From a bacterium (lineage in GTDB: Bacteria; Patescibacteriota; Doudnabacteria; UBA920; VMFF01), in the NCBI GenBank assembly GCA_021811585.1, contig JAJZOG010000007.1, positions 57,459-121,458 of the forward strand: a stretch of 64,000 nt of DNA. Direction: 5' to 3'. How positions within the stretch are numbered: position 1 is the first letter of the stretch; every line of letters starts with the position of its first letter. The notes below the pieces were generated by a model. The model worked only from the letters and a program-made list of their open reading frames with translations, was not told the DNA's origin and did no database searches. This document shows, one piece after another, positions 1 through 64,000 of this stretch. The position numbers and the translations under genes are program-made.

Positions 1-29
1 GTGCAATAGCTGTTTTCGGTCTGCTTGCC

Positions 30-1649
30 TTGATGGTAATGAGAAATATCAATGCCCCGGGAAGCGCCAACCCCAAAGTTAATCTTGCCATAAGCGCGCC
101 CAACCAAGTTCCTTCCGGCTCGGAATTAATTTATAAAATTCAAATAAACAACAACGACAATTCCGCGATTAAAAAAGTGAGCTTGGATTTGCTTTATCCC
201 CAGGGTTTTATTTTTGAAGACAGCACGCCAAAGCCGAACAAGCTGGATGGCACTCATTTTGATATCGCCAATCTGGATCCAGGGCAAAACGCGGTAATCA
301 TGCTGAAGGGCAGCATTATAGGCAACGCGGGCGAAACCAAAACGTTAAACGCGGTTCTGCATTACCAGTTTGCCAATTTCAGTTCTGATTTTATTTCGCA
401 ATCGCAATCCGGCACGCAAATCACGGCTTCAAACGTTGCTTTGCAATTCAAAGGGCCGCAGCAGGTTTCGGGAAACCAGAGCTCCACGTACCAAATTTCA
501 TACGCGAATATTGCCAATCATGATCTCAACGGCTTGAAGCTCACTTTAAACATTCCAAACAATTTCCAGGTTTTAAGCTATTCTCCTCAGCCGGATTTGG
601 GCACAACTTGGGATCTTGGAGATTTGCCGATAAACGGCACCAATTCTATTTCAATAACAGGCGCATTTAACGATAACAATGCCGGCGACCAATTTTCTTT
701 TGTTGCCGAAATAGACGGGCCTGATACAAACGGCCAGAGCATAGTTTATTCCAATTCTTCTTACCAGGTTTCCATTGTGGCGCCGCAGCTGGAAGCGGAT
801 TTGAGCCAGCAAAACGCTCAAGCCCAGGGGCAGAGCGCTTCCGGTTCATCCGGAATTATTGCCAAGCCTGGCGATACCATGCAGTTTAAGATTAATTATA
901 AAAATAACGATATAACTGCCGCAACAGGAGTAATACTTAGCGCAACCATTGACGGCGCTGCCGCGGACCTTTCAACTGTTCTTGCAAACAATGCCGCCAT
1001 AAGCGGGAACACAATTACCTGGAACGCCTCGCAGGTCAGCGCGTTTGCTTCGCTACAGCCGGGACAATCCGGCGAGCTGGATTTTTCATTCAGGATAAAA
1101 GATCCGGCAACGCGCACTGATGCGCAGGACATGACAGTGTCTTTGCATACGGATATGAAGAGCAACGAATATTCTCAGCCGTTTGAAAGCCCTGAAACGC
1201 AAATTAAAATTGCATCTGTTGTCGGGATTTCGGGGAGCGCGGCCTATGTTTCCGGAGCAAATCCTGTGAGCGCCGGCCAAACAACGGTTTACAGGGTGAC
1301 AATAAGCGCGCGGAACAGCACCAATGCAATTGACAGCGCGGTATTAACGATGAACCTGCCAAATTCAGGCGGCTTTGACATTACCAGCATAAACAGCGCT
1401 GAACAGGCAAATGTAACCTATGACAACAACACCAAAAAGATCACATGGAATTTAGGGACCTTGAAAGCGCACACAGGCGATTTCAGCCCCTTGCGCAAGT
1501 TGCAGTTCAATGTGGAAATTCAGCCCTCTGCAGCCAATTCCACCCAGCAGATGACATTGGTAAATAATATTTCTTTCAGCGGAACAGACAGCTTCACACA
1601 ACAGAATGTGAGCCAATCGATTGGCGATATAACAAATTCTCAGTTTTAA
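30..1649 (+). CDS. Large surface/adhesin-like protein with repeated Ig-like (DUF11-type) domains; probably a C-terminal fragment whose frame stays open to the window start
   Basis: Long ORF in a Thr/Ser/Asn-rich repetitive beta-type composition. The segments 'GQNAVIMLKGSIIGNAG' and 'GQTTVYRVTISARN' recur, as in conserved-repeat-domain surface proteins. There is no signal peptide at the annotated start, and the frame is open upstream to position 3. Confidence 0.5.
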   Translation: MMVMRNINAPGSANPKVNLAISAPNQVPSGSELIYKIQINNNDNSAIKKVSLDLLYPQGFIFEDSTPKPNKLDGTHFDIANLDPGQNAVIMLKGSIIGNAGETKTLNAVLHYQFANFSSDFISQSQSGTQITASNVALQFKGPQQVSGNQSSTYQISYANIANHDLNGLKLTLNIPNNFQVLSYSPQPDLGTTWDLGDLPINGTNSISITGAFNDNNAGDQFSFVAEIDGPDTNGQSIVYSNSSYQVSIVAPQLEADLSQQNAQAQGQSASGSSGIIAKPGDTMQFKINYKNNDITAATGVILSATIDGAAADLSTVLANNAAISGNTITWNASQVSAFASLQPGQSGELDFSFRIKDPATRTDAQDMTVSLHTDMKSNEYSQPFESPETQIKIASVVGISGSAAYVSGANPVSAGQTTVYRVTISARNSTNAIDSAVLTMNLPNSGGFDITSINSAEQANVTYDNNTKKITWNLGTLKAHTGDFSPLRKLQFNVEIQPSAANSTQQMTLVNNISFSGTDSFTQQNVSQSIGDITNSQF

Positions 1650-2806
1650 TAGATAAATCCTCTAATAGCACCGTATCCTAAATTCAGCCATCTTTGGTCA
1701 ACGCGGCCAAAGCGGTAAAAATTCATTTCACTGACAAGGAACCTGTCGCCTTCAACCTTTTCTACATAAGCCACATGCCCGTAGCGGCGGCTTTCGGAAG
1801 TTACAAGAATGGCGCCGGGGATCGGGGTTCTGCCGATTTTTGCGCCCATGCTGGCGGCATTGTAAAGCCACATGTTGGCATTGCCGCCCCAGGGAATGTT
1901 GCGCCTTTGCGCCACGTACCAAGTACATTCGCCCCAAGGGAACATGTGCCGCGCGCCCGAGAAATTTTCAACTTCAGAAGGAGCGGGTTCGTAATATGTC
2001 CTGCCGCGCACCGTGAATTCGATCGATGGTTTTGGTTTTGGGGGAGCGGGCACAGCGCCTCCGGGAATAATTAAAACATCCCCGGGGTTTATATCGGATG
2101 CGTTTGCCAAATCGTTATATGAAATAATTGTATTCATGTCCGCATGAAATTTGCTGGCAATGTCAGGCAAGGTATCGTTATTGGTGACTTTATGCAGAAC
2201 GCCGCTTGTGGGCAGGATAAGAAGATCCCACCCCGGCTTTATCATTTGGCTGTGCAGGTTGTTTGCCCACATAATTGTGTCGACTGAAATATTGTATTTG
2301 TCGGCAATTCCCTGCAAAGTGTCGCCGGATTTTGTGGTGTAGACCCTTATTTGGTCTAAAATCAAAGTTTTAGAATCGATATTCGGCTTTTGTATCGCAT
2401 TATCATTTATAAAATCCGGCTGGAGGTTTGCGCTTTCAACGGAATTTGTCTGCGCGGAAACCGCATTTCCGGAATTTTCAGCAGCTGCAATTTGATCCGC
2501 AGCCAAAACAACCTGGGCATCGGCCGAAGGAATCAGCCCGGAACTGGAATCCGTAACAATTGTGCTCACAGACGTCTGCCTGGCATACAAGGATTTGTTA
2601 TAGTTGGAATGATACGAGAGGAGTTTTGCCAGAAGATTGTTGTTGTTCAAGTGTTCCAAACCGGCAGCGCCTGCAAAATTCGCGCCGATAATAATAAAAG
2701 AGAGCACAAAAACAACCAGTTCTGTGCTGAACTTGAAAGTATAATCAATTCGATCCATCTTCAACGAAGAATGGAGCGCGTGAAAAGAATTAAAATGCGA
2801 GTCCAA
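1646..2806 (-). CDS. Secreted peptidoglycan hydrolase: N-terminal TM/signal, two LysM repeats, C-terminal CHAP (Cys/His amidase-peptidase) domain
   Basis: LysM-like repeats 'YTTKSGDTLQGIADKYNISVDTIMWANNL' and 'HKVTNNDTLPDIASKFHADMNTIISYNDL'. CHAP motifs 'GECTWYVAQRR' (Cys) and 'GHVAYVEKVEGDRFLVSEMN' (His). Confidence 0.7.
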   Translation of the reverse strand: MDSHFNSFHALHSSLKMDRIDYTFKFSTELVVFVLSFIIIGANFAGAAGLEHLNNNNLLAKLLSYHSNYNKSLYARQTSVSTIVTDSSSGLIPSADAQVVLAADQIAAAENSGNAVSAQTNSVESANLQPDFINDNAIQKPNIDSKTLILDQIRVYTTKSGDTLQGIADKYNISVDTIMWANNLHSQMIKPGWDLLILPTSGVLHKVTNNDTLPDIASKFHADMNTIISYNDLANASDINPGDVLIIPGGAVPAPPKPKPSIEFTVRGRTYYEPAPSEVENFSGARHMFPWGECTWYVAQRRNIPWGGNANMWLYNAASMGAKIGRTPIPGAILVTSESRRYGHVAYVEKVEGDRFLVSEMNFYRFGRVDQRWLNLGYGAIRGFIY

Positions 2807-3150
2807 CCTTGATTTCAGAGTTTTGAGCCGCTTGGCCAGAGAAACCGAAATTCCGAGTATTTTTTTTGCAAACGCTATCAGCCGATTAATGGAGGATTGG
2901 ATAGGGTCTCCTTATTATTCCGAGCCGTGAAAATTGCGCGAAAGTCCTTAATTTTCCGCATAAAAGTGATGCGGCGCAGCTTTACGGACGGTTTAACAAG
3001 CTTAAGTTCTTAACGGGTAAATCCTACCAGAATCAGTATCAGCGTTCAAGTATTTTGTCCAAATGCTATTTAATTATGGCTTAAATAAGCGACTTTTTAT
3101 CCACAATACGCGAAAACATTGGGATTTTGGCTTATTTGCGTTAAAAGCCG

Positions 3151-3156
3151 TATAAT
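3151..3156 (+). promoter_or_regulatory. TATAAT -10 box 7 nt upstream of the pcrA ATG (leaderless-type start)
   Basis: 'gccgTATAATcaaaagtATG'. The same TATAAT-7nt-ATG geometry is seen at dnaE and at the 57362 gene. Confidence 0.35.
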
Positions 3157-3163
3157 CAAAAGT

Positions 3164-5380
3164 ATGAACAGAAAATCAGAAGAATTGCTTGAAGGATTAA
3201 ATGAAAAACAAAGGGAAGCGGTTACAGCGCCGCTTGGCCCTGTTTTAGTGCTTGCGGGCGCCGGCTCGGGCAAGACAAAAGTGTTGACGCACAGGATTGC
3301 CTATTTAATTTCGGAAAAAATATTTGCGCCTGAAAATATTTTGGCGCTAACTTTTACGAACAAAGCTGCCAAAGAAATGCAGGGCAGAATAGTGCGGCTG
3401 GCGCAAGGCAGCAGCAGCGGTGCGGGCATGGCGGCTGGCGCGGATTATTACGCCAACCGCGCGAGAAATTTATTTGCCATAAAAGGAATGCCTATAATGG
3501 GGACGTTTCATTCTATTTGCGCAAGAATTTTGCGCAATGAAATAGCAGCGCTCGGCTACACCGGACATTTTACGATTTGCGACGATGACGACCAAAGCAA
3601 AATCATAAAAGAAATTTGCGCGGAAAAGAATCTCGGCCCGAGATTCGCGCCCAGCTTGATTTTGAATTGCATTTCCAAAGCGAAAAATATGCTGCAGACT
3701 CCGGAGGAATTTGATTTGCGCTTGGATGCGTTTTTTTCCAACACAATCCGTGAAATTTACGCCGGCTATCAAAACTATCTTTTCAGGCAAAATTCCCTGG
3801 ATTTTGACGATCTCCTGATGCTCGCCGTGAAATTATTCCAATCGCGCCCCGAGGTTCTGGAGAAGTACCGCGGCCTTTTCAAATATATTTTGGTCGACGA
3901 ATACCAGGATACCAACCATGCGCAATATGTCCTGCTGCGCCTGCTCACGGACGGCAATTTGTTCGTGGTCGGGGACGATGCCCAGGCAATTTACGGGTTC
4001 CGCGGTTTGAATTTGCACAACATTCTTGGTTTTGAAGAAAATTTTTCCGATTGCCTGGTGATTAAATTGGAACAGAATTACAGGTCAACCAAAAATATCC
4101 TTGCCGTTGCCCAGGAAGTTATAGAGATAAACGCGGAGCAAAAAAAGAAAAAATTGTGGACGGAAAATGATTTTGGAAGCCGGATAAAAGTTGTGGAAGT
4201 GGAGGATGAAATTGAAGAAGCGAAATTCGTGGCCAAGGCAATTATCGGAAAAGCCGGGCGGGAAGAGCGTGAAAGCAGCGGTGCGGCTATCGGGGAAATG
4301 GAGTATGAGCATGAAGAAAGCGGCTTTTATGAGGACGAGGCCGCGCATGGCGCCGAAGAATCCGCGGCAAATAAATTTTCGATTCTGGATATTTTTTTAA
4401 AAAAACAAAAAGGGCATTCGCCTTTGCGCGGCTTGGGATTTTCCCTGCCGCGCTTGCCGGAAAAACACGGCACCTTGAACCAATACGCGGTTTTGTACCG
4501 TACGCACGCGCAGTCCCGCGCGCTGGAAGAGGTTTTTCTTCAGGCGGAAATTCCGTACCAAATAATCGGCGGCGTTAAATTTTATCAGAGAAAAGAAATT
4601 AAAGACGTCCTCGCTTATTTGCGCCTGGTTGAAAATTTCAGGGATTTGGTGGCGCTTAAGCGGGTGATTAACGTGCCGCCGCGCGGAATAGGAGAAAAAT
4701 CTTTCGGAGAGCTAAAAAATTTAATTTTGAACGCCAAGAGCGCGGAACTTCCCGGCTTGCGCGCGGAACTTGCCGAGATAGCGCTGGCATCCAAGCAATA
4801 TAATGCTGTCCAGGATTTTTTCCGCTTGCTTGAGGAATATTGCCAATTCTCCAAGCATGAAAATTTGAATTCGCTGATGCGCCTGGTTTTAAAAAAAAGC
4901 GGCTATGAGAATTTTTTGCGCGACGGCACGGACGAGGGTGAAAGCAGGTGGGAAAACGTCGAGGAACTTTTTAACGTCGCCGCCAAATACGCCGGCATGG
5001 CATGGAGCGACGGGCTGGCGGAATTTTTGGAAGAGGTTGCGCTGATGACCGAGGCGGATAACATGAATGACGCGCGCGATTGCGTTACGTTCATGAGTTT
5101 GCACCAGGCCAAGGGCTTGGAATTTGATACGGTTTTTTTCGTCGGCTTGGAAGAGGGCATTTTGCCGCACTCGCGTTCCTTGCTGGATCCGGCAGAACTT
5201 GCCGAAGAAATCCGCCTGGCGTACGTGGGCATTACGCGGGCGCGCAAAAATTTGTATTTGGTTTATGCGCAAAGCAGGAGAATTTTCGGAAACACGCAGT
5301 CCTTCGCCCCTTCGCGGATTTTAAAATCACTGCCCCAAGATAAAATAATTTTTAAAAGCATAAGCAGGTATGATTTATGA
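3164..5380 (+). CDS. pcrA: ATP-dependent DNA helicase, UvrD/PcrA family
   Basis: Walker A 'LAGAGSGKTKVLTHRIAYL'; motifs 'ILALTFTNKAAKEM', 'LVDEYQDTN' and 'VGDDAQAIYGFRG'. C-terminal region 'TFMSLHQAKGLEFDTVFFVGLEEGILPH...LAYVGITRARKNLYL'. Acidic insert around residues 370-400. Confidence 0.85.
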   Translation: MNRKSEELLEGLNEKQREAVTAPLGPVLVLAGAGSGKTKVLTHRIAYLISEKIFAPENILALTFTNKAAKEMQGRIVRLAQGSSSGAGMAAGADYYANRARNLFAIKGMPIMGTFHSICARILRNEIAALGYTGHFTICDDDDQSKIIKEICAEKNLGPRFAPSLILNCISKAKNMLQTPEEFDLRLDAFFSNTIREIYAGYQNYLFRQNSLDFDDLLMLAVKLFQSRPEVLEKYRGLFKYILVDEYQDTNHAQYVLLRLLTDGNLFVVGDDAQAIYGFRGLNLHNILGFEENFSDCLVIKLEQNYRSTKNILAVAQEVIEINAEQKKKKLWTENDFGSRIKVVEVEDEIEEAKFVAKAIIGKAGREERESSGAAIGEMEYEHEESGFYEDEAAHGAEESAANKFSILDIFLKKQKGHSPLRGLGFSLPRLPEKHGTLNQYAVLYRTHAQSRALEEVFLQAEIPYQIIGGVKFYQRKEIKDVLAYLRLVENFRDLVALKRVINVPPRGIGEKSFGELKNLILNAKSAELPGLRAELAEIALASKQYNAVQDFFRLLEEYCQFSKHENLNSLMRLVLKKSGYENFLRDGTDEGESRWENVEELFNVAAKYAGMAWSDGLAEFLEEVALMTEADNMNDARDCVTFMSLHQAKGLEFDTVFFVGLEEGILPHSRSLLDPAELAEEIRLAYVGITRARKNLYLVYAQSRRIFGNTQSFAPSRILKSLPQDKIIFKSISRYDL

Positions 5381-6228
5381 AAAGCGGACATAAGCATGCA
5401 AAGCCGCAATTAAGGCCGAAGCACTCTTTGGGGCAGAATTTTTTGACTGACCAAGGCGCGCTGGACGCAATTTCCGCGGCTGCGGAAATAAATTCGCGCG
5501 ACGAAGTTTTGGAGATCGGCCCTGGGCTTGGAAATCTGACCGAACGCCTTGCCGACAAGGCCGGGTTTGTTTTGGCAGTTGAAAAAGACAAAAGATTTTT
5601 TCCCATTCTCAAGGACCGCCTCAAGGAAAAACTTCAGCCGCATGCAAGGACGCCGAAAATTTCCGCAAACGTGCGCTTGGAATTTGCGGACATCATGTCG
5701 TTTAATTTTCAGAAAATTCTGAAAAGCGGATACAAAGTTGTCGCCAACATCCCTTATTATATCACGGGGCAAATTATCGAGATGCTTTTAACAGCGCGCA
5801 ACAAGCCGAGCAAAATTATTTTGCTGGTGCAAAAAGAAGTTGCCGAGCGCCTGGTGGCCAAAGCTGGGCAGGGGAGCGTGCTTTCAATTTCCGCGCAGCT
5901 TTACAGCAGGCCGCAGATGATTGCCGTGATTCCCAAAGAAAGTTTTTTTCCTGTGCCGAAAGTTGATTCCGCGATAGTGCGCATGGACGTGCTGCAGAAG
6001 CCGGCGATTGAGGTTGAAGAAAAAAAATTTTTCAGTTTGGTCAAAGCGGCATTTTCGGGAAAGCGCAAGCAGATTCACAATACGCTCAAAAAGAATTTGA
6101 AATTAAGCGCCGTGGAAGTTGATAAAATTTTAGAACAAGCTGGAGTTAGTGCCAAAGCGCGCCCCCAGGAGCTGGCGCTGGAAGATTGGGAAAAACTTTA
6201 TAGGGCATGGATGGGGATTGGTAGTTAA
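5377..6228 (+). CDS. rsmA: 16S rRNA (adenine1518/1519-N6)-dimethyltransferase
   Basis: 'LGQNFLTDQGALDAI', 'VLEIGPGLGNLTERL', 'KVVANIPYYITGQII'. Start overlaps the pcrA stop (ATGA). Confidence 0.85.
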   Translation: MKSGHKHAKPQLRPKHSLGQNFLTDQGALDAISAAAEINSRDEVLEIGPGLGNLTERLADKAGFVLAVEKDKRFFPILKDRLKEKLQPHARTPKISANVRLEFADIMSFNFQKILKSGYKVVANIPYYITGQIIEMLLTARNKPSKIILLVQKEVAERLVAKAGQGSVLSISAQLYSRPQMIAVIPKESFFPVPKVDSAIVRMDVLQKPAIEVEEKKFFSLVKAAFSGKRKQIHNTLKKNLKLSAVEVDKILEQAGVSAKARPQELALEDWEKLYRAWMGIGS

Positions 6229-6340
6229 TAGTTGGTAGATGGTAGGTGGTAGTTAATAGATGGTAGTTGGTAGTTAATAGTTAGTAGTTAAAGGTAGTCC
6301 CTTTTTAACTACCAACTACTAACTATTAACTACCAACTTA
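6219..6340. repeat. Tandem heptamer-like repeats (GGTAGTT / AATAG units) running into a ~30-bp imperfect hairpin immediately after the ksgA stop
   Basis: 'ggtagttaatagttggtagatggtaggtggtagttaatagatggtagttggtagttaatagttagtagtt' followed by its reverse complement 'aactaccaactactaactattaactaccaac'. Loop is 'aaaggtagtcccttttta'. Confidence 0.6.
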
Positions 6341-6456
6341 ACGCTGTTAAAAAAATTGGTGGTTCCTCTTGCAGAAAAATTTGAAATCTGCTATAATAAC
6401 TATAGTGAGATTGATATTTTCGAAACACAAACAAAAGACAAGTAAATAAAGGGAAC

Positions 6457-7239
6457 ATGCAAGAAATTCCAAGCCAAAACATCCGTTCGGGAACGGATTT
6501 CGGCTTTAAAAATATTGCTTTGATTGCGGTCTGCGCGGCTTTTTTGGTATTTGCCGGCTATTGGCAATATCCGGGATCTTTTCCCGGGCATTTTTCGTTG
6601 TTTAATCCGGTTTCTTCTTCTGACGGAAACTTGGCCTTGGCAACCCCGCCAAAGCCTTTTGATTTAACTTTGGCAGGAGGCGCAGACGGTGTGGGCTCAA
6701 CAATGTTTGCACAGAATAATTCGGGAAATTTGGCTCAAGGAAATTCAGCACAAGGGGTTTTGGCTCAAGGAAATTCAGCGCAGGGAAATTTACCCGAAAA
6801 TAATTTGGACCAATCCGCAGGCGCACAGACGAGCGCGGTTTTAGGTGCGACAACTTATGATAAAAATTTCGCCGAGCAGTTCAATTCCATTCCCCTCCAG
6901 CTGATTGCGGATAATTCCACGGCAGCTTTGCAAACCTATGCCGGCCAGGTAAACGCTGTCTTGCAGGCGGACAATGCCGCCGGACTTGTGAGCGCCGCGA
7001 AAAAATCCGGAGCCGAAAAAAACGGAGGCCTCAGCGCGGCGCAAAATAAATTCATACAGGATTTCCAGGCAATAGCAGTCCCTGACTCTTTGCTTGATTA
7101 TGCGCGCATGTTTATAGGCAGCTATGCCTTGCAGTTTGTGGGCGACCCGAAATTGGATGCCACAATATCGCAGGCAAATTCTGAACTGGGAATCATAAGG
7201 CAGCAAGTCCGGCAGTCCAGCCAAATCGCATTGCCATAA
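6457..7239 (+). CDS. Hypothetical membrane-anchored protein (N-terminal TM, low-complexity linker with GN(L/S)AQG repeats, C-terminal domain)
   Basis: ATG with weak RBS; TM segment 'IALIAVCAAFLVFAGYW'; tandem 24-nt coding repeats at 6720-6790. Confidence 0.5.
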   Translation: MQEIPSQNIRSGTDFGFKNIALIAVCAAFLVFAGYWQYPGSFPGHFSLFNPVSSSDGNLALATPPKPFDLTLAGGADGVGSTMFAQNNSGNLAQGNSAQGVLAQGNSAQGNLPENNLDQSAGAQTSAVLGATTYDKNFAEQFNSIPLQLIADNSTAALQTYAGQVNAVLQADNAAGLVSAAKKSGAEKNGGLSAAQNKFIQDFQAIAVPDSLLDYARMFIGSYALQFVGDPKLDATISQANSELGIIRQQVRQSSQIALP

Positions 7240-7261
7240 ATTTTTTTAAAATCTTTCAGGC

Positions 7262-8284
7262 ATGTCCAAAAAAGCTCTCATAATTTCAGGCCTCTCGGTT
7301 CTCGCGGTAATTATAATTATTGCCGTGGTTTTGGCTTTGGGCAAAAAAACGCCGCAACAGGCGCAGAATCAAAACCCAACTACCGGCACAGGAACAGTGG
7401 GGCAACAAGAGGGCCAGCAGGCGCCTCAGCAACAGCCGGCTTTCCAAATTCATACCGACAACTCGCAGCCGTACGCGGTAAATGCGCCGCGCTCCAATGA
7501 GCCGCAGCAGCAGCCACAACAGCAGCAGGCAAATTCATTAGGCCAGCAACAGCAAACACAAAAACAGCTTGCCGCCGCCATAGCCGCAGGCGTGCTTCCT
7601 GATGCCAATGGAAATTATGTCCAGAAAATAGATAATTCCGGAGTAAACCAATTTGATGTCTCACAATATAATTATGATTTGCCTGACAATCAATTCCTGC
7701 AGGCATATTATCCGGATGCATCGCAAGTAATTAACGCACAGACGCCCACTGACATGGCTTTGAATGCGCAGGACCCTGTGCTTATTAGCAGCACAAGCGG
7801 AGGATCTTCAAACACTGCTCCAGAAGCCATCCCTTTAAACAATGCCGTTGATCCAAGCCAGTTGAAGGTTTCGCAAGACAACAGTGCGGAGGCGATTAAT
7901 AATTATTTGCAGGGCCTTTCAAGTGCAACGGCGCCTTATGATGTTGTAGACAATACCGGCCTTATGAGCGCAATTGCCGGAGGCACTTCCAGCGCAAACG
8001 ATTTGAAGCAGGCGGGATCCACTGTCTCGGGAATCATAAGCCAATTAAAACAAGAACCGGTGCCAAGCGACATGCTCGGGTTGCAGCAGTCATATGTTGC
8101 AATGTATGAAAATTTAAGTTCAAGCATAAATGATGAAGAAAACATGCAAAATGATAAAAGCGCTTCGGCCTTGAATTCAGATGCCCAGGCATTCCAAAAC
8201 GATATAAATAATTTTACGGATTCGTATAGCCAGGTCGGCGACGATTTTACGATAGTGCAAAATGATTACGGAACAGGCCAATAG
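7262..8284 (+). CDS. Hypothetical membrane-anchored protein with a Gln/Pro-rich linker
   Basis: N-terminal TM 'LIISGLSVLAVIIIIAVVLAL', Q-rich low complexity, C-terminal globular region; same strand and tight spacing as its neighbours. Confidence 0.5.
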   Translation: MSKKALIISGLSVLAVIIIIAVVLALGKKTPQQAQNQNPTTGTGTVGQQEGQQAPQQQPAFQIHTDNSQPYAVNAPRSNEPQQQPQQQQANSLGQQQQTQKQLAAAIAAGVLPDANGNYVQKIDNSGVNQFDVSQYNYDLPDNQFLQAYYPDASQVINAQTPTDMALNAQDPVLISSTSGGSSNTAPEAIPLNNAVDPSQLKVSQDNSAEAINNYLQGLSSATAPYDVVDNTGLMSAIAGGTSSANDLKQAGSTVSGIISQLKQEPVPSDMLGLQQSYVAMYENLSSSINDEENMQNDKSASALNSDAQAFQNDINNFTDSYSQVGDDFTIVQNDYGTGQ

Positions 8285-8307
8285 CCTATTGCATTCAAGC
8301 CAAAAAA

Positions 8308-9588
8308 ATGAAAAACAAATACGCGAAAATATTAATAATGATTGTGCTTACGCTCACCGCAAGCGCTTCGCTGTTCTTTGCCAAGCCGCACAAAACAAAA
8401 GCGTTTTTGGGTTTCGGCGACATTGTTGCCATAAACCTGGATGATTTGTTCAAGTCCGTTGCCTTTACCATTGCAAATTCCTTGAACCAGCGCTTTACGC
8501 GCCAATTTATGTCGCAGGCGCTGTCAAAAATGAAAGTTCAAAATTACGATATTTATACGCGGAACCTTGCCAACCAGGTTTATATGACAACTGCGCTGAA
8601 AGGCACGACTCCTACAAAGCAATATGTAACCAGGGTGCTGGCAGCAGAAGCCGGCGGACAGCCGATTCAAGACATCAATGGCAATACAATAACCGGCGCT
8701 GACCTTGTTCCGATTTTCAAGCACCAGGCAGTGGAACATTTTAATTTTTTTGATGCGCAAAAGCAGATGTATTCCGGCACTCCGATGGCTTTCAGTTTGT
8801 CGCATGCAGGAGATCTGCAATCAAATCCTTCGAACATTGGCACAACAGCGGCAACTTATGCGGTGCAGACAAGTACAAAGGCGCTGGCACAGGCGCAGGC
8901 AGATACCTCAGCGGCCAACGGATATAAATCAACTTACAATTGCGGAGTAGGGAATAAAGGCCCGTCAACAAAAACGCAAGATCTCGGCAAAGCGGCTTGC
9001 GTAATTAATGATCCGGGGTCTTTTGTTTTTAATGAAATGCAAACGCAAATTGATAAGCTCGGGAAACAGGCCGTACAGCCGACAAACCATGCCATGGCTG
9101 CCTGGGAATTTGCGGCAGATAATTTTGCAACTTATTGGATGAACCGGCTGTTCAATAATGCCAACGGCAATCCGATCTCTGACATCAATTATATTACCCA
9201 ACCGCTTCAGCAATTAGTGGAATCAAGTTTGCAGAGGCCGCAATTTTACATTGTCGACGACAAAGGTAATAAGACATATGGCAGCGATATCCCCGGTAAA
9301 ATTAATGTGCCTGTGGATCCCGGATCATCAATGACTATTGTTTGGGATTCAAGCAAGGTCTTAAATGCTTCCAGCGTGCATTTAACCGAAACATCATGTT
9401 CACCTCAAACCCAGCAATGTCCGCCATCCGGCGATTTGCCCTTGAGCGGGAATTATACTGTAAATTATGACGGCAATTCAGACACATTTACTTTGGATAC
9501 ATATACCGTGGATAACAGCGGGGCAACTGTTTTGAAATACAAATACATATTGACAGTAATACAAACTTTGCCGCTCTCCGGAGGATAA
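8308..9588 (+). CDS. Hypothetical secreted protein
   Basis: Signal peptide 'ILIMIVLTLTASASLFFA'; followed by a rho-independent terminator. Confidence 0.55.
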   Translation: MKNKYAKILIMIVLTLTASASLFFAKPHKTKAFLGFGDIVAINLDDLFKSVAFTIANSLNQRFTRQFMSQALSKMKVQNYDIYTRNLANQVYMTTALKGTTPTKQYVTRVLAAEAGGQPIQDINGNTITGADLVPIFKHQAVEHFNFFDAQKQMYSGTPMAFSLSHAGDLQSNPSNIGTTAATYAVQTSTKALAQAQADTSAANGYKSTYNCGVGNKGPSTKTQDLGKAACVINDPGSFVFNEMQTQIDKLGKQAVQPTNHAMAAWEFAADNFATYWMNRLFNNANGNPISDINYITQPLQQLVESSLQRPQFYIVDDKGNKTYGSDIPGKINVPVDPGSSMTIVWDSSKVLNASSVHLTETSCSPQTQQCPPSGDLPLSGNYTVNYDGNSDTFTLDTYTVDNSGATVLKYKYILTVIQTLPLSGG

Positions 9589-9625
9589 CATAAAGAATTT
9601 TTTGTGTATTTTTGCGTTGTTTGCA

Positions 9626-9658
9626 AGGCCTCTGCGAATCCGCGAAGGCCTTTTTGTT
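9626..9658 (+). terminator. Rho-independent terminator
   Basis: Hairpin 'aggcctctgcgaatccgcgaaggcct' followed by 'ttttgtt'. Confidence 0.6.
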
Positions 9659-9729
9659 ATACACAGAAAGCGGTTTGCTTTCCATTTGCATTTATGAGAT
9701 AATTATTATGTGAACTTAAGCAAAAAAGC

Positions 9730-12552
9730 TTGATTTTTGAAACAAAAAAACATAAAAAAATAAATTGGAAAGCCCTGCGAACGGTTGCATTGGCAACCGA
9801 GGTTTTTGTTCTGATTTTTGGTATGTTATTGGGCGGATTTGCCGGGCAATTGAAAGCCAAACCTGTCTTTGCGGACAATTCCAGCAGTTCCAGCGATTGC
9901 ACTGTTGCTAAAAATGGCGATTGGCTGGAGCCCACCCCTGTTTCAGCTAATATTATCACAGGAGGGCGTACCCTTACATACAATGAAAAAATGAACGCTG
10001 TTACAGCGGATGAAAATAAAGGGTATGGATCTGCTGATCCAGCTGGTAATGGAGTAGATATTCATTTTAAAGAAACCGTTTATCCTCCCGGGAATTCCGG
10101 TGATACGCACGGTGTCGGTTATGCAGACAATTCGAAATTGACGGCATATATACAGATATTATTGATAGATCCGAACGGTAAAAAAACAGACATAACGAAA
10201 AATGCTTTCGATCATGGCGCACAATATTTTCAATATGTTGACACTGGCGGAATATTCAGCAGCCCCAGTTATGAGCCAATTAGTAATCCTGGACCTGATT
10301 CGAACGGGCACTATGTATTCGATTATGTATATAATACCGATACTATAATTTCCGTCCCATTTAAATTTGTTTATTTTGGAATTACATCTGCTCCTGCACA
10401 AAATCAAAATTATCAATTGGAGGTTGATTTTGTAGCCACAAAATTTCAACTAACCCAAACTTTTTCGCCAGGAGAATATGGTTCTACAAATATTTCTTGT
10501 GAACAAGATTTTTCTCCGCCGATACAAATTAAAAATATCGGCGCGGCAGCATTAACTCTTTCAACTGCGGCTGTTCCAAATCAAGGCGGGAGTGGCGGAT
10601 CGTCGCAAGCGCTTCAAAGCACAGCAAATCCGAATGATTCGAATTTCAGCGCACTTGGGACTTTTTTGTCCGATGTTTTTGATTTTATTTTTGGGATTTT
10701 GATCAATATCTTGGTCAAAGTTTTCGGCGTCCTCGCAAATATTATTGCCGCTGTCCTTGCAATATATCCGCACCAGGCGGATTTTGCCGGAGTAATTTTC
10801 GCAAGCTGGGTGGCAGTAAGAAACATCAGCAATATTTTCTTTATGCTCGCTTTGTTGATGCTCGGCTTGGGCACAATGTTCCGTTCGGATAAATTCGGAA
10901 GCAAGGGGCTGCTTGGGACCATTATAGTAATGGCGCTACTTACGAATTTCAGCTTGGTTATTGGCAGGGCAATTTTAGGGGTTGCCGATACTTTGCAGGC
11001 GCAATTTTTGCCCGCAAACTCTCATGTTATTGAACGGCTTGGTGCTGCATTAATGCAGGGCGGATATTTAAATGCAACCTACAATTATACGGTTAGCTCT
11101 ATTGCAGGGTCAATGGCCAGCGTTATAAATAATTTTTTGTATTTGTTTATGGCCTTGTTCAGCTTCATGGCCTTTGTTGCCATTGCCGTATTGCTTGTGG
11201 TCCGCCTTGTGGCGCTCTGGCTTTTGCTTTTAACTTCACCCATCGCCTATGCAGGCAGAGTTCTCACATATACGAAAAATTATGCCTCAATGTGGTGGAA
11301 GAAATTTTTGCAATATGCCTTTTTCACGCCTATTTTAGGATTTGGCTTGCATCTCTGCGCGCTGTTTGCCGATAACCAAGGCACTTATTTGAATAATTCG
11401 CTGACAAACCAGTTGGCGCAAAACCAAGTTGTTAAAATTGGAGATTTCGGGCAGTTCCTATTTAATATTTTGAGCGGCGTCACCATTCTTGCCTGTTTGT
11501 TTATGGTTATGAAAGTTGCAAATACATTCGGAATCGCCGGCGCGAACGCGATAACAAAGCATACCACGGACAAGGTCACGGATTTGGCGCGCAAAACAGG
11601 AACAGGCGCGCGCAAAATGGCTGGCAAGCCGCTCGGAATTGCAAAACTTCAGGGAAAAAACTTTTTGGCCAGGGGCAGGGATAAATGGCAAGGAAAGCTG
11701 CTTAGGGATAAAGAGGGAAATATGCGTACCGGTGCGGCTGGTATTGCGGGCAGGGCTGTCCATCGAATTTTTAATCCGAATGCTTATTTGGAATCGGTTG
11801 AAAGAGATTTGAAAAACGAAAGAGAGGGTTTGCAAAAAGTTTCCAAGGCGCGCATTGAGGCCGGCAGGACTTTCGGGCAAACCAGCTTGGGGCGCTTTAA
11901 GCAGACCGCCGGCATTGATAATCGCGCGGACTTAAGAGAAAAGGAATCGCAGAGAGACGAGGTTGTAAAGACAATGATGACCATGAGACCCGAAAAAGTT
12001 GGCGAATATCTAAGGGCGCTCGGCAAGAATGGCAAGCTTTCGGCATCAGAGGATATGCTTAAAGAAATCATACCGGCAATGATTAAATCCGGGCAAGACG
12101 AAAAGGTTTGGCGCGATATTATAAATAAAGGCGAAACAGATCCTGCTAAGATGGTTATAAAGCCAAACGAGACGTTGACGCCGACAATGATTAATAACGG
12201 TCTTCAGGAATTGGCTGGTGATGATAAAGGGGCACTTGAAATCATTAAGAAGAGTTGTTCGGACATTGGCAAAAAAGAGGTAAATCTTATGGCAATTATC
12301 ATGGGCATTACGGATAAGGCAGAGGCCGATGCGGAATTGGCGAAATACGTAATGAGCATGGATAGCGATAAATTGAAGGAACTAAGAGACAAGAGAGTCA
12401 AGGGCATTGTTACTGAGGGCGGTTTTGACAATACGTTTGCGGCTGCCAAACAGCGGGCTGACGATATGAGCGCTTCTGACCAGAATAAATTGGATGAGCA
12501 TGGCCGCAAGTTTTTCGGCTTGCCGCCAAAAAAGAAAAAAGGACAGCCATAA
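9730..12552 (+). CDS. Large polytopic membrane protein with VirB6/TrbL-like architecture: N-terminal anchor plus ~270-aa exodomain, about six TM helices, ~300-aa charged C-terminal tail
   Basis: Hydrophobic helices 'FIFGILINILVKVFGVLANIIAAVLAI', 'FMLALLMLGLG', 'FMALFSFMAFVAIAVLLVVRLVALWLLLLTSPIAYA' and 'ILSGVTILACLFMVM'. Lys/Arg/Glu-rich tail. Lies in a VirB4-containing locus. Confidence 0.4.
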   Translation: MIFETKKHKKINWKALRTVALATEVFVLIFGMLLGGFAGQLKAKPVFADNSSSSSDCTVAKNGDWLEPTPVSANIITGGRTLTYNEKMNAVTADENKGYGSADPAGNGVDIHFKETVYPPGNSGDTHGVGYADNSKLTAYIQILLIDPNGKKTDITKNAFDHGAQYFQYVDTGGIFSSPSYEPISNPGPDSNGHYVFDYVYNTDTIISVPFKFVYFGITSAPAQNQNYQLEVDFVATKFQLTQTFSPGEYGSTNISCEQDFSPPIQIKNIGAAALTLSTAAVPNQGGSGGSSQALQSTANPNDSNFSALGTFLSDVFDFIFGILINILVKVFGVLANIIAAVLAIYPHQADFAGVIFASWVAVRNISNIFFMLALLMLGLGTMFRSDKFGSKGLLGTIIVMALLTNFSLVIGRAILGVADTLQAQFLPANSHVIERLGAALMQGGYLNATYNYTVSSIAGSMASVINNFLYLFMALFSFMAFVAIAVLLVVRLVALWLLLLTSPIAYAGRVLTYTKNYASMWWKKFLQYAFFTPILGFGLHLCALFADNQGTYLNNSLTNQLAQNQVVKIGDFGQFLFNILSGVTILACLFMVMKVANTFGIAGANAITKHTTDKVTDLARKTGTGARKMAGKPLGIAKLQGKNFLARGRDKWQGKLLRDKEGNMRTGAAGIAGRAVHRIFNPNAYLESVERDLKNEREGLQKVSKARIEAGRTFGQTSLGRFKQTAGIDNRADLREKESQRDEVVKTMMTMRPEKVGEYLRALGKNGKLSASEDMLKEIIPAMIKSGQDEKVWRDIINKGETDPAKMVIKPNETLTPTMINNGLQELAGDDKGALEIIKKSCSDIGKKEVNLMAIIMGITDKAEADAELAKYVMSMDSDKLKELRDKRVKGIVTEGGFDNTFAAAKQRADDMSASDQNKLDEHGRKFFGLPPKKKKGQP

Positions 12553-12555
12553 AAT

Positions 12556-13395
12556 ATGGATACCATAGAGCTTAAACAAATAATAAAAGACCCGGTTTCT
12601 CCCGCTGATTTTCAAACAATTCAGGATGAGGCGAGGGATTGCCTTGAATTCGGGACAATCCAGGACAAAATGGATTTTGCGGATTATATTTCCGAGATTC
12701 TTTCCGCGAACGGAAGCGCGCTGGACAAAGCCAATGCCGAAATGCTGGACCAGTATGAAACGCTTTGGGCGCTTTTGGCATTCGGCGCGTTTGTTGCTTA
12801 TCATTCCGCGGACCAGGACAACCTTATCCGCACCCGCCTGCTGTTTGCGGTGCAAAGGGGTTTTGAAACAGATGATATTATCCGCCAATATTATTATTTT
12901 TTTAACAGCGACGATTTCATCAGCTACAACTTGAAGCTTTTTGTGAAGAGTATTGAACAGAACACCGAGACACTTGGCGATTTTCCGATTTCCATCGACG
13001 GCAAGCGCATGCTGCCGCAGATAAAATATTGGGTTTTGGATTATTCCAAATATCCTTCGCTTGTTGCCAGGCGCGGCGGCGTTGAGCGGCTGAATTATAT
13101 AAACCACAGCGGCAATATTGTCCAGCTGACGCAGGTGCAGAGGCAAAATCTTTTGGAGATTTTGAAATTTTATGATGATTTGCAGAATCCTTCGCGCCCG
13201 TTTTTGAAAAACGAGAAAGCAGATGTACAAGAGGCGATTTCTGTTCCGGTTGATGTTCCGGCTGCTCCGCTGCCAAAAGTGCCACAGCCGGCGCCGCAGG
13301 CAGCTGTGCAACAAAATTTTTCCCAGCCGTTCGCAAACATACAAATAGACATTCAAGGCAAATTGGATGATTTAAGGAAAAGGACTCAAGAATAA
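12556..13395 (+). CDS. Hypothetical cytoplasmic protein in the T4SS-like locus
   Basis: ORF on the operon strand, overlapping the next gene by 1 nt; no recognisable motif. Confidence 0.45.
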   Translation: MDTIELKQIIKDPVSPADFQTIQDEARDCLEFGTIQDKMDFADYISEILSANGSALDKANAEMLDQYETLWALLAFGAFVAYHSADQDNLIRTRLLFAVQRGFETDDIIRQYYYFFNSDDFISYNLKLFVKSIEQNTETLGDFPISIDGKRMLPQIKYWVLDYSKYPSLVARRGGVERLNYINHSGNIVQLTQVQRQNLLEILKFYDDLQNPSRPFLKNEKADVQEAISVPVDVPAAPLPKVPQPAPQAAVQQNFSQPFANIQIDIQGKLDDLRKRTQE

Positions 13396-14255
13396 TGCAT
13401 GATGAAGATTTGAAAAATGCGCGCATACTAATTGAGCAAAGCAGGATTTTGTCATCCATAGAGAAGACAGAATGGCTTCAGTTATTGCCTTTGATGAATG
13501 ATCAGCAAATAAACGAGCTAATAAGGATTTTGCAGGAGCAGGTGCAAAGGCAACCCGCGGCAACACATTCAAAAGCCGCATTCTCCTCAACCACGGCATC
13601 CGCGGCGTTTAAATTGCCGGACATTGCGGAATTGGAATTGCCTCCGCCGCCCAAGCCATTAATACCGAAGGCACCGCCTGCAATGCCAAAGCCGTTTGCA
13701 CAGCAGATACAACCGCGCGAACAAGCGGCAAATGCGGAAGATGTTGCTAAAATTCTTGAACATTTTAAAACCGCGCCCGCGCTTTCGCCGCGCGCCGCTC
13801 AAGGCGCGGTTCAACAACATATGCGGCAACCCGTATCGCCGGTTCAGCCGCAAAAAGCCGCATCGCATGCATCGGGATTAAAACCCGCTGCTCCGCCGCG
13901 GCCAATGGCCGGCCAGGAATTGGTTTTGCACTCCGCGGAAGATCTAAAAAAAATTACTCCCGCCGCTCTTCATGGCAAAGACCCTTATTCGGTTTTCCAG
14001 AAAATTTTGGATTTCCTTGCAGAGCAATCAAAAACCGCCAGTGTTGTTTCCATGATCTCTTATTTAGAGCAAAGCCCAATACAGCAAATATATGTGCAAA
14101 CAGGAGCGATTTTATTGAATAGCAGCAATGCGGATGGCAGCGAAGCGGCTTTCCAAAAAATTGTGGATTCCGCCAAAGCCAGTGGTGCGCAATACATGAC
14201 CAAAGAAGAATTCGAGGCCTACGCCGATTTTAGGAAAGAGCTCGAAAAGCTGTGA
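13395..14255 (+). CDS. Hypothetical Pro/Ala-rich protein in the T4SS-like locus
   Basis: ORF on the operon strand; middle part is Pro/Ala/Gln-rich low complexity. Confidence 0.45.
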   Translation: MHDEDLKNARILIEQSRILSSIEKTEWLQLLPLMNDQQINELIRILQEQVQRQPAATHSKAAFSSTTASAAFKLPDIAELELPPPPKPLIPKAPPAMPKPFAQQIQPREQAANAEDVAKILEHFKTAPALSPRAAQGAVQQHMRQPVSPVQPQKAASHASGLKPAAPPRPMAGQELVLHSAEDLKKITPAALHGKDPYSVFQKILDFLAEQSKTASVVSMISYLEQSPIQQIYVQTGAILLNSSNADGSEAAFQKIVDSAKASGAQYMTKEEFEAYADFRKELEKL

Positions 14256-14267
14256 TATAATGAATTT

Positions 14268-14705
14268 ATGCAAGTACCAGTACCACAATTTATTGATGTC
14301 GAAGACAAAATTTTCGGCCCGTTTACTTTAAGGCAATTTGCTTTTATCTTTATTGGCGGTCTGCTTATTGCCGCGCTTTTCCGCATTTTCCACCTCTCTT
14401 TCGTTTTTTTCATTTTGGCGCTGCCAATTGCCGTAATTTTTGCTGGCATTGCTTTCGGAAATTTTAACGGCAGGCATATTTACAACACCATCCCAATTTT
14501 TATTTCGTTTTTCACATCGCCGAAAGTTTTTGTTTTTCATCGCGAAAGAATTCAGGATGAAGTCAGCATCTCAAGGCCAGTGGCAAAAACTCGGGATGCC
14601 GCAGCGCCTGTTTCCACTGAATCCCCGCGCTCACGCCTAAAGCAGTTGTCGCTTTTATTAGATCAGAAAAACCAGGAAGAGATTGAAAACTTAAAAAATC
14701 TTTAA
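14268..14705 (+). CDS. Small two-TM membrane protein, TcpE/PrgI/VirB3-like by size, topology and position just upstream of VirB4
   Basis: 'FTLRQFAFIFIGGLLIAALF' and 'FFILALPIAVIFAGIAF' hairpin TM pair, 145 aa. Confidence 0.4.
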   Translation: MQVPVPQFIDVEDKIFGPFTLRQFAFIFIGGLLIAALFRIFHLSFVFFILALPIAVIFAGIAFGNFNGRHIYNTIPIFISFFTSPKVFVFHRERIQDEVSISRPVAKTRDAAAPVSTESPRSRLKQLSLLLDQKNQEEIENLKNL

Positions 14706-14711
14706 TTCCAT

Positions 14712-15401
14712 ATGGCAAAAGTCACTGCCCCGACAACACAATCATTTTTGAAAATTGCGGAAATCAAATCCGATACTTTAATATTGAACGACGGCACTTA
14801 TTGCGCTGTTATCGTGATTTCCAGCACCAATTTCGATTTAAAAAGCCCGGAAGAGCAAAACGCGCTTATCGCAGGATACCAAAACTTTTTGAATTCTCTG
14901 GATTTTAACATTCAGATTCTGATGCAATCGCGGAAAATGGATATCCATTCCTATTTGCAGAACATGAAAAATTTAATGGAACAGCAGACCAGCGAGCTTT
15001 TGCGCGTGCAAACAGCAGAGTATATAGAATTCATAGCAAAGCTTATTGAGAATTCCAGCATTATGAGCAAGAATTTTTATGTCATTGTGCCGTATCGTTC
15101 CGGCCTGGGAGGAGGATCTTCCGGAAAAGAAAAGAAAAAAGGATTTTTTGCCGGATTATTCGGCGGCGGAAGCGGCAATGCCGGGCAGGAGCTGCAAAAA
15201 AAACTGCAAAAATTCGACACTGACCGTGAAAAATTGGATGAGCGCGCTAATGCTGTTATAGGCGGCCTTTCGGCCTTGGGGCTTAAGGCCATTGCGTTAA
15301 ATACCGAGGAGCTCACGGAACTTATCTACAATTCTTACAATTTGGATGCCGCGCCTTTAATTGATTCTTCAAAATTAAGCGAAGTGCAAATTAAGGAATA
15401 G
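14712..15401 (+). CDS. VirB4 N-terminal-domain-like protein encoded as a separate ORF; either a split VirB4 or a distinct subunit
   Basis: 'LKIAEIKSDTLILNDGTYCAVIVISSTNFDLKSPEEQNALIAGYQNFLNSLDFNIQILMQSRKMD' resembles the CagE/TrbE/VirB4 N-terminal module. The TAG stop is 2 nt before the ATG of the ATPase ORF, in a different frame. Confidence 0.45.
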   Translation: MAKVTAPTTQSFLKIAEIKSDTLILNDGTYCAVIVISSTNFDLKSPEEQNALIAGYQNFLNSLDFNIQILMQSRKMDIHSYLQNMKNLMEQQTSELLRVQTAEYIEFIAKLIENSSIMSKNFYVIVPYRSGLGGGSSGKEKKKGFFAGLFGGGSGNAGQELQKKLQKFDTDREKLDERANAVIGGLSALGLKAIALNTEELTELIYNSYNLDAAPLIDSSKLSEVQIKE

Positions 15402-15403
15402 CC

Positions 15404-17257
15404 ATGCCCATTATTGTCCCGCCAACCAGGGAAGAAATAGAAAAGAAAAAACAGGTGCTTGCGCAAGCCGAGGAAGAGCGGAAAACCACCAAAAATATTG
15501 CCGCAACCGAAAAGGAATACCGCGAAGGCCTCACCAAGCTTAAAGACATACTTGCGCCTGCCGCGCTGTCTTTCGGCAACGCTAATTTTGAGCTCAATGG
15601 AAAATTCGGGCGCAGCTTTTTCGTGCTCGCATACCCCCGCTATCTTTCATCCGACTGGCTTTCGCAGATAATAAATTTGGATACGCCCATGGACATGTCC
15701 ATGTTTATTTATCCCGTTGATTCTGCCGATATCATGAAAAAGCTCAAGGCAAAAGTCGGGCAAATAGGTTCGCAAATGGATATCCAGGCGGAAAAGGGGA
15801 ATGTGCGCGACCCGCTTTTGGAAACCGCTTACAAAGACGTGGAATTTTTACGCGACGAACTTCAACAGGGCACTGAAAAATTTTTCCGTTTCGCCTTATA
15901 TTTTACGATTTATGCCGAAAATCTGGAAGAATTGGACCAATATTCCAGCATTTTTGAAAGCACGCTGGCAGCCAAGCTTGTTATTACCAAGCGCGCGATT
16001 TTACAAACCAGCCAGGGCCTTAATTCCACTTTGCCGGTTTACGCGGATGAGCTGGATGTTGCCACGAACATGAACACTTCGCCGCTGGCAACAACTTTTC
16101 CGTTTGTCTCGGCGGATTTAAGCTCCAACGAAGGAATTCTGTACGGCATAAACCGGCACAACAACAGTTTGATTATTTTTGACCGTTTTAACATGGAAAA
16201 TGCGAACAGCGTGGTCTTCGCCAAATCCGGTGCCGGAAAATCCTATGCCGTGAAATTGGAAGTCCTGCGCAGCATGATGGTTGGCGTGGATGTGATTATT
16301 ATTGATCCTGAAAACGAATACAAACACCTTTCAGATGCTGTCGGCGGCACTTATATTAACATTTCCTTAAATTCGGATTCGCGCATCAACCCTTTTGATT
16401 TGCCGATGCCTTTGGAAGGCGAGGATAATGCCGATATTCTGCGCAGCGCGATTATCAATTTGATCGGCTTGCTTTCCCTGATGATAGGTAAAATGACGCC
16501 GGAAGAAGAATCCATTATGGATAAGGCGCTTTGGCAGACCTATGCAAAAAAAGATATTAGCGAAACCAGCGATTTCCGAAATATCAGCGCTCCGACAATG
16601 AGCGATTTGGTGGAAATACTTTCCGGCATGGTTGGCGGCGAAGGCCTGGCCCAGCGCCTGACAAAATACACGGAGGGCACATTCGCCGGCGTCTTTAATC
16701 AACCCACTAATATTGTTTTGAACAACCAGCTTGTGGTTTTTTCCATTCGCGACCTTGAAGACGAACTGCGCCCCATTGCCATGTATGTGATACTCGGGCA
16801 CATTTGGAACGTGGTGCGCTCCCAGCTTAAAAAAAGAATTTTGGTTTTGGACGAGGCCTGGATTATGATGCAGTTTGAGGACTCCGCGCGCTTTGTTTTC
16901 GGCATTGCCAAGCGCGCGCGAAAATATTATTTGGGGCTCACCACAATTACGCAGGATGTCGCGGATTTTATGGCCAGCTCCTACGGCAAGCCGATTGTCA
17001 CTAATTCTTCAATCCAATTGCTGCTTAAGCAGTCGCCGGCTGCCATTGACGTGCTTGCCAAAACATTCTTTTTAACCGAAGGAGAAAGGTATTTGCTTTT
17101 AGAAAGCGAAGTTGGGGAAGGAATTTTTTTTGCCGGCCTTAAGCACGCTGCCATAAAAATTTATGCTTCTTATGTCGAGGACCAGATTATCACAACAGAT
17201 CCGCGCCAATTGTTGGAGATCCAGCAGGCAAAAGATGAAATAGACGGGAAAGGATAA
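15404..17257 (+). CDS. VirB4/TraE/TcpF-family T4SS ATPase (conjugal-transfer ATPase)
   Basis: Walker A 'VVFAKSGAGKSYAV'; family signature 'IIIDPENEYKHL'; Walker B 'ILVLDEAWIMM'; 'GLTTITQDVADF'. Confidence 0.8.
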   Translation: MPIIVPPTREEIEKKKQVLAQAEEERKTTKNIAATEKEYREGLTKLKDILAPAALSFGNANFELNGKFGRSFFVLAYPRYLSSDWLSQIINLDTPMDMSMFIYPVDSADIMKKLKAKVGQIGSQMDIQAEKGNVRDPLLETAYKDVEFLRDELQQGTEKFFRFALYFTIYAENLEELDQYSSIFESTLAAKLVITKRAILQTSQGLNSTLPVYADELDVATNMNTSPLATTFPFVSADLSSNEGILYGINRHNNSLIIFDRFNMENANSVVFAKSGAGKSYAVKLEVLRSMMVGVDVIIIDPENEYKHLSDAVGGTYINISLNSDSRINPFDLPMPLEGEDNADILRSAIINLIGLLSLMIGKMTPEEESIMDKALWQTYAKKDISETSDFRNISAPTMSDLVEILSGMVGGEGLAQRLTKYTEGTFAGVFNQPTNIVLNNQLVVFSIRDLEDELRPIAMYVILGHIWNVVRSQLKKRILVLDEAWIMMQFEDSARFVFGIAKRARKYYLGLTTITQDVADFMASSYGKPIVTNSSIQLLLKQSPAAIDVLAKTFFLTEGERYLLLESEVGEGIFFAGLKHAAIKIYASYVEDQIITTDPRQLLEIQQAKDEIDGKG

Positions 17258-17259
17258 CC

Positions 17260-18261
17260 ATGCCTGTTGCCCAAAGCGACGATAAAATTTCGGGTGCAGG
17301 CGCTGGCATTGGCACAGGCAGAGTTTCCGGAGGCGCTTTGGGTGGCGCCAAATTTAAGGGTTTCGGGCCAAAATCGTTGCGGGGTATTATTCGAAATTTG
17401 CCGCGCGGCATAGACGGGGTGATTGCGGCGCCTGATGATGAGAAATCGCCCGGCGAGGAGGAATTGCATGCGGAGCAAGAAACTGATGACAGTGAAAATC
17501 TTGAGTATGAAAATGGCTTGGAAAATGAAAGCTACGGTATGGATGTAGACGAGGATGGGGATGAGGGCGAAGACGAGGAAGATGAAAAAGATGAAAATGA
17601 AGGCCCGAACCTGAAAGACGCTTATGATGCTTATAAAAAATATCAAGAGGAGATTCCGGAAACCGCAGAGAATGTTGAGCAGATAGGCGAGGCAACACAG
17701 ACCGCTGAAGCGGCTGAAGCTGCTGAGGGTGCGGCGACTGCTGCAGAAAGCACTGCCGCTGTTGCCGAAGGCGCTGCCGGAGCCGCAGAGGGCGCTGCCG
17801 GCGCGGCTGGTGCGGTTGCGGCAGAGGGCGGTGCAGTAGTGGCCGGCGCAGGCACCGCGGCTGCCGCAGAGGGCGCTGTTGCCGGTGAGGCGGCTTTGGG
17901 TATTGCAACAGGAGGGGTGGGTATAGTTGTTGAGATATTTGTTGTTATTCTGTTCTTGCCGCTTGTGGTTTTTTTACTCGATTGCTACCTTTTTGCAGGT
18001 TTTTTATTTCCGAATTCGCAGTTTCTGCATCTTTTGCCGACAAAAGGCGTGCTGCCCAAATTGATTATTGCCGTATTAAATATCCTTGCTTTCATTGAAG
18101 TGCTTATTCTGTATATAATTTTTTACGTAATGGTTTGCGGCGGAATTGCGGGAGTGGCTTTCAAGCTTAGTGCTTTTGTTACCGGCCAAAAATCCTTTTG
18201 CAGCGGCGGGCCTTCGGTGCCATGGAGCGTTTGGTGGCAGGGCGTTAAAGCCGCACTTTAA
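17260..18261 (+). CDS. Hypothetical protein: acidic N-terminal half, Ala/Gly/Glu-rich repeats, C-terminal ~3 TM helices
   Basis: 'DEDGDEGEDEEDEKDENE', 'AEAAEAAEGAATAAE', then 'GIVVEIFVVILFLPLVVFLL' and related TM segments. Follows VirB4 after a 2-nt gap. Confidence 0.5.
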   Translation: MPVAQSDDKISGAGAGIGTGRVSGGALGGAKFKGFGPKSLRGIIRNLPRGIDGVIAAPDDEKSPGEEELHAEQETDDSENLEYENGLENESYGMDVDEDGDEGEDEEDEKDENEGPNLKDAYDAYKKYQEEIPETAENVEQIGEATQTAEAAEAAEGAATAAESTAAVAEGAAGAAEGAAGAAGAVAAEGGAVVAGAGTAAAAEGAVAGEAALGIATGGVGIVVEIFVVILFLPLVVFLLDCYLFAGFLFPNSQFLHLLPTKGVLPKLIIAVLNILAFIEVLILYIIFYVMVCGGIAGVAFKLSAFVTGQKSFCSGGPSVPWSVWWQGVKAAL

Positions 18262-18289
18262 AAATTTAACCAAAATTTAACAAAAATTT

Positions 18290-19663
18290 ATGAACAAAAA
18301 AATATATATGTTGTTGGGAGGAATATTGGTCTTAATTGTCATAACCGTGGTTTTTATCTTTTATTTGAGTTCAAAAAATAAAGCGGCAACCCAAAACCAA
18401 ACCGCGCAACAATCGTCGCAAAATAATGGGGGATCCGGCTCAGATGGCTCTGGGAATGGTTCTGGCTCTGGGAGCGGTTCGGGCTCTGGGAGCGGTTCGG
18501 GCTCTGGGAATGGCTCTGGCTCCGGGAACGGCTCTGGTGGAAATGGCTCCGGTGGGAATGGCTCTGGCTCCGGGAACGGCTCTGGTGGAAATTCGAGCGG
18601 CAATTCCGGAAATTCCGGCCAAAGCAGTGCACCCCAATTTTTAACGGCAATTACCAATGACAAGGCAATTAGCCCTGCTCTTTCTTTTGACGGCCAGGCA
18701 ATTTGGTATTTTACCTCAAACGGCCACCTTTATAAGGAAAATTTAACCACCGGCTTGAAACAGGAAAAGCTTTTACCTTCGCAGTTACCGGTGAGCGCGG
18801 TAATTTGGCCGGCATCCGGAAATGATTTTATTGTGGAGACAGATTCATCTTCAGGGAAAACATTCAATTATTATAAAAGTTCTGACGGCACATTTACGCA
18901 ATATCCCCCGCAAGTTAAAGAGGTTGCCTTTTTGCCTGACGGCGCGCACGTGGCTTACGATTGGTCCGACAATAGCGGCTCCTATTTGAGCATCGCCAAT
19001 TCGGATTTAACCAACCATCAGACAATTGTGAAATTACCGGACAATGACGATGCGCTGCAGGTTTCTCCGACTTCGGCCAATATGATTTTGGCTTACAATG
19101 CCGCAAACGCGCAAAGCGGAAAATTATATTACATCAGGACAGACACAAAAGCCATCACAGCCATAAAAACCGGGGAAAGCAATCGTTCTGAATGGGCGCC
19201 GGACGGCGAGCATTTTTTATATTACAAATTGAATCCGCAAAACTTTTCAGACAAAGAGCTTTGGCTGGGTAATATTCAAAACGGTACGGATCAGCAGCTT
19301 GGGATTGATGCACCGTTTTCAAAGCTGAATTTTTCCGGCGACAGTTCGGATTTGTATTTCGCAACTTCAGGGGCAAACGGGGATTCTATTTGGAAAATGG
19401 ATTTGCAAAGCTTGAATAAGAGCTTGCTTTACGCTTCTTCTCCCACGCCGATTAGCGCCAGGAATTTGTTTTTGTCGGCAGATTCCGGCACTTTGTATTT
19501 TATAAATTCAGATGGATTAGTTTATGCTTTGAATTTGTCGGCCGCGCAAAACGCCTCGGGCGGCGGGAGCGCGAACAGCAGCGGCGGTATCGGCGGAAAC
19601 ACAAACAGCAGCGGCGGAACCAGTGGGAATGGGAACAGCACCGGCGGCAGCGGCGGACAATAA
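18290..19663 (+). CDS. Membrane-anchored PD40/TolB-like beta-propeller protein with a long (GSGSGNGS)n linker
   Basis: N-terminal TM; 'GSGSGSGSGSGSGNGSGSGNGS' linker; propeller-blade-like motifs 'EWAPDGEHFLYYK', 'VAFLPDGAHVAYDWSD' and 'DLYFATSGANGDSIWKMD'. Confidence 0.55.
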   Translation: MNKKIYMLLGGILVLIVITVVFIFYLSSKNKAATQNQTAQQSSQNNGGSGSDGSGNGSGSGSGSGSGSGSGSGNGSGSGNGSGGNGSGGNGSGSGNGSGGNSSGNSGNSGQSSAPQFLTAITNDKAISPALSFDGQAIWYFTSNGHLYKENLTTGLKQEKLLPSQLPVSAVIWPASGNDFIVETDSSSGKTFNYYKSSDGTFTQYPPQVKEVAFLPDGAHVAYDWSDNSGSYLSIANSDLTNHQTIVKLPDNDDALQVSPTSANMILAYNAANAQSGKLYYIRTDTKAITAIKTGESNRSEWAPDGEHFLYYKLNPQNFSDKELWLGNIQNGTDQQLGIDAPFSKLNFSGDSSDLYFATSGANGDSIWKMDLQSLNKSLLYASSPTPISARNLFLSADSGTLYFINSDGLVYALNLSAAQNASGGGSANSSGGIGGNTNSSGGTSGNGNSTGGSGGQ

Positions 19664-19785
19664 GCGCCGCTGAATTGGTTTTTGCGCCTAAGCCGGCGAC
19701 CGCGCACTGTGCCGAGATGTACTGCGCCAAGATATCGAGAATACCGCGCGCCGCGCCTCCAGTTTATTTTTAATTTTTCAATTTT

Positions 19786-21099
19786 GTGAAATCAAAAATT
19801 ATTTTTCGCTGCGAATCCTGCGGCGCGCAATACCCGCGCTGGCAGGGGAAATGCACCCAGTGCGGCGCCTGGGATACTTTGGCGGAAACCAAAGATTTTT
19901 CAACTGTTTCCAAGGCGGCAGCGGCACAATTTCAGCTTCTTGCAGACGTTGATAATAAAAAAACCGCGCGCCTGCCCTCGGGAATCTCCGAATTCGACGA
20001 GGTTTTGGGCGGGGGAATTGTTGCCGGCTCGTTAATATTGCTTGGCGGCGATCCCGGCATAGGCAAATCAACTTTGGCGCTGGAAATAGCGGAAAAATCC
20101 GGGCTGAAAGTTTTGTATGTTTCCGGAGAAGAATCTTTACACCAGCTGAAAATTCGCGCAAGCAGGATAGCATCCTCGGAAAATATTTTTGCAGCGTCGG
20201 AAACCGGCCTGGAAGCGATTATTGCCGCGATATCTTCGCTGGAACCGCAGCTTGTTATTTTGGATTCCATCCAAACGATTTACAGCGAAAGCGCAAGCGG
20301 CGTGGCAGGAAGCGTTGCGCAGGTTTCCTATGCCATGCAAAATATAATGCATTTGGCAAAAGGGAAGCATATTTCATTTTTGATTATCGGGCATGTCACA
20401 AAAGAGGGCTACTTGGCAGGGCCAAAGACCCTGGAGCACATGGTGGATACTGTTTTGTATTTGGAAGGTGAGCGGTTTGCGGCTTTGCGCATTTTGCGAT
20501 CCGTGAAAAACAGATTTGGCGCCAGCAATGAAGTGGCTGTTTTTGAAATGAATTCCAAAGGGCTCTTCGCGGTAAAAAATCCGTCTGAAATTTTTATCCA
20601 GGAAACAGGGGGCAAATCGTCCGGCAATATCGCGACTGCCGTGATGGAAGGCAGCAGGCCGATTTTGCTGGAAATTCAGGCGCTCACTTCAAAAACCGGC
20701 TTCGGATATCCCAAAAGGACGGTTTCCGGTTATGACCTTAACCGTTTGCAATTGATTGCCGCGATAATAGGCAAGCGGCTGGGTGTTAATTTGTCGGATC
20801 AGGATATTTATGTGAATGTTGTTGGGGGCATGAAAATTTCCGATCCCGCCGCTGATCTTGCCGTTGCCTTGGCAATAATTTCCAGCGTCAAAGACAAGGC
20901 GCTTGGAAATATTTTGGCAATAGGGGAGCTTGGGCTTTCTGGCGAAGTGCGCATGGTTGCCAATTTGGAAAAGCGCGTTCGCGAAGCCGCGAAATTCGGC
21001 TTTGAAAAAATCGTTTTGCCGGGATCAAAAATTGCCGCGGAGAAAGAGGATCTTTTAAAAGTGAAGACCCTGAAAGATGCCGCAAGATTGATGCTTTAG
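19786..21099 (+). CDS. radA: DNA repair/recombination protein RadA (Sms)
   Basis: Zinc finger 'CESCGAQYPRWQGKCTQCGAWDTL'; Walker A 'LLGGDPGIGKSTLAL'; 'KNRFG' motif; Lon-like C-terminal domain. Start is a GTG. Confidence 0.85.
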   Translation: MKSKIIFRCESCGAQYPRWQGKCTQCGAWDTLAETKDFSTVSKAAAAQFQLLADVDNKKTARLPSGISEFDEVLGGGIVAGSLILLGGDPGIGKSTLALEIAEKSGLKVLYVSGEESLHQLKIRASRIASSENIFAASETGLEAIIAAISSLEPQLVILDSIQTIYSESASGVAGSVAQVSYAMQNIMHLAKGKHISFLIIGHVTKEGYLAGPKTLEHMVDTVLYLEGERFAALRILRSVKNRFGASNEVAVFEMNSKGLFAVKNPSEIFIQETGGKSSGNIATAVMEGSRPILLEIQALTSKTGFGYPKRTVSGYDLNRLQLIAAIIGKRLGVNLSDQDIYVNVVGGMKISDPAADLAVALAIISSVKDKALGNILAIGELGLSGEVRMVANLEKRVREAAKFGFEKIVLPGSKIAAEKEDLLKVKTLKDAARLML

Positions 21100-21108
21100 A
21101 GAATTTTT

Positions 21109-23319
21109 TTATTCCAAATGTATAAGCACGTTTCGGATTCTTTTGGCAAGATAGGGATATTTTTTCAGTTCCGCATCTTCGGAGATTAATTCTTCCGCGG
21201 CTTTGCGCGCCGCCTCGGCGAGATTTTTTTCATATGCGAAATATTTGAAATATTTAAGGCCTGATTGTTCTTCGCCGAAAATATCGCCGAATCCGCGCAT
21301 TTTCAAGTCCATTTCAGCGAGTTCAAACCCGTCCGAGATTTTTTCAAAATATTGCAGGCGTTTTTTTGTTTCGCTTGCGGAATCGAAAATTTCCCCCTGT
21401 TCGGGTTTGCCATTTGCCGGTTTGGTTTTTCCGCTGCCTGCGCCGCTGCCTGCGCCGCTGCCTGTTTCCGCGGAAGGAGCGGGCGTCTCTGCCGCGCCCT
21501 GGAATAAAAAGCAATAAGATTGTTTTTCGGATCTGCCGACCCTGCCTCGCAACTGGTGCAATTGCGCCAATCCAAAGCGCGCCGCGCCTTCAATAACCAT
21601 AATGTTCGCATTAGGGACATCGACCCCGACCTCTATTACCGAGGTGCTCACAAGAATTTGGATTTTATTTTCCAGGAATTCGCGCATTATTGTTTCTTTT
21701 TCCCGAGCTTTCATTTTTCCGTGAACCAGGCCTATTTTAAATTCCGGAAAGATTTTTTGTAATAATTTTTGTTCGTTTTCCGCGGCTTTCTCGGTTGCTT
21801 TAAGATCCTCGTCTGCGGCATTTTCTTCGCTTGAAATCAGCGGAGTAACCACGAATGCCTGGCCGCCTTTTTTTATTTCCTGCCGCAAAAATGCATAAAT
21901 TTTCTGTCTGGCATTTTCGGATGCGAGCCGCGTCATGATTTGCTTGCGGCCTTGCGGTTTTTGCTTGATTTGCGAAATTTGCAAATTGCCGAGCAGTGAC
22001 ATTTGCAAGCTGAGCGGTATGGGCGTGGCGCTCATGGAAAGCAGGTGAGGCAGAGCGCCGCCGCTGTTTTTTAGCAGGTGCGCGCGCTGGCGCACGCCGA
22101 AACGGTGCTGTTCGTCTATTATTATCAGCGCCAGTTTTTTGAATTCCACGTTTTTTTGGAGAATCGCGTGCGTGCTAATTACGAATTGGCCGAAATTTTT
22201 ATCGTGCGCGATTTCTTCCAACACTTCTTTTTTGCTTGCGCGGACTCCGTTTATGAGCGTTGTTTGCGAAGTGAGCAGGATCAGGCATATGTAAGGATAA
22301 TTTTCAAATTGCGCGAGCGCATTTTTATAATGCTGCATTGCGAGAATTTCAGTAGGGCAGAGCATGGCTGCCTGGAATCCCGCATCTAATGCTTCGAGCG
22401 CGGCGGCAAAAGCAACAAGCGTTTTCCCCGAACCAACATCGCCCTCAAGGAGGCGGCTTGCCGGAACGCTTTTGCCCAAATCCTGTAAAATATCGCGAAT
22501 TGCCTGGTCCTGGCTGCCGGTTATTTGGAACGGAAGGTTTGAAATAAACCCTTGGATTAAATTTTTATTAAGCGGAATTGCGAAAGATTTTTGTTTTTCC
22601 GCGTTTCTTTTTTGTTTTTGGAGCGCCAGTTGGATTTCAAATATCTCTTCAAATGCAAACCGCTTTTTCGCTTGCCCGAGTTTTGCCGCATCTTCGGGAA
22701 AATGCAAATTTTTGATTGCCTCGCGCGCGCCAGGAAAACCGTTCTGCTTTATAATTTTTTCAGGCAGATATTCTTTAATTTCTCCGCCTGCGGAGCGCAG
22801 GATTTTAAAAATGGCATTGCGTAAGGTGCGTTGCGCGAGCTTTGCCGTTGTTTTATAAATGGGAATGATCCTGCCGGTGTGGATTCTCTGCCCGGCGCTT
22901 CCTGCCGCTTCCGCGGCCTCATAAATGGGATTTTGAAATTGCAGGCCCTTGTATTGCCTTGGCGTGCCTGAAAAAAATACTGTTTCTCCTTTTGCCAGGA
23001 CATCGGCAATATACGGCTGGTTGAACCAGACAATTTTTATTGAACCGCTTTCATCCGAAACAACGGCTTCGGCGCGCGGGCGGAATCCGCGAAAACCGCG
23101 CACCGCCCGTATTTGGTTTACAACGGCTTTAATGCTTGCGGGTTGCCCTTCGCGCAAACCGGAAATTTTTACAATGTTTGAAAAATCCTCGTGCCTGCCC
23201 GGAAAATAAAAAAGCAAATCGGAAACCGTGCTGATTCCCAATTTGCCCATCTCTTTTATAACAGCCGGCCGTATTTCAAATTTTTTTGCCGCTGATTCGA
23301 TTGGACAATTTATATCCAT
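21109..23319 (-). CDS. recG: ATP-dependent DNA helicase RecG
   Basis: Wedge-domain region, helicase motifs 'GDVGSGKTLVAFAAAL', 'IIDEQHRFGVRQR' and 'QLHQLRGRVGR'. Gly/Ser/Ala low-complexity insert 'GSGAGSGAGSG'. Confidence 0.85.
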   Translation of the reverse strand: MDINCPIESAAKKFEIRPAVIKEMGKLGISTVSDLLFYFPGRHEDFSNIVKISGLREGQPASIKAVVNQIRAVRGFRGFRPRAEAVVSDESGSIKIVWFNQPYIADVLAKGETVFFSGTPRQYKGLQFQNPIYEAAEAAGSAGQRIHTGRIIPIYKTTAKLAQRTLRNAIFKILRSAGGEIKEYLPEKIIKQNGFPGAREAIKNLHFPEDAAKLGQAKKRFAFEEIFEIQLALQKQKRNAEKQKSFAIPLNKNLIQGFISNLPFQITGSQDQAIRDILQDLGKSVPASRLLEGDVGSGKTLVAFAAALEALDAGFQAAMLCPTEILAMQHYKNALAQFENYPYICLILLTSQTTLINGVRASKKEVLEEIAHDKNFGQFVISTHAILQKNVEFKKLALIIIDEQHRFGVRQRAHLLKNSGGALPHLLSMSATPIPLSLQMSLLGNLQISQIKQKPQGRKQIMTRLASENARQKIYAFLRQEIKKGGQAFVVTPLISSEENAADEDLKATEKAAENEQKLLQKIFPEFKIGLVHGKMKAREKETIMREFLENKIQILVSTSVIEVGVDVPNANIMVIEGAARFGLAQLHQLRGRVGRSEKQSYCFLFQGAAETPAPSAETGSGAGSGAGSGKTKPANGKPEQGEIFDSASETKKRLQYFEKISDGFELAEMDLKMRGFGDIFGEEQSGLKYFKYFAYEKNLAEAARKAAEELISEDAELKKYPYLAKRIRNVLIHLE

Positions 23320-23337
23320 GTGCCCGTAAATGCAATA

Positions 23338-23415
23338 TGGTGACCTCGACAGGATTCGAACCTGTGACCTTCAGCTCCGCAAGCTGACGCTCTAATCCAA
23401 CTGAGCTACGAGGCC
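23338..23415 (-). tRNA. tRNA-Arg (anticodon GCG by manual folding)
   Basis: Reverse complement 'GGCCTCGTAGCTCAGTTGGATTAGAGCGTCAGCTTGCGGAGCTGAAGGTCACAGGTTCGAATCCTGTCGAGGTCACCA' folds into a cloverleaf with anticodon loop TTGCGGA, A20 and an encoded CCA. Confidence 0.7.
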
Positions 23416-23464
23416 TTGTTAATTTTGCCGCTGCACTGCGCGCCGTGCGCATCCAAACCCGAAG

Positions 23465-23962
23465 TTAAAATCTTAATATTCTCGCGATAATTTCAGTGAC
23501 GGTTTCTTCGTCGTGGTTGCCTTCGGGCAAATGCGCGGCAAGGAATTTATGCACGTCTTCCACGTTTATTTCGTCGTGCATTAAAATGACGATAACGCGA
23601 TTGAGATATGCTGTTGTTTCCAGGTGAATGCTGCGCGAATACTGCTTGTCCACTATCCAGAATTTTTTAAGCTGGGTGTATGGAAAAAATTCTTCGCCAA
23701 CGGTGACGCCCTTTTTGCTTAAAGTGATTAGTACTTCCCCGGGCTTGCGCCGTGCATAAAGGTATGCGGCAACGCTTAGAAAAACCCAGAAAAACGCTCC
23801 GAAATAATCTCTGGTAAAGAGGTAATAGGCGACAAGCATTATTGCTATTGCAGCAAAGGTGACATACCAGCCAATGCCTTTTTCATGGTGTTCGAATTCT
23901 AAAGCATGCCATTGCAGGATTTCGCGGTTTTGGCCGGAGCTGTTTTGATTTGTATTTGCCAT
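23465..23962 (-). CDS. Hypothetical two-TM membrane protein
   Basis: ORF between two tRNAs; TM segments 'YVTFAAIAIMLVAYYLF' and 'FFWVFLSVAAYLYA'. Confidence 0.45.
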   Translation of the reverse strand: MANTNQNSSGQNREILQWHALEFEHHEKGIGWYVTFAAIAIMLVAYYLFTRDYFGAFFWVFLSVAAYLYARRKPGEVLITLSKKGVTVGEEFFPYTQLKKFWIVDKQYSRSIHLETTAYLNRVIVILMHDEINVEDVHKFLAAHLPEGNHDEETVTEIIARILRF

Positions 23963-23989
23963 TATTTTTTTATTTTTCCGGTTTATTTT

Positions 23990-24078
23990 TGGCGGTGGGG
24001 GTGGGATTCGAACCCACGGTGCCTTTTGGACACACTGGTTTTCAAGACCAGCTCGATAGACCGCTCCGACACCCCACC
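23990..24078 (-). tRNA. tRNA-Ser (anticodon UGA), long variable arm
   Basis: Reverse complement 'GGTGGGGTGTCGGAGCGGTCTATCGAGCTGGTCTTGAAAACCAGTGTGTCCAAAAGGCACCGTGGGTTCGAATCCCACCCCCACCGCCA'. Anticodon loop CTTGAAA; class II variable arm. Confidence 0.75.
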
Positions 24079-24121
24079 AGTGTGGCCGAAGCGCCCCGGG
24101 ATGTTTAATGTTTGCTTCTAT

Positions 24122-24151
24122 ATTTTACCATATGCTACGTGTTTGCCGCAA
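24122..24151 (-). promoter_or_regulatory. Candidate sigma70-type promoter for tRNA-Ser(UGA): TTGCGG-18-TGgTAAAAT
   Basis: Minus-strand read 'TTGCGGcaaacacgtagcatatggTAAAAT', about 45 nt upstream of the mature 5' end. Confidence 0.3.
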
Positions 24152-24171
24152 ATTATGCTTTTGGCAAATTT

Positions 24172-24201
24172 AAAAAGCCATACTGCAATATATGGCTTTT
24201 T
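24172..24201. terminator. Hairpin with flanking A/T runs, likely a terminator for the convergent minus-strand operon
   Basis: 'aaaaagccatactgcaatatatggcttttt' (stem AGCCATA/TATGGCT). Confidence 0.5.
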
Positions 24202-24229
24202 AATAGAGCAAAAACTCTTTGCCTTTTAT

Positions 24230-25342
24230 TTAAAATCCTACTGCCGGTTCTGGAATAAATCCGCCAAAAGTATCATTAGGTTTTGCGGGGATTGGGGCTT
24301 GCTGCGCATTTTGGTTGTTTTGGGATGCTTTGGGCGTGCCGTCTTGCTGATTGGCATCATTGCTTTCCGGGTTTTCCGCTGCTGGTTTTTCTTCCGGCAA
24401 TACGGTAATGCTTTCCGCAATATTTTTATCGTCTTCAGTGTGGCCGGTCAGCGTTATTGCTTGGTCTGCATGCAAATCCGATAAGTTTATGGCATTGCCG
24501 TTCGCATCTGTGATCTTCGTATCCGAAGTTATTTCGAAAACATTGGAATCAATTGAAATGGTATTTTCTCCCGTTGTTTTTATTTTGCCCGAAACGTCAA
24601 TTTTAGCCGATTGGATTTTCGCGCTGTCCTGTTCATTTACCGCCGCCGAGACAATATTTTTTATTTCCTGCATATTATTTTGGATGGATTGCCTTGCGGA
24701 AGGATCTGTTTTTGCGACTAAATTTGAGCTTTCATTGGCAAGCTGTTCGGCATTGCTTATGATTGCGGGGTTTTTTACTGCCTCTGAAGAAGCAATTGAT
24801 TTTACATTGTTAAGCGCGGCTTCTGTTTGGTTGCTTGCTTCGGAGAGCGCGGCCTGCGCCTGGGCGGAATCGTTTTGCAAGACCGCCTGTTTTGCGCCGT
24901 TAACTGTATTAAGCGCGAATGTTAATTGCATTTCCGCGCGTTTTTCAGGATTGGATGTGAGTCTAATTTGTGCCAGCTCTATATTCCTTTTAATGAAGAA
25001 TAATTTGCTTCCTGGCAAGCTGTTCATTGCCGCTTGCACTGTGCCGGCAACAGCGATAAATGCAACCGCTGCCATTACGGCATAAGAAACGCGCATTGAT
25101 TTGAAAAATGCCAGGATTCTCGTCGGCATAATTGTCGCCGGCTCGTAATCCGCATACAATTTGCGCTTTGTGGGTATCGGCACCTCTTTGGCCTTAATGG
25201 AAGCGAGTTTTAAAGCGGTCTGCACGGCAAATACGACTTCAGCCCGTTTTTGCGGCGGACAAAGTGAAAGAAGAGCGGAGATATCTTCGCCTAAAAGCGA
25301 TTGTTTTATTGCTTTGTCTATAAGTTCTTCAATGTTCGGCAT
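24230..25342 (-). CDS. Putative anti-sigma factor (single TM, extracytoplasmic Ala/Asn/Gln-rich domain), translationally coupled to the ECF sigma gene
   Basis: 14-nt overlap with the upstream ECF sigma gene; short cytoplasmic N-terminus, then TM 'YAVMAAVAFIAVAGTV', then a periplasmic-type region. Confidence 0.45.
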   Translation of the reverse strand: MPNIEELIDKAIKQSLLGEDISALLSLCPPQKRAEVVFAVQTALKLASIKAKEVPIPTKRKLYADYEPATIMPTRILAFFKSMRVSYAVMAAVAFIAVAGTVQAAMNSLPGSKLFFIKRNIELAQIRLTSNPEKRAEMQLTFALNTVNGAKQAVLQNDSAQAQAALSEASNQTEAALNNVKSIASSEAVKNPAIISNAEQLANESSNLVAKTDPSARQSIQNNMQEIKNIVSAAVNEQDSAKIQSAKIDVSGKIKTTGENTISIDSNVFEITSDTKITDANGNAINLSDLHADQAITLTGHTEDDKNIAESITVLPEEKPAAENPESNDANQQDGTPKASQNNQNAQQAPIPAKPNDTFGGFIPEPAVGF

Positions 25343-25934
25343 TTGCGCTTTTAAATATTTTTTCCGGCAGGTTTTTCTCGCCGTATAATTTTTGCAGATT
25401 TTGAATTGCCCTGTGCTGGAGAACTCGGATGGCGCCTTCTTTTTTTGCTATCAGTTCCGCGATTTCGGAATTTTCAAGCCCTTCGATGAATTTCAGCTGA
25501 ATAACAATTTGCTGTTCCGGCGGGAGTTTTCTGACAGCATCCAAAAGAATTTTTTGGTCAAACTGCAGATTGGCGTTTTCAATAATGTTTTCTTCCGCTT
25601 CAAGTATGTTTTCAACTTCGGAAATATCAACGGTGCTTTTATTTTGCCTGTAATGGTCTATAATGCGGTTTTTGGCAATGGAGTAAAGCCATCCGCCAAA
25701 CGAATCGTCGCCAACGTTCCTGATCTTGGTCCATGCTTTTACGAAAACATCTTCGCAGAGGTCTTCGGCTGTCTCTTTATGGCTTACCCTGTAAAATATG
25801 AACTTGAAAATTTTATCAAAATAAAAGTCGTAAAGCTGGCTAAATGCCTGGGCATTTCCGTCTTTTGCTTTTGAAACAAGATATATTATTGCCGCATTAC
25901 TGGCCTTTTCCGCATTTTCCGGATTTTCAGGCAT
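25329..25934 (-). CDS. RNA polymerase sigma-70 family ECF sigma factor
   Basis: Region 2 'YDFYFDKIFKFIFYRV...DVFVKAW'; region 4 'QQIVIQLKFIEGLENSEIAELIAKKEGAIRVLQHRAIQNL'. Confidence 0.8.
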   Translation of the reverse strand: MPENPENAEKASNAAIIYLVSKAKDGNAQAFSQLYDFYFDKIFKFIFYRVSHKETAEDLCEDVFVKAWTKIRNVGDDSFGGWLYSIAKNRIIDHYRQNKSTVDISEVENILEAEENIIENANLQFDQKILLDAVRKLPPEQQIVIQLKFIEGLENSEIAELIAKKEGAIRVLQHRAIQNLQKLYGEKNLPEKIFKSANAEH

Positions 25935-26106
25935 CTTTATGGTGCTACCTTTATAGACGTTAATTATTAGGAATTGTTACGTTTATATTAAATTTTTTCC
26001 TCAAAGTTAAGGTATTATAACATAAAGCATGATTTTTGGCGTACTTTTCCAGTTTACACAGGCCGCCTAAAATTGATACTCTTTTTATAATAGTAATATT
26101 TCGAAA

Positions 26107-26358
26107 ATGAAATTTAAAGACAAGGTACTATTGGCAGTCAGCAGGATTCCGAAAGGCAAAACCTCAACGTATAAGGAAATTGCCGCGCGCGCGGGCAGGC
26201 CTTTGGCATATCGCGCGGTAGGAAATATTTTGAGTCGAAATTATGATTTGAAAATACCTTGCCACCGCGTTGTGCGCAGCAACGGCCAGCCGGGAGGATA
26301 TAATAGGGGCGCAGAGCGGAAAATTTTGGTACTTAAAAAAGAGGGAGTGCGCTTGTGA
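26107..26358 (+). CDS. Stand-alone O6-alkylguanine-DNA alkyltransferase (MGMT/Ogt) DNA-binding/active-site domain protein, 83 aa
   Basis: 'IPKGKTSTYKEIAARAGRPLAYRAVGNILSRN...IPCHRVVRSNG' carries the PCHRV active-site Cys motif. Confidence 0.7.
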   Translation: MKFKDKVLLAVSRIPKGKTSTYKEIAARAGRPLAYRAVGNILSRNYDLKIPCHRVVRSNGQPGGYNRGAERKILVLKKEGVRL

Positions 26359-26541
26359 ATTTTAGGTATTTAATTGCCATTTTGTTGCCGAAAGAATTCG
26401 CTTTGCGGATCGCAGAAATCCAGCAGGCGCATAAAACTCCAGGATGGATGAAATGCAGGCAAAATTGAAAAATGAATTTAAAAATTTTTCATTTCAGTGC
26501 AATAATTTCTCATTGCTTACCAAAGAGCCTAAAAATCAAAA

Positions 26542-27105
26542 ATGGCTGGAAATAGAAACAATTTTATTGCAATTTTAATTTCGGCGGTTTTCATATTGAT
26601 TGCTTTGGCGGCAACCGCTATATTTAAAGCAAAGGCGCCCCAAAGCGCAATTAACCGGGAATTTATGCAAATTACATCTTCATCTTTTAAGAATAGCCAA
26701 CCTATTCCTGAAAAATTTACTTGCGATGGCGAGGATATTAATCCCGAATTGGCGTTTGCGGATGTTCCTGCAAATGCGCAAAGTTTGGCGCTCATAGTGC
26801 ACGATCCGGATGCGCCTTCCGGCGATTTTACGCACTGGACTGTTTGGAATATTGTGCCGGATATTTCCGGCATCGCGGAAAACTCGGCACCGCAAGGCGC
26901 GGTGCAAGGGGTTACGGATTTCGGGCGCACGGGATACAGCGGCCCGTGCCCGCATAACGGCAGCCATCATTATCATTTTACCTTGTATGCGCTTGATACG
27001 GTTTTGGATCTGGGTGCCTCTGCCACAAAATTGGATATAGAAGAAGCTATGGACGGGCATGTTTTGGCAAAAGCGGAGTTAATAGGAGTTTATGAAAAAA
27101 AGTAG
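26542..27105 (+). CDS. YbhB/YbcL-family phosphatidylethanolamine-binding (PEBP/RKIP-like) protein, secreted
   Basis: 'LIVHDPDAPSGDFTHWTVWNI' and 'GYSGPCPHNGSHHYHFTLYALD'; N-terminal TM/signal. Confidence 0.8.
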   Translation: MAGNRNNFIAILISAVFILIALAATAIFKAKAPQSAINREFMQITSSSFKNSQPIPEKFTCDGEDINPELAFADVPANAQSLALIVHDPDAPSGDFTHWTVWNIVPDISGIAENSAPQGAVQGVTDFGRTGYSGPCPHNGSHHYHFTLYALDTVLDLGASATKLDIEEAMDGHVLAKAELIGVYEKK

Positions 27106-27201
27106 TAGGATATTGGGATTAATGACAGGCAACGCAAGAAAATAGCGGATGGCTTTTTCCAAATTTTGCATTTAATAATTAATTAATAAAAACAAAATAA
27201 A

Positions 27202-27495
27202 ATGCCGGAACAATTCGATAGAATTAAAGGAGAAAGCAAAAAAATGAGGCAAGCCATAAAACAACAGACAATTGGTTATATTACCGCGGCTTTGGGGCTG
27301 GTTGCGGGCCTTGCTTGGAACCAGGCAATTCAGGCGTTAATCAATCATTTTTATCCCAACGCAAATAAATCCATAACCGCGCAATTCATCTACGCCGTGA
27401 TCATAACAATCGTGGTTGTGCTTCTGACAACTTATATGGTTGGGATTTTTCAGAAAGAAGAAAATGCGCAGGAGCACGAGGGGCAGGAGAAATAA
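27202..27495 (+). CDS. Hypothetical small two-TM membrane protein
   Basis: 97-aa ORF; TM segments 'IGYITAALGLVAGLAW' and 'FIYAVIITIVVVLLTTYMV'. Confidence 0.4.
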   Translation: MPEQFDRIKGESKKMRQAIKQQTIGYITAALGLVAGLAWNQAIQALINHFYPNANKSITAQFIYAVIITIVVVLLTTYMVGIFQKEENAQEHEGQEK

Positions 27496-27496
27496 T

Positions 27497-28075
27497 TTAC
27501 GCCCGCGCAGGTGCTGTTTCGCGCTGCCAGAAAATTATGGCAATGATAATGGCATTCATCACGAAAGTGTAAATCGGGAATGCCAATAAAATCCAGTTTA
27601 AATTTTGTACCGCAAAAATCCCCGCAAGCCCCGCGAGGCAAGTTAAAAGCCAAGCGGAAAACGGCTCTGTTGCCGGATGTTCGTTTGATTTTATGATCGT
27701 GAGTATGCCGCCCGAGGCATCAATCGCAATCACGGCGAAAAGGGCGCTGGCGGCGTTTTTCGTAAAATACCACAACGCCAAACCTGCCAACACCGCGCTG
27801 AAAGCGATTTTATCGCGCGGGTGCCATCCGCCCATGCCGAATTTTATGGATAAAATGAAAATCATCGCATCACCCAAGGTTTGCATGGCAGGAAGCCACA
27901 AAGAATTTGTTGCGCCTTTTGCCAATTGGGAGAAAAAAGCTATGCTGCCGAGCATTGTCCAAATAAACCAAGATGCGCGTTCGGGTTTTGCTTTGCGGCG
28001 CAGCATGCTTGCAATGTAAGGGATAAAAGAGGCGATAACAGTTATTGCCGAAAGGTATCCAAAAAATTGGTGCAT
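27497..28075 (-). CDS. Hypothetical polytopic membrane protein
   Basis: 192-aa ORF with 5-6 hydrophobic helices. Confidence 0.45.
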   Translation of the reverse strand: MHQFFGYLSAITVIASFIPYIASMLRRKAKPERASWFIWTMLGSIAFFSQLAKGATNSLWLPAMQTLGDAMIFILSIKFGMGGWHPRDKIAFSAVLAGLALWYFTKNAASALFAVIAIDASGGILTIIKSNEHPATEPFSAWLLTCLAGLAGIFAVQNLNWILLAFPIYTFVMNAIIIAIIFWQRETAPARA

Positions 28076-28079
28076 GGAA

Positions 28080-29372
28080 TTATCGTTTATGCCTGTGCTT
28101 AATAGGTTTTTTTAAATTGTCCGCATCCGCCATCGCCAAAACCATCCGGGGAATTGCCGCGGGATATTCTTTGCCGCGTAGAAAAATCAGCGCGAATATC
28201 AGCACGGCGAAAATTGGCAATGCGCCAATGGCTATGGTCAGCGACGGGCCTACCGCGGTAAAAAGAAATCCGCCGATAATTGGGCCAATTGCCCAGCCGA
28301 CATCTTCGGCAACAACAATCGCACCGCTTACTATGCCGTCGCTATCGTGCGAAGAATCAATCCTTTCAAGCCAGGACCAAAGCAAAACGCTGGACATTTC
28401 GTCTCCTGCGGTGGCGAGAAAACCGATAAGCAAAAATATTAAATTTAAATTAAAACCGAGCATTAAGCCCATGACAGCGAATATAAGCAGCCCCCAAAAA
28501 ATAAGCGTTTTCTTTTGGTAGCGGTCTGCCAATTTTCCAAGGCCAGCGCCCAAGACAACTGCCGCCAAATCGAAAACGCTAAGCCCAAAGGAAAGAGTAC
28601 CTGCTTTTGCCTGGGATGCGATTACAAGGGGAACCACAAACCAGATTAGCGCATAGAAAATTGCGCCCGCAAGATTTTCCAAAGCAAGTATTGTGCTTGC
28701 AGGATTCAAATTCCTCAATGCTTGTAAAGTTTTATTCAGCCAATGGCGGCGGATGTAATACGCATGATGCGGATGACTTGTTTGCCGCGCGCGGATTTCG
28801 CTTAAAGATCCGGGGTTTGTGCGCGTGCCAGAGAGGGCTATAAGCGCGGCGATGAAAATTGCGGAAAGCACTATGCCGATAACAATTATCGGGCTATGGA
28901 CAATAAAAATAAGCAGAAGAGCCGCGCAAACAATCCCAAGCGATGTGAAGGCGTGCTGAATGCCCATGTATTTCCCGCCCTCTCTTGGCGGCGCGGCTGA
29001 AAGCACATAAGCATTGATGCCGGGATTGAAAAATAACCAGCCCGCAATGCTTAGGATGATAGTAGCAATATAGATGACTGTTGAAAAAGGGAAAATAAGA
29101 ATTACCGCGCCCGCAAAAAAAGCAAAAGTGCCAATGGTCAGAAGGCGGATGTAGCCATATTTATCGAGCAGGAAACCTGCCGGGACATCAAATAAGAGCT
29201 GGATAGTGCTTGCTCCGCCAATCATAAGGCCTATAATCCACACGGGCAAAATGCGGCTTCCGAGAACCGGCAAAAGGGTGTAGTGCAATCCGGCGGCAAA
29301 TTTGAACAAAAAAATAAAAAGCCAGAACGGGAGAAGCTGTAGCCAGGAAGTGGAGGAGGATTTTTGGGGCAT
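28080..29372 (-). CDS. MFS transporter
   Basis: 430 aa, about 12 TM helices in two 6-helix halves with a central loop; typical MFS composition (e.g. 'LDKYGYIRLLTIG'). Confidence 0.65.
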   Translation of the reverse strand: MPQKSSSTSWLQLLPFWLFIFLFKFAAGLHYTLLPVLGSRILPVWIIGLMIGGASTIQLLFDVPAGFLLDKYGYIRLLTIGTFAFFAGAVILIFPFSTVIYIATIILSIAGWLFFNPGINAYVLSAAPPREGGKYMGIQHAFTSLGIVCAALLLIFIVHSPIIVIGIVLSAIFIAALIALSGTRTNPGSLSEIRARQTSHPHHAYYIRRHWLNKTLQALRNLNPASTILALENLAGAIFYALIWFVVPLVIASQAKAGTLSFGLSVFDLAAVVLGAGLGKLADRYQKKTLIFWGLLIFAVMGLMLGFNLNLIFLLIGFLATAGDEMSSVLLWSWLERIDSSHDSDGIVSGAIVVAEDVGWAIGPIIGGFLFTAVGPSLTIAIGALPIFAVLIFALIFLRGKEYPAAIPRMVLAMADADNLKKPIKHRHKR

Positions 29373-29534
29373 AAAATTTTTTATCCCAACGTTGTCGGGA
29401 GATTTTGCGTAAAATTGCTGCGCAAATATGAAATTTGGCGCGTACTTTGGTTTGGTGTCGCACCTTTGAAGGTATTATAAGCAAATTTTAGAAGTTTGGG
29501 AAAAACTGGTAAAAATGGACTTTTGGAATAAGGA

Positions 29535-30710
29535 TTATTTTGCGCTTTTATAAATATAGAAAAAATCTTTTTGATAGCCGTTTAGGTATTGTTTTGAGCC
29601 GTCCTGCATTTCTTTATTTAACGGGGCGGAGTTATATTTTCCCGCGCCCGTGCTGTTAAAAATATTGAATCTGACCCAGTACGGATTAATATCCAGCTGA
29701 ATGGCATTAGCTGCTCCGGCAAGCCGCAGCGCTTCCGCGAGAGTGAGCGGGCTTAAACTGTTTCCGGCCGCAAATATCAGATTCCCGTTTGCCGTTATGC
29801 CGATGCCGGACCGCCATGTAAAGGTGTTGGCGCCAACAACACGCCCCCAAATTTTTTGGCTGTTTGGATCAGAAACCGTGATCACCCCGTTTTCTATAAG
29901 CATCGGGCCGTTTTGCCTTATAAATGTGGCGTTCGATAAGTTTTGCCCGGCATAGTTAAATATTTTAACAGAACCGTTTTTGAAAGCGGCAATTGTGCCT
30001 AAATTTTTTTGCAGCGGCAGGTAAGTGGTTTTGCCCACAATCATGCCGTATTGGCCGTCTCGATATTGAAAGCCGCCGTCAAAAGCCGCCACCAAGTTCC
30101 CGCTCAGGATAATTTTTTTCGGCACTTTGCCGGGACCGTATTTGCCAACCTTGCCTCCGGGTTCAACCGTGCCTGCCACGCTGCCGATGCCGAGCGAAGA
30201 CATGTCCATTTTTACCAGCGAGGCGATCGCAAAGTTTCTGCTTGCATCGGGGCGGATAAATGTGCGGGCCATCACCTCTTTGTCCGGGGAAATGACGAGC
30301 GGAATATTGTGCCACACTCCTTCGCCGGCCAAAGGAGCAAATGAAAGATTGGCCGGCAGGGATTGCAAATTCAGCAAAGACGGCAGTTGTGGATTTGTAG
30401 CTGCGCTTGAGAATTGCGGAGCCAGCGGCTGCTTAAAATGATAGACTACTTTATTGACATGGTCTGAAAAATTAAAAAAAATCTTTTCCAGAAATACGAT
30501 TTGCCTGTCGCCGAAAATCGGACGCAAATAATCGTCGGTGAGCTGCGCCGCCAGCGGCGTATCAATTTTAATGAAAGCAAAGCCAAGAACAGCAACAGCA
30601 ACTGCGCCAAGGAAAAACCATTTCAGGAACTTTTTGAGAAAAATAACGTATATTTTATTTTTATCTGCAGGGTGGCGATGATTGGAAGAGTATTTGTTTA
30701 TATACATCAT
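29535..30710 (-). CDS. Secreted/anchored protein, possibly phosphodiester glycosidase (NAGPA-like) family
   Basis: N-terminal TM; 'GNLVAAFDGGFQYRDGQYGMIVGKTTY' and 'ANAIQLDINPYW' resemble that family. Weak call. Confidence 0.3.
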   Translation of the reverse strand: MMYINKYSSNHRHPADKNKIYVIFLKKFLKWFFLGAVAVAVLGFAFIKIDTPLAAQLTDDYLRPIFGDRQIVFLEKIFFNFSDHVNKVVYHFKQPLAPQFSSAATNPQLPSLLNLQSLPANLSFAPLAGEGVWHNIPLVISPDKEVMARTFIRPDASRNFAIASLVKMDMSSLGIGSVAGTVEPGGKVGKYGPGKVPKKIILSGNLVAAFDGGFQYRDGQYGMIVGKTTYLPLQKNLGTIAAFKNGSVKIFNYAGQNLSNATFIRQNGPMLIENGVITVSDPNSQKIWGRVVGANTFTWRSGIGITANGNLIFAAGNSLSPLTLAEALRLAGAANAIQLDINPYWVRFNIFNSTGAGKYNSAPLNKEMQDGSKQYLNGYQKDFFYIYKSAK

Positions 30711-30815
30711 CTTTGTTTTGATATCCGGAATGAGCGTATATTTATATTCTAACCCGGTTTCATGAAGATTTGATGAAAGCCCTAAAATAGGGCGCGCATG
30801 CCTGCAAATGCGAAA

Positions 30816-31274
30816 TTATTTGTTTTCCGGCTGTGCGCTTTTTTTGCTGAAAGCGAAAATGTAAATTATTTCCAGTATGCCCAAGGTATTCACAATCAGA
30901 AGTACAATAAACCATGTTTTGTGCGAATTCCGCGCGGATTTCCAGAGCGCCACGCCTTTCCAAATTAATGTCCAGACAATCAGCGCTGCCAGTAAAATTT
31001 TAACGGCAGGGGAGAACGGGAAAAGAGGCAGGTCGCCGTTTAAATACCAGCCATGATTGTATTTCACGATTTGTATGGTTTTGCCGCCCGCGGTTTTGCA
31101 GATGCCGGAATTCGGCGTCTTATTCAACAATTGCGTGCAGCCCCTGAAAGCATAGTAATTTTCAAAACTGCTGTGTGCGCGGCTGAGCTTGTGCACCTGA
31201 AAAGCCCCGAATATGATTATTAATATTACCGCCAAGCCCAATAGGACGGTTAAGAGTTTGTGCTTTTTTGCCAT
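30816..31274 (-). CDS. Hypothetical three-TM membrane protein
   Basis: 152-aa ORF; hydrophobic helices at the N-terminus and C-terminus. Confidence 0.4.
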   Translation of the reverse strand: MAKKHKLLTVLLGLAVILIIIFGAFQVHKLSRAHSSFENYYAFRGCTQLLNKTPNSGICKTAGGKTIQIVKYNHGWYLNGDLPLFPFSPAVKILLAALIVWTLIWKGVALWKSARNSHKTWFIVLLIVNTLGILEIIYIFAFSKKSAQPENK

Positions 31275-31376
31275 AAATACAGATTAATTTTAATTGATCG
31301 ATTGTATTTTTAATTATATAATTGTGTACAAAGGTATTATAAAGGGTTTTGCGATGCTTTGCTAATAAAAAGATTT

Positions 31377-31925
31377 ATGCCAGAAGAATACTACGATATC
31401 TACGATGAAAACGGCAATCCTTTGGGGATTTCAAAACCCCGCTCAGAAGTCCATGCAAACGGCTATTGGCACAGGGCTGTCCACATTTGGATTTTAAATT
31501 CCAACGGGGAATTGTTGATACAAAAACGGGCGGAAATGAAAAAATCTTATCCCGGCCTTTGGGATGTTTCTTCAGCCGGACACGTTTCTGCCGGTGAATC
31601 AGCGGAAGCAGGTGTGCTTAGAGAATTACAGGAAGAACTTGGCATCAAAGCCAAACCATCCGAATTCAAATATCTGTTTGCCATCACCGAAGAAAGCATC
31701 TAATATGGGGGCAAATTAATAGATCATTTATTTGATTCGGTTTATTTAATGCGCAAAAATTTAAATCTTAATGATTTGGTTTTGCAAAACGAAGAAGTAT
31801 CCGAAGTTGCCTGGATGCCGGCCTCAAAATTATTGGAATTGGCCAAGGGTGAAGATGAAACCTTTGTTGACCGCAGGGAAGAATATAAAAAATTATATGA
31901 GATATTAAAATCTCCGCATCCTTAA
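31377..31925 (+). pseudogene. NUDIX hydrolase interrupted by a single in-frame TAA
   Basis: Nudix box 'GHVSAGESAEAGVLRELQEELGI' precedes the stop. Reading straight through the 'atc TAA tat' stop gives the expected Nudix C-terminus '...NEEVSEVAWMPASKLLELAKGEDETFV...' for 73 more codons. Confidence 0.6.
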
Positions 31926-32563
31926 AGGTTGCGGGGATTATGGTAGGACAACAATTTCCAGCGGAATGCCGTGGAACATTCCACCAGCTGATGTGCCGGA
32001 CACTCAAAAGTGAAAGTTCTTCCAGGGTTTGGAATAATTCTGATTATTCCACGGTTTTGCCACCTGCCGATCACATCCGTTAACGGCAATTCCACTACTC
32101 CGGTGTGCGGGTTGGCAGCATGAATTAGGGTTTGGTTTGATGAAACCATGCCCACGTGTCCAATGCCTTCTTCGGGATTAAACCAATAGAGGTTTCTCCT
32201 GCCAGTGCTGAATATCAGATCGCCTTCATATAATTTTGTGGAAATGTCCGCAATCTCTTGGAATCCCAAATAGCGCTGGTCAATTGGATGCCTGGGCAGC
32301 CATATGCCTTTTTGCGCATACAGCCATTTTACGAAGCTGGAACAATCCACTGAATTTGGCGCTTCTTCGGCCCGGCAAAATCGAACGTATTTGGAGATTC
32401 CAACGCACTGGCGCGCCAATGCCGTAAGATTTTCCGTGATAAGATTAAACCCCCTTTCCAAAAGAATTTTGATGGCTTCCTCATCGGAGAAGGGAAGCCG
32501 GAGAGTTGAAAAATCCACAGCACAGCGGTTGCCAACCGCAATATACGATGATCCCGTGTCCAT
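31922..32563 (-). CDS. NlpC/P60-family peptidase
   Basis: Catalytic Cys motif 'VDCSSFVKWLYAQKG'; downstream 'GDLIFS' and 'GHVGMV'. Start at the internal ATG, which has an AGGAGG RBS. Confidence 0.7.
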   Translation of the reverse strand: MDTGSSYIAVGNRCAVDFSTLRLPFSDEEAIKILLERGFNLITENLTALARQCVGISKYVRFCRAEEAPNSVDCSSFVKWLYAQKGIWLPRHPIDQRYLGFQEIADISTKLYEGDLIFSTGRRNLYWFNPEEGIGHVGMVSSNQTLIHAANPHTGVVELPLTDVIGRWQNRGIIRIIPNPGRTFTFECPAHQLVECSTAFRWKLLSYHNPRNL

Positions 32564-32752
32564 TTGATCCTCCTTTGCCCGGACAAACAAAAACTGCCCG
32601 AGAAGGCAGATTTCAAATCTAAAAAGCAAAAGCAGATTGAAAACCTATCTTCTCGGCCAGTTTGAGAAGTTCCAAATAAATCCGGACCAGGTTTTGATAT
32701 TTTTGCGAATTAACATAGTTTGAGATTAAGGCATATAGAAAATTCAGAAAGG

Positions 32753-33301
32753 TCACTCATTATTTTTTTGCAAGAATTGTTTTAATTTATCAAAAGGTTT
32801 AATTTTTAAATAAGTTTTTCGATCGTCTTCTTCGTTAAGCTCGGCCCTTGTTGACGAATATCCTTCGGGTATGAATATTCTGTCAAAACCAAAACCGTTT
32901 TCGCCTGCCGGGGTTTGCGGAATTTTGCCGCCCAAACCGTTTTCAAACATTTGCAAATCTTTGCCGTCAAAATAGCCAAACATGCATTTTGCAATGGCTT
33001 CGCGCGTATTGCCGTTTACCAGGTTGCAAATTTGTTCTTCCGAAAGTTCCTCAAGAAAATATTTAATCAGCGGCCCCGGCAACCTGCCCAAGGCCTTGAA
33101 TTCCAGCGAAACATCTTCGACTATAACCGGGCCTTGGATGATTTCGTATGCTTGGCGCACTTTATGCCCGATAATTTTTTTTAAATCCAGGGATTGTATT
33201 TCGTCCAGGTCCAATTTAACATGTTTGATCGGCAGGCCAAGATATTTGGCCAAGTAATCGGCTTTGTTTTGGTTGCCGGTTATGAACGTAATTTCTTTCA
33301 T
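32753..33301 (-). CDS. Non-canonical purine NTP pyrophosphatase (RdgB/Ham1 family)
   Basis: 'ITFITGNQNKADY', 'VIVEDVSLEFKALGRLPGPLIKYF' and 'FGFDRIFIPEG'. Confidence 0.8.
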   Translation of the reverse strand: MKEITFITGNQNKADYLAKYLGLPIKHVKLDLDEIQSLDLKKIIGHKVRQAYEIIQGPVIVEDVSLEFKALGRLPGPLIKYFLEELSEEQICNLVNGNTREAIAKCMFGYFDGKDLQMFENGLGGKIPQTPAGENGFGFDRIFIPEGYSSTRAELNEEDDRKTYLKIKPFDKLKQFLQKNNE

Positions 33302-33595
33302 ATATGAAGTATGAAGCTTAACAAAGGAAGCTTAACAAAAAATCGGCAAAATAGCGATTTTCTTTGTATTTCTGGGTATTTCTGGGTGGTGTCTCAAGCT
33401 CTCAAACATTTAAATACGGTGTTTTAAAAACTTTACAACAAGCGATGCATATAATATAATCCAATATTAAAATTGCGGTCATAAGATAGCAGGTTTTCTT
33501 AAAAATCTTTTGCCTTATGTTCCCAATGTTCCAAAGAAATTGGGCGCAGAACCTTGATGAGTAATCAAGGCATTTCAACTTGTTTGGAGGATGCC

Positions 33596-34198
33596 ATGAG
33601 TAATGGCAAATTCACTTATACGAAGGAACAGGAAGCGAGTCTCTTCGCGCAGTTTTCTAAAGCAATGGAAATTGTCCGCGAGAGGCAGCGACCGTATGAA
33701 ACTGTCAAGCAATCCTTACAGGCCATAATAAGCGATTGTGAAATTCAGATCAAGCCAAAAATTCTTGCCGGCGCAGACGGAGACAATGTCTTCCATGTTA
33801 CCGGTAATTTCGGTTCAGCGTCTTTGGCACTGGATGCGGGTAAGTATGATGCCCGTTATGGTTATGCTGAGTCGGCAAGGGCAATCGCAAAGGTTCCAAT
33901 GATTGTCCAGCCGGTTGACTGCAAGGTAAGAGCGGTTCCGTTGGGGCAATTCAGAAAGAACGCCGAGATCTTTGGATTGTATCCAAAGATTGCTGGCCCA
34001 ATGACACTGTTTACTTTGGGCGTGAAATTTCCTGAAAAACAGTTCGGTGGGTCAATTTTCGTGATTTGGAAAGATCATAAGGGCCAGTTCTGGTATGCTT
34101 TCCTGGGCGGGACCCGCGGTTGGCGCAGCGTTAATGTTTGCCTGGAGGATCCGAACCAGGGGTGGGCCAGCCACGATCATGTCCTTCTCTATGAGTAA
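33596..34198 (+). CDS. Hypothetical protein
   Basis: ATG with GGAGG RBS 7 nt upstream; 200-aa ORF with no recognisable motif. Confidence 0.45.
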   Translation: MSNGKFTYTKEQEASLFAQFSKAMEIVRERQRPYETVKQSLQAIISDCEIQIKPKILAGADGDNVFHVTGNFGSASLALDAGKYDARYGYAESARAIAKVPMIVQPVDCKVRAVPLGQFRKNAEIFGLYPKIAGPMTLFTLGVKFPEKQFGGSIFVIWKDHKGQFWYAFLGGTRGWRSVNVCLEDPNQGWASHDHVLLYE

Positions 34199-34203
34199 GG
34201 TTA

Positions 34204-34266
34204 GGGCCTTGGATTCTTTAAACTTTTTGTTCTTGGATCCTTGGCCCTTTTTGTTTATTTTTTGAG
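34204..34266 (+). terminator. Hairpin plus T-tract, probable terminator
   Basis: 'agggccttggat...atccttggccct' followed by 'ttttgtttatttttt'. Confidence 0.4.
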
Positions 34267-34289
34267 GAGTATTTTCGAGGGATATTTTT

Positions 34290-34784
34290 TTAGTTTCTAT
34301 TAATTAGATATTCAAGTTGCCCTATTTCGTAAAAAGCTTCTTTAAGTGGATTTTTCCTGAAAAGTTTTGAACCAGCACTATCCGATGGGGGCTTGATTTT
34401 TTTAGTTGGTAAAATTTTTGCAATTTGATGCCACTGCTTTTTCATAGTTTTCAGGTTTTGAGCATTTGGTATAAATTCCACGGTAGAATACCCATTTTTT
34501 TCTTCCACCACGTTGACTCCATTTTTTTTCAATTTTATTTTGATTTGCTTGTCAATTACGAAGAAACCGTCAATGGCTTGTTTTTCCCCGTAAAAGCCAG
34601 AGGACCATGTAGGATATCCTTTTTTATTAAATTCTCTAACGGCTTCTCGTACTTGAGGTTCAAGCATTTCCAAGTAGCACCCCAAGTATAATTCTTCCTT
34701 TGTTGGCTTAGGATTAAAAATTATGCGTTTCTTTAGATCTTCCAGAGATATTTTATGAGCTTGTTTTCGAATTTTATTTGTCAT
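34290..34784 (-). CDS. Hypothetical protein
   Basis: 164-aa Lys-rich ORF; no motif recognised. Confidence 0.4.
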   Translation of the reverse strand: MTNKIRKQAHKISLEDLKKRIIFNPKPTKEELYLGCYLEMLEPQVREAVREFNKKGYPTWSSGFYGEKQAIDGFFVIDKQIKIKLKKNGVNVVEEKNGYSTVEFIPNAQNLKTMKKQWHQIAKILPTKKIKPPSDSAGSKLFRKNPLKEAFYEIGQLEYLINRN

Positions 34785-34850
34785 TTATATTTAGGAGGCA
34801 TCCGATACTAAAATTTCTGGCAATGCATTTGGGTTCAGTGCTGCTATAAT

Positions 34851-35819
34851 TTAGATTGATCCAAGCCAATTAATAATTTTATCAGCCATTTCTTTTTCCT
34901 TGCCAAAATAAAAGTGCGCGGCTCTGGCAATTATATCAATGTCAAAAATCGGGGCATTCGCGGCTTTGCGCTTAATAATTTCCAACGCTTCTTTTTGGGG
35001 AATTATTACCGCGTTATCTTTTTCTCCCAAGAAAGCAAAAACAGGTATTTTAATTTCGCTTAATAGAGAAGTTTTATCCGGATCATAAGTATTAAAAATA
35101 TCTACCGGGTAATCGCGGCTGTTCAAATTTAGGTAAGTATTTGCGGACAGATAATACCAATCCCAAATTTTTTGCGTAAGCATGTCTCCGCCTCGTCCGT
35201 CTTCAACCATTGCTTTTGATTCATCCAGTAGTTTTTTATGATAAGTTTCTTTTTCGGCCAAACCGACCATGTCCGGAGGAGACATTTAAATGAGCTTATT
35301 TATTCTGTTGTCCTGGGTTTTTGCAATATAGTAGGCAACCTTGACAGCGCCCAAGCTGTGCCCGCAAAGTACTGTTTTTTTATATCCGTTTTGTTTCAAG
35401 TAATCAATCGCCGGCTTAATATCCAGCAGGCATTCTTCAAAAATTTCATAAGCGTTCCCTATGCGCTTATATTTTTCGTCCGGCCCTGCGATCGGAAAAT
35501 CCGCAATTAAATCATGCCCGCGAGTATTGATGCTCATAAAAGCGTAGCCATGGCTCGTAAGTTCCCTCGCCATTGTGTCTAAAAACCCATTTTCATAAAA
35601 ATTTCTGGCCATGCCGTGGACATGCAGATATGCCATATTCGTCTTTTCCGATGGCTCATAAAGCAATCCTTGCAGTATCAATTTATCTTCGGTTGTAAAG
35701 CGAATAAATTCAGTGTTCATACACATAGAATAGCAAAAAAACGCCGAAGAGGCGATTAGTGCCGAAAAACAGCTTTTTGAGGAGCAAGCGCTAGGTGGTA
35801 AAAATGTTAAATAAGACAA
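34851..35819 (-). pseudogene. Alpha/beta-hydrolase-fold protein interrupted by one in-frame TAA
   Basis: The two minus-strand ORFs are contiguous and in the same frame, with the stop at 35286-35288 directly followed by ATG. The upstream half carries the nucleophile elbow 'CGHSLGA'; the downstream half carries the C-terminal part of the fold. Confidence 0.6.
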
Positions 35820-35985
35820 AGAGACAGTCCTGGTATAGTGGACAAGCCAAGGAATTATGAAAAGGGAGTATAATTAGATTAGTAAAAAAATTAGCCAAAA
35901 GGAATTTATGGCATTAGGAAAACATGGCCATAACAAGGATACAAGGATACAGTGAGAGATAAAGAATAATGCAAAAACAATAAAG

Positions 35986-37170
35986 ATGAAAATAAAGTTT
36001 TTTATCATAGCTTTATTATTGTTAGCCGCAGGGTGTAATCAAGTTCACCAGGCATCCGAACAGGCAGTTCCCAGTAAAGCCGCCAGCGCAAAGAATGGCG
36101 ATGCAAATATAATCGCCACAAAGCCCACGGAAAATTGTCTAGATGGTTTTGCTTTGGTTCCAGGGAGCGCTTTATACAAAACGCCGGATTTTTGCGTGAT
36201 GAAATATGATGCCAAAGCAGTTTTTGCTGCGGATCCTTCAATAGGAATTCAACCTCAACCGGGTGATCCTTGTTTCGGTACAACCAACGCATATTGGGAA
36301 ACTCGCGGCCAACCGACAGGTACTTACAAAAATAATGGCACTGGCTGTCAGGCCACTGCTGAAAATGGCAAGGAAATAAACTCGGTGCCAAGCGGTGCGC
36401 CGATAGCTTATATACCTGAAGTTGGCAGCGGCACAAACAATGCCGTCAGTTATTGCCGACACATGGGTTGGCACTTGCTTACCAATGCCGAATGGATGAC
36501 CATTGCCCGCAATGTTGAACAAGTATCGGCCAACTGGTGCAATCCGGATGGCACTGCTTGCGGAGCAGCACCTGGCACGCCCGGAAAAATCTTGGCCAAC
36601 GGGCATAATAATGCTCAGCCAAATAGCGCTTTGGTTGCCTCAGCCGACGACAGCCAGGCATGCTTTGGCACAACCCCAGACGGCTCGAAAATTTGCGGCC
36701 ATGCCAATTCTCAAAAACGCACTTTGCAGCTTAGCAACGGACAAGTGATTTGGGATTTTGCCGGAAATGTTTGGCAATGGGTTGGAGGCACTGTCCGGCG
36801 CAAAGACGAACCGCAGTCCCAAACCAACGGCAAATTAGATAGCGGCTGGTTATCCAGCGAGTTTGCTCCTGGGTCGGCGAGCTTGGGAGTTTTAGATAGC
36901 GTGATTATTAATAACGGGCGAGGCCTGTCAATGGGATATGATTCTTTTCGGCCATCAAATCCAAATTGGAATTCCAGTAATGGGGTTGGCAGAATTTTTC
37001 ATTTTAGCGCGGCTGCTGATCAGACCTCTACCATTTATGGATTTATCCGCGGCGGCCAATGGAATCATGGCGCTGTTGATGGTGCCTTCAGCGTGCATCT
37101 GACTCCGGTACCAAGTAAAACCAACCTTGAAGATGTTGGTTTTAGGTGCGTTGCCGCTGTTACTCCATAA
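35986..37170 (+). CDS. Lipoprotein with a formylglycine-generating-enzyme (FGE/SUMF1)-type sulfatase-modifying domain
   Basis: Lipobox 'LLAAGC'; 'YCRHMGWHLLTNAEWMTIARN'; C-terminal 'IRGGQWNHG...EDVGFRCV'. Confidence 0.6.
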   Translation: MKIKFFIIALLLLAAGCNQVHQASEQAVPSKAASAKNGDANIIATKPTENCLDGFALVPGSALYKTPDFCVMKYDAKAVFAADPSIGIQPQPGDPCFGTTNAYWETRGQPTGTYKNNGTGCQATAENGKEINSVPSGAPIAYIPEVGSGTNNAVSYCRHMGWHLLTNAEWMTIARNVEQVSANWCNPDGTACGAAPGTPGKILANGHNNAQPNSALVASADDSQACFGTTPDGSKICGHANSQKRTLQLSNGQVIWDFAGNVWQWVGGTVRRKDEPQSQTNGKLDSGWLSSEFAPGSASLGVLDSVIINNGRGLSMGYDSFRPSNPNWNSSNGVGRIFHFSAAADQTSTIYGFIRGGQWNHGAVDGAFSVHLTPVPSKTNLEDVGFRCVAAVTP

Positions 37171-37176
37171 TCCGGC

Positions 37177-37824
37177 CTATTTAACCTCGGATATGATCGC
37201 TTGGTCTTCTTTAAATAAATATTCGCTCAATTTAAAAATACTGTAAGACATGAACGGCGCCGCTAAAACATCTATTGAATAGTGTACGTGTGCCAGAAGC
37301 ACAGATATGCCAAAAATTGCCGACGCCAGCAGATATATAAAGCGCCACAGTTTTTCGCGCCACAAAATTAAAGCCATCAAAAATGGCAGACCAGTATGCG
37401 CGGAGAAAAAGTATCCTGTTTCCAAACCCAAGGCTACGTATAAATGATCTAATGGGCCCGGACCTGGCACAATTTGGCCGGGATAAATTCCCAGGTGAGT
37501 TACAGCGACGAAAACGGCGCGCAGCGCAAGGAAGATTGAAAGAGTTTTTAGCGTAAAAATAAGATATTTCGGTTTTGATAAAATTACAAGGGCGCTGATC
37601 AGGATTGTCCAGAGTGCGCCCTCAACAATGATTAGGTTTAAATTTAGTATCGGCAAATGATCCAATAACAGGTCGCCAACGTATCTGGTGGCCACGTGGC
37701 TGGAATAAGTTCCTGCATAATATTGAAAAACTAAGCTCAGAGCCAGGATTAACAATGCTGTATAAAACGATCGGCGACGCGGTTTAGTGAAGAGTTGTTT
37801 ATATTGAACGATGATTTTGTTCAT
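37177..37824 (-). CDS. Polytopic membrane protein, possibly PAP2-superfamily-like
   Basis: Six hydrophobic helices; 'FSAHTG' and 'LLAHVHYSIDVLAAP' loosely fit PAP2 motifs 2/3. Weak call. Confidence 0.3.
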   Translation of the reverse strand: MNKIIVQYKQLFTKPRRRSFYTALLILALSLVFQYYAGTYSSHVATRYVGDLLLDHLPILNLNLIIVEGALWTILISALVILSKPKYLIFTLKTLSIFLALRAVFVAVTHLGIYPGQIVPGPGPLDHLYVALGLETGYFFSAHTGLPFLMALILWREKLWRFIYLLASAIFGISVLLAHVHYSIDVLAAPFMSYSIFKLSEYLFKEDQAIISEVK

Positions 37825-38065
37825 ATCCGGTTCTTGCTAAGCGGATAATTATGTTTAAAACAGGTAATCATGTTTAGTGGTCATCCGATACTAAGTATTC
37901 TTGGCGGTGTGCTTGGGTTAAGTGCCAAAGCTTTTGCCAAAGCTTTGAGAATATTATAAGGGAATTTTGGGAGTTTAGGAAAAGAGGTTTTTGAGGAGAA
38001 AGGGCCACGGTAGGGAAGTGTAAAATGAGACAAATGAGGCAGTCATAGGAAATTGGAATAGTACC

Positions 38066-38509
38066 TTATTGAGAGGATAAAATAGTCGATTCCAAGAATT
38101 GGATATAATCTTTGGGTAAGCCATGCTCTTTCCCTCCATCAATACAAAATTGAAGGTATTTTTTATTGATATGCAAATTATCATGAACAGCTTCGCTGTT
38201 TGCAATATATGTCGCGGCTTCCATAATATTTGTTCCGATGCTAACTTTTACAACATCTCTTATATAACCAATCTCAAATTCATCTAAAGTATTTAACTGA
38301 TCCTCGTCTAAATTAAAACAAACTCCGTAAACATGATTATCGTTATTTCCTGTGAATACAATATTTGCTTTGCCCGAGCCATCTTTAGCTAACTTATTAA
38401 AAGCAAGTTTATATTTTTTTAAAATAGCCCTTCCCAAACAGCCACATTTACCAATACGTTCCTCTAATCTTTTGGTAAGCATGTTTGAACCAAAAGCAAA
38501 ATAAATCAT
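38066..38509 (-). CDS. Gamma-glutamylcyclotransferase (AIG2/GGCT-like) family protein
   Basis: 'MIYFAFGSNMLTKRLEERI' N-terminal signature. Confidence 0.7.
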   Translation of the reverse strand: MIYFAFGSNMLTKRLEERIGKCGCLGRAILKKYKLAFNKLAKDGSGKANIVFTGNNDNHVYGVCFNLDEDQLNTLDEFEIGYIRDVVKVSIGTNIMEAATYIANSEAVHDNLHINKKYLQFCIDGGKEHGLPKDYIQFLESTILSSQ

Positions 38510-38559
38510 TAAGGTCTATTTACTGTTATATCAAAGGGTCTTCCGATACTAAATATTCT

Positions 38560-38653
38560 TGGCGGAGAGGGAGGGATTCGAACCCTCGATACAGGTATTA
38601 CCCCGTATACCGGTTTAGCAAACCAGCGCTTTCGGCCACTCAGCCACCTCTCC
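38560..38653 (-). tRNA. tRNA-Ser (anticodon GCU), long variable arm
   Basis: Reverse complement 'GGAGAGGTGGCTGAGTGGCCGAAAGCGCTGGTTTGCTAAACCGGTATACGGGGTAATACCTGTATCGAGGGTTCGAATCCCTCCCTCTCCGCCA'. Anticodon loop TTGCTAA. Confidence 0.75.
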
Positions 38654-38709
38654 GTGAGGCGCATCCGCGAACAAGTAACGGGCTTCTGCCGCGGCCGTTT
38701 AACTTTGGT

Positions 38710-38738
38710 ATTATATCCAAGTGGCTGGTTTTTTTCAA
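38710..38738 (-). promoter_or_regulatory. Sigma70-type promoter TTGAAA-17-TATAAT for tRNA-Ser(GCU)
   Basis: Minus-strand read 'TTGAAAaaaaccagccacttggaTATAAT', about 56 nt upstream of the tRNA 5' end. Confidence 0.45.
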
Positions 38739-38895
38739 TCGCATGTAGAGTTAACACCTGTAGAGTTAACGCATAGCATAAGGTGACACCTGTTAATTTT
38801 GACAGCGGCCAAAAGTTGCCAAGGCCAAGCGCACGCAAGGGCGCCATCGTCCGCTCATATTTAATCTCGCGCTTATCTTTAATCTCTCGCCATTT

Positions 38896-39699
38896 TTAAT
38901 CTCTTGCCAATGTCAGACAAATGATTTCTCGCGCGCCCGCTGAAAATAGTTGTGCGCAGCAGGCCTTCATGGTTGAACCGGTTGTAAAAACATCATCAAT
39001 TAAAATTATTTTTTCCGGCATTGGCTGAGACATCTCTCGAGCCATTTTTTCCGTCTTTTTCTTTGGCACAAAAATTGTTTTCCTTTGCGCGTGTTCGAGG
39101 CATGCAAACGGGGATTTCGCAAGGTTTGCGGCTCTTTGATCCTTGTTTAATTCCGCTTGCGCCGGGGTGTTTGCAATTTTGGAAAGCAGTGGAACAGTGC
39201 TCGCACCAAATTCGGCTGCAATGGTATTTGCCAGAATTTGGGATTGGTTAAACCCCCGAACGTTTTGCCTGCGCGAATGCATGGGCACGAAAGTTATTTG
39301 ATATTTTGGAAAGTTTATGGGGGGATTAACCCGGCATGCAAATTCCGCTAAAATTTTCGCGCAAATTTTTCCTGCTTCGGCAATTTGTTCATATTTGAAA
39401 GCGTGGATGAGTTTGGCGATTGAGGCGTATTCGCAAGCTGATAAAAATCGGCAGGGCGCCGGCGATTGTATTGCCAGGCGGCAGGCCTGATGCGTGAAAC
39501 CGTTTTCGCTTTCCTTGCGGCAGACAAAACAGATTTGCCGCGCAAATTGTATTTCGGCAATGCAAAGCCCGCAAAAAACAGGCCCTTCTGCGCCGCATCT
39601 GGCGCAATGCGAAGGAAAAAGGCAGGAATCCAGCCAATTCCAGGCGCGCTTAAAAACATGCTTTATTTCGGCAATGGTTTCGGACATAAAAAATCCCAT
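38896..39699 (-). CDS. comF: ComF-family protein (double zinc ribbon + phosphoribosyltransferase domain)
   Basis: N-terminal Cys pairs 'CARCG...CGLC' and 'CFVCRK...HQAC'; PRTase motif 'IILIDDVFTTGSTMKAC'. Confidence 0.75.
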   Translation of the reverse strand: MGFFMSETIAEIKHVFKRAWNWLDSCLFPSHCARCGAEGPVFCGLCIAEIQFARQICFVCRKESENGFTHQACRLAIQSPAPCRFLSACEYASIAKLIHAFKYEQIAEAGKICAKILAEFACRVNPPINFPKYQITFVPMHSRRQNVRGFNQSQILANTIAAEFGASTVPLLSKIANTPAQAELNKDQRAANLAKSPFACLEHAQRKTIFVPKKKTEKMAREMSQPMPEKIILIDDVFTTGSTMKACCAQLFSAGAREIICLTLARD

Positions 39700-39797
39700 A
39701 AGTTTTTACTATTTATACTCTTATGGGATTAAAAAACTGTTAAATTTCGCGGCAAACCTAAATTTTTCGGCAGCGCGTAAATTTTTCGGCAGCGCGG

Positions 39798-42350
39798 TCA
39801 TGCCACGGCTTTTACAACTTTTTTGATATTAATTCCTTTTTTATCGGCATCAATCCTTATGGTGTCGCCGGTTTTAATTTCGCCGGAAATTAATTTTTCA
39901 GCCAAAGGATCTTCCACGTGTTCCTGAATGTTTTTGCGCACCAGCCGCGCTCCTTGCGAAGGGTCAAAACTTTGGTCTGAAACATATTTTACGGCTCCGG
40001 GCGTGTACTGCAGGTTCAGTCCTTGCGCAGAGCGCAAATGCCCTGCCAGTTCGCTGATCTGGAGTTCTGTAATGGATTCAAGTTCTTTCATTCCCAAAGG
40101 CCTGAAGACCAGGGTTTTATCTATTCTATTGATAAATTCAGGGCGGTATTGCTCTTTTAATGATTGTAAAACCCGTTCTTTGATTTTTTCATAGTTTTTC
40201 TCGGTTTTAGCGACTTCTTTTTGATCGCCGTCTGCTTCGGCAAAGCCGATTTTGTTTGCCTGGCGGTTCAAGTCCGAAACACCGAGATTCGAGGTCATGA
40301 TGATTATGGTGTTTTTGAAATTCACTTTTTTGCCGGCAGCATCCGTAAGATAGCCGTCTTCGAGAATTTGCAAAAGCACATTGAAAACGTCCGGATGCGC
40401 TTTTTCCATCTCGTCGAAAAGCACCACTGAGTACGGTTTTCTGCGCACCGCTTCGGTGAGCCGTCCGCCTTCTTCATAGCCGACATATCCCGCGGGCGCA
40501 CCGATTAAGCGGGCGACATTGTGCTTTTCCATGAATTCTGACATGTCCACGCGGATAAGCGCGTTTTCATCTTCAAAAACTTCGCGCGCAAGGACTTTTG
40601 CGGTTTCGGTTTTGCCCACGCCCGTTGGCCCGAGGAAAATGAAAGAGCCCAGCGGCCGCTTTGGCGAAGTGACGCCCGCGCGCGAGCGGCGGATTGATTT
40701 TGCGATCGTGGAAACAACGTCGTCTTGTCCGATAATTTTCGATTTCAATATTTTTTCCAGATTTGCCAGTTTAAGCGCTTCGGTTTTTACCAGCTTGTTC
40801 AGCGGGATTTTTGTAATTGATGAAACTGTTTTGGCAATATCCGCAGCGGCGATTTCGCGTTTTTCCTTGGTATCCGTATAAGCCAGGGTTTTGCGCAAAT
40901 CATTCATTTGCTTTTGCAGCTTGTCGCCTTGGATGCGCAGATGGTCTGCGGTTATGAAATCCTGGGAAAGGACTGCTTTGGTTTTCTCGTCTTCCAAATC
41001 CGACATTTCCTGCTCAATCCTCTTGATTGTGCGCGATGTTTTGGAATCGTAATTGATTGTTTTAAGATATGCCGCGGTCTCGTCTATTAAATCCACCGCT
41101 TTGTCCGGCAAAAACCTGTCTTGAATATATCTTGCGGAAAGTTCAACCGCTGCTTTTATGGCTTCGTCGGAGATTTTAATTTTATGGTGCTTTTCGTAAT
41201 TCGGGCGCAGGCCTTGCAGAATGGCAACAGCTTCCTCCTGCGTTGGTTCTTCAACTATAATGGGCTGAAAACGGCGTTCCAGTGCCGCATCGTGCTCAAT
41301 GTGTTTTTTGTATTCCGCCAAAGTTGTTGCGCCGATTGCGCGGAGTTCGCCGCGCGCCAACGACGGCTTCAGAATATTGGCGGCATCCAAAGAGCCGGTT
41401 GTGGCTCCGGCGCCGACCACAGTATGCAATTCGTCTATAAAGAGGATTATTTTGGGATTGTCTTTTATTTCGTCTATGATTTGCTTCAGGCGGCTTTCGA
41501 ATTCTCCGCGGAACATTGAGCCGGCGACAATCAGCGCCAAATCCAATGCCAGGATTTTTTTATCCAAAAGCGATTCCGGCACTTCATGCTTGACGATTGC
41601 CAAGGCAAGCCCTTCCACGATCGCTGTTTTGCCAACGCCAGGTTCGCCGATCAGCACCGGATTGTTTTTCGTGCGCCTGTTTAAAATGCTTATCATCCTT
41701 TCCAGTTCTTTTTTTCTGCCGATAACAGGATCTATTTTCCCCGCTGCCGCGCGCTTGGTTAAATCGGTTGTGAAATAATCCAGGGCAGAGGTCTTAAAAC
41801 CAGCGCCGCCGGGCATGCGCTCTTCCTGCTGGAAATTGTTGAAATTGCCGCGCCCTGTCGGTGCCATTCCGTTTTCATCCATAAGGTTCGGGAACCTTGC
41901 CATGTTTTCAAACACTGCTGTTAAATTATTTTTAAGCCCTATCATATCAATGCCAAGCTTTGAGAGGATGACTTTGGCGCGATTGGTATTCATGTCCAGG
42001 ATGCCGTGCAGGAAATGCTCTGTGCCGATAAATTGGTATTGGTATTTGCTGGCAATGACAGCGGATTTTTCTATGGTTTGCTTGAGGTTTTCCGAAAGCA
42101 CGGGTTTCCAGCGCTCGGCAATGTGGTTTTGGTTCACTTTTTCGAGCTCGTCGCGCATGATGTTTAAATTTATATTATTTTTGAGCAGCACCTCAGCCGC
42201 AAAAGAGCTTTTTTCTGATATAATTCCATAGAGTAGGTGCTCTGTGCCGATATGGTCGTGCTTTAATTGTTCGGAAATAAGCTGCGCCGAAATTAGCGCG
42301 TTTTTCGCGCGGGTTGACAGCCGTTCTAGAATGAAAGCGAAATTGTTCAT
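39798..42350 (-). CDS. clpC: Clp/Hsp100 AAA+ chaperone, ClpC-type (two Clp-N repeats, two AAA+ modules)
   Basis: 'GEPGVGKTAIVEGLA', 'LFIDELHTVVGAG', 'FLGPTGVGKTETAKVLA' and 'VVLFDEMEKAHPDVFNVLLQILEDG'. Confidence 0.8.
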   Translation of the reverse strand: MNNFAFILERLSTRAKNALISAQLISEQLKHDHIGTEHLLYGIISEKSSFAAEVLLKNNINLNIMRDELEKVNQNHIAERWKPVLSENLKQTIEKSAVIASKYQYQFIGTEHFLHGILDMNTNRAKVILSKLGIDMIGLKNNLTAVFENMARFPNLMDENGMAPTGRGNFNNFQQEERMPGGAGFKTSALDYFTTDLTKRAAAGKIDPVIGRKKELERMISILNRRTKNNPVLIGEPGVGKTAIVEGLALAIVKHEVPESLLDKKILALDLALIVAGSMFRGEFESRLKQIIDEIKDNPKIILFIDELHTVVGAGATTGSLDAANILKPSLARGELRAIGATTLAEYKKHIEHDAALERRFQPIIVEEPTQEEAVAILQGLRPNYEKHHKIKISDEAIKAAVELSARYIQDRFLPDKAVDLIDETAAYLKTINYDSKTSRTIKRIEQEMSDLEDEKTKAVLSQDFITADHLRIQGDKLQKQMNDLRKTLAYTDTKEKREIAAADIAKTVSSITKIPLNKLVKTEALKLANLEKILKSKIIGQDDVVSTIAKSIRRSRAGVTSPKRPLGSFIFLGPTGVGKTETAKVLAREVFEDENALIRVDMSEFMEKHNVARLIGAPAGYVGYEEGGRLTEAVRRKPYSVVLFDEMEKAHPDVFNVLLQILEDGYLTDAAGKKVNFKNTIIIMTSNLGVSDLNRQANKIGFAEADGDQKEVAKTEKNYEKIKERVLQSLKEQYRPEFINRIDKTLVFRPLGMKELESITELQISELAGHLRSAQGLNLQYTPGAVKYVSDQSFDPSQGARLVRKNIQEHVEDPLAEKLISGEIKTGDTIRIDADKKGINIKKVVKAVA

Positions 42351-42456
42351 TTGTGATTTGGCAGTTATGGTTTATGAGTTCGTTTTTTTGCGCCCTCAAT
42401 TAATATAATTATAATGAATTTTATACCGAAGCCAGGCGGCTGTCAAAGGCAAAACC

Positions 42457-43017
42457 ATGCCGAAAATTAAAAAATTTAAAGGAAAGTTAAGAAATATTTC
42501 ATGCCAGGATTATGCATTGCGTTTGGTGTCTGAAAGGATGCTTGGCAGCGGCAATTTATCCGAAAAATTGAAGCGAAAAGGGTATGCCGAGGATGAAATT
42601 TTGGCGGTAGTTAACAGGTTAACAGAATTGGGTTATTTGGATGATCGGCAGTATGCACAAATTTATTTTGAAAATCTGCTGAAATATAGAAATTTTGGAT
42701 ACTATGGTGTAAAAAAGAAATTGTTGCAAAAGCGGCTGCCGGCTTTGCTTGTGGACGAGCTTTTGCGCGGCTTTTCTATTGCGCGCGAATTGCAAATCGC
42801 GCGGCGGGTATTTGAGGCCTCGCGCTTGGGCGCTTCGGGTGCTTCGGGAGCTTCGGGCGCTTCGTATTTGCGCGGCGCACGCGGCCGCGGAGCTTTTGGT
42901 GCTGCCGGTTCTTCCGGTTCTTCCGCTGTTTTGCGGCAAGAAAAAACCGCGAGATCTTTGCGTTCGCGCGGCTTCAGGAGCGAGGTGATCGTAAAAATTC
43001 TATCCCAAATCCATTGA
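42457..43017 (+). CDS. recX: RecX-family regulatory protein
   Basis: 'YALRLVSERMLGSGNLSEKLKRKGY' typical RecX helical repeats; (ASG)n low-complexity insert. Confidence 0.65.
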   Translation: MPKIKKFKGKLRNISCQDYALRLVSERMLGSGNLSEKLKRKGYAEDEILAVVNRLTELGYLDDRQYAQIYFENLLKYRNFGYYGVKKKLLQKRLPALLVDELLRGFSIARELQIARRVFEASRLGASGASGASGASYLRGARGRGAFGAAGSSGSSAVLRQEKTARSLRSRGFRSEVIVKILSQIH

Positions 43018-43971
43018 GCGCAGGCGCCTTATTCTTTCTTCTATCGGCGGGTGCGTATCAAAAAGCCCGGCGAAAATTCCGCGCGATTTTCCCGCGCGGT
43101 CCTGGAGCGGGTTGGATATGTATAAATGGGCTGTTGCTTTGTTGGCTTCGCGGAGCGGCATTTGGTTTGCTTGAATTTTTTCAAGCGCCGAGGCCAGGCC
43201 TTCGGGATAGCGCGTAAGCAGTGCGCCGGATGCGTCGGCCAAATATTCGCGCTTGCGCGAGATGGCCAGCTGTATGATCGTGGCGATAATGGGCGAGAGG
43301 ATTGCCAGCGCGATTCCGATTATCAGGAAAATAATTTGTATTTGCCCGCCTTCGCCGTCATTGGAGCGCCTTGCGCCGCCGAAAAAAGTGAAGCGCAAAA
43401 ACCAATCGGCAAGCAAAGTTATGAGCCCCGCAAGCACGACGATAATTGTGGAAAGGCGGATATCGTAATTTCCGACGTGCGACATTTCGTGGGCAATAAC
43501 TCCTTCCAATTCTTGTTTGTTGGTGTTTGCAAGTAGGCCCGATGTCACGCAGATTACGGCATGATTCGGATCGCGCCCGGTTGCAAAGGCGTTCATGGCG
43601 CGGTCTTCTATTATATATATGGATGGCGTCGGCAGGCCCGCGGTGATGGCAAGGTTTTCAACTGTCCTGTAAAGTTCCTGGTTGGCTTCGCGCGTCACCG
43701 GTTTTGCTTGCGAAATCGCAAGCGTGATTTTGTCGCTGTAAAAATAGCTTAAAAGCGCGGTAATGACGCTGAAGAGAACCGCGAAAACCAAAATGCCGGG
43801 ATTGTTAAGCGCCACATTGAAAAAATATCCGAGCGCGATTATAAAAACCAAAAATAAAGTTATAAAAAGCGCTGTCTTGCGCTTGTTCGAAGCAATCTCA
43901 GTATAAATGAGCATTGATTTTACAACCCTGTTGAATTTTGGCTGCTGCTGCGGTTGGGGATTGGTTTCCAT
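43000..43971 (-). CDS. htpX: Zinc metalloprotease HtpX (M48 family)
   Basis: 'AHEMSHVGNYD' HExxH motif; 4 TM helices; C-terminal 'FDTHPPIEERIRRL'. Confidence 0.8.
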   Translation of the reverse strand: METNPQPQQQPKFNRVVKSMLIYTEIASNKRKTALFITLFLVFIIALGYFFNVALNNPGILVFAVLFSVITALLSYFYSDKITLAISQAKPVTREANQELYRTVENLAITAGLPTPSIYIIEDRAMNAFATGRDPNHAVICVTSGLLANTNKQELEGVIAHEMSHVGNYDIRLSTIIVVLAGLITLLADWFLRFTFFGGARRSNDGEGGQIQIIFLIIGIALAILSPIIATIIQLAISRKREYLADASGALLTRYPEGLASALEKIQANQMPLREANKATAHLYISNPLQDRAGKSRGIFAGLFDTHPPIEERIRRLRSMDLG

Positions 43972-44007
43972 GGCTTAAAATTAACTTGGGTTTAAATTAG
44001 TTTTACC

Positions 44008-44550
44008 TTAAAAACTAACTTGCGGCACGGCTTTATCGGTTTCTTCGGTTCCAAAAAAATCGCGCTTGCCAAAACCGAGCATTTTGGCAATCACATTTCC
44101 CGGGAATTCCTGAATTTTAATATTATAATCGCGCGCGTTGCTGTTATAAAATCTGCGCGCCGCCTGGATTTTATCTTCCGTATCGGTAAGATCGCTTTGC
44201 AGCTGTTGAAAATTTTGGCTCGCTTTTAATTCCGGATAATTTTCCGCGACAGCAAAAATTCCCATTATTGATTTGCTGAGGTTGTCTTCGGCCTTTTGTT
44301 TTGCGGCCAGGCCCTGTGCGGCTTCTGCCTGCGCCCGCGCTTCGGTAACGTTTTGGAAAACGGTTTTTTCATGGGTCGCGTATCCTTGAACGGTTGCTAC
44401 GAGGTTCGGTATAAGATCGTGCCTGCGCTTAAGCTGGACATCAATATCGCTCCAGGCCTCATCCACGCGGTTTTTGGATTTAACCAAAGAATTGAACAGC
44501 CCTATTGCCAGCAGCAGTATTACGGCGATTATTATTATGGTTATGAGCAT
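44008..44550 (-). CDS. LemA-family protein
   Basis: N-terminal TM plus 'NSLVKSKNRVDEAWSDIDVQLKRRHDLIPNLV' signature. Confidence 0.75.
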   Translation of the reverse strand: MLITIIIIAVILLLAIGLFNSLVKSKNRVDEAWSDIDVQLKRRHDLIPNLVATVQGYATHEKTVFQNVTEARAQAEAAQGLAAKQKAEDNLSKSIMGIFAVAENYPELKASQNFQQLQSDLTDTEDKIQAARRFYNSNARDYNIKIQEFPGNVIAKMLGFGKRDFFGTEETDKAVPQVSF

Positions 44551-44658
44551 TGTTTTCCTTTTCAGCCGGCTTGGCGCCTGAACAAATATGCCTTTTGCCG
44601 ATCTTTATTTTTTAAGTCCTTTATATTATAATACCAATAGAAATATTTTGAAAGAATC

Positions 44659-44940
44659 ATGTTGACCAGAGATGAAGTCAAAAAAATCGCCCGCCTTTGC
44701 AGAATAGAGCTTTCGCCCGCGGAAATAGAAAAGTTCCAAAAGGAACTTTCTGTTATTTTGGATTACGTTTCAGAGCTGAAGAAAGTTGAAACATCCGGCG
44801 TTGTCGAAATTTCGCAGGTCACGGGTTTGGAAAACGTCCTGCGCGAGGATGCGCCGCGCTATTCGGATTTGCGGCAGGCGATTATCGCGAATTTCCCGGA
44901 AAGCCGCGAAGGGTTTTTGAAAATTAGGAATATTTTATAG
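44659..44940 (+). CDS. gatC: Asp-tRNA(Asn)/Glu-tRNA(Gln) amidotransferase subunit C
   Basis: 93 aa, 'LTRDEVKKIARLCRIELSPAEIEKF...ILDYV', immediately upstream of gatA. Confidence 0.8.
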   Translation: MLTRDEVKKIARLCRIELSPAEIEKFQKELSVILDYVSELKKVETSGVVEISQVTGLENVLREDAPRYSDLRQAIIANFPESREGFLKIRNIL

Positions 44941-44952
44941 GTTTTACGCAAC

Positions 44953-46494
44953 ATGGACGCATCTTTTTCGGAAATATCCGAACTTCATGAAAAATTAAAG
45001 AACAAGGAAATATCTTCGGTAGAATTGACGGAGTATTTTTTGCAGAGAATCAAGAAGCATAATCCGCAAATTAATGCGTACTTAACCGTCACCGAAGACG
45101 CCGCGCTTGAAGAGGCGAAAGAAGCGGATAAAATTATCGCGCGCAGGGGAAAAATTTCGGTTTTTACGGGCATCCCTTTTGGCATAAAGGATTTGTTTTG
45201 CACGAAAGGAATCCGCACCACAGCATCGTCAAAAATTTTGGAAAATTATGTTCCGCCTTTTGACGCCACATCTGTGCAAAAAATGCGCGCCGAAAATGCG
45301 ATTATACTCGGCAAAACAAACCTCGATGAATTCGCGCACGGATCTTCCACCGAGACCTCGGCGTTCGGCGAGAGCAAAAATCCGTGGGACACCTCGCGCA
45401 TACCCGGCGGCTCGTCCGGGGGCTCTGCGGCAGCGGTTGCCGCCGGCCTTGCCCCATTGGCATTGGCCACGGAAACCGGCGGTTCAATCCGACAGCCATC
45501 CAGCTTGTGCGGGGTTTCGGGCTGGAAGCCGACTTACGGGCGTGTCTCGCGCTATGGCGTAATTTCGATGACATCGTCGAATGACAGCATCGGCGCAATC
45601 GGCAGAAGCGTCCGCGATTTGGCGCTCACGGCGGAAGTGATGTCCGGCCGCGATGAAAAAGACGCCACAACAGGCAACCGCGAAGTGCCGCAATACAGCG
45701 CGAATTTGCGTACGAATTTGAAAGGCATGAAAATTGGCGTACCCGCGGAATATTTTATCGACGGCATGGAGGATGACGTGAAAAAGCGCGTCCTGGACGC
45801 AATTGAAGAATTGCGCAAGCTGGGCGCGGAAATTATTGATGTTTCGCTGCCGCTCACAAAATACGGCTCGCTTGTTTATGCGATTGTCACGCCTTCGGAA
45901 ATCTCATCGAACCTTTCGCGCTTTGACGGCATCCGCTATGGGCACCAGGCGAAAGATGCGCGCGATCTCGCGGAAATTTATTCGAAAACCCGCGCTCAGG
46001 GCTTTGGCGATGAAGCCAAGCGCCGCATCATGACAGGGACGTATGCGCTTTCAGCCGGCTACTACGAAGCATATTATTTGAAAGCGCAGAAAGTGCGCCG
46101 GCTGCTGGTGGATGAATTTAATAATGTTTTTGAAAAAGTCGATTGCCTGGTTTGCGCGTCTTCCCCGAATGTCGCGCCAAAAATTGGCGCCGCGAAAGAT
46201 AATCCGCTTTTCGGATATATTGCAGATCAGCTGAATATTCCCGCGGCAATGGCAGGCCTGCCTGCGCTTAGCGTGCCGTGCGGGTTTGGTGCCGCGCGTG
46301 ACGGCGCGGATGGCGGAGCTTCCTCTTCTGTTGCCGGCGTGCAGATGCCCGTTGGCCTGCAGATAATCGGCCCGCAATGGGGCGAGCAGAAAATTTTTGA
46401 TGCCGGCCACGCTTATCAAACAGTAACGGATTGGCACAAGAAAATGCCTCCGGATTTTGTCCCGGCTTCTCCGTTGCCGGGTAAAAGGAAATAA
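44953..46494 (+). CDS. gatA: Glutamyl-tRNA(Gln) amidotransferase subunit A
   Basis: Amidase signature 'GGSSGGSAAAVAAGL...GGSIRQPSSLCGVSGWKPTYGRVSRYG'. Confidence 0.9.
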   Translation: MDASFSEISELHEKLKNKEISSVELTEYFLQRIKKHNPQINAYLTVTEDAALEEAKEADKIIARRGKISVFTGIPFGIKDLFCTKGIRTTASSKILENYVPPFDATSVQKMRAENAIILGKTNLDEFAHGSSTETSAFGESKNPWDTSRIPGGSSGGSAAAVAAGLAPLALATETGGSIRQPSSLCGVSGWKPTYGRVSRYGVISMTSSNDSIGAIGRSVRDLALTAEVMSGRDEKDATTGNREVPQYSANLRTNLKGMKIGVPAEYFIDGMEDDVKKRVLDAIEELRKLGAEIIDVSLPLTKYGSLVYAIVTPSEISSNLSRFDGIRYGHQAKDARDLAEIYSKTRAQGFGDEAKRRIMTGTYALSAGYYEAYYLKAQKVRRLLVDEFNNVFEKVDCLVCASSPNVAPKIGAAKDNPLFGYIADQLNIPAAMAGLPALSVPCGFGAARDGADGGASSSVAGVQMPVGLQIIGPQWGEQKIFDAGHAYQTVTDWHKKMPPDFVPASPLPGKRK

Positions 46495-46495
46495 T

Positions 46496-47998
46496 ATGGC
46501 GGAAAATTTAAAACCATCAAGCGGATATGCTCCGGTCATCGGCCTTGAAATTCACGTCCAGCTTAAAACTAAAAGCAAAATGTTCTGCGATTCGCCGAAC
46601 AATCCGGATGAAACCGCGCCGAACAAAAATATTTGCGAAATTTGCACCGGCCAGCCGGGCACTTTGCCTGTGGCAAACCGGGAGGCCGTGCGCCTTGCGG
46701 TAATTGTCGGCCAGGCGCTGAATTGCCGGATTGAGGAGTATTCCAAATTCGACCGCAAAAATTATTTTTATCCCGATTTGCCGAAAGGATACCAGATTTC
46801 CCAATACGACCGGCCGATCGCGCAAAACGGATATTTGGATATTGAAGTGCCTGGCGAAAACGGCGGGAGCGCAAGCAAGCGCATCCGCATCCGCCGCGCG
46901 CATCTTGAAGAAGATGCGGGAAAAAATATCCATCCCGAAGGCGCGGATTATTCGCTTGTGGATTTCAACCGCGCCGGCACGCCGCTTTTGGAAATCGTCA
47001 CCGAGCCGGACATTGCATCCGCAAAAGAAGCGAAAATATTTTTACAGGAATTGCGCAATATTATCCGCTATATCGGCGCAGGCAGCGCGGACATGGAAAA
47101 AGGAACAATGCGCCTGGAGCCGAACATTTCCGTGCGCAAACCCGGCCAGCTGGAACTGCCCGCATATAAAGTGGAGGTCAAGAACATCAATTCCTTCCGC
47201 TTTGCGGAAAGCGCCATTGAATATGAAATTGCCCGCCAGGCGGAAATTTTAAAAGAAGGCGGCATGCCCAAGCAGGTGACAATGGGCTGGAACGAAAAAG
47301 CGGGGCAGACAATGGAACAGCGCGAGAAAGAAGAGGCGAATGATTACCGCTATTTTCCGGAGCCGGATTTGCCTATTCTGCATTTCTCGAAAGAATATCT
47401 GGAAGAAGCCCTTGCAAGCATTCCGGAATTGCCGGCGCAAAAGCGCGCGCGCTTCAAAAGGGAATACGGATTGCCGGATGCCGACATCCGCAATTTAACG
47501 GAGTGGAAAGAATTGACGGAATTTTTTGAGGAAGCCATTTCGGAATTGGATGAATTAGCCGGCAAGGCGCTTCCTTTAAAATTCGCGAAAATGGCGGCAA
47601 ACTGGTGCCTTCAGGATTTTTCCGCGCTTCTTAACGCCGCGAAAATAAATCCGTTGGAATCAAAAGTTACGCCGCATAATTTCGCGGAGCTTATCAAATT
47701 AATAGAGCAGTCCAAAATAAGCGCCACAGCAGGCAAGCAGGTTTTGGCGAAAATGTTTGAGTTGGGCGGCGAACCTTCGCGCATCATGGAAGATTTGGGG
47801 CTTGCGCAAGTGAGCGACGCCGCAGTGATAGAACAAGCAATTAATAAGGTGGTTTCCGAGAACGCCAAAGCAGTTGCCGATTACAAAGCAGGCCTCCAAA
47901 AATCTTTCGGGTTTTTAGTGGGCATGGCCATGAAAGAGCTTAAGGGCAAAGGCAACCCGCAGGTAGTCAATGATCTGTTAAAGAAAAAGTTGGAATAA
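46496..47998 (+). CDS. gatB: Asp-tRNA(Asn)/Glu-tRNA(Gln) amidotransferase subunit B
   Basis: 'VIGLEIHVQL', 'CEICTGQPGTLP', 'FDRKNYFYPDLPKGYQISQ' and C-terminal GatB/YqeY domain; ATG 1 nt after the gatA stop. Confidence 0.9.
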   Translation: MAENLKPSSGYAPVIGLEIHVQLKTKSKMFCDSPNNPDETAPNKNICEICTGQPGTLPVANREAVRLAVIVGQALNCRIEEYSKFDRKNYFYPDLPKGYQISQYDRPIAQNGYLDIEVPGENGGSASKRIRIRRAHLEEDAGKNIHPEGADYSLVDFNRAGTPLLEIVTEPDIASAKEAKIFLQELRNIIRYIGAGSADMEKGTMRLEPNISVRKPGQLELPAYKVEVKNINSFRFAESAIEYEIARQAEILKEGGMPKQVTMGWNEKAGQTMEQREKEEANDYRYFPEPDLPILHFSKEYLEEALASIPELPAQKRARFKREYGLPDADIRNLTEWKELTEFFEEAISELDELAGKALPLKFAKMAANWCLQDFSALLNAAKINPLESKVTPHNFAELIKLIEQSKISATAGKQVLAKMFELGGEPSRIMEDLGLAQVSDAAVIEQAINKVVSENAKAVADYKAGLQKSFGFLVGMAMKELKGKGNPQVVNDLLKKKLE

Positions 47999-48028
47999 AA
48001 TTTGGAATAATAATTAAGAATAAAAAAT

Positions 48029-48415
48029 ATGCCATTGAATTTGGAAGGAAGATTTAGCGGTTTGAAGGATCCCGAAAGGGAGCGCGCCGCGAACGAACAG
48101 CTTAAAGCCGACCGCGAGCTGGAAAAACATCCCGAGCTTTTGCAATCAGCGGAAGAATTTAAAACATCTTTTTTGTACGATATGGATAAAAGATTTTTTT
48201 ATCCCGCAGAAGGGGAGGATGCTCCCGCGCGTTCCGCTTTCGCAACCAAAGCCGCTGATTTTATCCAGGCAAGCCCTTATTGGCAAACGCGCAGGGCTGA
48301 TGTCGAACAAGCCCTTTTCGCGGAATCCGAGCACGCGAGCACAACGGGCAATATAAAGAGGAAGGAATTTATAGACCAATTGGCGGCGCGCCTGCCTAAA
48401 AAAGAAAACTTTTAA
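48029..48415 (+). CDS. Hypothetical protein
   Basis: 128-aa ORF downstream of gatB; no motif. Confidence 0.4.
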   Translation: MPLNLEGRFSGLKDPERERAANEQLKADRELEKHPELLQSAEEFKTSFLYDMDKRFFYPAEGEDAPARSAFATKAADFIQASPYWQTRRADVEQALFAESEHASTTGNIKRKEFIDQLAARLPKKENF

Positions 48416-49349
48416 CAAGTTTTTCGGCTTTTCCAAAAGCCGATTTTTTTTTGCGCGCGTCCAGCCAATTGATGGCTTGATTCCTTTTCAGCCATGTTTT
48501 TTGCCTTCCGGCATAATGTTTTATTGCCGTGAAAAGCAATTCGCGCATTTGTGCCGCGCCGATTTTGCCGCGCAGGAATTGCGCAATAAATTTATATTCC
48601 AGGCCGAAATTTTCCAAAGTTTTCCAGGAGACGCCGCGCGCGTGCAAGCGCCGGACTTCGTTCGCCATTCCGCGCGCGAAACGGCTTTCCATGCGCGAAC
48701 GTATTTTTTTTTCCAATATTTTTTTCGGCATGTCCAAGCCAATGAACAGCGTGCGGTAAACCGGCTTGCTTTTTTTGCTGATGTCCAGGAATTGCAAGCC
48801 GCTTTCGGCAATTTCAATGGCGCGGATCAGCCGCCTCCGGTTTTTTGCGTCAATTTTTTTTGCCCGCAGAGGATCCATGCGGCGGAGCATTTCATGAAGC
48901 GTTTGCGCCGAAAATTTTTCCAGTTTTTTTCGGAGCGCCGGGTTTGGTTTTACGTCCGGAAAATTTTGGTTGAATGCCAGGGCATCCACCCAAAAACCCG
49001 TGCCGCCGGCGATTATCGGCACTTTTTCTCGCCCAAGAATATCAGAAATCGCTTTTTCGGCGCGCTTTTTAAATTTTATAATGTTGAAGTTTGCGGTTTT
49101 CGGGCTGGCAACATCGAGCAAATAATGCCTGATTCCGCGCATTTCTTTGCGCGAAAATTTTCCGGTGCCAATATTCATGCCCTTGTAAACTTGCCGCGAA
49201 TCGGCGGAAATTATTTCACCGCCGAATTTTTTTGCCAAATGCACTGCAAGCTCGGATTTTCCGGTTGCCGTGGGCCCGACAACCGCAATAATTTTCGGCT
49301 TGGCTTCGGCTCCGGCTTTTTTATTTCCGCTTTTTGATTTCTTCATCAA
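48396..49349 (-). CDS. miaA: tRNA dimethylallyltransferase
   Basis: 'IIAVVGPTATGKSELAVHLAKKFGGEIISADSRQVYKGMNIGTGK'. Confidence 0.85.
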   Translation of the reverse strand: MMKKSKSGNKKAGAEAKPKIIAVVGPTATGKSELAVHLAKKFGGEIISADSRQVYKGMNIGTGKFSRKEMRGIRHYLLDVASPKTANFNIIKFKKRAEKAISDILGREKVPIIAGGTGFWVDALAFNQNFPDVKPNPALRKKLEKFSAQTLHEMLRRMDPLRAKKIDAKNRRRLIRAIEIAESGLQFLDISKKSKPVYRTLFIGLDMPKKILEKKIRSRMESRFARGMANEVRRLHARGVSWKTLENFGLEYKFIAQFLRGKIGAAQMRELLFTAIKHYAGRQKTWLKRNQAINWLDARKKKSAFGKAEKLVKSFLF

Positions 49350-51234
49350 TTTCAGCTGCGAATTTTTTCAATCCCCAGGCGCCCAAATCCGTGCCGCGCC
49401 TGCGTAGCGCCAATTTTTTTGCCTTTGCTTCTTTTTCGCCAAGCACAATCATATACGGAATTTTTTGCATCTCGGCTTCGCGGATTTTTTTGCCAATAGA
49501 CTCGTCGCGAATATCGCTTTCAACTCGCAGCGCCGGCAAAATTTCTTTCAATTCTTTTTCAACGGCCTTGGCATATTTATTTTGCTTTTTTGATATCGGC
49601 AAGATCACCGCCTGCACAGGCGAAAGCCATAGCGGAAACGCGCCGCCGTAATGCTCGATTAAAAACGCAATAAATCTTTCATGCGAACCCAAGGGTGCTC
49701 TATGAATTACGAACAATGGTTTTGCCTGCCCATCTTTGTCCGTATATGTCAGATCAAATCGTTCCGTAGCCAAAAAATCTAACTGATTTGTTGATGCTGT
49801 TTCTTCTTTACCAACAATGCTTTTAATTTGGAAATCAACTTTAGGGCCATAAAATGCCGCTTCACCCTCAGCTTCGGTATAAGGAAGTTTGGAACGTTTC
49901 ATAGCTCTGCGGACAATCTCGACAGATTTTTTCCAGCCCGCAGGTATATCTACGTATTTAGTTTTGTCCGGGGCGGGAAGAGAAAGGCGCATATAAAAAT
50001 CTTTTATGCCGAAAACTTTTTTATACCAGAATTCATGCAATTTCATAACCTTAAGAAATTCTTCTTCCGCTTGTTCTTCGGTGCAATAAATATGCGCGTC
50101 ATTTTGGGTAAAACCGCGAACTCGAAGCAATCCCGTTAATGTACCGGATAATTCATATCGATAGACTGTGCCGTATTCGGCGAACCTTAAAGGTAAATCG
50201 CGATAGCTGTGCTTTTGCGCGCGGTAAATCATGTGAGTGTGCGGGCAATTCATGGCTTTTAAATAATAATTGCCGTCATCCAGTTTCATTGGCGGGTACA
50301 TACTGTCAGCATAATACGGAATGTGCCCGGACATTTTGTATAATTCTTCTTTAGCTATATGCGGAGTGGATATCCGTTGATATCCCCATTCTTTTTCTAT
50401 TTGTTTTGCATATTTTTCTATCTCATCCCGAATAATTGTACCTTTTGGCAACCACAATGGCAGTCCTGGGCCAACTTCTTCCGCGAAAGTAAAGAGTTGA
50501 AGTTTTTCGCCAAGCACGCGATGGTCACGTTTTTTTGCTTCCTCGATTTGGAATAAATATTGTTCCAACTCTTTTTTGCTTTCAAAAGCCAGCCCGTAAA
50601 TTCTTTGCATCTGCGGATTTTTTTGATCGCCGCGCCAATACGCGCCCGAAACTTTTTCCAACTTAAAGCTGTCCGGCGCGATTTCCGAAGTATTTTTCAC
50701 ATGCCCGCCGCGGCAGAGATCGCTGAATTTTCCGGTGTGGTAGATACTTACAGTTTGCGTAACATTTGCCGCGGGTTTTGCAGATGCAGATTCGCCCAGA
50801 ATATCTTTAAAGACGGTGGTGCCGTATTTTTGTATATCATTAACCAGTTCTACTTTAAAGGATTGATTTTTTTGTTGAAAGTATTTTTTGGCGTTGTCAA
50901 AAGACATTTCTTCACGTTTGAATTCCAATTTTTGACGGGCAAGTTCGCGCATGCGTTTTTCCAGTTTTTGCAAATCTTGCGGCGTAAGCGCGCGCGGAAG
51001 CAGGAAATCATAATAAAATCCGTTTTCAATTACAGGCCCAACGCCAAGCTGGGCTTTTGGAAACATTTCCACAACCGCGCTTGCCAAAAGATGCGCCAGT
51101 GAGTGGCGAAGGTTGTGGAGTTTTTCAGGATTAAATTTTTTGGATGAAGATTTGGACAGGGAGTTTGATGAGGAGTTTGAAGGGGATTTTGATGGGAATT
51201 TCGATGAGAGTTTGGAAGATTTTTTTGCCGGCAT
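49321..51234 (-). CDS. thrS: Threonine--tRNA ligase (with an unusual Ser/Lys-rich N-terminal extension)
   Basis: Class II motifs 'RVRGFTQNDAHIYC', 'FYGPKVDFQI' and 'HRAPLGSHERFIAFLIEHYGGAFPLWLSP'; C-terminal anticodon-binding domain. Confidence 0.9.
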   Translation of the reverse strand: MPAKKSSKLSSKFPSKSPSNSSSNSLSKSSSKKFNPEKLHNLRHSLAHLLASAVVEMFPKAQLGVGPVIENGFYYDFLLPRALTPQDLQKLEKRMRELARQKLEFKREEMSFDNAKKYFQQKNQSFKVELVNDIQKYGTTVFKDILGESASAKPAANVTQTVSIYHTGKFSDLCRGGHVKNTSEIAPDSFKLEKVSGAYWRGDQKNPQMQRIYGLAFESKKELEQYLFQIEEAKKRDHRVLGEKLQLFTFAEEVGPGLPLWLPKGTIIRDEIEKYAKQIEKEWGYQRISTPHIAKEELYKMSGHIPYYADSMYPPMKLDDGNYYLKAMNCPHTHMIYRAQKHSYRDLPLRFAEYGTVYRYELSGTLTGLLRVRGFTQNDAHIYCTEEQAEEEFLKVMKLHEFWYKKVFGIKDFYMRLSLPAPDKTKYVDIPAGWKKSVEIVRRAMKRSKLPYTEAEGEAAFYGPKVDFQIKSIVGKEETASTNQLDFLATERFDLTYTDKDGQAKPLFVIHRAPLGSHERFIAFLIEHYGGAFPLWLSPVQAVILPISKKQNKYAKAVEKELKEILPALRVESDIRDESIGKKIREAEMQKIPYMIVLGEKEAKAKKLALRRRGTDLGAWGLKKFAAEIDEEIKKRK

Positions 51235-51304
51235 AATTTTATTAAATTTAATAATTTTTTAATTTTCGCTGGTTTCAGCTGTTTGGCGGGTTTCAGCTGT
51301 TTAA

Positions 51305-51560
51305 ATGATAAAACCCCAAGGTCTTAGAACAGCGCGCTGCTATTCAAAAACTTTGGGGTTCAATTTAAGGCACGCATTGATTCGCGCCTTTTGAACGGTT
51401 CCACCCAAACACTCTTTTAATTGTTTAAAGCTCGCCGGTTGGTAGCCGGGTCAACGCTTCAAGGGCTGGTACTTCAAGGGCTGGTAGAAGTATAACACCA
51501 GGTGCCCTCTTTGACAAATATGGAGAAATTATGTATTATTCGTTTTCTGGCGCAAGCCGG
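51305..51560 (-). promoter_or_regulatory. Candidate T-box leader for thrS (T-box-like sequence immediately 5' of a terminator hairpin)
   Basis: Minus-strand read '...uuuGGGUGGAACCGuucaaaaggcgcg...' versus the consensus 'AGGGUGGnACCGCG', followed by hairpin 'AACCCCAAAG-N30-CUUGGGGUU' and 'UUUAUCAUUU', about 80 nt before the thrS ATG. A possible Thr specifier is 'CUACCAA'. Confidence 0.3.
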
Positions 51561-51594
51561 ATGTAGTTGAAATCTACAATAGGAGGAGAGAAAA

Positions 51595-52194
51595 ATGCAA
51601 TTGCCGTTTGTTCTTGCGACTGGGGGGATGCCGATAACTCCTGGGACGCAAACTCCAGGGACGCAAGCAACTCCTGGCTTGCTTTCTGCGAGGCATCAGG
51701 GAAGAGGGAAGGTGTTTGTTCCTCGCCCCGCAGAAAAAACCGGGCTAATTCCGGACGGGATGTCGCTTTTGAGCGACTGTCCGGAAGACGTAATATATTC
51801 CGACACGCCCGTGCGGTTTCAGACCGTAATGAGCGCGTACGTCGGAAAATATAGGTTGGATGCCAAGGACGGGGAACACGTCCCTGGTGTCCAAGCATTA
51901 GAGCTTGCTGCTTCCCTGAACTCCTACGGGAGCTTGGGCTTTGGCGAGCTCGTGACTAGCGGGAAAATAAGTTTACCCGCTGTCCATCCGGATGGAAGCA
52001 TTTTTTATGGCCCGATTTTGCTGTGGCGCACGCGCGTGCGTGTGTCCCACAGCTTATTGTCGGGCGAGGGCGTATTATGTCTATATAAGCAGCGGCAAAG
52101 CCGCCGCTGGGTAGTGGATTACCTTCATGTCGAGGGCGGGTTCTGTTTGAGCACCCTGGTGGTGCCTGAACAAGAACAACCGCCAGCCGCATAA
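51595..52194 (+). CDS. Hypothetical protein (locally GC-rich gene with a strong Shine-Dalgarno)
   Basis: 'AGGAGGagagaaaaATG'; 199-aa ORF. Confidence 0.5.
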   Translation: MQLPFVLATGGMPITPGTQTPGTQATPGLLSARHQGRGKVFVPRPAEKTGLIPDGMSLLSDCPEDVIYSDTPVRFQTVMSAYVGKYRLDAKDGEHVPGVQALELAASLNSYGSLGFGELVTSGKISLPAVHPDGSIFYGPILLWRTRVRVSHSLLSGEGVLCLYKQRQSRRWVVDYLHVEGGFCLSTLVVPEQEQPPAA

Positions 52195-52312
52195 GTTGCG
52201 GCGCCAATAGCTTTAAATACCGCGAGCATCTGCTACAGTACAGCAGGTGCCGCGGTTTTCTTTTTATTTTTTTAGTGTTATATTTTTAATGAAAATTAAT
52301 AAAATTTGAATT

Positions 52313-53461
52313 ATGGGAAATCATATGGGAAATCATAAGGTTTCCGGCGAGGCCAGGCGCTCGGCCGGTACAATGGAAATTGTCAGTTCGGATGAGTTGC
52401 GGAAGAGAACAAGTGCGCTGTTCAACAGGGATTTAAATGCGCAGGAAATAGAATCTTTGGATCATATTAAAATGGGCCGCCATGAATTTGAAGCGGTTTT
52501 TGAGCAAATAAAAAATGCTTTGAGAAGGTATAAAACAGCAAAAGAAGTTTTGGATGCGAATCGCCTGGAATTGCAAGATAGCATCAAAACCGCAAGCACG
52601 GGCGCGGCGCGGCCGCCTGCCAATATGACGTTAATAGAATCCATAAGGCAGAGGAAAGCAGAGGCGGAGCGCGTCAAGGAAGTTGAAAAGGATATTTTGG
52701 AAGCTAAACGCCTTGAGGGTGAAATAAAATTCATGATGGTGCTTGAATCGTTGCAGAAACAAAATACGCAAAATATAGAAACGAAAATTTTATCCATGCA
52801 GTCGGAATTGATTTTCAAGGAGTATTTTGAAGAATGGTATGAGGACCGGCTCACCGTAGAAATTGCCACGGAATATGACGATTATAAAAACCACGTTGAT
52901 GAGATAATAGAAATTGAAAAAGACGCGGAAATTTTGGGCGCCGGAGTTGATGTAACCTTGAGCACGAATGAAAGTTTGGGCAAAAAGCTGGCGCGCGTCA
53001 AGCGTAAAATAGAAAGCGGAGAACTGGGCGAGATAAAATATAATTGGTCTTTTAAAACCGGAAAGTGGTCAAAAGTAAATAACATACCGAACGTGGTTAT
53101 TGCTTTGGATGTTGCAACCGTAAAGAATTTGTGGTATTTGCATGAAAACCTCGGCAGTTATGAAAATCCCGAGAAGTTGCCCGAAGATCAGAAGGAAAAA
53201 TATAAAAGCGATTTAAAAAAATTGAGAACGCATATTGCTCGCGCACTGGTTGTCGAACAGCTCAGGTATCAATTAAAAGTTTACAGCAATTTTGCGCGTT
53301 CCGTGGGAAATCAAAAATTGGCAGAGAGGTTCGGTGCTATTGCCGAGAAATTTGCGGACATTTCGGAATGGACGGGCAAGCAAATCGAAAATGCCGATGT
53401 AAAAACGCACCAGTCGATTGCGGAGTTTAAGGCGCAAATGGGAAACGTGTTTGGGGTATAG
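52313..53461 (+). CDS. Hypothetical coiled-coil protein
   Basis: 382-aa Glu/Lys-rich ORF; true start may be the internal ATG at 52376. Confidence 0.5.
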   Translation: MGNHMGNHKVSGEARRSAGTMEIVSSDELRKRTSALFNRDLNAQEIESLDHIKMGRHEFEAVFEQIKNALRRYKTAKEVLDANRLELQDSIKTASTGAARPPANMTLIESIRQRKAEAERVKEVEKDILEAKRLEGEIKFMMVLESLQKQNTQNIETKILSMQSELIFKEYFEEWYEDRLTVEIATEYDDYKNHVDEIIEIEKDAEILGAGVDVTLSTNESLGKKLARVKRKIESGELGEIKYNWSFKTGKWSKVNNIPNVVIALDVATVKNLWYLHENLGSYENPEKLPEDQKEKYKSDLKKLRTHIARALVVEQLRYQLKVYSNFARSVGNQKLAERFGAIAEKFADISEWTGKQIENADVKTHQSIAEFKAQMGNVFGV

Positions 53462-53523
53462 GGATTAATTTTTGGGGTATAAAGATTAAATTTTGCTGCG
53501 GCCCAAGCTTTGCCGGAAAACGG

Positions 53524-56500
53524 CTACAGTTTTTGCACCCAGACCCTCCGGACTTCTTTTATGAGCCGCAGTTCTTTGACAAGGTCGTCGGAAAAGGCGA
53601 CTTTTGTTTTTGTTTTCAAAATTTTTCCCGAGCTCATCCCGGAATTTATCCGCGAATTTATTCCCGATTTTTTTGAATCCGTCCCGGAATCGGAATTTCC
53701 CGGATTCCCAGAATTTATTTTCAAATTTATTCCCGGCGCCGACCCCGGCTCAGAATGTCCTGTCCCGATTTCCAAATGCACCTGCGCATTTCCCGGATAT
53801 TTTTGTAAAATTTTCTTGATTGTTTCCAAAGCCACCGCGCTGACCTTATCCGGCACATTTATCACAACAGCGCTGTTATTTTCAAAATCCTTAATACTTT
53901 CTTCGTAAATAAGATCGTTGGGGAGGTCAGCGGCGTCTTCGACTATCAATTTGTATTCGCCGTCTTTATCCGAAAGCCGGCCGGTGAGTTGCAGGATTTT
54001 CTCTTCTTCAAGGCTGATTTTGATTTTTGCGAGGGCCGAGGGGAAAATAATCGCCTCGATCGCGCCGGTCTGGTCTTCCAAATTCACAAAAAGCATGGGC
54101 TCTGATTTTTTGGTCAAGCTTTTTTTCATTTTGGAGATAATGCCGCCCAGGGACACGGTGGCTCCGATTATTTCTTCGCTTAATGAGCCGATGGGCGCTA
54201 GCGTGGAAAGCACTTTTTTGAAATTTTCCAGCGGGTGGGAAGAAACGTAGAGGCCCAAAAGTTCTTTTTCCCAGACAAGTTTTTCGTCTTTGCCCGCAGG
54301 CGGCGCTTCTTTCAGTTTCATGTCGAATTGCTGGGCGCTTTGCGTTCCGAACAAGCTCTCCTGGCCGGCTTGCCGCGATTTTATTTGTTCGCGAGCGAAG
54401 TCCAAGACGGCTTCGGTATTGGCGAGCAGCATATTCCGTTCGCCAAAACCGTCCATTGCGCCGCATTTTACCAGCGCCTCCCAGGACTTTTTATTCATGT
54501 TTTTAACGTTGACGCGAAGCACGAAATCTTTCAGGGATTTGAAAGGCCCGTTTATTTTCCGCTCTTCTTTTATTTTTGCAACAACATCAGAGCCGAGATT
54601 TTTAATAGCGCCCAGGCCGAAGCGGATATTGTGCTCGTCTATGACAGTGAAATTTTTGAGAGATTCGTTAACGTCCGGAGGCAAAACGTTAATTCCCATT
54701 TTTTTGCATTCCTCGACCGCGGCGTAAATTTTTGCGGCATCTCCGCTTTCGGCTGTCATAACCGCGGCCATGAATTCCACCGTGTAATTGGCTTTCATAT
54801 AAGCGGTTTGGTATGAGACCGAAGCATAAGATGCGCTATGCGCCTTGTTAAAGCCATAGGCCGCGAACGGCTCTATCCAGGCCCAAATTTCTTCGGCTTT
54901 GTTGGCGCTGAATTTGGAATGGCTTATGCACCCGTCAATGAATTTAAGTTTTTGCTTGGCCATTTCCGCGGGAATTTTTTTGCCCACTGCTTTCCTGAAT
55001 TTGTCCACTTCTTCCCATGTGTAGCCGGCAATATCGTGCGCAATTGCCAGCAAATCATCCTGATAAACCAAAACTCCGTAAGAGCGGTGCAGAATATTTT
55101 CCAGCGAAGGGTCGAGATACGAAACCAGCCGCGGGTTATGCGCGCGCTCTATATATAGAGGGATGAATTGGAGCGGGCCGGGGCGGTACAAGGCAATCAT
55201 GGCGGCAAGATCGAAAATATTTTTTGGCCTCAGCTCTTTCAAATATCGGGTCATGCCAGAAGAACCCAGTTGGAAGACGCCGAAGGTGTGGCCTTCCGAA
55301 AGCATTGCGAAGGTTTTTTTGTCAGGGTGCGGCAGGTTGTAAATGTCTATTTTCGCATTATGCCTCGCTTCCACGATTTTGATCGCTTCTTCCAAAATGG
55401 AGAGATTGCGGATGCCCAGCAAATCTATTTTTACAACGCCTATGGCTTTAATGTTGGCATTGCTGTCCAAGCTGTACATGTCGTATTGCGTGATGATTTT
55501 TTCTCCGTCCGGTTCTTTTTGGATCGGGCAGTAGTCCGTGATTTCCGTCGGGGTAATAACGATGCCCGCGGCATGAACCGAGGCATGGCGCTTGTTGCCC
55601 TCGATGCGCTTGGCAATATCAATGATGCGTTTTGTATCCGCGTCTTTTTTATAAATTTCCGCTAATTCGGGAGCGATTTCCAATGCATGGTCAATGGTCA
55701 TTTCAAAGCCCTGCTTGCCAAGCGGAATCATCTTGGCGATTCGGTCGCACTTGGAATAGGGAACTCCCAAAGCGCGCCCGACATCGCGCACCGCCGCGCG
55801 CGCCTGCATGGTGCCGAACGTGATGATCTGCGCAACTTTTTCCTTGCCGTATTTCCGCGTTACATATTCGATGACATCGTCGCGGCGCAGGTCGGCAATA
55901 TCCAAATCAATATCAGGCGGAGTGGGGCGGTGCATGGTTAGGAATCTCTCAAAAGGAAGTTCGAAATACAGCGGGTCAATATTGGTAATGCCTGTAACAT
56001 AGCCAACCATGGAGCCGGCGGCAGATCCTCTGGTGTTGGTGATGACATTCATTTCTTTTGCGGCATTGACAATGTCGGCAAGCACCAAAAAATAAGTTGC
56101 AAAGCCTTTGTTATTGATAATTTCCAGTTCGTAAGCCAGCCGCTTTTTTATGGTTTCGGGCAAATCGCCGCGCGGATCTTTTTCGCCGTCTTTTTCGCCG
56201 TAGAATTTTTTAGCTTTTTCAAAAGAAATTTCCGTAAGGTATTCTTCGGGCGATTGCCCTTGAGGAGTGGGGAAGACAGGGAAGTATCTTTGGTTGGTGG
56301 GGATTTCGAGGTTGCATTTATCCGAAATTATTTGCGTGTTGGCAAGAGCTTCAGGCATATCGGAAAAAAGTTCTTGCATTTCTTGCGCGCTTTTTAGCGA
56401 AAGGTTGGCGCTGGTCATATTCAGGCGGTCCTGGTCGTTTATTGTTTTTCCCGTGCTGATGCACACTAAAATATCTTGCGCAGAGGCGTCTTCCGCGTTT

Positions 56501-57144
56501 AAGTAATGGGAATCCGCCGTGGCCACAAGTTTTAAACCGTATTCGCCGGCGTATTTTTTCAGTGATTGGATTACTTTTTCGTTTTCGCGCGAGAAAGTGT
56601 CGGCAGTGTCGCGCTGGTTGCGCTGAATTTCCAGATAGAAATTCTCTTTGCCGAAAATATCCATGTATTCCTGCAGCGCTTTGCGCGCCTGGCTGTCGGA
56701 ATTTTTTACGCTCCTGTAAATTTCTCCGCCAGGACATCCCGAGAGCGCGATTATTCCCTTACCATATTTCTTGAGAAGAGATTTGTCGATGCGCGGCTTG
56801 TAATAAAAGCCATCCAGGTGAGCGATGGACGCCAGGCGCATTAAATTTTTATAGCCCTCGTAATTTTGCGCCAGCAAAGTGAGATGGAAATAATCATCGT
56901 CAATTTTCGCTTGCTTGTCCAAAAGGGAACGCACGGCAACATATGCTTCAAAGCCGATTATTGGCTTTATGCCGGCGTCTTTGCACGTATTGTAAAATTC
57001 TATGGCCCCATACATGGCGCCGTGATCAGTGATTGCCAGCGCTTCAAACCCAAGTTCTTTCGCGCGCTTTACAAGTTCCTCGATTTTAGAAAGCCCGTCG
57101 AGTAAGGAAAAATGCGTGTGAACATGCAGGTGCGTGAATTTCAT
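53524..57144 (-). CDS. dnaE: DNA polymerase III alpha subunit (PHP domain N-terminal)
   Basis: 'MKFTHLHVHTHFSLLDG' PHP motif; 'AITDHGAMYGA'; polymerase core motifs; Gly/Asn/Ser-rich low-complexity segment near the C-terminus. TATAAT lies 7 nt upstream of the ATG on the minus strand. Confidence 0.9.
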   Translation of the reverse strand: MKFTHLHVHTHFSLLDGLSKIEELVKRAKELGFEALAITDHGAMYGAIEFYNTCKDAGIKPIIGFEAYVAVRSLLDKQAKIDDDYFHLTLLAQNYEGYKNLMRLASIAHLDGFYYKPRIDKSLLKKYGKGIIALSGCPGGEIYRSVKNSDSQARKALQEYMDIFGKENFYLEIQRNQRDTADTFSRENEKVIQSLKKYAGEYGLKLVATADSHYLNAEDASAQDILVCISTGKTINDQDRLNMTSANLSLKSAQEMQELFSDMPEALANTQIISDKCNLEIPTNQRYFPVFPTPQGQSPEEYLTEISFEKAKKFYGEKDGEKDPRGDLPETIKKRLAYELEIINNKGFATYFLVLADIVNAAKEMNVITNTRGSAAGSMVGYVTGITNIDPLYFELPFERFLTMHRPTPPDIDLDIADLRRDDVIEYVTRKYGKEKVAQIITFGTMQARAAVRDVGRALGVPYSKCDRIAKMIPLGKQGFEMTIDHALEIAPELAEIYKKDADTKRIIDIAKRIEGNKRHASVHAAGIVITPTEITDYCPIQKEPDGEKIITQYDMYSLDSNANIKAIGVVKIDLLGIRNLSILEEAIKIVEARHNAKIDIYNLPHPDKKTFAMLSEGHTFGVFQLGSSGMTRYLKELRPKNIFDLAAMIALYRPGPLQFIPLYIERAHNPRLVSYLDPSLENILHRSYGVLVYQDDLLAIAHDIAGYTWEEVDKFRKAVGKKIPAEMAKQKLKFIDGCISHSKFSANKAEEIWAWIEPFAAYGFNKAHSASYASVSYQTAYMKANYTVEFMAAVMTAESGDAAKIYAAVEECKKMGINVLPPDVNESLKNFTVIDEHNIRFGLGAIKNLGSDVVAKIKEERKINGPFKSLKDFVLRVNVKNMNKKSWEALVKCGAMDGFGERNMLLANTEAVLDFAREQIKSRQAGQESLFGTQSAQQFDMKLKEAPPAGKDEKLVWEKELLGLYVSSHPLENFKKVLSTLAPIGSLSEEIIGATVSLGGIISKMKKSLTKKSEPMLFVNLEDQTGAIEAIIFPSALAKIKISLEEEKILQLTGRLSDKDGEYKLIVEDAADLPNDLIYEESIKDFENNSAVVINVPDKVSAVALETIKKILQKYPGNAQVHLEIGTGHSEPGSAPGINLKINSGNPGNSDSGTDSKKSGINSRINSGMSSGKILKTKTKVAFSDDLVKELRLIKEVRRVWVQKL

Positions 57145-57162
57145 GGGTATATTATAGCATGG

Positions 57163-57337
57163 GGTCCAACCCAAACCCCCAACCTAAACCCCTGATCCAA
57201 ACCCCCAATCTAAAACCCTAACCTAAAAAATAATGCACTTTTAAAGGACTTTTTCTTAACTTCTTCTTAATTACTTAATAAAAAACCCTGGATTAGGGTT
57301 TTAGATTGGGGTATTAGGTTGGGGGTTTGGGTTGGAC
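57163..57337. repeat. Long imperfect inverted repeat (two arms of ~50-60 nt made of degenerate CCCTAA/CCCCAA-like units) around a ~70-nt AT-rich loop
   Basis: Left arm 'ggtccaacccaaacccccaacctaaacccctgatccaaacccccaatctaaaaccctaacc'; right arm 'ggattagggttttagattgggggtattaggttgggggtttgggttggacc'. Lies in the divergent dnaE/57362 intergenic region. Confidence 0.6.
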
Positions 57338-57361
57338 CCGCGTTGATGTTATAATATCTTC

Positions 57362-58192
57362 ATGGACGACCTTGAAATTGAGAAACAAAAAGCTGAACTT
57401 CAGGTGCAAGAGGCGGAATATAAAGCCTTTTCATTTTTCAAAGGATTTAACCGCGCTCTTTTATATTGGACATTAATTCTCCTTATTTTATCAATACCCA
57501 TTTATTTTACGTTTAAATTTTCGGTGGCCGCGCTTTATATGCGAAATTTTCGAAAGCGCGAAATCACCGCCCACCCTGCGAGCGTGGAGGCCTCAAACCT
57601 ACCCATCAACATCGTCAAATCGAAAATCCTCCCAATTTCCGGCGACCGGTACTCGGCTTATGCCATTCTGGACAATCCATATTCGCAATTGTCGGCGGAC
57701 AAAATTAATTATAGTTTCTATTTTATCGGCAGTTCCGGCCAAGATATCGACACTGAAAGCGGCCAAACTTTTTTATTGGCAGGCCAAAGGAACAAGCTGA
57801 TAATTATTCCGGATGTGGCTCTTCGCACGCCGCCCTCGTCTCTTAGAGTTGAAATTTCCAAGCCGGATTGGAAATATAAATTAAACCTTCCGGACGTAAT
57901 TTTAGACGCCGCCGCGCCAACTTATGGCGACCAGCAAAATCCGAACGGTTTTTCGGTTTCCGGGACCGTGAAAAACGCAACCGCCTATAATCTTGGCTCG
58001 GTTGTCGTTAAAGCTGCCGTATATGATGCCTCCGGCAAGATCATCGCTGTGACGCAAAGCATTCTTGGAAAAATGTCGGCGCACCAAACCCAAACCTACA
58101 CGCTTTATTGGCCAATTTTTTTGCAGGCAAAAGTCCAACGAGTTCAAATTATTCCGGAGACGGATATCTTGGATCCTCAGAATGTCCGGTGA
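57362..58192 (+). CDS. Hypothetical membrane-anchored protein
   Basis: TM 'LLYWTLILLILSIPIYFTF'; TATAAT 7 nt upstream of the ATG. Confidence 0.5.
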   Translation: MDDLEIEKQKAELQVQEAEYKAFSFFKGFNRALLYWTLILLILSIPIYFTFKFSVAALYMRNFRKREITAHPASVEASNLPINIVKSKILPISGDRYSAYAILDNPYSQLSADKINYSFYFIGSSGQDIDTESGQTFLLAGQRNKLIIIPDVALRTPPSSLRVEISKPDWKYKLNLPDVILDAAAPTYGDQQNPNGFSVSGTVKNATAYNLGSVVVKAAVYDASGKIIAVTQSILGKMSAHQTQTYTLYWPIFLQAKVQRVQIIPETDILDPQNVR

Positions 58193-58229
58193 TTTTCGAA
58201 GCCCCATTTCTGAAATATTAATTTTTGAA

Positions 58230-58400
58230 ACCCCTGTTTGCGAAGTGTGCCAACTCCTCCGTGTTTGTGAAGTGTTTGAAAACCCCTGTTTATGAAGTGT
58301 GCCAACCCTTGTTTGTGAAGTGTTAAAAATCCCTGTTTGCCAGACGTCCGAAAGCTTGCGAAGCGCGAGAAACGTTCGTTTGCCAAACGTGCAAAACCCT
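58230..58400. repeat. Tandem array of about six ~25-nt units with core CTGTTTG(Y)GAAGTGT, ending at the SEDS gene start
   Basis: 'cctgtttgcgaagtgtgccaac', 'gtgtttgtgaagtgtttgaaaac', 'cctgtttatgaagtgtgccaaccc', 'ttgtttgtgaagtgttaaaaat', 'ccctgtttgccagacgtcc' and 'cgtttgccaaacgtgc'. Confidence 0.55.
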
Positions 58401-58405
58401 CAAAA

Positions 58406-59503
58406 ATGAAACATCTGTTTTTCAGGTTCAAATATCTGGATAAAATGCTGGCAGCCGTCTGCTTGCTTTTATTATTGGTTGGCTTAACTTTAATTTACAG
58501 CACAGGCCTGAACGGCGACAGATCCAGCTTTATCAAACAATCAGCATACGCGCTCATTGGCGTTTTGCTTTTTTTCTTTTTCTCTTTTTTTGATTTTTCC
58601 CAGCTTTCGAAAATCAGCAGGTATTTGTATTTGCTTTTGCTGGCTGCTCTTGTTTTGGTACTTTTTGCCGGCCACGCTGTGCAGGGCAGCAGCCGGTGGT
58701 TTAATTTGGGAATTATCAGTTTTCAGCCAGCGGAATTTGCAGACATCATAGTAATTTTTATTTTGGCGAGATTTTTTGCCTTGCGCCGCGGCGAAATCAA
58801 CATTTGGAAAAATATTTTGCTTTCTTTCGTTTACGCGCTCATCCCCATTCTTTTAATTGCCAAGGAACCTGATCTTGGTTCGGCGTTAATTATTTTTATA
58901 ATTTGGCTGGGCATGCTGTTTTTGAGCAATGTCAATAAAAAAATCTTCATTTACATTTTTCTGATTTTTTCGGCTTTGTCGGTTTTTTCCTGGAGATTTG
59001 TTTTAAAAGATTACCAGAAAAATCGCATCTTAACATTTGTGAATCCTCGCCTGGATCCAAAAGGCAAAGGGTATAATGTGCAGCAGGCGATTATTTCGGT
59101 GGGTTCCGGCGGCCTTGTCGGCACGGGCTTGGGCCGCGGCCTGCAAAGCCAGCTACGCTTTTTGCCCGAGCGCCAAACCGATTTCATTTTCGCATCCGCC
59201 GCGGAAGAGCTTGGACTTTTGGGATCAGCCGTGATTCTGGTTTTGTATTTTCTCCTGCTGTACAGGATTTTGATTATTTACGGCAGGAGCAGGGATGATT
59301 TGGGAAGATTTATAGTTGCCGGCGTATTTTTTATGATTCTTGGCCAATGTGTCATAAACATAGGCATGAATATAGGGCTTTTGCCTGTTACGGGAATACC
59401 ATTGCCATTCATCAGCTATGGCGGCAGTTCCTTAATAACAGTGGCAATGGGAGCGGGAGCTGTGGAAGCGGTTGCCATCCGTTCCAAAGGCATCCGTCTT
59501 TAA
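58406..59503 (+). CDS. SEDS-family peptidoglycan glycosyltransferase (FtsW/RodA)
   Basis: 10 TM helices; 'GSSRWFNLGIISFQPAEFADI' and 'GYNVQQAIISVGSGGLVGTGLGRGLQS'. Confidence 0.8.
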   Translation: MKHLFFRFKYLDKMLAAVCLLLLLVGLTLIYSTGLNGDRSSFIKQSAYALIGVLLFFFFSFFDFSQLSKISRYLYLLLLAALVLVLFAGHAVQGSSRWFNLGIISFQPAEFADIIVIFILARFFALRRGEINIWKNILLSFVYALIPILLIAKEPDLGSALIIFIIWLGMLFLSNVNKKIFIYIFLIFSALSVFSWRFVLKDYQKNRILTFVNPRLDPKGKGYNVQQAIISVGSGGLVGTGLGRGLQSQLRFLPERQTDFIFASAAEELGLLGSAVILVLYFLLLYRILIIYGRSRDDLGRFIVAGVFFMILGQCVINIGMNIGLLPVTGIPLPFISYGGSSLITVAMGAGAVEAVAIRSKGIRL

Positions 59504-59555
59504 CAATTGACTTGCAGCGCACCTCTGTTAAAATATTATTGAAAGGAGGCATTTT

Positions 59556-59909
59556 ATGAAGAAAAATGATTTTCAAAGGATTATGGAAATGTTATCGTTT
59601 GTTTTAAGATGCCCGGTTTGCAGCTATAAATACAATCTTGAAAGAACAAAAATTATAGAAACCAAAGAAGAAGGCCAGAACGAAGCGGCTATTCTTGTAC
59701 ATTCCGATTGCGCGCAGTGCAAGAGTTCGGTTGTTTTCAGCATAATAATAAGCGGTCCTGAAATTTTCTCAGTGGGCATGATTACGGATCTGACAGGAAG
59801 CGATACCGCAAAATTTTCCAATGCCCAGCCGCTCTCGGCCGATGAAGTGTTGGAAATGCACAATTTTGTGCGTGCTTTTGACGGGGATTTGGTAAAGGTT
59901 TTAAGCTGA
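59556..59909 (+). CDS. Hypothetical zinc-ribbon protein
   Basis: AAGGAGG RBS; 'CPVCSYKYN...CAQCKSS' Cys pairs. Confidence 0.45.
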   Translation: MKKNDFQRIMEMLSFVLRCPVCSYKYNLERTKIIETKEEGQNEAAILVHSDCAQCKSSVVFSIIISGPEIFSVGMITDLTGSDTAKFSNAQPLSADEVLEMHNFVRAFDGDLVKVLS

Positions 59910-60000
59910 GCGCAAACAAACGGGCAAATTTGCCCAACAGTACGGCGGGATTGCAAAAATTCCGTTGATCTGTTAAAATTGATTGGTAATTTAAATAGCC

Positions 60001-60681
60001 ATGGAAAAAATTGAATTAAAAGCAGCTGTCAGGGAACATGCTTTGCCAACCAAAATTCGAAGCCGCGGTTTTATTCCGGCGGTCATATACGGCAAAGGAA
60101 TTAAAACCGAACATTTAGAGGTTTTGTACCGGGAATTCGAAAAGGTTTTTAAAAAAGCCGGCGAATCCACTTTGGTTGATTTAAGCATTGGCGGCAAAAC
60201 TAAAAATGTAATTATTCAGGATATTCAGCGGCATTATCTTACCGGAAAATTTTTGCATGTTGATTTTTATGAAGTGAACATGGCAGAGAAGATGAAGGCA
60301 AAAGTTCCTTTGGTGTTCATCGGCATTTCGCCCGCTATTAAAGAAAACGGCGGTGTCTTGGTGGAGATTATAAAGGAAGTGGAAGTTGAGTGCTTGCCTT
60401 CTGACCTGCCGCATCAAATTGAAGTTGATATTTCTTCGCTGAAGAGCTTTGATGATATTATCCATGTCAAGGATTTGAAAATTTCAGATAAGGTAAAAAT
60501 TTCGGCAGACGGCGAAGAGGCGGTTGTCAAAGCAAATCCTCCTCGCGATGTTGAAGCGGAGCTTGCCGAGCTGGTTGTTGAAGATGTCAGTAAAGTTGAG
60601 GGCGCGGCAGAGACGCCTGCTCCTTCCGCGGAAAACGCGCCTGGCGAGGAAAAGCCGGCTGAAAAAGAAGAGAAAAAATAA
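60001..60681 (+). CDS. rplY: 50S ribosomal protein L25 (Ctc/general-stress form, with acidic C-terminal tail)
   Basis: 'RSRGFIPAVIYGKG', 'IQRHYLTGKFLHVDFYEV' and 'VPLVFIG'. Confidence 0.8.
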   Translation: MEKIELKAAVREHALPTKIRSRGFIPAVIYGKGIKTEHLEVLYREFEKVFKKAGESTLVDLSIGGKTKNVIIQDIQRHYLTGKFLHVDFYEVNMAEKMKAKVPLVFIGISPAIKENGGVLVEIIKEVEVECLPSDLPHQIEVDISSLKSFDDIIHVKDLKISDKVKISADGEEAVVKANPPRDVEAELAELVVEDVSKVEGAAETPAPSAENAPGEEKPAEKEEKK

Positions 60682-60696
60682 TTGCGAATGTTTTTG

Positions 60697-60725
60697 GCGC
60701 CCCGAATTTCGGGGCGCTATTTTAT
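60697..60725 (+). terminator. Rho-independent terminator
   Basis: 'gcgccccgaatttcggggcgc' followed by 'tattttata'. Confidence 0.6.
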
Positions 60726-60822
60726 ATCTTGTGTTCAATTTTAGTTAGGAATGTCTATTTAGGTGCGGTTTTACTTTTCCCTGAGAATAGCGTAAAATAA
60801 CAGTGAAGTCCCAGGAGGAATT

Positions 60823-60975
60823 ATGGAAAGCTCAGAATATGTAGAGGCCAAGCGCGAGATTTCGCGCTTGGAAAAAGAGGTTCCCCTCGGTGTTTGCCCG
60901 CAATTGGCGGGCGAATATGCCGAGGATTGCGAGCTCGTGCGCCAGCACGAACTCATCAGAAACCCGTATTCTTAA
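60823..60975 (+). CDS. Candidate 50-aa small protein (below the ORF-track cutoff)
   Basis: 'ccAGGAGGaattATG' strong RBS; translation 'MESSEYVEAKREISRLEKEVPLGVCPQLAGEYAEDCELVRQHELIRNPYS'; its own terminator follows. Confidence 0.35.
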   Translation: MESSEYVEAKREISRLEKEVPLGVCPQLAGEYAEDCELVRQHELIRNPYS

Positions 60976-61001
60976 TTTTAATTTTAGTTTTTTCTCCTGT
61001 C

Positions 61002-61031
61002 AGAGGGTGCCCCGCGGTACCCTCTTTTTTA
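61002..61031 (+). terminator. Rho-independent terminator
   Basis: 'agagggtgccccgcggtaccctct' followed by 'tttttt'. Confidence 0.6.
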
Positions 61032-61062
61032 TTATAGTTAAATATGAAGATTATACCCGGCC

Positions 61063-62052
61063 ATGTTATACTATTTTCAGATGAAATTTTTATTAAAAAA
61101 ATATTATATTTTTATTATTGTTGCTGTTTTGTTTTGCGCGGGTTTTGCCGCGGCAGCTGTTAAACAGCATATCAGGGCAGGTAATTTGAAAGAAAATGCA
61201 TTCTCCGCGCAAGAACAGGATAGGCAAATAGAGGAATTCCAAGCAAAATACGAGCAAAAGCTTACTGCCAAGGATGAAAGCCAAATCCAGGCGAGCAGCA
61301 TTGCGAAGGATGAAAATCCTCCTTACCGCCGAATTTATTTTAAGCCCGGAGGAATCCCGGTACTCATGTATCATTATGTTGGTTCATTGCCGCCGAATGC
61401 CGATGCCATTAGGAAAGATCTCACCGTCAGCGCGGAAAATTTTTCGGCGCAGATGGATTATCTCGCGCAATCCGGCTATCGCACAATAACCACGGCGCGC
61501 CTTTATAATTATCTCTCGGGAAAATCTAATCTGCCGCCAAAGCCGATTGTTATTACTTTGGACGACGGGCATGCGGACGCTTTTAAAAATGCGGTACCGA
61601 TTTTACTTGCCCATCATATGGTTGCGTCGTTTGCGGTTGTAAGCGGTTTCGTGGGCACGAGCGATTATGCAACTTGGCAGCAAATCAGCAGGGCTCAATC
61701 AGAGGGCATGGAAATTATTAATCATAGTTTCAACCATATGAATTTTGCGGATCCGCGCTTCACGCTGCAGTACAAGCAGGATGCGATTGCAAAGTGCGTT
61801 TCAGCTTTGCAGGGCGAGCTTGGGGATAATACCAAGACCTTTGTTTATCCTTATGGCAGCTATGGAACGGACATTGAAAATCTTTTGAAAGCCGACGGTT
61901 TTGATATGGCATTTACAACCAATTTCGGCGAAGCGTACAAAGGCGACAATCTTTTTGAACTCCCAAGAATTCGTGTGCACGGGCTGGAAACTCTTGAACG
62001 GTTCCGTGAAACGCTCGGGGACTACGGCAATTCGAAATTAGCCAGCCGATAA
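61063..62052 (+). CDS. Polysaccharide deacetylase (NodB-homology, CE4) family protein
   Basis: N-terminal TM; 'ITLDDGHADAF' (DD motif + His), 'HSFNH' and 'YPYGSYG'. Confidence 0.75.
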   Translation: MLYYFQMKFLLKKYYIFIIVAVLFCAGFAAAAVKQHIRAGNLKENAFSAQEQDRQIEEFQAKYEQKLTAKDESQIQASSIAKDENPPYRRIYFKPGGIPVLMYHYVGSLPPNADAIRKDLTVSAENFSAQMDYLAQSGYRTITTARLYNYLSGKSNLPPKPIVITLDDGHADAFKNAVPILLAHHMVASFAVVSGFVGTSDYATWQQISRAQSEGMEIINHSFNHMNFADPRFTLQYKQDAIAKCVSALQGELGDNTKTFVYPYGSYGTDIENLLKADGFDMAFTTNFGEAYKGDNLFELPRIRVHGLETLERFRETLGDYGNSKLASR

Positions 62053-62891
62053 AATCCGGCAAGGTCTTTTTTGAGTTTGATTTTCGCCCGCGGAAAATTT
62101 TCGCGGATTGTTTTTTTTGCCATCCGCGCCTGGTTGTAGTTAATTTCCAGAAAAACGGACGCAAGAGCCGCGGATTGTAATTTATTTTCTTTTGCAATTT
62201 GGCCGATGAATCGCGCAATGGTTTCAAATCCTTTTTGTTTTCCGCCGAGCAGCGCGGATTTCGGTTCTTTTTTTATGCTCGGTGCCACAAGCTCCTTTTT
62301 CGAAAGATAGGGCAGGTTTGCGGTTATAATTATAAAAGTTTTTTCCGGCTGAAAGCTGCTCCTGCGGAGTTCCGAAAATATCGGCATGGCCAGGTTGCCT
62401 TTAAGGAATTTGATTTTTTTGCGGCGGAGAATTGCGCGAGCATTCGTTTTGGCGACTTTCAGCGCTTCGCCGGAAATATCCGTGCCCATAAGGTAAATGT
62501 TCCGCGCGTCTCCGCGGATTTTTTCCAGCTCTTTTGCTATGGAAATGACGATTGCGCCTGATCCTGTCCCGACATCGGCAATAATGATTTTGTTATTTTT
62601 GTCTTTTGGAATTTTGCGAATTTGTTCCCAGACATCCTCGACAAGAAGTTCTGTTTCAGGGCGGGGGATAAGCACGTTCGGATTGACGCTGAATTTATTT
62701 CCGAAAAACCATTTGAAGCCCAGGACATAGGCCAGCGGGAATCCCTTGGCAAGCATGTTTTTTCCGCGCGCGAACATTTTTTGCCGGCCCGGGCTTAAAT
62801 TGATTTTATGGGTGATAAAAAATTCCCTCGGTTTTTTTATAATTTCCGAGAGCAGCATCTCTTCTTCTTCGCTGTAAAAAATCGGTTTCAT
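62022..62891 (-). CDS. prmC: Release-factor glutamine N5-methyltransferase
   Basis: SAM motif 'IADVGTGSGAIVISIA'; 'IITANLPYL' (NPPY-type); immediately downstream of prfA. Confidence 0.8.
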   Translation of the reverse strand: MKPIFYSEEEEMLLSEIIKKPREFFITHKINLSPGRQKMFARGKNMLAKGFPLAYVLGFKWFFGNKFSVNPNVLIPRPETELLVEDVWEQIRKIPKDKNNKIIIADVGTGSGAIVISIAKELEKIRGDARNIYLMGTDISGEALKVAKTNARAILRRKKIKFLKGNLAMPIFSELRRSSFQPEKTFIIITANLPYLSKKELVAPSIKKEPKSALLGGKQKGFETIARFIGQIAKENKLQSAALASVFLEINYNQARMAKKTIRENFPRAKIKLKKDLAGFYRLANFELP

Positions 62892-62928
62892 CCTGGTGAA
62901 AATTTTTTATTCCGGACCCGCCGCCAAA

Positions 62929-63981
62929 TTATTCCTCTATGTTTTCTTTTTTAATTTTAAGTTCAGCTTCTGAGAGCGCGTTTACAATCGGATCCAAATC
63001 GCCGTCCAAAACTTGCGAAATCTGGTGAAAGTTACGGTTGATTCTGTGGTCTGTAATTCTGTCCTGTGGAAAATTGTAAGTGCGGATTTTTTCCGAGCGG
63101 TCGCCGGTGCCCACCTGCATTTTGCGCTTTTCTTTGTACTCCTTCTCCGCTTTTTCCTGAAAATACGCGGCAACGCGCGCACGCAGGACTGCCAGCGCTT
63201 TTTCGCGGTTTTGCGCCTGCGAGCGTTCGTCCTGCGATTGCGCCGCAATTCCGGTGGGCAAGTGCACGGCCTTGATTGCGGAATAGGTGGTGTTCACGCT
63301 TTGGCCGCCGTGCCCCGAAGAAGTATTCGCGGTAATTTCAATATCTTTTGCGGGAATATCCATATCCCGCGCTTCGTATTCGGGCAGAATTGCCACGGTA
63401 ACAGTGGACGTGTGCACGCGCCCGGCTTTTTCCGTCTCCGGCACGCGCTGCACGCGGTGCACGCCGGATTCGTATTTCAGTTTGCTGTAGACCCGTTTGC
63501 CGATAACTTCAAAAATCACTTCTTTATATCCTCCCAAATCGCTTTTGCTGGCCGAGATGATATGCGTTTTCCATTTTTGCGATTCCGCGTATTTCGAGTA
63601 CATGCGGAAAAGTTCAGCGGCAAAAAGCGCGGATTCATCTCCGCCGGCCCCGGCCCGCACTTCAATAATGATATTTTTTTCATCCAGCGGATCTGCTGGT
63701 ATGAGTTCGGAATCGATTTCGTTTTCAAGGTCGCCCATGCGGCGCGAAATAATCTTAATTTCTTCCCTTGCGATTTCCGCAAGTTCATCTTTGCCCTCAG
63801 CGAGAGTTTTATTTTCACCAAGCTCTTTTTCGAGTTTTTCGTACTCTTGAATTTTTCCGGCCACGTCCAAAATCGCGGCTTGCCGTTTTCCGAGTTCGGC
63901 GAGTTCGCTTGGCGGCGCGCTTGCGAGCTTTTCCGCTATGCCGCGGTATTCAGCCAAAATTTTTAAATATGATGTTTTCAT
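62929..63981 (-). CDS. prfA: Peptide chain release factor 1
   Basis: 'SGHGGQSVNTTYSAIKAVHLPTG' GGQ motif; 'RVPETEKAGRVHTS' (PxT-type tripeptide region); 'RTYNFPQDRITDHR'. Confidence 0.85.
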   Translation of the reverse strand: MKTSYLKILAEYRGIAEKLASAPPSELAELGKRQAAILDVAGKIQEYEKLEKELGENKTLAEGKDELAEIAREEIKIISRRMGDLENEIDSELIPADPLDEKNIIIEVRAGAGGDESALFAAELFRMYSKYAESQKWKTHIISASKSDLGGYKEVIFEVIGKRVYSKLKYESGVHRVQRVPETEKAGRVHTSTVTVAILPEYEARDMDIPAKDIEITANTSSGHGGQSVNTTYSAIKAVHLPTGIAAQSQDERSQAQNREKALAVLRARVAAYFQEKAEKEYKEKRKMQVGTGDRSEKIRTYNFPQDRITDHRINRNFHQISQVLDGDLDPIVNALSEAELKIKKENIEE

Positions 63982-64000
63982 TAATATGGTGTTTTCATGC

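Follow-up and report, generated by a model that had tools for sequence, protein, structure and literature searches.

Type IV secretion systems (T4SSs) of a 'Patescibacteria clade' have been catalogued in 2,407 CPR assemblies. TrsD is their most abundant component, PrgI and VirB6 are encoded near virB4, KsgA is common nearby, relaxases are mostly absent, and the genes for coupling proteins (T4CPs) are distant (PMC12102498). In Southlakia epibionticum, the T4SS is essential for epibiotic growth (PMC10633639). The orthologous layout in that species runs VirB6, NTF2-like, ARM-repeat, PrgI, TrsD-like, and VirB4, followed by hydrolases; most of its T4SS genes, with the exception of SEML1_0012, are essential by Tn-seq.

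A cluster of this kind is found in the stretch of 64,000 nucleotides analysed here (the window), which belongs to a contig of the Doudnabacteria; to our knowledge, no member of this lineage is in culture. ORF calling gave 11 tightly packed ORFs on the plus strand between positions 6457 and 19663, with inter-ORF gaps, in order, of 22, 23, 141, 3, -1, 12, 6, 2, 2, and 28 nt. An earlier note on this DNA had described a packed co-directional run of twelve ORFs; the run is as described, but the number is not, as no additional ORF of at least 30 aa fits in the gaps. The gaps are mostly below 30 nt, with one 1-nt overlap, as that note had also stated, the 141-nt gap being the single exception. The ORFs are as follows:

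6457-7239, plus strand: p260, bitopic membrane protein
7262-8284, plus strand: p340, bitopic membrane protein
8308-9588, plus strand: p426, predicted from its structure model to be a surface-exposed protein with an N-terminal signal or anchor
9730-12552, plus strand: p940, 'extended' VirB6/TrbL-like polytopic channel protein
12556-13395, plus strand: p279, predicted cytoplasmic alpha-helical-repeat (ARM/TPR-like) protein
13395-14255, plus strand: p286, second cytoplasmic protein
14268-14705, plus strand: p145, PrgI-family (VirB3-like) small membrane protein
14712-15401, plus strand: p229, TrsD/TraC-like protein, the VirB4 N-terminal domain as a separate ORF
15404-17257, plus strand: p617, VirB4 ATPase motor domain of the CD1110 / MPF-FATA type
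17260-18261, plus strand: p333, acidic Ala/Gly-rich N-terminal region, then 2-4 C-terminal TM segments
18290-19663, plus strand: p457, membrane-anchored TolB-like beta-propeller

All three members of the VirB3/VirB4/VirB6 core that the earlier note had proposed for a T4SS-type envelope apparatus were recognised. p617 (617 aa) scored 356.6 bits against NF045971 (CD1110 family; cut-off 325) over model positions 172-728, matched PDB entry 4ag5 (E 9.5e-45) and TrwK (4e-6), and gave Pfam matches to P-loop_TraG, AAA_10, and DUF87. It carries the motifs expected of a VirB4-family ATPase: DPENEY at 301, ILVLDE as Walker B at 479, and, as seen in the translation, AKSGAGKS as Walker A. The preceding ORF, p229, matched NF045975 (positions 103-233), NF045971 (positions 2-119), and TrsD NF041427, and is assigned to TraC-like PF26593 in the precomputed annotation; homologues occur in 73 of 80 related loci, and a Bacillota counterpart matches at E 1e-29. 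Judging from these profile matches, VirB4 is split into two ORFs, with the N-terminal domain in p229 and the ATPase in p617. The split had been missed previously, and the 229-aa ORF is no extra unknown protein. p145 (145 aa) reached 34 bits against PF12666 (cut-off 27), and its two hydrophobic segments (15-33 and 45-63) agree with the VirB3-like two-TM protein described before. Its homologues lie directly 5' of TrsD-VirB4 in 68 of the 80 loci, and by analogy p145 would be the membrane partner of VirB4. In p940, TM windows indicate an N-terminal anchor, an extracytoplasmic domain of ~280 aa, a TM bundle (~327-594), and a charged cytoplasmic tail of ~340 aa. On its own, p940 stayed below the cut-off of TrbL PF04610 (16.8 against 25.9 bits; E 0.0058, residues 399-585), with a weak TrbL_3 match in the precomputed annotation, but 17 of 35 members of its family match TrbL (best E 1e-8), in keeping with the VirB6/TrbL-like assignment. 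The family lies 5' of VirB3/VirB4 in 49 loci.

The 80 related loci are all from CPR MAGs, and their VirB4s are 57-82% identical to that of the present cluster. The closest are from Ca. Doudnabacteria MAGs (up to 82%), with a near-identical gene order from ksgA to radA; the best plasmid-borne VirB4s, which belong to the CD1110 family in Bacillota and Actinomycetota, show just 35-36% identity. The conservation of gene order to which the earlier note had pointed was observed across the loci as (ksgA)-m260-(m340)-s426-VirB6-c279-c286-VirB3-TrsD-VirB4-variable-propeller-radA, and Moranbacteria-like loci retain the core VirB6-c279-VirB3-TrsD-VirB4...propeller. The ranking of VirB4 identities and the synteny point to membership of the Patescibacteria clade. 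We consider it likely that the cluster is a chromosomal T4SS of this clade, derived from monoderm MPF-FATA conjugation machinery, and that it serves transport between epibiont and host. The apparatus is thus a genuine system, but of a kind already described in the literature; the present analysis adds the conserved accessory genes without prior annotation, namely those of p279, p286, p426, and the TolB-like propeller, and the absence of a pilin and of a VirB8-like fold in the one candidate modelled.

Profile searches bore out the earlier statement that most of the structural proteins have no recognisable domains. The three anchored or secreted proteins, of 260, 340, and 426 aa, each have a single N-terminal hydrophobic segment. 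In p260 this TM segment (15-33) is followed by a Gly/Gln/Ala-rich repeat linker and a C-terminal domain that is probably helical; no match was found in Pfam, NCBIfam, or PDB, and 11 related loci carry homologues at the corresponding place. The poorly conserved p340 consists of a TM segment (6-24) and a Gln-rich linker. Pfam gave low-complexity noise alone and PDB no match, clear homologues were found only in two loci (L002 and L004), and an iterated search was discarded because it drifted through low-complexity regions. The model of p426 comprises a helical domain (~44-308), for which no structural relative is known, and, at the C-terminus, an Ig/FN3-like beta-sandwich (312-417). p426 is a candidate adhesin or distal component. 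A VirB8-like identity of p426, the one candidate modelled, was rejected, as the model contains no VirB8-like fold.

Two further conserved proteins are encoded between VirB6 and VirB3. The model of p279 shows a helical repeat, a disordered Pro-rich linker, and a terminal helix, with no nucleic-acid-binding fold; from its position, p279 may be a conserved T4SS-associated scaffold or adaptor. The p279 stop codon shares 1 nt with the start of p286. p286 has no TM segment and no Pfam or PDB match. Its alignment displays two conserved parts, a helical motif at the N-terminus and a C-terminal domain of ~90 aa, as well as a Pro-rich linker; P149, S227, Y233, G237, and D278 are invariant in alignment A2. 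The p286 family occurs in 48 loci, and in L055 p279 and p286 both find their match in a single ORF of 573 aa, as though fused. The acidic/Ala-rich membrane protein of the earlier note corresponds to p333, whose N-terminal region is probably disordered and whose TM segments are C-terminal. The slot that it occupies directly 3' of virB4 is hypervariable, and p333 itself is fast-evolving: tblastn gave no match at 1e-5, a weak family was found in 20 loci, and other relatives carry there membrane proteins of 137-1218 aa with no Pfam domain. A large peptidoglycan DD-peptidase is encoded at the corresponding place in S. epibionticum and Pontibacillus. p457 is composed of an N-terminal TM anchor (8-26), a Gly/Ser/Asn repeat linker, an extracytoplasmic propeller, and a Gly/Ser/Asn tail. 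Its best PDB match is TolB 4r40 (E 1.7e-4, residues 205-378), and the propeller-type Pfam matches are weak as well; the label PD40 proposed before found no support in Pfam. The p457 family lies 3' of VirB4 in 58 loci, distant classes included.

No coupling ATPase of the VirD4 type, relaxase, integrase, VirB11, or pilin was found in the locus or the window, as the earlier note had said of the locus for all but the integrase, and ~13 kb of added flank also contained no coupling protein, relaxase, integrase, or pilin. The absence of a coupling protein holds for the ~77 kb inspected and not for the whole genome. On established T4SS knowledge and S. epibionticum genetics, VirB4 hexamers would dock on VirB3 and VirB6 at the cytoplasmic membrane, and the helical-repeat pair p279/p286 could stand in for a dedicated coupling protein, as a scaffold or a substrate adaptor in the cytoplasm. 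The VirB6 ectodomain, p426, and the propeller may extend the conduit across the wall and touch the host cell; the roles given here to p279/p286, p426, and p457 are suggested by gene position. Such a machine would move macromolecules across the epibiont-host interface, most likely protein effectors outward, or host-derived molecules inward. This function is extrapolated from a single Saccharibacteria species, S. epibionticum, which has an essential pilin array and hydrolases, whereas the present operon is without a pilin or VirB1-like component. Because no VirB8-, VirB1-, or VirB2-like component was found inside it, the operon is compositionally reduced in comparison and could work differently.

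A T4SS without relaxase and T4CP might instead import host or environmental DNA, as H. pylori ComB or archaeal Ced does, and pass it to RadA and RecG, with ComF and RecX further off. The context genes were all located in the window:

19786-21099, plus strand: radA (sms), with Pfam zinc ribbon, KaiC/AAA_25, and Lon_C/ChlI
21109-23319, minus strand: recG, convergent to radA
38896-39699: ComF-like PRTase
42457-43017: recX
1646-2806, minus strand: CHAP-LysM

The earlier note had named these genes except recG. radA lies 122 nt 3' of p457 on the same strand and is possibly the last gene of the T4SS transcription unit in the present lineage, and the co-localisation of comF/recG/radA with the T4SS in class ABY1 has been read as 'functional coordination' (PMC12102498). 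However, radA is a housekeeping recombination gene with a putative functional tie to the T4SS. It is found within 400 nt 3' of the propeller gene in 40 of 58 loci, in one sub-lineage; more distant lineages keep the T4SS and propeller yet lose the radA adjacency, as inherited gene order predicts. The ComF-like gene and recX are 19-23 kb off, among unrelated genes. A similarity to CedB, which would favour import, is weak (45 bits, cut-off 700), ComB has homologues of VirB2 and VirB7-10, none of which is in the present locus, and the p279 model offers no DNA-binding fold. Competence in S. epibionticum requires comEC and type IV pili, and deletion of comEC abolishes competence with viability kept, the T4SS still being essential (PMC10633639, as summarised in PMC12857230). 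The earlier equation of a T4SS lacking VirD4 and relaxase with ComB-type import also finds no support in the T4CP-less Bordetella Ptl and Brucella VirB systems, which export proteins (PMC12102498, PMC12857230). We regard DNA uptake as possible but unsupported, and as an unlikely function of this cluster.

There is little probability that the apparatus serves adhesion only, building an attachment organelle or displaying p426 and the propeller with no cargo translocated. The predicted Ig/FN3 domain of p426 is adhesin-like, long linkers of low complexity occur in the extracytoplasmic proteins, no substrate-recruiting T4CP was found, and VirB4 drives pilus biogenesis in other T4SSs (PMC12102498). 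On the other hand, a VirB2-like pilin is absent from the locus, the window, and a sample of small membrane ORFs from relatives; the conservation of the cytoplasmic p279 and p286, together with the large VirB6 tail in the same compartment, suggests that substrates are handled on the cytoplasmic side; and type IV pili already serve adhesion in Patescibacteria (PMC12102498; PMC10633639).

The cluster is flanked by housekeeping genes, encoding ArgRS, IleRS, RecO, UvrD, and KsgA on one side and RadA, RecG, tRNAs, ClpB, GatAB, ThrRS, DnaE, FtsW, PrfA, S2, and EF-Ts on the other. Its GC content matches the flanks, and neither flanking direct repeats nor a tRNA-gene insertion was found at the cluster. 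VirB4 identity tracks relatedness, and the flanks and gene order are common to dozens of species-level genomes; published VirB4 phylogeny likewise indicates vertical inheritance within classes, with relaxases in 103 of 3,035 genomes (PMC12102498). Because of these surroundings, the order kept across dozens of genomes, and the lack of relaxase, coupling ATPase, and integrase within ~77 kb, the cluster is not a mobile element, in line with the chromosomal setting outside a conjugative element implied by the earlier note. An ordinary conjugative element or decayed ICE, with relaxase, coupling protein, and oriT elsewhere in the genome, is accordingly disfavoured and highly improbable, although this VirB4 falls in the CD1110 family, which takes its name from conjugative elements, T4CP genes are often far from virB4, VirD4 homologues occur in most Patescibacteria genomes (PMC12102498), and our inspection covered ~77 kb of the genome.

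Two features precede the operon:

6207-6338, plus strand: long, imperfect hairpin of 7-nt repeats (TGGTAGT/TAATAGT), between the ksgA stop codon (6228) and the operon
6368-6397, plus strand: candidate operon promoter, TTGCAG, 17 nt, TGcTATAAT (extended -10)

The hairpin consists of tandem repeats with inverted arms (6265-6289 and 6314-6338) of 100% complementarity, and its RNA fold has an energy of -50.7 kcal/mol (z = -4.7). The motif is essentially unique to this site within the window, with a single 2-mismatch match elsewhere. In L002 and L004, the locus coordinates place ksgA against the first operon gene, and thus the hairpin spacer is missing. The hairpin probably serves as terminator or insulator of ksgA, and its being part of the T4SS is uncertain. 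The putative promoter, which was read from the sequence and is unlisted by the consensus scan, lies ~60 nt 5' of the first ATG.

The cluster between ksgA and radA consists of 11 ORFs on the + strand (6457–19663), which encode proteins of 260, 340, 426, 940, 279, 286, 145, 229, 617, 333, and 457 aa and are designated here by these lengths (p260, p340, and so on). The gaps between them are, in order, 22, 23, 141, 3, −1, 12, 6, 2, 2, and 28 nt. Twelve ORFs had been claimed in an earlier note on this DNA; we count 11, and no additional ORF of at least 30 aa fits into the gaps. Clear positional homologs were found in other genomes for 10 of the 11 ORFs, the exception being p333, whose family is weak. 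The ORFs are real genes and not chance ORFs, and their GC content (0.43–0.50) is the same as that of the rest of the window.

p617 is a VirB4 ATPase of the MPF-FATA (the monoderm conjugation machinery class)/CD1110 type. It scored 356.6 bits against the NCBIfam model NF045971 (CD1110 family; cut-off, 325; model positions 172–728), matched P-loop_TraG, AAA_10, and DUF87 in Pfam, and hit the C-terminal domain of VirB4 (4ag5, E = 9.5e-45) and TrwK (E = 4e-6) among the PDB entries. Its motifs are a Walker A (AKSGAGKS), DPENEY at 301, and a Walker B (ILVLDE) at 479. The ORF located 2 nt upstream, p229, matched the VirB4 N-terminal models NF045975 (103–233) and NF045971 (2–119) and the TrsD/TraD model NF041427, and the precomputed annotation assigns PF26593 'TraC-like' to it. 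As the p229 matches fall in the N-terminal region of models for full-length VirB4, VirB4 is encoded as two ORFs (14712–17257), a TrsD/TraC-like N-domain and the ATPase, a split that the earlier note had overlooked. The VirB3-like assignment made there was borne out, as p145 belongs to the PrgI family (PF12666, 34 bits; cut-off, 27). The VirB6-like assignment of p940 stands at the level of the family, because 17 of the 35 aligned family members from related loci matched TrbL (best E = 1e-8), whereas p940 alone fell below the threshold of the TrbL/VirB6 Pfam model (16.8 bits; cut-off, 25.9); it has a polytopic topology and a weak precomputed match to TrbL_3. The seven cluster proteins other than VirB4, TrsD, VirB3, and VirB6 gave no significant match in Pfam or NCBIfam, even at E ≤ 10. 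Three VirB6-family paralogs occur on one Moraniibacteriota contig (L070), two in tandem (308–2521 and 2541–4781) and the third further along (6349–8577), upstream of TrsD–VirB4.

A VirB4 search with one genome per species provided related loci, of which the best 80 were analyzed. They derive from MAGs of CPR (Patescibacteria), with a few bearing other organism labels, and their VirB4s are 57–82% identical to p617. The top relatives are labeled Ca. Doudnabacteria (81–82%), and the lowest identities (57–61%) belong to bins labeled Moranbacteria, Gracilibacteria, and Berkelbacteria. These organism labels seem unreliable. The title 'uncultured Candidatus Saccharibacteria' is carried by dozens of TPA assemblies (for example, loci L003, L005, L007–L009, and L011–L013) that show 72–81% VirB4 identity and the Doudnabacteria-type gene order, and Micavibrio or Bdellovibrionales appears in the titles of a few distant loci. 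The families of p260, p340, p426, p279, p286, and p333 over these loci are referred to as m260, m340, s426, c279, c286, and m333, respectively.

Occurrence of the families in the best 80 VirB4 loci (the counts are minima, because contig ends cut many loci)
VirB4: 80 of 80
TrsD, as a separate ORF beside virB4: 73 of 80
PrgI (VirB3), near virB4: 68 of 80
Propeller (p457 family): 58 of 80
c279: 55 of 80
VirB6: 49 of 80
c286: 48 of 80
s426: 32 of 80
m333: 20 of 80
m260: 11 of 80

A common gene order is seen across the loci: (ksgA), m260, (m340), s426, VirB6, c279, c286, VirB3, TrsD, and VirB4 recur, followed by a variable membrane protein, (a bitopic protein of ~180 aa), the propeller, and radA. 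Distant lineages keep a reduced core of VirB6, c279, VirB3, TrsD, VirB4, and, further on, the propeller. The c279 and TolB-like propeller families extend beyond the lineage of the window into other CPR classes, and those of p286 and p426 were found in Doudnabacteria-like loci only.

Few machines are known on which the epibiotic lifestyle of Patescibacteria, a huge and mostly uncultivated radiation, depends, and their type IV secretion system (T4SS) is one of these. In a survey of 3,035 Patescibacteria genomes, VirB4 was found in 2,417, and nearly all of the VirB4s form a monophyletic 'Patescibacteria clade' nested in MPF-FATA (PMC12102498, Quinonero-Coronel et al. 2025, Microb Genom). TrsD is the most abundant accompanying component, PrgI/VirB3 and VirB6 lie near virB4, VirB8 is rarely detectable, and relaxases occur in only 103 genomes (PMC12102498). 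Homologs of the coupling protein (T4CP; VirD4/TcpA) are mostly far from virB4, KsgA is common in the neighborhood, and in the class ABY1 the locus is co-localized with comF, recG, and radA (PMC12102498). In Southlakia epibionticum, the prototype, most genes of SEML1_0006–0019 are essential by Tn-seq, SEML1_0012 being an exception; the T4SS is described as essential for epibiotic growth, a requirement known for this species only, and its cluster has no recognizable coupling and relaxase proteins (PMC10633639, Wang et al. 2023, Cell). The order given in Table S2 of that study is pilins, VirB6-like, NTF2-like, a 998-aa UBA/ARM-repeat protein, PrgI, a hypothetical (TrsD-like) protein, and VirB4, followed by a DD-peptidase and then a lysozyme and a cysteine proteinase, with comF nearby (PMC10633639). 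A VirB2-like pilin near virB4 is frequent but not universal in the clade and is essential in S. epibionticum. A review lists the Patescibacteria systems as a new T4SS subgroup (PMC12857230, FEMS review). Doudnabacteria are named in none of the three papers.

Like the members of this clade, the locus in the window is chromosomal and has no relaxase, and its VirB4, of MPF-FATA ancestry, comes after a PrgI/VirB3 gene and a distinct TrsD-like ORF. Further common features are an upstream VirB6-like gene, a cytoplasmic protein with helical repeats that is encoded between VirB6 and PrgI, and housekeeping neighbors (KsgA, and comF/recG/radA as in ABY1). Its membership in the Patescibacteria-clade T4SSs is well supported, and p617 probably groups with the Patescibacteria VirB4s, judging by the ranking of VirB4 identities (57–82% with CPR versus 35–36% with plasmid-borne proteins). 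What the earlier note had observed is real and for the most part accurate, and it was right in proposing a T4SS-like, non-conjugative machine; such machines had already been published in 2023–2025. Unlike S. epibionticum, the locus has no array of the essential VirB2-like pilins and no recognized NTF2/VirB8-like protein, and the position after virB4 is occupied by a 333-aa acidic membrane protein instead of a peptidoglycan hydrolase, the sole hydrolase nearby being a CHAP-LysM protein. Its TolB-like propeller and helical/Ig-like surface protein are not discussed in PMC12102498 or PMC10633639, and neither 'propeller' nor 'TolB' appears as a word in the former. We consider that the window contains no new kind of system but a compositional variant of a known T4SS, with a split VirB4, VirB3, and VirB6, without a pilin, an operon hydrolase, or a recognizable VirB8, and with added propeller, Ig-like, and helical-repeat proteins. 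The accessory families travel with the core and are concrete candidates for the parts still missing from the picture, those for substrate recruitment and host contact, and they could guide structural or genetic work in tractable relatives.

The surroundings were examined by a Pfam scan of every window ORF of at least 150 aa, with the flanks of the same contig added (~77 kb in total).

Genomic surroundings of the cluster
Window ORF: DUF11 surface protein
1646–2806, − strand: CHAP-LysM protein, 3.6 kb upstream of the cluster on the opposite strand
Before the cluster: UvrD/PcrA and KsgA
After the cluster: RadA, then RecG (convergent)
At least 3.7 kb downstream, beyond radA and recG: tRNA-Arg and tRNA-Ser
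24230–25934, − strand: ECF sigma factor with a DUF5667 protein
Further along the window: MFS transporter and NlpC/P60 protein
38896–39699: ComF-like PRTase
42457–43017: RecX
Further along the window: ClpB, GatA/GatB, MiaA, ThrRS, DnaE, FtsW, L25, and PrfA
Outside the window, on one side: ArgRS, IleRS, and RecO
Outside the window, on the other side: L31, PyrF, S2, EF-Ts, and sortase

The context genes named in the earlier note (radA immediately downstream, comF, recX, and CHAP-LysM) are all present, recG alone having gone unmentioned. Its statement that no coupling protein, relaxase, or VirB11 lies nearby holds over the ~77 kb. No relaxase was found among the window ORFs of at least 150 aa or in the flanks, and no T4CP in the flanks or among the window ORFs of at least 500 aa, all of which were identified (the DUF11 surface protein, UvrD, VirB6, VirB4, RecG, ClpB, GatA, GatB, ThrRS, and DnaE); VirB11 and integrases are likewise absent from the ~77 kb. 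The absence of a pilin from the locus was also confirmed, as no further ORF of at least 30 aa fits into the gaps and no window ORF matched a pilin Pfam model. The window also has no small pilin-like ORF with two TM segments in which a pilin domain was found, and a sample of 10 small ORFs with two or three TM segments from related loci likewise contained no recognizable VirB2-like pilin. The CHAP-LysM protein, linked to the operon only by proximity, could supply the VirB1 function. Hallmarks of mobile elements are missing (no integrase, distant tRNA genes, and a GC content like that of the flanks), and the housekeeping flanks and conserved synteny, with no relaxase in the ~77 kb, indicate a chromosomal, vertically inherited setting. 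The ECF sigma factor (201 aa), encoded ~5 kb downstream of the T4SS and past radA, recG, and the two tRNA genes, overlaps the DUF5667 membrane protein (370 aa), and the two are likely a sigma/anti-sigma pair.

The reading of the locus as a DNA-import machine draws on the absence of relaxase and coupling components and on the proximity of radA and recG. The Helicobacter pylori ComB and crenarchaeal Ced systems do, like the locus, combine a VirB4-type ATPase with a polytopic membrane protein and have neither relaxase nor coupling protein. However, ComB needs VirB2 and VirB7–10 homologs, belongs to a diderm envelope, and acts upstream of ComEC, and from the ComB set (ComB2 and ComB6–10) only equivalents of VirB3, VirB4, and VirB6 were detected, with no matches to VirB2, 7, 8, 9, or 10 in the cluster. 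Scores against the Ced models were far below the cut-offs (NF041017, CedB, 45.4 bits versus 700; CedD, 18.8 versus 600), and no set like CedA/A1/A2 was recognized. The resemblance of ComB and Ced to the locus thus lies solely in the components that are absent. In addition, the link to radA is restricted by lineage: radA lies within 400 nt after the propeller gene in 40 of the 58 loci with a propeller, 7 more end before its position, and 10, including those of distant lineages, lack it despite sufficient room. The only genetic test, made in a relative, also points away from ComEC-linked uptake; deletion of comEC abolished competence and left viability intact, and therefore the essentiality of the T4SS does not come from ComEC-dependent DNA uptake (PMC12857230). 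The same review speculates on a conduit for signals or for the uptake of host molecules (PMC12857230). The argument from a DNA-uptake arrangement is not supported, and we regard DNA import as improbable. Equally doubtful, taken as a whole, is a more elaborate proposal in which the Doudnabacteria-type system would be a Gram-positive-type T4SS repurposed for contact-dependent import of DNA or nucleotide polymers that feeds recombination and salvage, with its pilins and in-operon hydrolases lost, the conserved propeller and the helical/Ig-like surface protein gained, the T4SS co-transcribed with radA, and p279/p286 replacing the coupling protein.

An ordinary conjugative element is very unlikely because the housekeeping synteny is conserved. 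The locus shares with the Gram-positive conjugative T4SSs (the pGO1/pIP501 and CTn2 CD1110 subclasses) a CD1110-family VirB4 above the NCBIfam cut-off, a PrgI/TrsC-type VirB3, a VirB6-like protein, and a monoderm envelope, so that no VirB7/9/10 outer-membrane core is present; in pGO1/pIP501, TrsD is likewise a separate small ORF. In contrast to these systems, the locus lacks a relaxase, a T4CP, a recognizable VirB8-like protein, a PrgB-type adhesin, and, within the operon, a VirB1-type hydrolase, nor is it carried by a plasmid or ICE. Among plasmid-borne VirB4s, the best, from Pontibacillus, Embleya, Streptomyces, and Priestia, are 35–36% identical and are of the CD1110 family or unannotated. 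The closest VirB4 found outside CPR is that of Pontibacillus sp. ALD_SL1 (35.5% identity; locus L084, NZ_CP062975.1 346328–368088), on an 898-kb replicon typed as non-mobilizable, with no relaxase annotated within 10 kb. The order in L084 is the same: a VirB6-like protein (779 aa), a PrgI-like protein (116 aa), a separate TrsD-like protein (274 aa, E = 1e-29), and a VirB4 of ~620 aa, of which the latter three clearly match the CPR families, the match of the 779-aa protein to the VirB6 family being weak. L084 differs from the locus in the window in that it resembles S. epibionticum in layout, with Mbov_0395-type pilin-like genes upstream and a gene for a DD-metalloendopeptidase (1,050 aa) behind virB4, and in that homologs of p279, p286, p426, and the propeller are missing. 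Some Bacillota loci thus also have the split VirB4 and the core order, but not the helical-repeat pair, p426, or the propeller. L084 lies directly beside the flagellar genes flgM, flgK, flgL, and fliD and may represent a Bacillota T4SS that has no relaxase.

As for the working mode of the Patescibacteria-clade T4SS in the window, we infer that VirB4 and its detached N-domain would dock at the membrane, on VirB3 and VirB6. A substrate-side scaffold, replacing a linked coupling protein, would likely be formed by the helical-repeat pair p279/p286 together with the long cytoplasmic tail of VirB6. Spanning the wall and contacting the host would likely fall to p260, p340, p426, the propeller, and the ectodomain of VirB6.

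The start of p286 overlaps the stop of p279 by 1 nt, and in one related locus (L055) a single 573-aa ORF matches both proteins, as if fused. In p286, a helical motif near the N-terminus is conserved, and several residues of the C-terminal domain are invariant; no match was detected in Pfam or the PDB. Profile searches of PDB sequences with the p279, p286, and p940 families gave Pro/Ala-rich or coiled-coil matches alone, none of which was meaningful, and single-sequence PDB searches with p229, p260, and p340 gave no match. p260 and p340 have one TM segment each; they showed no BLASTP similarity to each other and were rejected as paralogs. An iterated HMM result for p340 was discarded owing to drift into the propeller family via low-complexity linkers.

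No VirB8 match was found for p260, p340, or p426 in Pfam, NCBIfam, or PDB sequences. A VirB8-like identity of p426 was rejected, the NTF2 fold being excluded by a structural model that consists of a helical domain and an Ig-like domain; p426 might contain a VirB5-like helical bundle. The boundary of its N-terminal anchor is uncertain because the public gene call (P0001, 416 aa) starts 10 codons downstream of the start of the longest ORF (8308–9588). In an alignment of the family (A4), many relatives (L005, L007, L013, L015, L022, L031, and others) end in a conserved '...GA...P-RG(P/E)' motif after the Ig-like domain, which might be a sorting or processing signal, and the window protein ends in '...LPLSGG' instead.

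p457 contains a TM anchor, Gly/Ser/Asn repeats, and a propeller; the earlier note had called the latter PD40, but the Pfam PD40 model was not matched, and a weak similarity to TolB (E = 1.7e-4) was found instead. p333 is acidic and Ala/Gly-rich in its N-terminal two-thirds, followed by 2–4 TM segments. The slot after virB4 is hypervariable in size (137–1218 aa) and sequence among the related loci (between virB4 and the propeller, for example, L005 11863–14448, L015 11929–14991, L032, and L016; p333 in the window), with 1–3 TM segments and no Pfam domain. A Pfam scan of the 861–1020-aa post-virB4 proteins of relatives and their 180-aa and 112–219-aa neighbors gave one weak Rce1-like match alone. 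On this result, the view of p333 as a truncated hydrolase is not supported. In many relatives, the variable-slot gene is followed by an ORF for a bitopic protein of ~180 aa, which is missing from the window.

Scans for sigma-70 promoters and terminators gave results no better than those with shuffled sequence, and an extended −10 element was picked by eye and not from the sigma-70 scan. A 130-nt block of 7-nt repeats (TGGTAGT/TAATAGT; 6207–6338), beginning within the last ksgA codons, folds as a long hairpin whose 25-bp arms pair perfectly (dG, −50.7 kcal/mol; z = −4.7). Apart from one match with two mismatches elsewhere in the window, the motif is essentially confined to this site, and in the loci L002 and L004 ksgA abuts the first T4SS gene with no repeat spacer. 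The hairpin could be a terminator, an insulator, or a small palindromic insertion. Low-complexity linkers of p260 (GNLAQ-type), p333 (Ala-rich), and p457 (Gly/Ser/Asn, on either side of the propeller) are encoded by in-frame tandem DNA repeats (6724–6792, 17738–17800, 18445–18592, and 19561–19656), which suggests fast-evolving, possibly length-variable surface spacers.

Follow-up and report, generated by a model that had tools for sequence, protein, structure and literature searches.

A TrsD-like protein and a short VirB4 ATPase are encoded by a conserved gene pair in a chromosomal T4SS locus of Patescibacteria

The stretch of DNA analyzed here (the window, 64,000 nucleotides in length) comes from a genome of the Doudnabacteria and carries, in a closely packed series of genes on the plus strand, a gene for a VirB4-type ATPase directly preceded by a smaller gene whose product resembles the N-terminus of VirB4. 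We refer to the smaller reading frame as ORF A and to the ATPase reading frame as ORF B. The features of the locus are the following:

9730-12552, plus strand: candidate VirB6/TrbL-like polytopic membrane protein of 940 aa with a large N-terminal extracytoplasmic region; weak TrbL matches
12556-13395, plus strand: 279-aa gene of the putative operon, between the VirB6-like and PrgI genes; no family matches
13395-14255, plus strand: 286-aa gene of the putative operon, overlapping the 279-aa gene by 1 nt (TAATG); no family matches
14268-14705, plus strand: small membrane protein of the PrgI family (VirB3-like), 145 aa, immediately upstream of ORF A; PF12666 PrgI at 4.4e-8, 34 bits against a 27-bit cutoff
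14712-15401, plus strand: ORF A, TrsD-like or "TraC-like" (PF26593) protein of 229 aa, a stand-alone homologue of the VirB4 N-terminus
15393-15406, plus strand: gene junction, consisting of an SD-like AAGGA (15393-15397), TAG, CC and the ATG of virB4
15404-17257, plus strand: ORF B, short-form VirB4 ATPase of 617 aa, CD1110-family-like and equivalent to pSK41 TrsE/TraE
17260-18261, plus strand: acidic, Ala-rich protein of 333 aa with a hydrophobic C-terminus, a candidate T4SS neighbor; sub-threshold matches only
18290-19663, plus strand: 457-aa protein with G/S/N repeats and a possible beta-propeller, a candidate T4SS neighbor; sub-threshold matches only

The virB4 gene is thus adjoined by membrane components of a T4SS, one of which (PrgI) exceeds its Pfam cutoff while the other is a weaker match. 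The latter, the product of 9730-12552, reaches PF04610 TrbL with an E-value of 0.0058, under the cutoff, and has a weak precomputed assignment to PF19590 TrbL_3, and we regard it tentatively as VirB6/TrbL-like. The locus is chromosomal, with UvrD, KsgA, RadA, RecG, ClpB, ThrRS, DnaE and GatA/B among its neighbors. A scan of the large window ORFs revealed neither a relaxase nor a coupling protein, in keeping with the published view that this T4SS has been recruited to a function other than conjugation. At the locus itself, Rfam and tRNA scans gave no match.

Judged by its sequence, ORF B is unambiguously a VirB4-type ATPase. Its Pfam matches are P-loop_TraG (1.2e-21), AAA_10 (4e-10) and DUF87, and it matches the NCBIfam CD1110-family VirB4 profile at 2.7e-106 over positions 172-728 of 752, scoring 356.6 bits and so passing the 325-bit cutoff. 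Among PDB sequences it finds the VirB4 C-terminal domain 4ag5 (9.5e-45) and TrwK (4e-6). The motifs GAGKS and LVLDE can be read directly in the sequence, and counting residues places Walker A (KSGAGKS) at about 16220-16243 and Walker B (ILVLDE) at about 16838-16855. What the polypeptide does not contain is a complete N-terminal domain: the match begins at position 233 of TIGR00929 and at position 172 of the CD1110 profile, and the first ~130-170 residues of VirB4 that are missing here are supplied by ORF A. Roughly 270 residues, including a weak CagE_TrbE_VirB match, precede Walker A, and ORF B retains the remainder of the N-terminal domain as well as the P-loop ATPase domain. A charged helix is found at the N-terminus of ORF B.

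ORF A begins with approximately 130 residues of VirB4-N-terminal homology. These lead into a G/K-rich, disordered linker (~129-156), after which comes a helical C-terminal part that includes a long helix at residues 157-188. A preliminary description of this DNA, made from the letters alone, had matched it to the N-terminal membrane-proximal domain of VirB4. The N-terminal homology holds, but the wording was too generous, as the counterpart of ORF A in a fused VirB4 is limited to roughly residues 1-130. Three NCBIfam profiles bear on its identity: CD1110-family VirB4 (positions 2-119, 1.8e-5), Mbov_0397-family VirB4 (positions 103-233, 8e-11) and TrsD/TraD, NF041427 (positions 23-142, E-value 2.6e-5), where the score is 24.2 bits against a 200-bit cutoff. 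Alignment of the ORF A family with pSK41 TrsD by hhalign was weak (probability 8.5%), and we therefore treat the relation of ORF A to the TrsD/TraD family proper as remote homology only. Although PF26593 is precomputed for ORF A and for all 120 of its best homologues, a local Pfam scan of ORF A was empty even at E <= 10, and the identification accordingly draws on NCBIfam, BLASTP and structure. A search of PDB sequences with ORF A returned chance-level matches only; for the structure model, computed from an alignment of database homologues only, the top PDB match is TrwK/VirB4. The model also bears a weak resemblance to secretion chaperones.

The database holds 2308 homologues of ORF A, and the best 120 of these 2308 are all 203-241 aa long, the conserved length having a median of 227 aa. 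Close orthologue pairs with unsaturated dS give dN/dS values of 0.015-0.05, the mark of a gene under strong purifying selection. The closest homologues of both ORFs are found in MAGs of Doudnabacteria and other Patescibacteria.

The relation between the two ORFs is seen most clearly against a VirB4 made in one piece, the 754-aa protein of the Carboxydocella plasmid pCCELLA01. Residues 10-130 of ORF A align with residues 12-131 of this protein (6e-13) and residues 48-606 of ORF B with residues 186-750 (1e-64). Because these alignments are complementary, ORFs A and B are colinear, non-overlapping pieces of one VirB4. The same holds for the VirB4s of the CD1110 family (CTn2) and the Mbov_0397 family, which, like that of Carboxydocella, are covered colinearly over their whole length by A plus B. 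These proteins are single polypeptides, whereas the window has a longer linker with a stop and a restart within it. The linker measures ~55 residues in the fused form (131-186) and ~146 here (A 131-229 plus B 1-47), so that A and B together have ~90 extra residues at the junction. It had been asked whether the break falls at a domain boundary; alignment to full-length VirB4 places it inside this variable linker and not at the border between the N-terminal and ATPase domains.

The geometry of the junction is as first described, and both the ORF map and the raw sequence confirm it. ORF A ends with TAG at 15399-15401, the next two nucleotides are CC, and the ATG of ORF B follows at 15404-15406, in the +2 (equivalently -1) frame relative to ORF A. 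An SD-like AAGGA lies 6 nt upstream of the ORF B start, and the segment 15393-15406 as a whole is probably a boundary of the translational-coupling type. The next boundary in the series, between virB4 and the 333-aa gene (17249-17264), repeats the design: AGGA-stop-CC-ATGCC, here in the form AGGA-TAA-CC-ATGCC. The remaining operon boundaries are equally tight, with one 3-nt gap and one 1-nt overlap.

To place this arrangement in a wider context we surveyed 80 loci with an ORF B homologue, taking one genome per species. All 80 belong to MAGs of Patescibacteria, whose labels include Doudnabacteria, Moranbacteria, Berkelbacteria and "Saccharibacteria". An ORF A homologue lies directly upstream of virB4 in 73 of them, and none of these 73 paired loci has a fused A-B form. 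The suggestion of a naturally split VirB4 is thereby borne out, and the recurrence of the same two-gene arrangement in orthologues points to ORF A encoding a separate subunit. In the junction sequences of the orthologues, the end of A and the beginning of B are each conserved as a terminus. The distance from the A stop to the B start runs from -4 nt (an ATGA overlap) to more than 500 nt: the genes overlap in 6 loci, and the gap is 0-30 nt in 29, 31-100 nt in 17 and more than 100 nt in 21. Of the 73 loci, 20 have B in relative frame 0, 29 in frame 1 and 24 in frame 2. In at least 10 species a complete unrelated gene stands between A and B, its product being of either the four-helix-bundle (TIGR02436) or the GxxExxY (TIGR04256) type, and such insertions show that translational fusion is not required. 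One orthologous locus (L004) has the same TAG-CC-ATG as the window at an identity of only 55% for A and 78% for B, which shows that this junction geometry is stable.

An SD-like motif is present upstream of virB4 in just 5 of the 73 loci. Independent ribosome-binding sites in orthologues had been put forward as a sign of a separate subunit, but motifs this rare in the clade are uninformative about independent initiation. The relative frames, the spacers and the inserted genes serve instead: three relative frames, long spacers and intervening genes show that A and B can be translated independently. Two further loci (L060 and L064) were considered as fused forms and rejected; each has an upstream extension of virB4 of ~250 codons without an A match, and the translations are low-complexity, Q/N- or S/V-rich, and not an A domain.

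The pair is also found beyond the Patescibacteria. A tblastn search of plasmids with ORF A recovered stand-alone homologues directly 5' of short VirB4 genes in Bacillota. In Pontibacillus, overlapping genes encode a 274-aa A homologue and a 621-aa CD1110-family ATPase; C. perfringens pJFP838A has the order PrgI, 312 aa, 641 aa, and L. sphaericus pBsph the order PrgI, 307 aa, 669 aa. Sulfobacillus pY0017 encodes proteins of 231 aa and 606 aa separated by a 2-nt gap, as in the window, and an A homologue is present on a haloarchaeal plasmid as well. The best-known counterpart is the TrsD/TraD and TrsE/TraE pair of pGO1/pSK41 (MPF_FATA, pGO1 subclass). In pSK41 the gene for a TrsC-like small membrane protein precedes trsD (227 aa), behind which comes the gene for TrsE (672 aa, DUF87/VirB4), an order and a set of sizes matched in the window by PrgI (145 aa), A (229 aa) and B (617 aa). 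ORF B is colinear with TrsE from the TrsE N-terminus onward (4e-38). However, pSK41 is conjugative and encodes a relaxase as well as a VirD4-like protein, whereas the locus described here is chromosomal and lies among housekeeping genes.

The two-gene form, a TrsD-like protein plus a short VirB4, is the normal and conserved one in chromosomal T4SS of the Patescibacteria. The arrangement has already been published, and the window is one more example of it rather than a discovery. Quinonero-Coronel et al. (2025, PMC12102498) described a remote homology between TrsD and the N-terminus of VirB4 and reported homologues of VirB4, TrsD, PrgI/VirB3 and VirB6 to be widespread in Patescibacteria; TrsD was the most abundant T4SS component, with 2,272 homologues, 1,664 of them beside virB4. 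The locus in the window is a further member of this set with no substantive difference. The main text of an earlier study (Guglielmini et al. 2014, PMC4027160) does not contain the term "TrsD", and the statement that TrsD and VirB4 are homologous is therefore credited to PMC12102498 only. The VirB3-VirB4 fusions of some Gram-negative systems (PMC12102498) represent the opposite event, a fusion as against the fission seen here. None is present in the window and none was found in Patescibacteria (PMC12102498), but these fusions do show that the module of VirB3, VirB4 N-terminus and VirB4 ATPase tolerates differing states of fission and fusion.

We propose, with considerable confidence, that A and B constitute a conserved two-gene VirB4, made as separate polypeptides from one operon with coupled initiation, in which A binds B to rebuild the N-terminal domain. 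The homology and colinearity of the pair, the conservation of the split, the purifying selection and the capacity for independent translation are all observed; the steps that follow extend these observations. A and B are probably co-transcribed in a compact operon, with every gene on the plus strand, that would span at least 9730-19663. Two separate polypeptides would be made, with initiation at ORF B arising by termination-reinitiation coupled to the end of ORF A at AAGGA-TAG-CC-ATG. A would then bind B non-covalently and so complete the N-terminal domain of VirB4. By analogy with VirB3, which anchors VirB4 to the membrane (a role given in PMC12102498), the rebuilt domain may dock the ATPase hexamer on the products of the upstream PrgI/VirB3-like and VirB6-like membrane protein genes.

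The alternative that fares best would grant that ORF A derives from a VirB4 N-terminus but hold that its product is no longer part of VirB4 and now serves the T4SS as an accessory factor in its own right, such as a chaperone or adaptor that handles substrates or the VirB6-like protein. Room for such a role is left by the weak resemblance of the structure model to secretion chaperones and by the Gracilibacteria, in which TrsD is not linked to virB4 (PMC12102498). We nevertheless consider it improbable: the gene is held in very tight synteny directly upstream of virB4 in most lineages, A and B are complementary in their coverage of fused VirB4, and the best structural match of A is VirB4 itself.

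Programmed -1 ribosomal frameshifting, by which a fused full-length VirB4 would be made besides the short products, had been suggested as another option. In its favor are the -1 frame of B relative to A and the gap of only 2 nt between the genes. The sequence leaves this mechanism almost no space in which to operate, since a TAA at 15392-15394 closes the ORF B frame and both frames are open only over the 7 nt from 15395 to 15401. This sole shared stretch, GGAATAG, does not conform to X XXY YYZ and contains no slippery heptamer. As the relative frame also varies among orthologues, many of which have a long spacer or an inserted gene at this point, we give the mechanism very little credence.

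The last reading, that a recent frameshift or a sequencing or assembly indel broke a continuous virB4 and left a pseudogene or artefact, is suggested by geometry alone (a stop codon followed, 2 nt later, by an out-of-frame ATG) and is effectively refuted by the 73 unfused orthologous loci with their conserved termini, by the low dN/dS and conserved length of A, by the lack of any homopolymer longer than 3 nt at 15385-15410, by the identity of the junction sequence in one ENA and one Logan assembly, and by the ~90 extra junction residues, which are not the product of a simple 1-nt indel.

For annotation, the consequence of the two-gene VirB4 reading is that such a pair should neither be marked as a pseudogene nor be merged or called a recoding site; its members are better named TrsD-like/TraC-like protein and VirB4. 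For function, the TrsD-like subunit, which matches colinearly and structurally the N-terminal subdomain that the short VirB4 lacks, acquires a concrete candidate role, an idea already in the literature. This matters in that the subunit is the most widespread component of the Patescibacteria T4SS (PMC12102498), a system that epibiotic growth reportedly requires (PMC12102498, PMC12857230) and treated in a 2025 review as established and essential (PMC12857230). A TrsD copy is itself essential in Ca. Southlakia epibionticum ML1, according to Wang et al. (2023) as cited in PMC12102498.

It is also conceivable, if unlikely, that the fission is functional in its own right and that the TrsD-like subunit is a dissociable adaptor timing the engagement of the VirB4 hexamer with the PrgI/VirB6 platform. 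The ~90 extra residues, made up of the G/K-rich linker, the helix at A 157-188 and the charged N-terminal helix of B, could form a reversible docking interface. If so, the essential, relaxase-less T4SS of the Patescibacteria would gain an assembly switch that is absent from VirB4s made in one piece.

The two ends of virB4 in the window are near-identical in design, reading AAGGAA-TAG-CC-ATGCC at the 5' boundary (window 15393-15408) and AAGGA-TAA-CC-ATGCC at the 3' boundary (window 17249-17264). To judge from the sequence, this shared design looks like a reused termination-reinitiation cassette. Shine-Dalgarno-like motifs 5' of virB4 are otherwise scarce among relatives (5 of 73 loci). Beyond the 3' boundary lie two genes whose products gave no match above threshold in the family search:

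window 17260-18261, first gene after virB4, 333-aa protein
window 18290-19663, second gene after virB4, 457-aa protein

In the former, the N-terminal half is of low complexity, acidic and rich in Ala, and the C-terminal part is hydrophobic; the latter carries long (GSGSGN)-type repeats at each end, and its core is possibly a beta-propeller.

Two upstream genes also deserve mention:

window 1646-2806, minus strand, LysM + CHAP domain cell-wall hydrolase
window 9730-12552, candidate VirB6-like protein (TrbL matches, all sub-threshold)

The hydrolase gene is upstream of the type IV secretion genes, at a distance of about 7 kb. Because the tra cluster of the staphylococcal plasmid pSK41 includes a CHAP-domain protein gene, the hydrolase could by analogy be the VirB1-like enzyme of this secretion system, or it could be unrelated. 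The VirB6-like candidate is unusually large (940 aa): an N-terminal region of about 300 residues precedes its polytopic membrane core, and its C-terminal tail is long and charged.

Between the trsD-like gene and virB4, at least 10 related species, though not the window itself, carry a cassette of about 400-530 nt encoding either a four-helix-bundle protein (TIGR02436, the family of the 23S-rRNA intervening-sequence (IVS) protein) or a GxxExxY protein (TIGR04256).

Cassettes at the trsD-like/virB4 spot (related locus, coordinates within it)
L030 5543-5970
L007 5550-6000
L028 5547-6000
L054 5410-5901
L035 5504-6000
L051 1543-2021
L006 202-684
L032 2827-3310
L040 5512-6000
L016 1664-2188

Imperfect inverted repeats of 20-57 nt flank all five cassettes examined, with arms 74-94% complementary and 364-384 nt apart. 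The repeated arrival of two unrelated small-gene families at this spot suggests that the boundary is a hot spot into which IVS-like mobile cassettes insert. Four loci with shorter spacers (L010, L052, L048 and L036) seem to retain the repeat remnants alone.

In two further loci no TrsD-like gene was found adjacent to the VirB4 relative, whose N-terminus is extended by about 250 low-complexity residues, Q/N-rich or S/V/Q-rich:

L060 5233-7791, VirB4 relative with N-terminal extension
L064 5272-7785, VirB4 relative with N-terminal extension

One source genome is labelled only "bacterium" and the other is a Gracilibacteria MAG, and the arrangement agrees with a published statement that in Gracilibacteria TrsD is unlinked from virB4.

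Precomputed Pfam tables assign PF26593 ("TraC-like") to the TrsD-like protein (window 14712-15401) and all its top homologues, whereas our hmmscan found no Pfam-A family for this protein even at E <= 10; the explanation is either that the copy searched lacks the model or that the match was filtered out. Residues 9-129 of the TrsD-like protein also resemble (E 3e-4) a region of a haloarchaeal protein encoded directly 5' of a "transfer complex protein" gene on Halobacterium noricense plasmid NZ_CP089470 (locus L083):

L083 4626-5729, 367-aa protein
L083 5759-8275, 838-aa "transfer complex protein"

Because of this gene pair, the split arrangement may also occur in archaeal conjugation systems.

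Follow-up and report, generated by a model that had tools for sequence, protein, structure and literature searches.

The three direct repeats found beside the tRNA-Ser(GCU) gene of a Saccharibacteria-like genome, together with a fourth and degenerate one, are best read as junctions that remain from repeated site-specific integration, in which small cargo elements entered one after another at the 3' end of this tRNA gene. We place the probability of this reading at about 0.8. The window, which is the whole 64-kb stretch of DNA analysed, contains three copies of a repeat of 26-45 nt and no further ones, so the repeat does not show the dispersal of a REP-like element here. The first-pass annotation had described these copies as att-like scars of tandem islands that duplicate the tRNA 3' end. 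All three copies are found, with coordinates displaced by 2-4 nt, and the last 6 nt of the tRNA, CCGCCA, fall inside copy 1 as described. The repeat is, however, for the most part an arm of the element with a 4-nt core, rather than a duplicated tRNA 3' end. The contribution of the tRNA to the repeat is CCGC(CA) alone, and the remainder, CAAGAATATTTAGTATCGGAAGACC (called A below), is the element-side arm (P'). The B arm of the attachment site, like its CCGC core, comes from the tRNA 3' end, ...CTCTCCGC(CA). The positions of all features are collected in Table 1.

Table 1. Features of the tRNA-Ser(GCU) locus, in window coordinates.
Feature	Position	Strand	Details
tRNA-Ser(GCU)	38560-38653	-	ARAGORN; Rfam tRNA, 59.6 bits
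Copy 1, attL-like junction	38536-38565	-	adjoins tRNA-Ser(GCU); nhmmer E = 4.9e-13
Core of copy 1	38565-38562	-	CCGC
P' arm of copy 1	38561-38536	-	CAAGAATATTTAGTATCGGAAGACCC
GGCT/AIG2-like (gamma-glutamylcyclotransferase), 147 aa	38066-38509	-	segment 1 cargo; Pfam PF13772, PF06094
Left (P) arm of junction 2	37908-38065	-	GTCTCATTT repeats; CCCTTATAATATT (-10-like) box; GGCACTTAACCCAAGCACAC
Copy 2	37878-37935	-	
Core and P' arm of copy 2	37878-37907	-	CCGC; CAAGAATACTTAGTATCGGATGACCA
PAP2-like membrane protein	37177-37824	-	segment 2 cargo; Pfam
FGE-sulfatase-domain lipoprotein	35986-37170	+	segment 2 cargo; Pfam
Putative fourth, degenerate junction	35721-35880	-	distal P-arm sequence GTCTCTTTGTCTTATTT, CTCCTCAAAAAG, CGGCACTAATCGCC; P' arm unrecognisable
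Alpha/beta hydrolase pseudogene	34851-35720	-	Pfam Hydrolase_4, DLH; in-frame TAA at 35286-35288
Copy 3	34796-34845	-	short P arm GCAGCACTGAACCCAAATGCAT; mutated core TTGC; diverged P' arm CAGAAATTTTAGTATCGGATGCCTCC
164-aa protein	34290-34784	-	no Pfam match; opens the next segment (third or fourth)
Remainder of the non-syntenic region	27106-34289	.	absent from the syntenic stretch of L001; L116 has unrelated genes in its place

The similarity of the copies is far beyond chance. tccgatactaaAtattcttggcgg is located at 38542-38565 in copy 1 and tccgatactaaGtattcttggcgg at 37884-37907 in copy 2, and the third copy, of 43 nt, is at 34799-34841. With at most one mismatch, TCCGATACTAA gives 5 matches in the window against 0.59 expected, and the 3 exact matches are the three copies. 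A 26-mer with at most three mismatches gives 2 matches against 0.00 expected. When an nhmmer profile made solely from metagenome junctions is run on the window, it returns exactly three sites and no other significant match. The agreement of P' with the metagenome consensus drops with distance from the tRNA, from 28/28 positions in copy 1 (counting from GCCA) to 25/28 in copy 2 (for A, E = 6.1e-10; for the entire junction, 5e-12) and 22/28 with one indel in copy 3, where the CCGC core is gone and the match is weak (E = 8.5e-4). Copy 2 with its P arm very probably forms a P-O-P' junction joining two tandem cassettes; this arm aligns as a homologue of the P(c) arms of L085, L090 and L107, and the P arm of the window has more than 100 nt of homology to the P arms of other genomes. 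Copy 3 is presumably the oldest junction still recognisable. A 55-nt repeat at 35766-35820, which the first-pass annotation does not mention, is 73% identical to 37980-38034 and belongs to the left arm, and it appears to mark a fourth, A-less junction at ~35.75 kb. The P and P' arms have little dyad symmetry, unlike characterised attP sites of large serine recombinases (LSRs). A weak inverted match of 8 nt with the core at its centre, GTACTTAA / TTTAGTAT, was found by hand, and copy 2 has a partly palindromic ATACT-A-AGTAT. A T-arm-like hairpin read by eye in the P arm of copy 2 is not kept in copy 3. Rfam finds nothing at the repeats, its results being the tRNA and a sub-threshold antisense artefact, and a structured RNA or known RNA family was rejected on this result.

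The gene content proposed earlier for the bounded segments is confirmed by Pfam, with GGCT/AIG2 in segment 1 and the hydrolase, FGE and PAP2-like genes in segment 2, while segment 2 as a unit is probably divided by the fourth junction. An older segment holds the hydrolase pseudogene, in which the TAA leaves two ORFs of 144 aa each. Base composition also differs: the GGCT gene (GC 0.32) and the 164-aa gene (0.337), which directly follow copies 1 and 3, are ~3 SD under the window mean of 0.455 (SD 0.043) and close to the median of 0.315 of contigs bearing A. Homologues of GGCT with 43% and 36% identity occur in unrelated contexts where the motif is absent. Farther out, 27106-34289 encodes a 214-aa ORF, Ham1, NlpC/P60, NUDIX, DUF5652, NAGPA, MFS, a 192-aa ORF and DUF5654 (Pfam). 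This part may have accreted earlier as cargo, or it may be variable genome of the ordinary kind, and the islands may extend leftward to ~27.1 kb. No further junctions were seen at 25.9-34.3 kb by eye, with regular expressions or with nhmmer.

Comparison with related genomes agrees with the first-pass annotation, as the region has no counterpart in the syntenic stretches of L001 and L116. The gene order ClpB-ComF-tRNA-Ser is kept in L001, L083 and L084, and directly 3' of the tRNA, 12.6 kb (25925-38552) has no counterpart in L001. L116 is syntenic from PEBP to tRNA-Arg, yet it has other genes beside its own A site. The bounded DNA differs among relatives, with tRNA-Ser(GCU) followed by different cargo in L092, L105, L098, L118 and L117. 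For the species of the window itself no empty-site or excised variant was found, the sole other assembly stopping at the tRNA; matches to the 263-aa ComF gene call come from its own genome and one contig that stops at the tRNA. The insertion is thus deduced from homology to other lineages.

In these lineages the four-way relation of attachment sites is complete. The empty site, attB, is seen in L117 as tRNA..CTCTCCGC joined to AACATCGTGCTAGC. In the occupied site of L105, attL reads tRNA..CTCTCCGC joined to CAAGAATATTTAG..., and attR, 11.1 kb on, reads ...GAGGTAGCCCGC joined to AACATCGTGCTAGC. The attP-type P-O-P' site, ...GAGGTAGCCCGC joined to CAAGAATATTTAG, is found in L088 and L108. L105 and L117 are homologous on both flanks and differ by the 11.1-kb insert, and the only sequence common to B and P sites is CCGC. 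This set of empty and occupied sites, with intact relatives that have a recombinase, bears out integration as proposed. The copies in the window would belong to the same class of att junctions through the homology of their arms to those of relatives. A scan of metagenomes places A in 35 contigs that resemble those of CPR (Candidate Phyla Radiation) bacteria. In 13/35 it adjoins a complete tRNA-Ser gene (anticodon GGA, GCU or UGA), and in most of the others it is preceded by a conserved P arm or by a piece of the tRNA-Ser 3' end. Its sequence is nearly the same in hosts with different tRNAs and genes. In many CPR contigs the repeat family thus flanks variable cargo at tRNA-Ser, in support of the view of the copies as scars of tandem islands.

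The position of the copies could also suggest a promoter, leader or operator motif of a small host regulon on the minus strand (GGCT, PAP2 and the 164-aa gene), with the tRNA overlap being incidental. All three copies are 15-58 nt upstream of a same-strand start codon, same-strand ORFs nearly always follow A in the metagenome loci, and both TAGTAT within A and CCCTTATAATATT in the P arm look like -10 boxes. Because all copies are directly upstream of same-strand genes, a promoter or leader role is not fully separable from an att role, and it is possible that the element itself bears a promoter. As the main explanation, however, the promoter reading was rejected. A conserved -35 element is lacking, the start codon lies at varying distances (100-220 nt in the metagenome loci), and a consensus promoter scan misses A and gives weak matches (9/12) a short way downstream of copies 1 and 2. 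The 64 kb contain no further copies. The same tRNA is found with and without A in genomes differing by the 11.1-kb insertion, and near-identity of A over hosts with different tRNAs and genes is in keeping with mobile DNA rather than a host regulon. We regard a host regulon as improbable.

Serial integration requires an enzyme, and the relatives point to an LSR. Of the protein clusters near A, the one met most often combines Resolvase, Recombinase and Zn_ribbon_recom domains. The proteins of L098 and L104 combine PF00239, PF07508 and PF13408, and the same three domains are present in 120/120 of the LSR homologues listed, the best of at least 8000 (at least 71% identical). The LSR gene and the 3' end of tRNA-Ser(CGA) overlap in L104. 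An independent test started from LSR homologues, in six genomes with LSRs 72-76% identical to the query. An A-like site is located 1.5-10 kb past the 3' end of the LSR gene on the opposite strand in 6/6, and it adjoins tRNA-Ser in 5/6, one of these being cut short where the retrieved locus ends. From this co-occurrence we infer that an LSR of a very abundant CPR family is the enzyme of the A-site elements and catalyses recombination at A/tRNA-Ser sites. LSR sites generally have just a 2-bp or slightly longer crossover core common to attB and attP, and the shared CCGC is of this kind. A tRNA target is unusual for an LSR. Phage structural genes were absent by Pfam from five A-bounded proteins and seven ORFs of the L105 element, and from most LSR-anchored loci in precomputed Pfam tables, the exception being a terminase-like gene in L124. 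The motif has 0 matches in IMG/VR, and a viral origin was rejected.

Relatives carry the recombinase inside the element, whereas the window does not. The earlier statement that no integrase is present agrees with the searches of the window: Pfam gives no recombinase among the main ORFs tested at 25.3-42.3 kb, and tblastn with two LSR queries gives no LSR anywhere in the 64 kb. A refinement concerns the type of enzyme, the linked one being an LSR rather than a tyrosine integrase. Without a recombinase the window copies would be remnants or non-autonomous, and the cassettes would be fossils or mobile only with an LSR acting in trans. The sequence fits either, decayed or trans-dependent cassette scars. 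The cassettes are probably inactive at present.

Classical tRNA islands, made by a tyrosine integrase since lost and only coincidentally associated with LSRs, must be considered as well, as most known tRNA-integrating elements use tyrosine integrases. Sublocations of tRNA integration were reportedly described by Williams in 2002. Classical 20-nt duplications of the tRNA-Ser 3' end (GAATCCCTCCCTCTCCGCCA) do occur at the same locus in L001, L086 and L114, so that, with the A system, more than one integration system uses tRNA-Ser here. Integrases of this type that target tRNAs usually have an overlap of 7 bp or more plus longer identity, for which the CCGC shared by attB and attP is too short. 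A classical island has a tRNA repeat of ~15 nt or more and a tyrosine integrase; the window repeat has 6 nt of tRNA, and the segments have no tyrosine recombinase. None was found among the recurrent proteins near A either, and LSR homologues correctly predicted the A/tRNA-Ser site in 6/6 genomes. We consider a lost tyrosine integrase very improbable. Local segmental duplication or gene conversion of the tRNA flank, or a chance origin of copy 3, would need no mobile element and could draw on the missing recombinase and on the divergence of copy 3 (22/28, one indel, mutated core), but the genes between copies are mutually unrelated, the arms are homologous to junctions of unrelated genomes and the chance expectation is ~0; the metagenome junctions, the four-way att set and the profile search largely refute it, and it is scarcely credible. 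REP- or MITE-like repeats, suggested by short, intergenic and partly palindromic copies, are just as implausible for three copies per 64 kb at one locus and in one orientation, without terminal inverted repeats and bound to tRNA-Ser in other genomes.

For serial integration the following arrangement is proposed. The attachment site of the element would consist of P arm-CCGC-P' arm, in which P' is A and the P arm, GG(C/T)ACTTAAC..., resembles a tRNA T loop. By recombining with the end of the tRNA, the element would set P' directly behind the tRNA and produce the attL-like copy 1, with the crossover probably within CCGC. Each new insertion would displace the older junction outward, and tandem insertions would thus leave P-CCGC-P' joints, seen as copies 2 and 3. 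The newest element would then be beside the tRNA and the oldest and most decayed one farthest off, which is the insertion order we favour.

Several known systems share parts of this arrangement. In the staphylococcal cassette chromosome (SCC), large serine recombinases insert elements at the 3' end of a conserved housekeeping gene (rlmH), repeated insertion gives tandem arrays parted by short direct repeats, and many array members lack a recombinase (ccr-less pseudo-SCC) and are thought to be trans-dependent. SCC composite islands thus resemble the present ones in the LSR, the tandem arrays and the recombinase-less members. They differ in the target, which is a tRNA-Ser gene here, in the hosts, which are CPR bacteria here, and in the repeat, a 15-18-nt integration site sequence in SCC and an element arm of ~26-35 nt here. 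Unlike SCC cargo, the cargo here is restriction-modification/defence and small housekeeping-type genes, and the LSR is probably of a family other than the Ccr recombinases of SCC. Tycheposons of Prochlorococcus are cargo elements that integrate beside particular tRNA genes, tRNA-Ser among them; they form variable islands bounded by partial tRNAs, with tandem junctions, and 910/937 have tyrosine recombinases, LSRs occurring in the rest only (Hackl et al., bioRxiv 10.1101/2020.12.28.424599). Streamlined genomes, tRNA-adjacent cargo and tandem junctions are common to both, but the tycheposon boundary is a tRNA fragment, while here it is a 4-nt core plus an element arm with an LSR as the recombinase. 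Tandem islands of the Islander/TIGER type have the same tRNA 3'-end hot spot, junction ladder and decay of older islands, and differ in their tyrosine integrases and a longer identity block than the 6 nt of tRNA in the window repeats; the classical 20-nt tRNA repeat is present in L001 and absent from the window. Integrons likewise accrete small, mostly co-oriented and often single-gene cassettes at one site, with the newest cassette nearest the insertion point and structured repeats between cassettes (as in L117). The IntI tyrosine recombinase, attI/attC hairpin sites and Pc platform of integrons are lacking here; the cassette ends have asymmetric P/P' arms and a tRNA gene anchor, and the repeats have no match in Rfam. 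The phiC31, Bxb1, A118 and TP901-1 integrases have the same Resolvase, Recombinase and Zn ribbon architecture and a very short core. To our knowledge, characterised serine integrases target protein-coding genes or intergenic sites and none targets a tRNA 3' end, in contrast to the elements here.

The LSR-linked element family appears undescribed; literature searches gave nothing specific on a CPR/Patescibacteria LSR or tRNA-Ser island. Tentatively, and at somewhat less than even odds, we suggest a very large CPR/Patescibacteria family of LSR-driven elements that targets the 3' end of any tRNA-Ser isoacceptor and to which the scars of the window would belong. Its cassettes, of one to a few genes each, would build up co-oriented arrays like those of integrons. 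Cassettes without a recombinase, such as those of the window, would be moved around in trans, and the near-invariant P' arm would serve as a recognition site that travels with the cassette and also provides the CCA encoded in the tRNA. CPR bacteria have tiny genomes with few recognised mobile elements, and the exchange of accessory and defence genes among them is therefore poorly understood. If correct, the proposal would account for 11-12 kb of unusual accessory genes in the window, with their pseudogene, and tRNA-Ser followed by ..TTAGTATCGGAAGACC.. would be a simple marker of island boundaries in CPR MAGs. It would add to the natural LSRs for which attB and attP can be inferred, and these might be useful in genome engineering. 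A single recombinase family, acting at the 3' end of tRNA-Ser, would then account for a major part of gene flux in the CPR.

Three copies of one repeat lie at and beyond the 3' end of the tRNA-Ser(GCU) gene and bound short runs of cargo genes, whose positions are collected in the table below. The first-pass annotation had the sequences of the three copies right, with coordinates 2–4 nt off. The gene content that it gave for the bounded segments (a GGCT/AIG2 gene, a PAP2-like protein, an FGE-domain protein and a broken alpha/beta hydrolase) is borne out by the ORF list and Pfam. The hydrolase gene contains a single in-frame TAA with an ATG directly after it in the same frame (35283-35291), and the public annotation of L081 has it as two genes. 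The genes directly after copies 1 and 3 have a GC content of 0.32 (GGCT) and 0.337 (a 164-aa gene); the window mean is 0.455, with an SD of 0.043 in 500-nt windows. MGMT, PEBP, MFS, NAGPA, NUDIX, NlpC/P60, Ham1 and other small accessory genes are also found in the region. The Pfam scan of 25.3–42.3 kb detected no recombinase, in agreement with the earlier remark that an integrase is missing, and there is no large serine recombinase (LSR) in the window.

Features of the locus and junctions compared in relatives (a slash marks the joint)
Feature	Location	Strand	Remarks
tRNA-Ser(GCU)	38560-38653	minus	
Copy 1, tccgatactaaatattcttggcgg (plus-strand reading)	end at 38565		last six bases are the tRNA CCGCCA
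Copy 2	37884-37907		near-identical to tccgatactaaatattcttggcgg
Copy 3	34799-34841		longer and more diverged
GGCT/AIG2 gene	38066-38509		
PAP2-like protein	37177-37824		
FGE-domain protein	35986-37170		
Alpha/beta hydrolase	34851-35720		gene split by in-frame TAA
attB	L117		..CTCTCCGC/AACATCGTGCTAGC
attL	L105		..CTCTCCGC/CAAGAATATTTAGTATCGG..
attR	L105		..GAGGTAGCCCGC/AACATCGTGCTAGC
P-O-P'	L088, L108		..GAGGTAGCCCGC/CAAGAATATTTAG..
Copies of GAATCCCTCCCTCTCCGCCA	L001: 13557-13576, ~13747-13766, ~13956-13975		

On sequence, the source organism appears to be a Saccharibacteria-like bacterium of the Candidate Phyla Radiation (CPR). The ClpB encoded here shares 66% identity with the protein from L001, an uncultured Saccharibacteria MAG, and gene order is kept on both flanks (window 20001-25925 with L001 21011-14625, and 38552-45000 with 13584-6400). 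L001 lacks any equivalent of the 12.6 kb that lie immediately 3' of the tRNA. Two other repeats occur nearby. A 19-mer, TAAATTTTTCGGCAGCGCG, is perfectly duplicated in tandem at 39759-39796, between the ClpB and ComF-like genes, and three tandem 17–18-nt units (ATCTTTAATCTCTCGCC-like) at 38857-38908 run from the 3' end of the ComF-like gene to just past its stop, before tRNA-Ser. A sub-threshold Rfam match to 'Plastid-psbl-rps4' at 38563-38618 (+), antisense to the tRNA (53.4 bits vs a gathering score of 68), was taken as an artefact of tRNA-like sequence.

The repeat is specific to this locus in the window and recurs in other genomes. The 11-mer TCCGATACTAA has three exact occurrences in 64 kb, all here; allowing one mismatch gives 5 matches vs 0.59 expected, and a 26-mer with up to three mismatches gives 2 vs 0.00. 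In L083, where ComF is only 53% identical, ...CTCTCCGCCATAAATATTTAGTATCGGAAGACC directly follows the same tRNA and the rest of the intergenic DNA differs. Scanning metagenomes with GCCANNAATN{0,1}NTTAGTATCGGAWG returned 35 contigs (median GC 0.315), in which GCCAAGAATATTTAGTATCGGAAGACCCGAGTGCC, hereafter A, is almost invariant. In 13 cases a complete tRNA-Ser stands to its left (anticodon GGA, GCU or UGA, with varied T-arms); the remainder have a tRNA-Ser 3' fragment of 12–25 nt, a conserved non-tRNA arm of one of a few types (e.g. ...CCCTTATAATATTGCTATGTGGTGGTACTTAACTCGAGTAGCCC or ...ACGGTTCCAGCCCGAGGTAGCCC) or, in a few contigs, other sequence. The L113 match, inside an ORF, looks like chance. 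In L116, a second relative, synteny runs PEBP, sigma factor, tRNA-Ser(UGA), tRNA-Arg, and the genes between its own motif copy and PEBP are unrelated to those in the window. In L098 (oriented 4716-4800) and L116 (oriented 343-410), part of a TTAGTATCGGA(A/T)GACC box recurs in tandem ~40–50 nt downstream of the first copy. The independent Logan contigs L082 (end 11125) and L084 (end 8395), from different species, both stop at exactly ...CCCTCCCTCTCCG, the tRNA-Ser discriminator base, which probably marks a point where the assembly graph branches from a shared tRNA k-mer into variable DNA downstream.

A profile made from the metagenome junctions only finds exactly the three window copies (E = 4.9e-13, 6.1e-10 and 8.5e-4). 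The left arms of copies 2 and 3 (GGCACTTAACCCAAGCACAC and GCACTGAACCCAAATGCAT) are of the same kind as the metagenome non-tRNA arms, and that of copy 2 shows more than 100 nt of homology with the arms of L085, L090 and L107, GTCTCATTT repeats and the CCCTTATAATATT box included. Distal arm sequence of the copy-2 type returns without A at 35721-35880, a fourth, degenerate junction.

Two relatives offer an empty and an occupied site. L117 and L105 carry the same tRNA-Ser(GCU), with 87% identity in the upstream flank and ~90% in the downstream flank, and in L105 an 11.1-kb insertion separates the tRNA from the downstream flank shared with L117. The four junctions (attB, attL, attR and P-O-P') have nothing but CCGC in common, so A is the P' arm of the element and not host DNA or a duplication of the tRNA. 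In L117 the tRNA is followed by a ladder of cassettes of one or two genes, and every cassette ends in the opposite (P) arm; from their translations we read the products as NUDIX-like, kinase-like and GNAT-like. At sites without A (L117, L114, L115, L104) tRNA-Ser does not encode CCA (…CTCTCCGC/AAC, GAA or AAT), while genes with A inserted read …CTCTCCGCCA, suggesting that the element supplies the encoded CCA end.

The largest protein cluster near A consists of 420–500-aa proteins on the strand opposite the tRNA, intact in four loci (L092, L098, L104, L118), broken in L105 and present as remnants in L085, L107 and L111. Their Resolvase, Recombinase and Zn_ribbon_recom domains identify them as LSRs. 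The family is very large, with at least 8000 homologues at E <= 1e-20; the best 120 of these have identities of 71% or more and bear names from Patescibacteria, Parcubacteria, Nomurabacteria, Moraniibacteria and Pacebacteria. Independently of the motif, six genomes were fetched through LSR homologues 72–76% identical to the query, from among the most similar ones. Each of the six has an A-like site on the strand opposite the LSR, 1.5–10 kb beyond the 3' end of that gene (nhmmer E 1e-10 to 1e-2). It directly abuts a called tRNA-Ser in four (GGA, GCU, GCU, UGA); of the other two genomes, one has its tRNA truncated by the locus end and the other has no more than a tRNA-like fragment. Genes for restriction-modification or other defence functions lie on the side of the LSR away from the tRNA, and intact elements resemble defence islands. 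In L123-L129 (locus 1-10000) such genes are in every case the divergent neighbours of the LSR: type I restriction-modification, MmeI-like type IIG, PLD/SNF2, CBASS-like CD-NTase/Cap15 or Abi. In L104 the LSR 3' end overlaps tRNA-Ser(CGA). Its LSR gene (oriented ~9935-12810) is flanked by ~65-bp perfect inverted repeats, the adjoining unit with a 310-aa ORF has ~85-bp terminal inverted repeats, and CCGC, GCGG and CCGC stand at the successive joints. The crossover may be at a palindromic CG, which would permit insertion or inversion in either orientation. We infer LSR catalysis at A/tRNA-Ser sites, and the crossover position.

A promoter or operator would also place A upstream of co-oriented genes, as the copies are. 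However, the repeat is unique to this locus in the window, its spacing to the genes varies, it has no -35 element, and the empty-versus-occupied comparison speaks against a regulatory site; the element may still include a promoter within A. Islands made by a tyrosine integrase do occur at the same tRNA in relatives, where 20-nt tRNA-end repeats are seen (L001, L086, L114), but the 4-nt core and LSR linkage of the A system point to a different enzyme. In L001, the closest relative at species level, the 20-nt tRNA-Ser 3' end GAATCCCTCCCTCTCCGCCA occurs three times in tandem, ~200 nt apart and with no A motif after the copies. They form a classical tRNA-fragment ladder at the same locus, which suggests a second integration system at this tRNA. 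Local duplication, chance or a REP/MITE origin is excluded by the match counts against expectation, the metagenome junctions and the profile search.

Read in the direction of the tRNA, the window has the order tRNA / A1 - GGCT - P / A2 - PAP2/FGE - P (degenerate) / hydrolase pseudogene - short P / A3 - 164-aa gene and onward. Over the first 28 nt from GCCA, P' arm identity to the consensus falls from 28/28 to 25/28 and 22/28 in copies 1, 2 and 3, and the outermost core (copy 3) is mutated to TTGC, which fits insertion at the tRNA end, older units being displaced outward and decaying. The window feature does not have the defining properties of integrons, classical tyrosine-integrase tRNA islands or REP elements. 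The literature searched yielded no account of LSR elements in CPR bacteria or of tRNA-Ser as an LSR target, and absence there is no proof of novelty. Closest in function are the SCC/pseudo-SCC composite islands, with an LSR, the 3' end of one housekeeping gene and tandem units, many lacking a recombinase; tycheposons are similar as tRNA-anchored cargo islands in streamlined genomes. Read by homology to other lineages, the window would hold a recombinase-less, partly decayed example, whose units may be either dead or mobilisable in trans.
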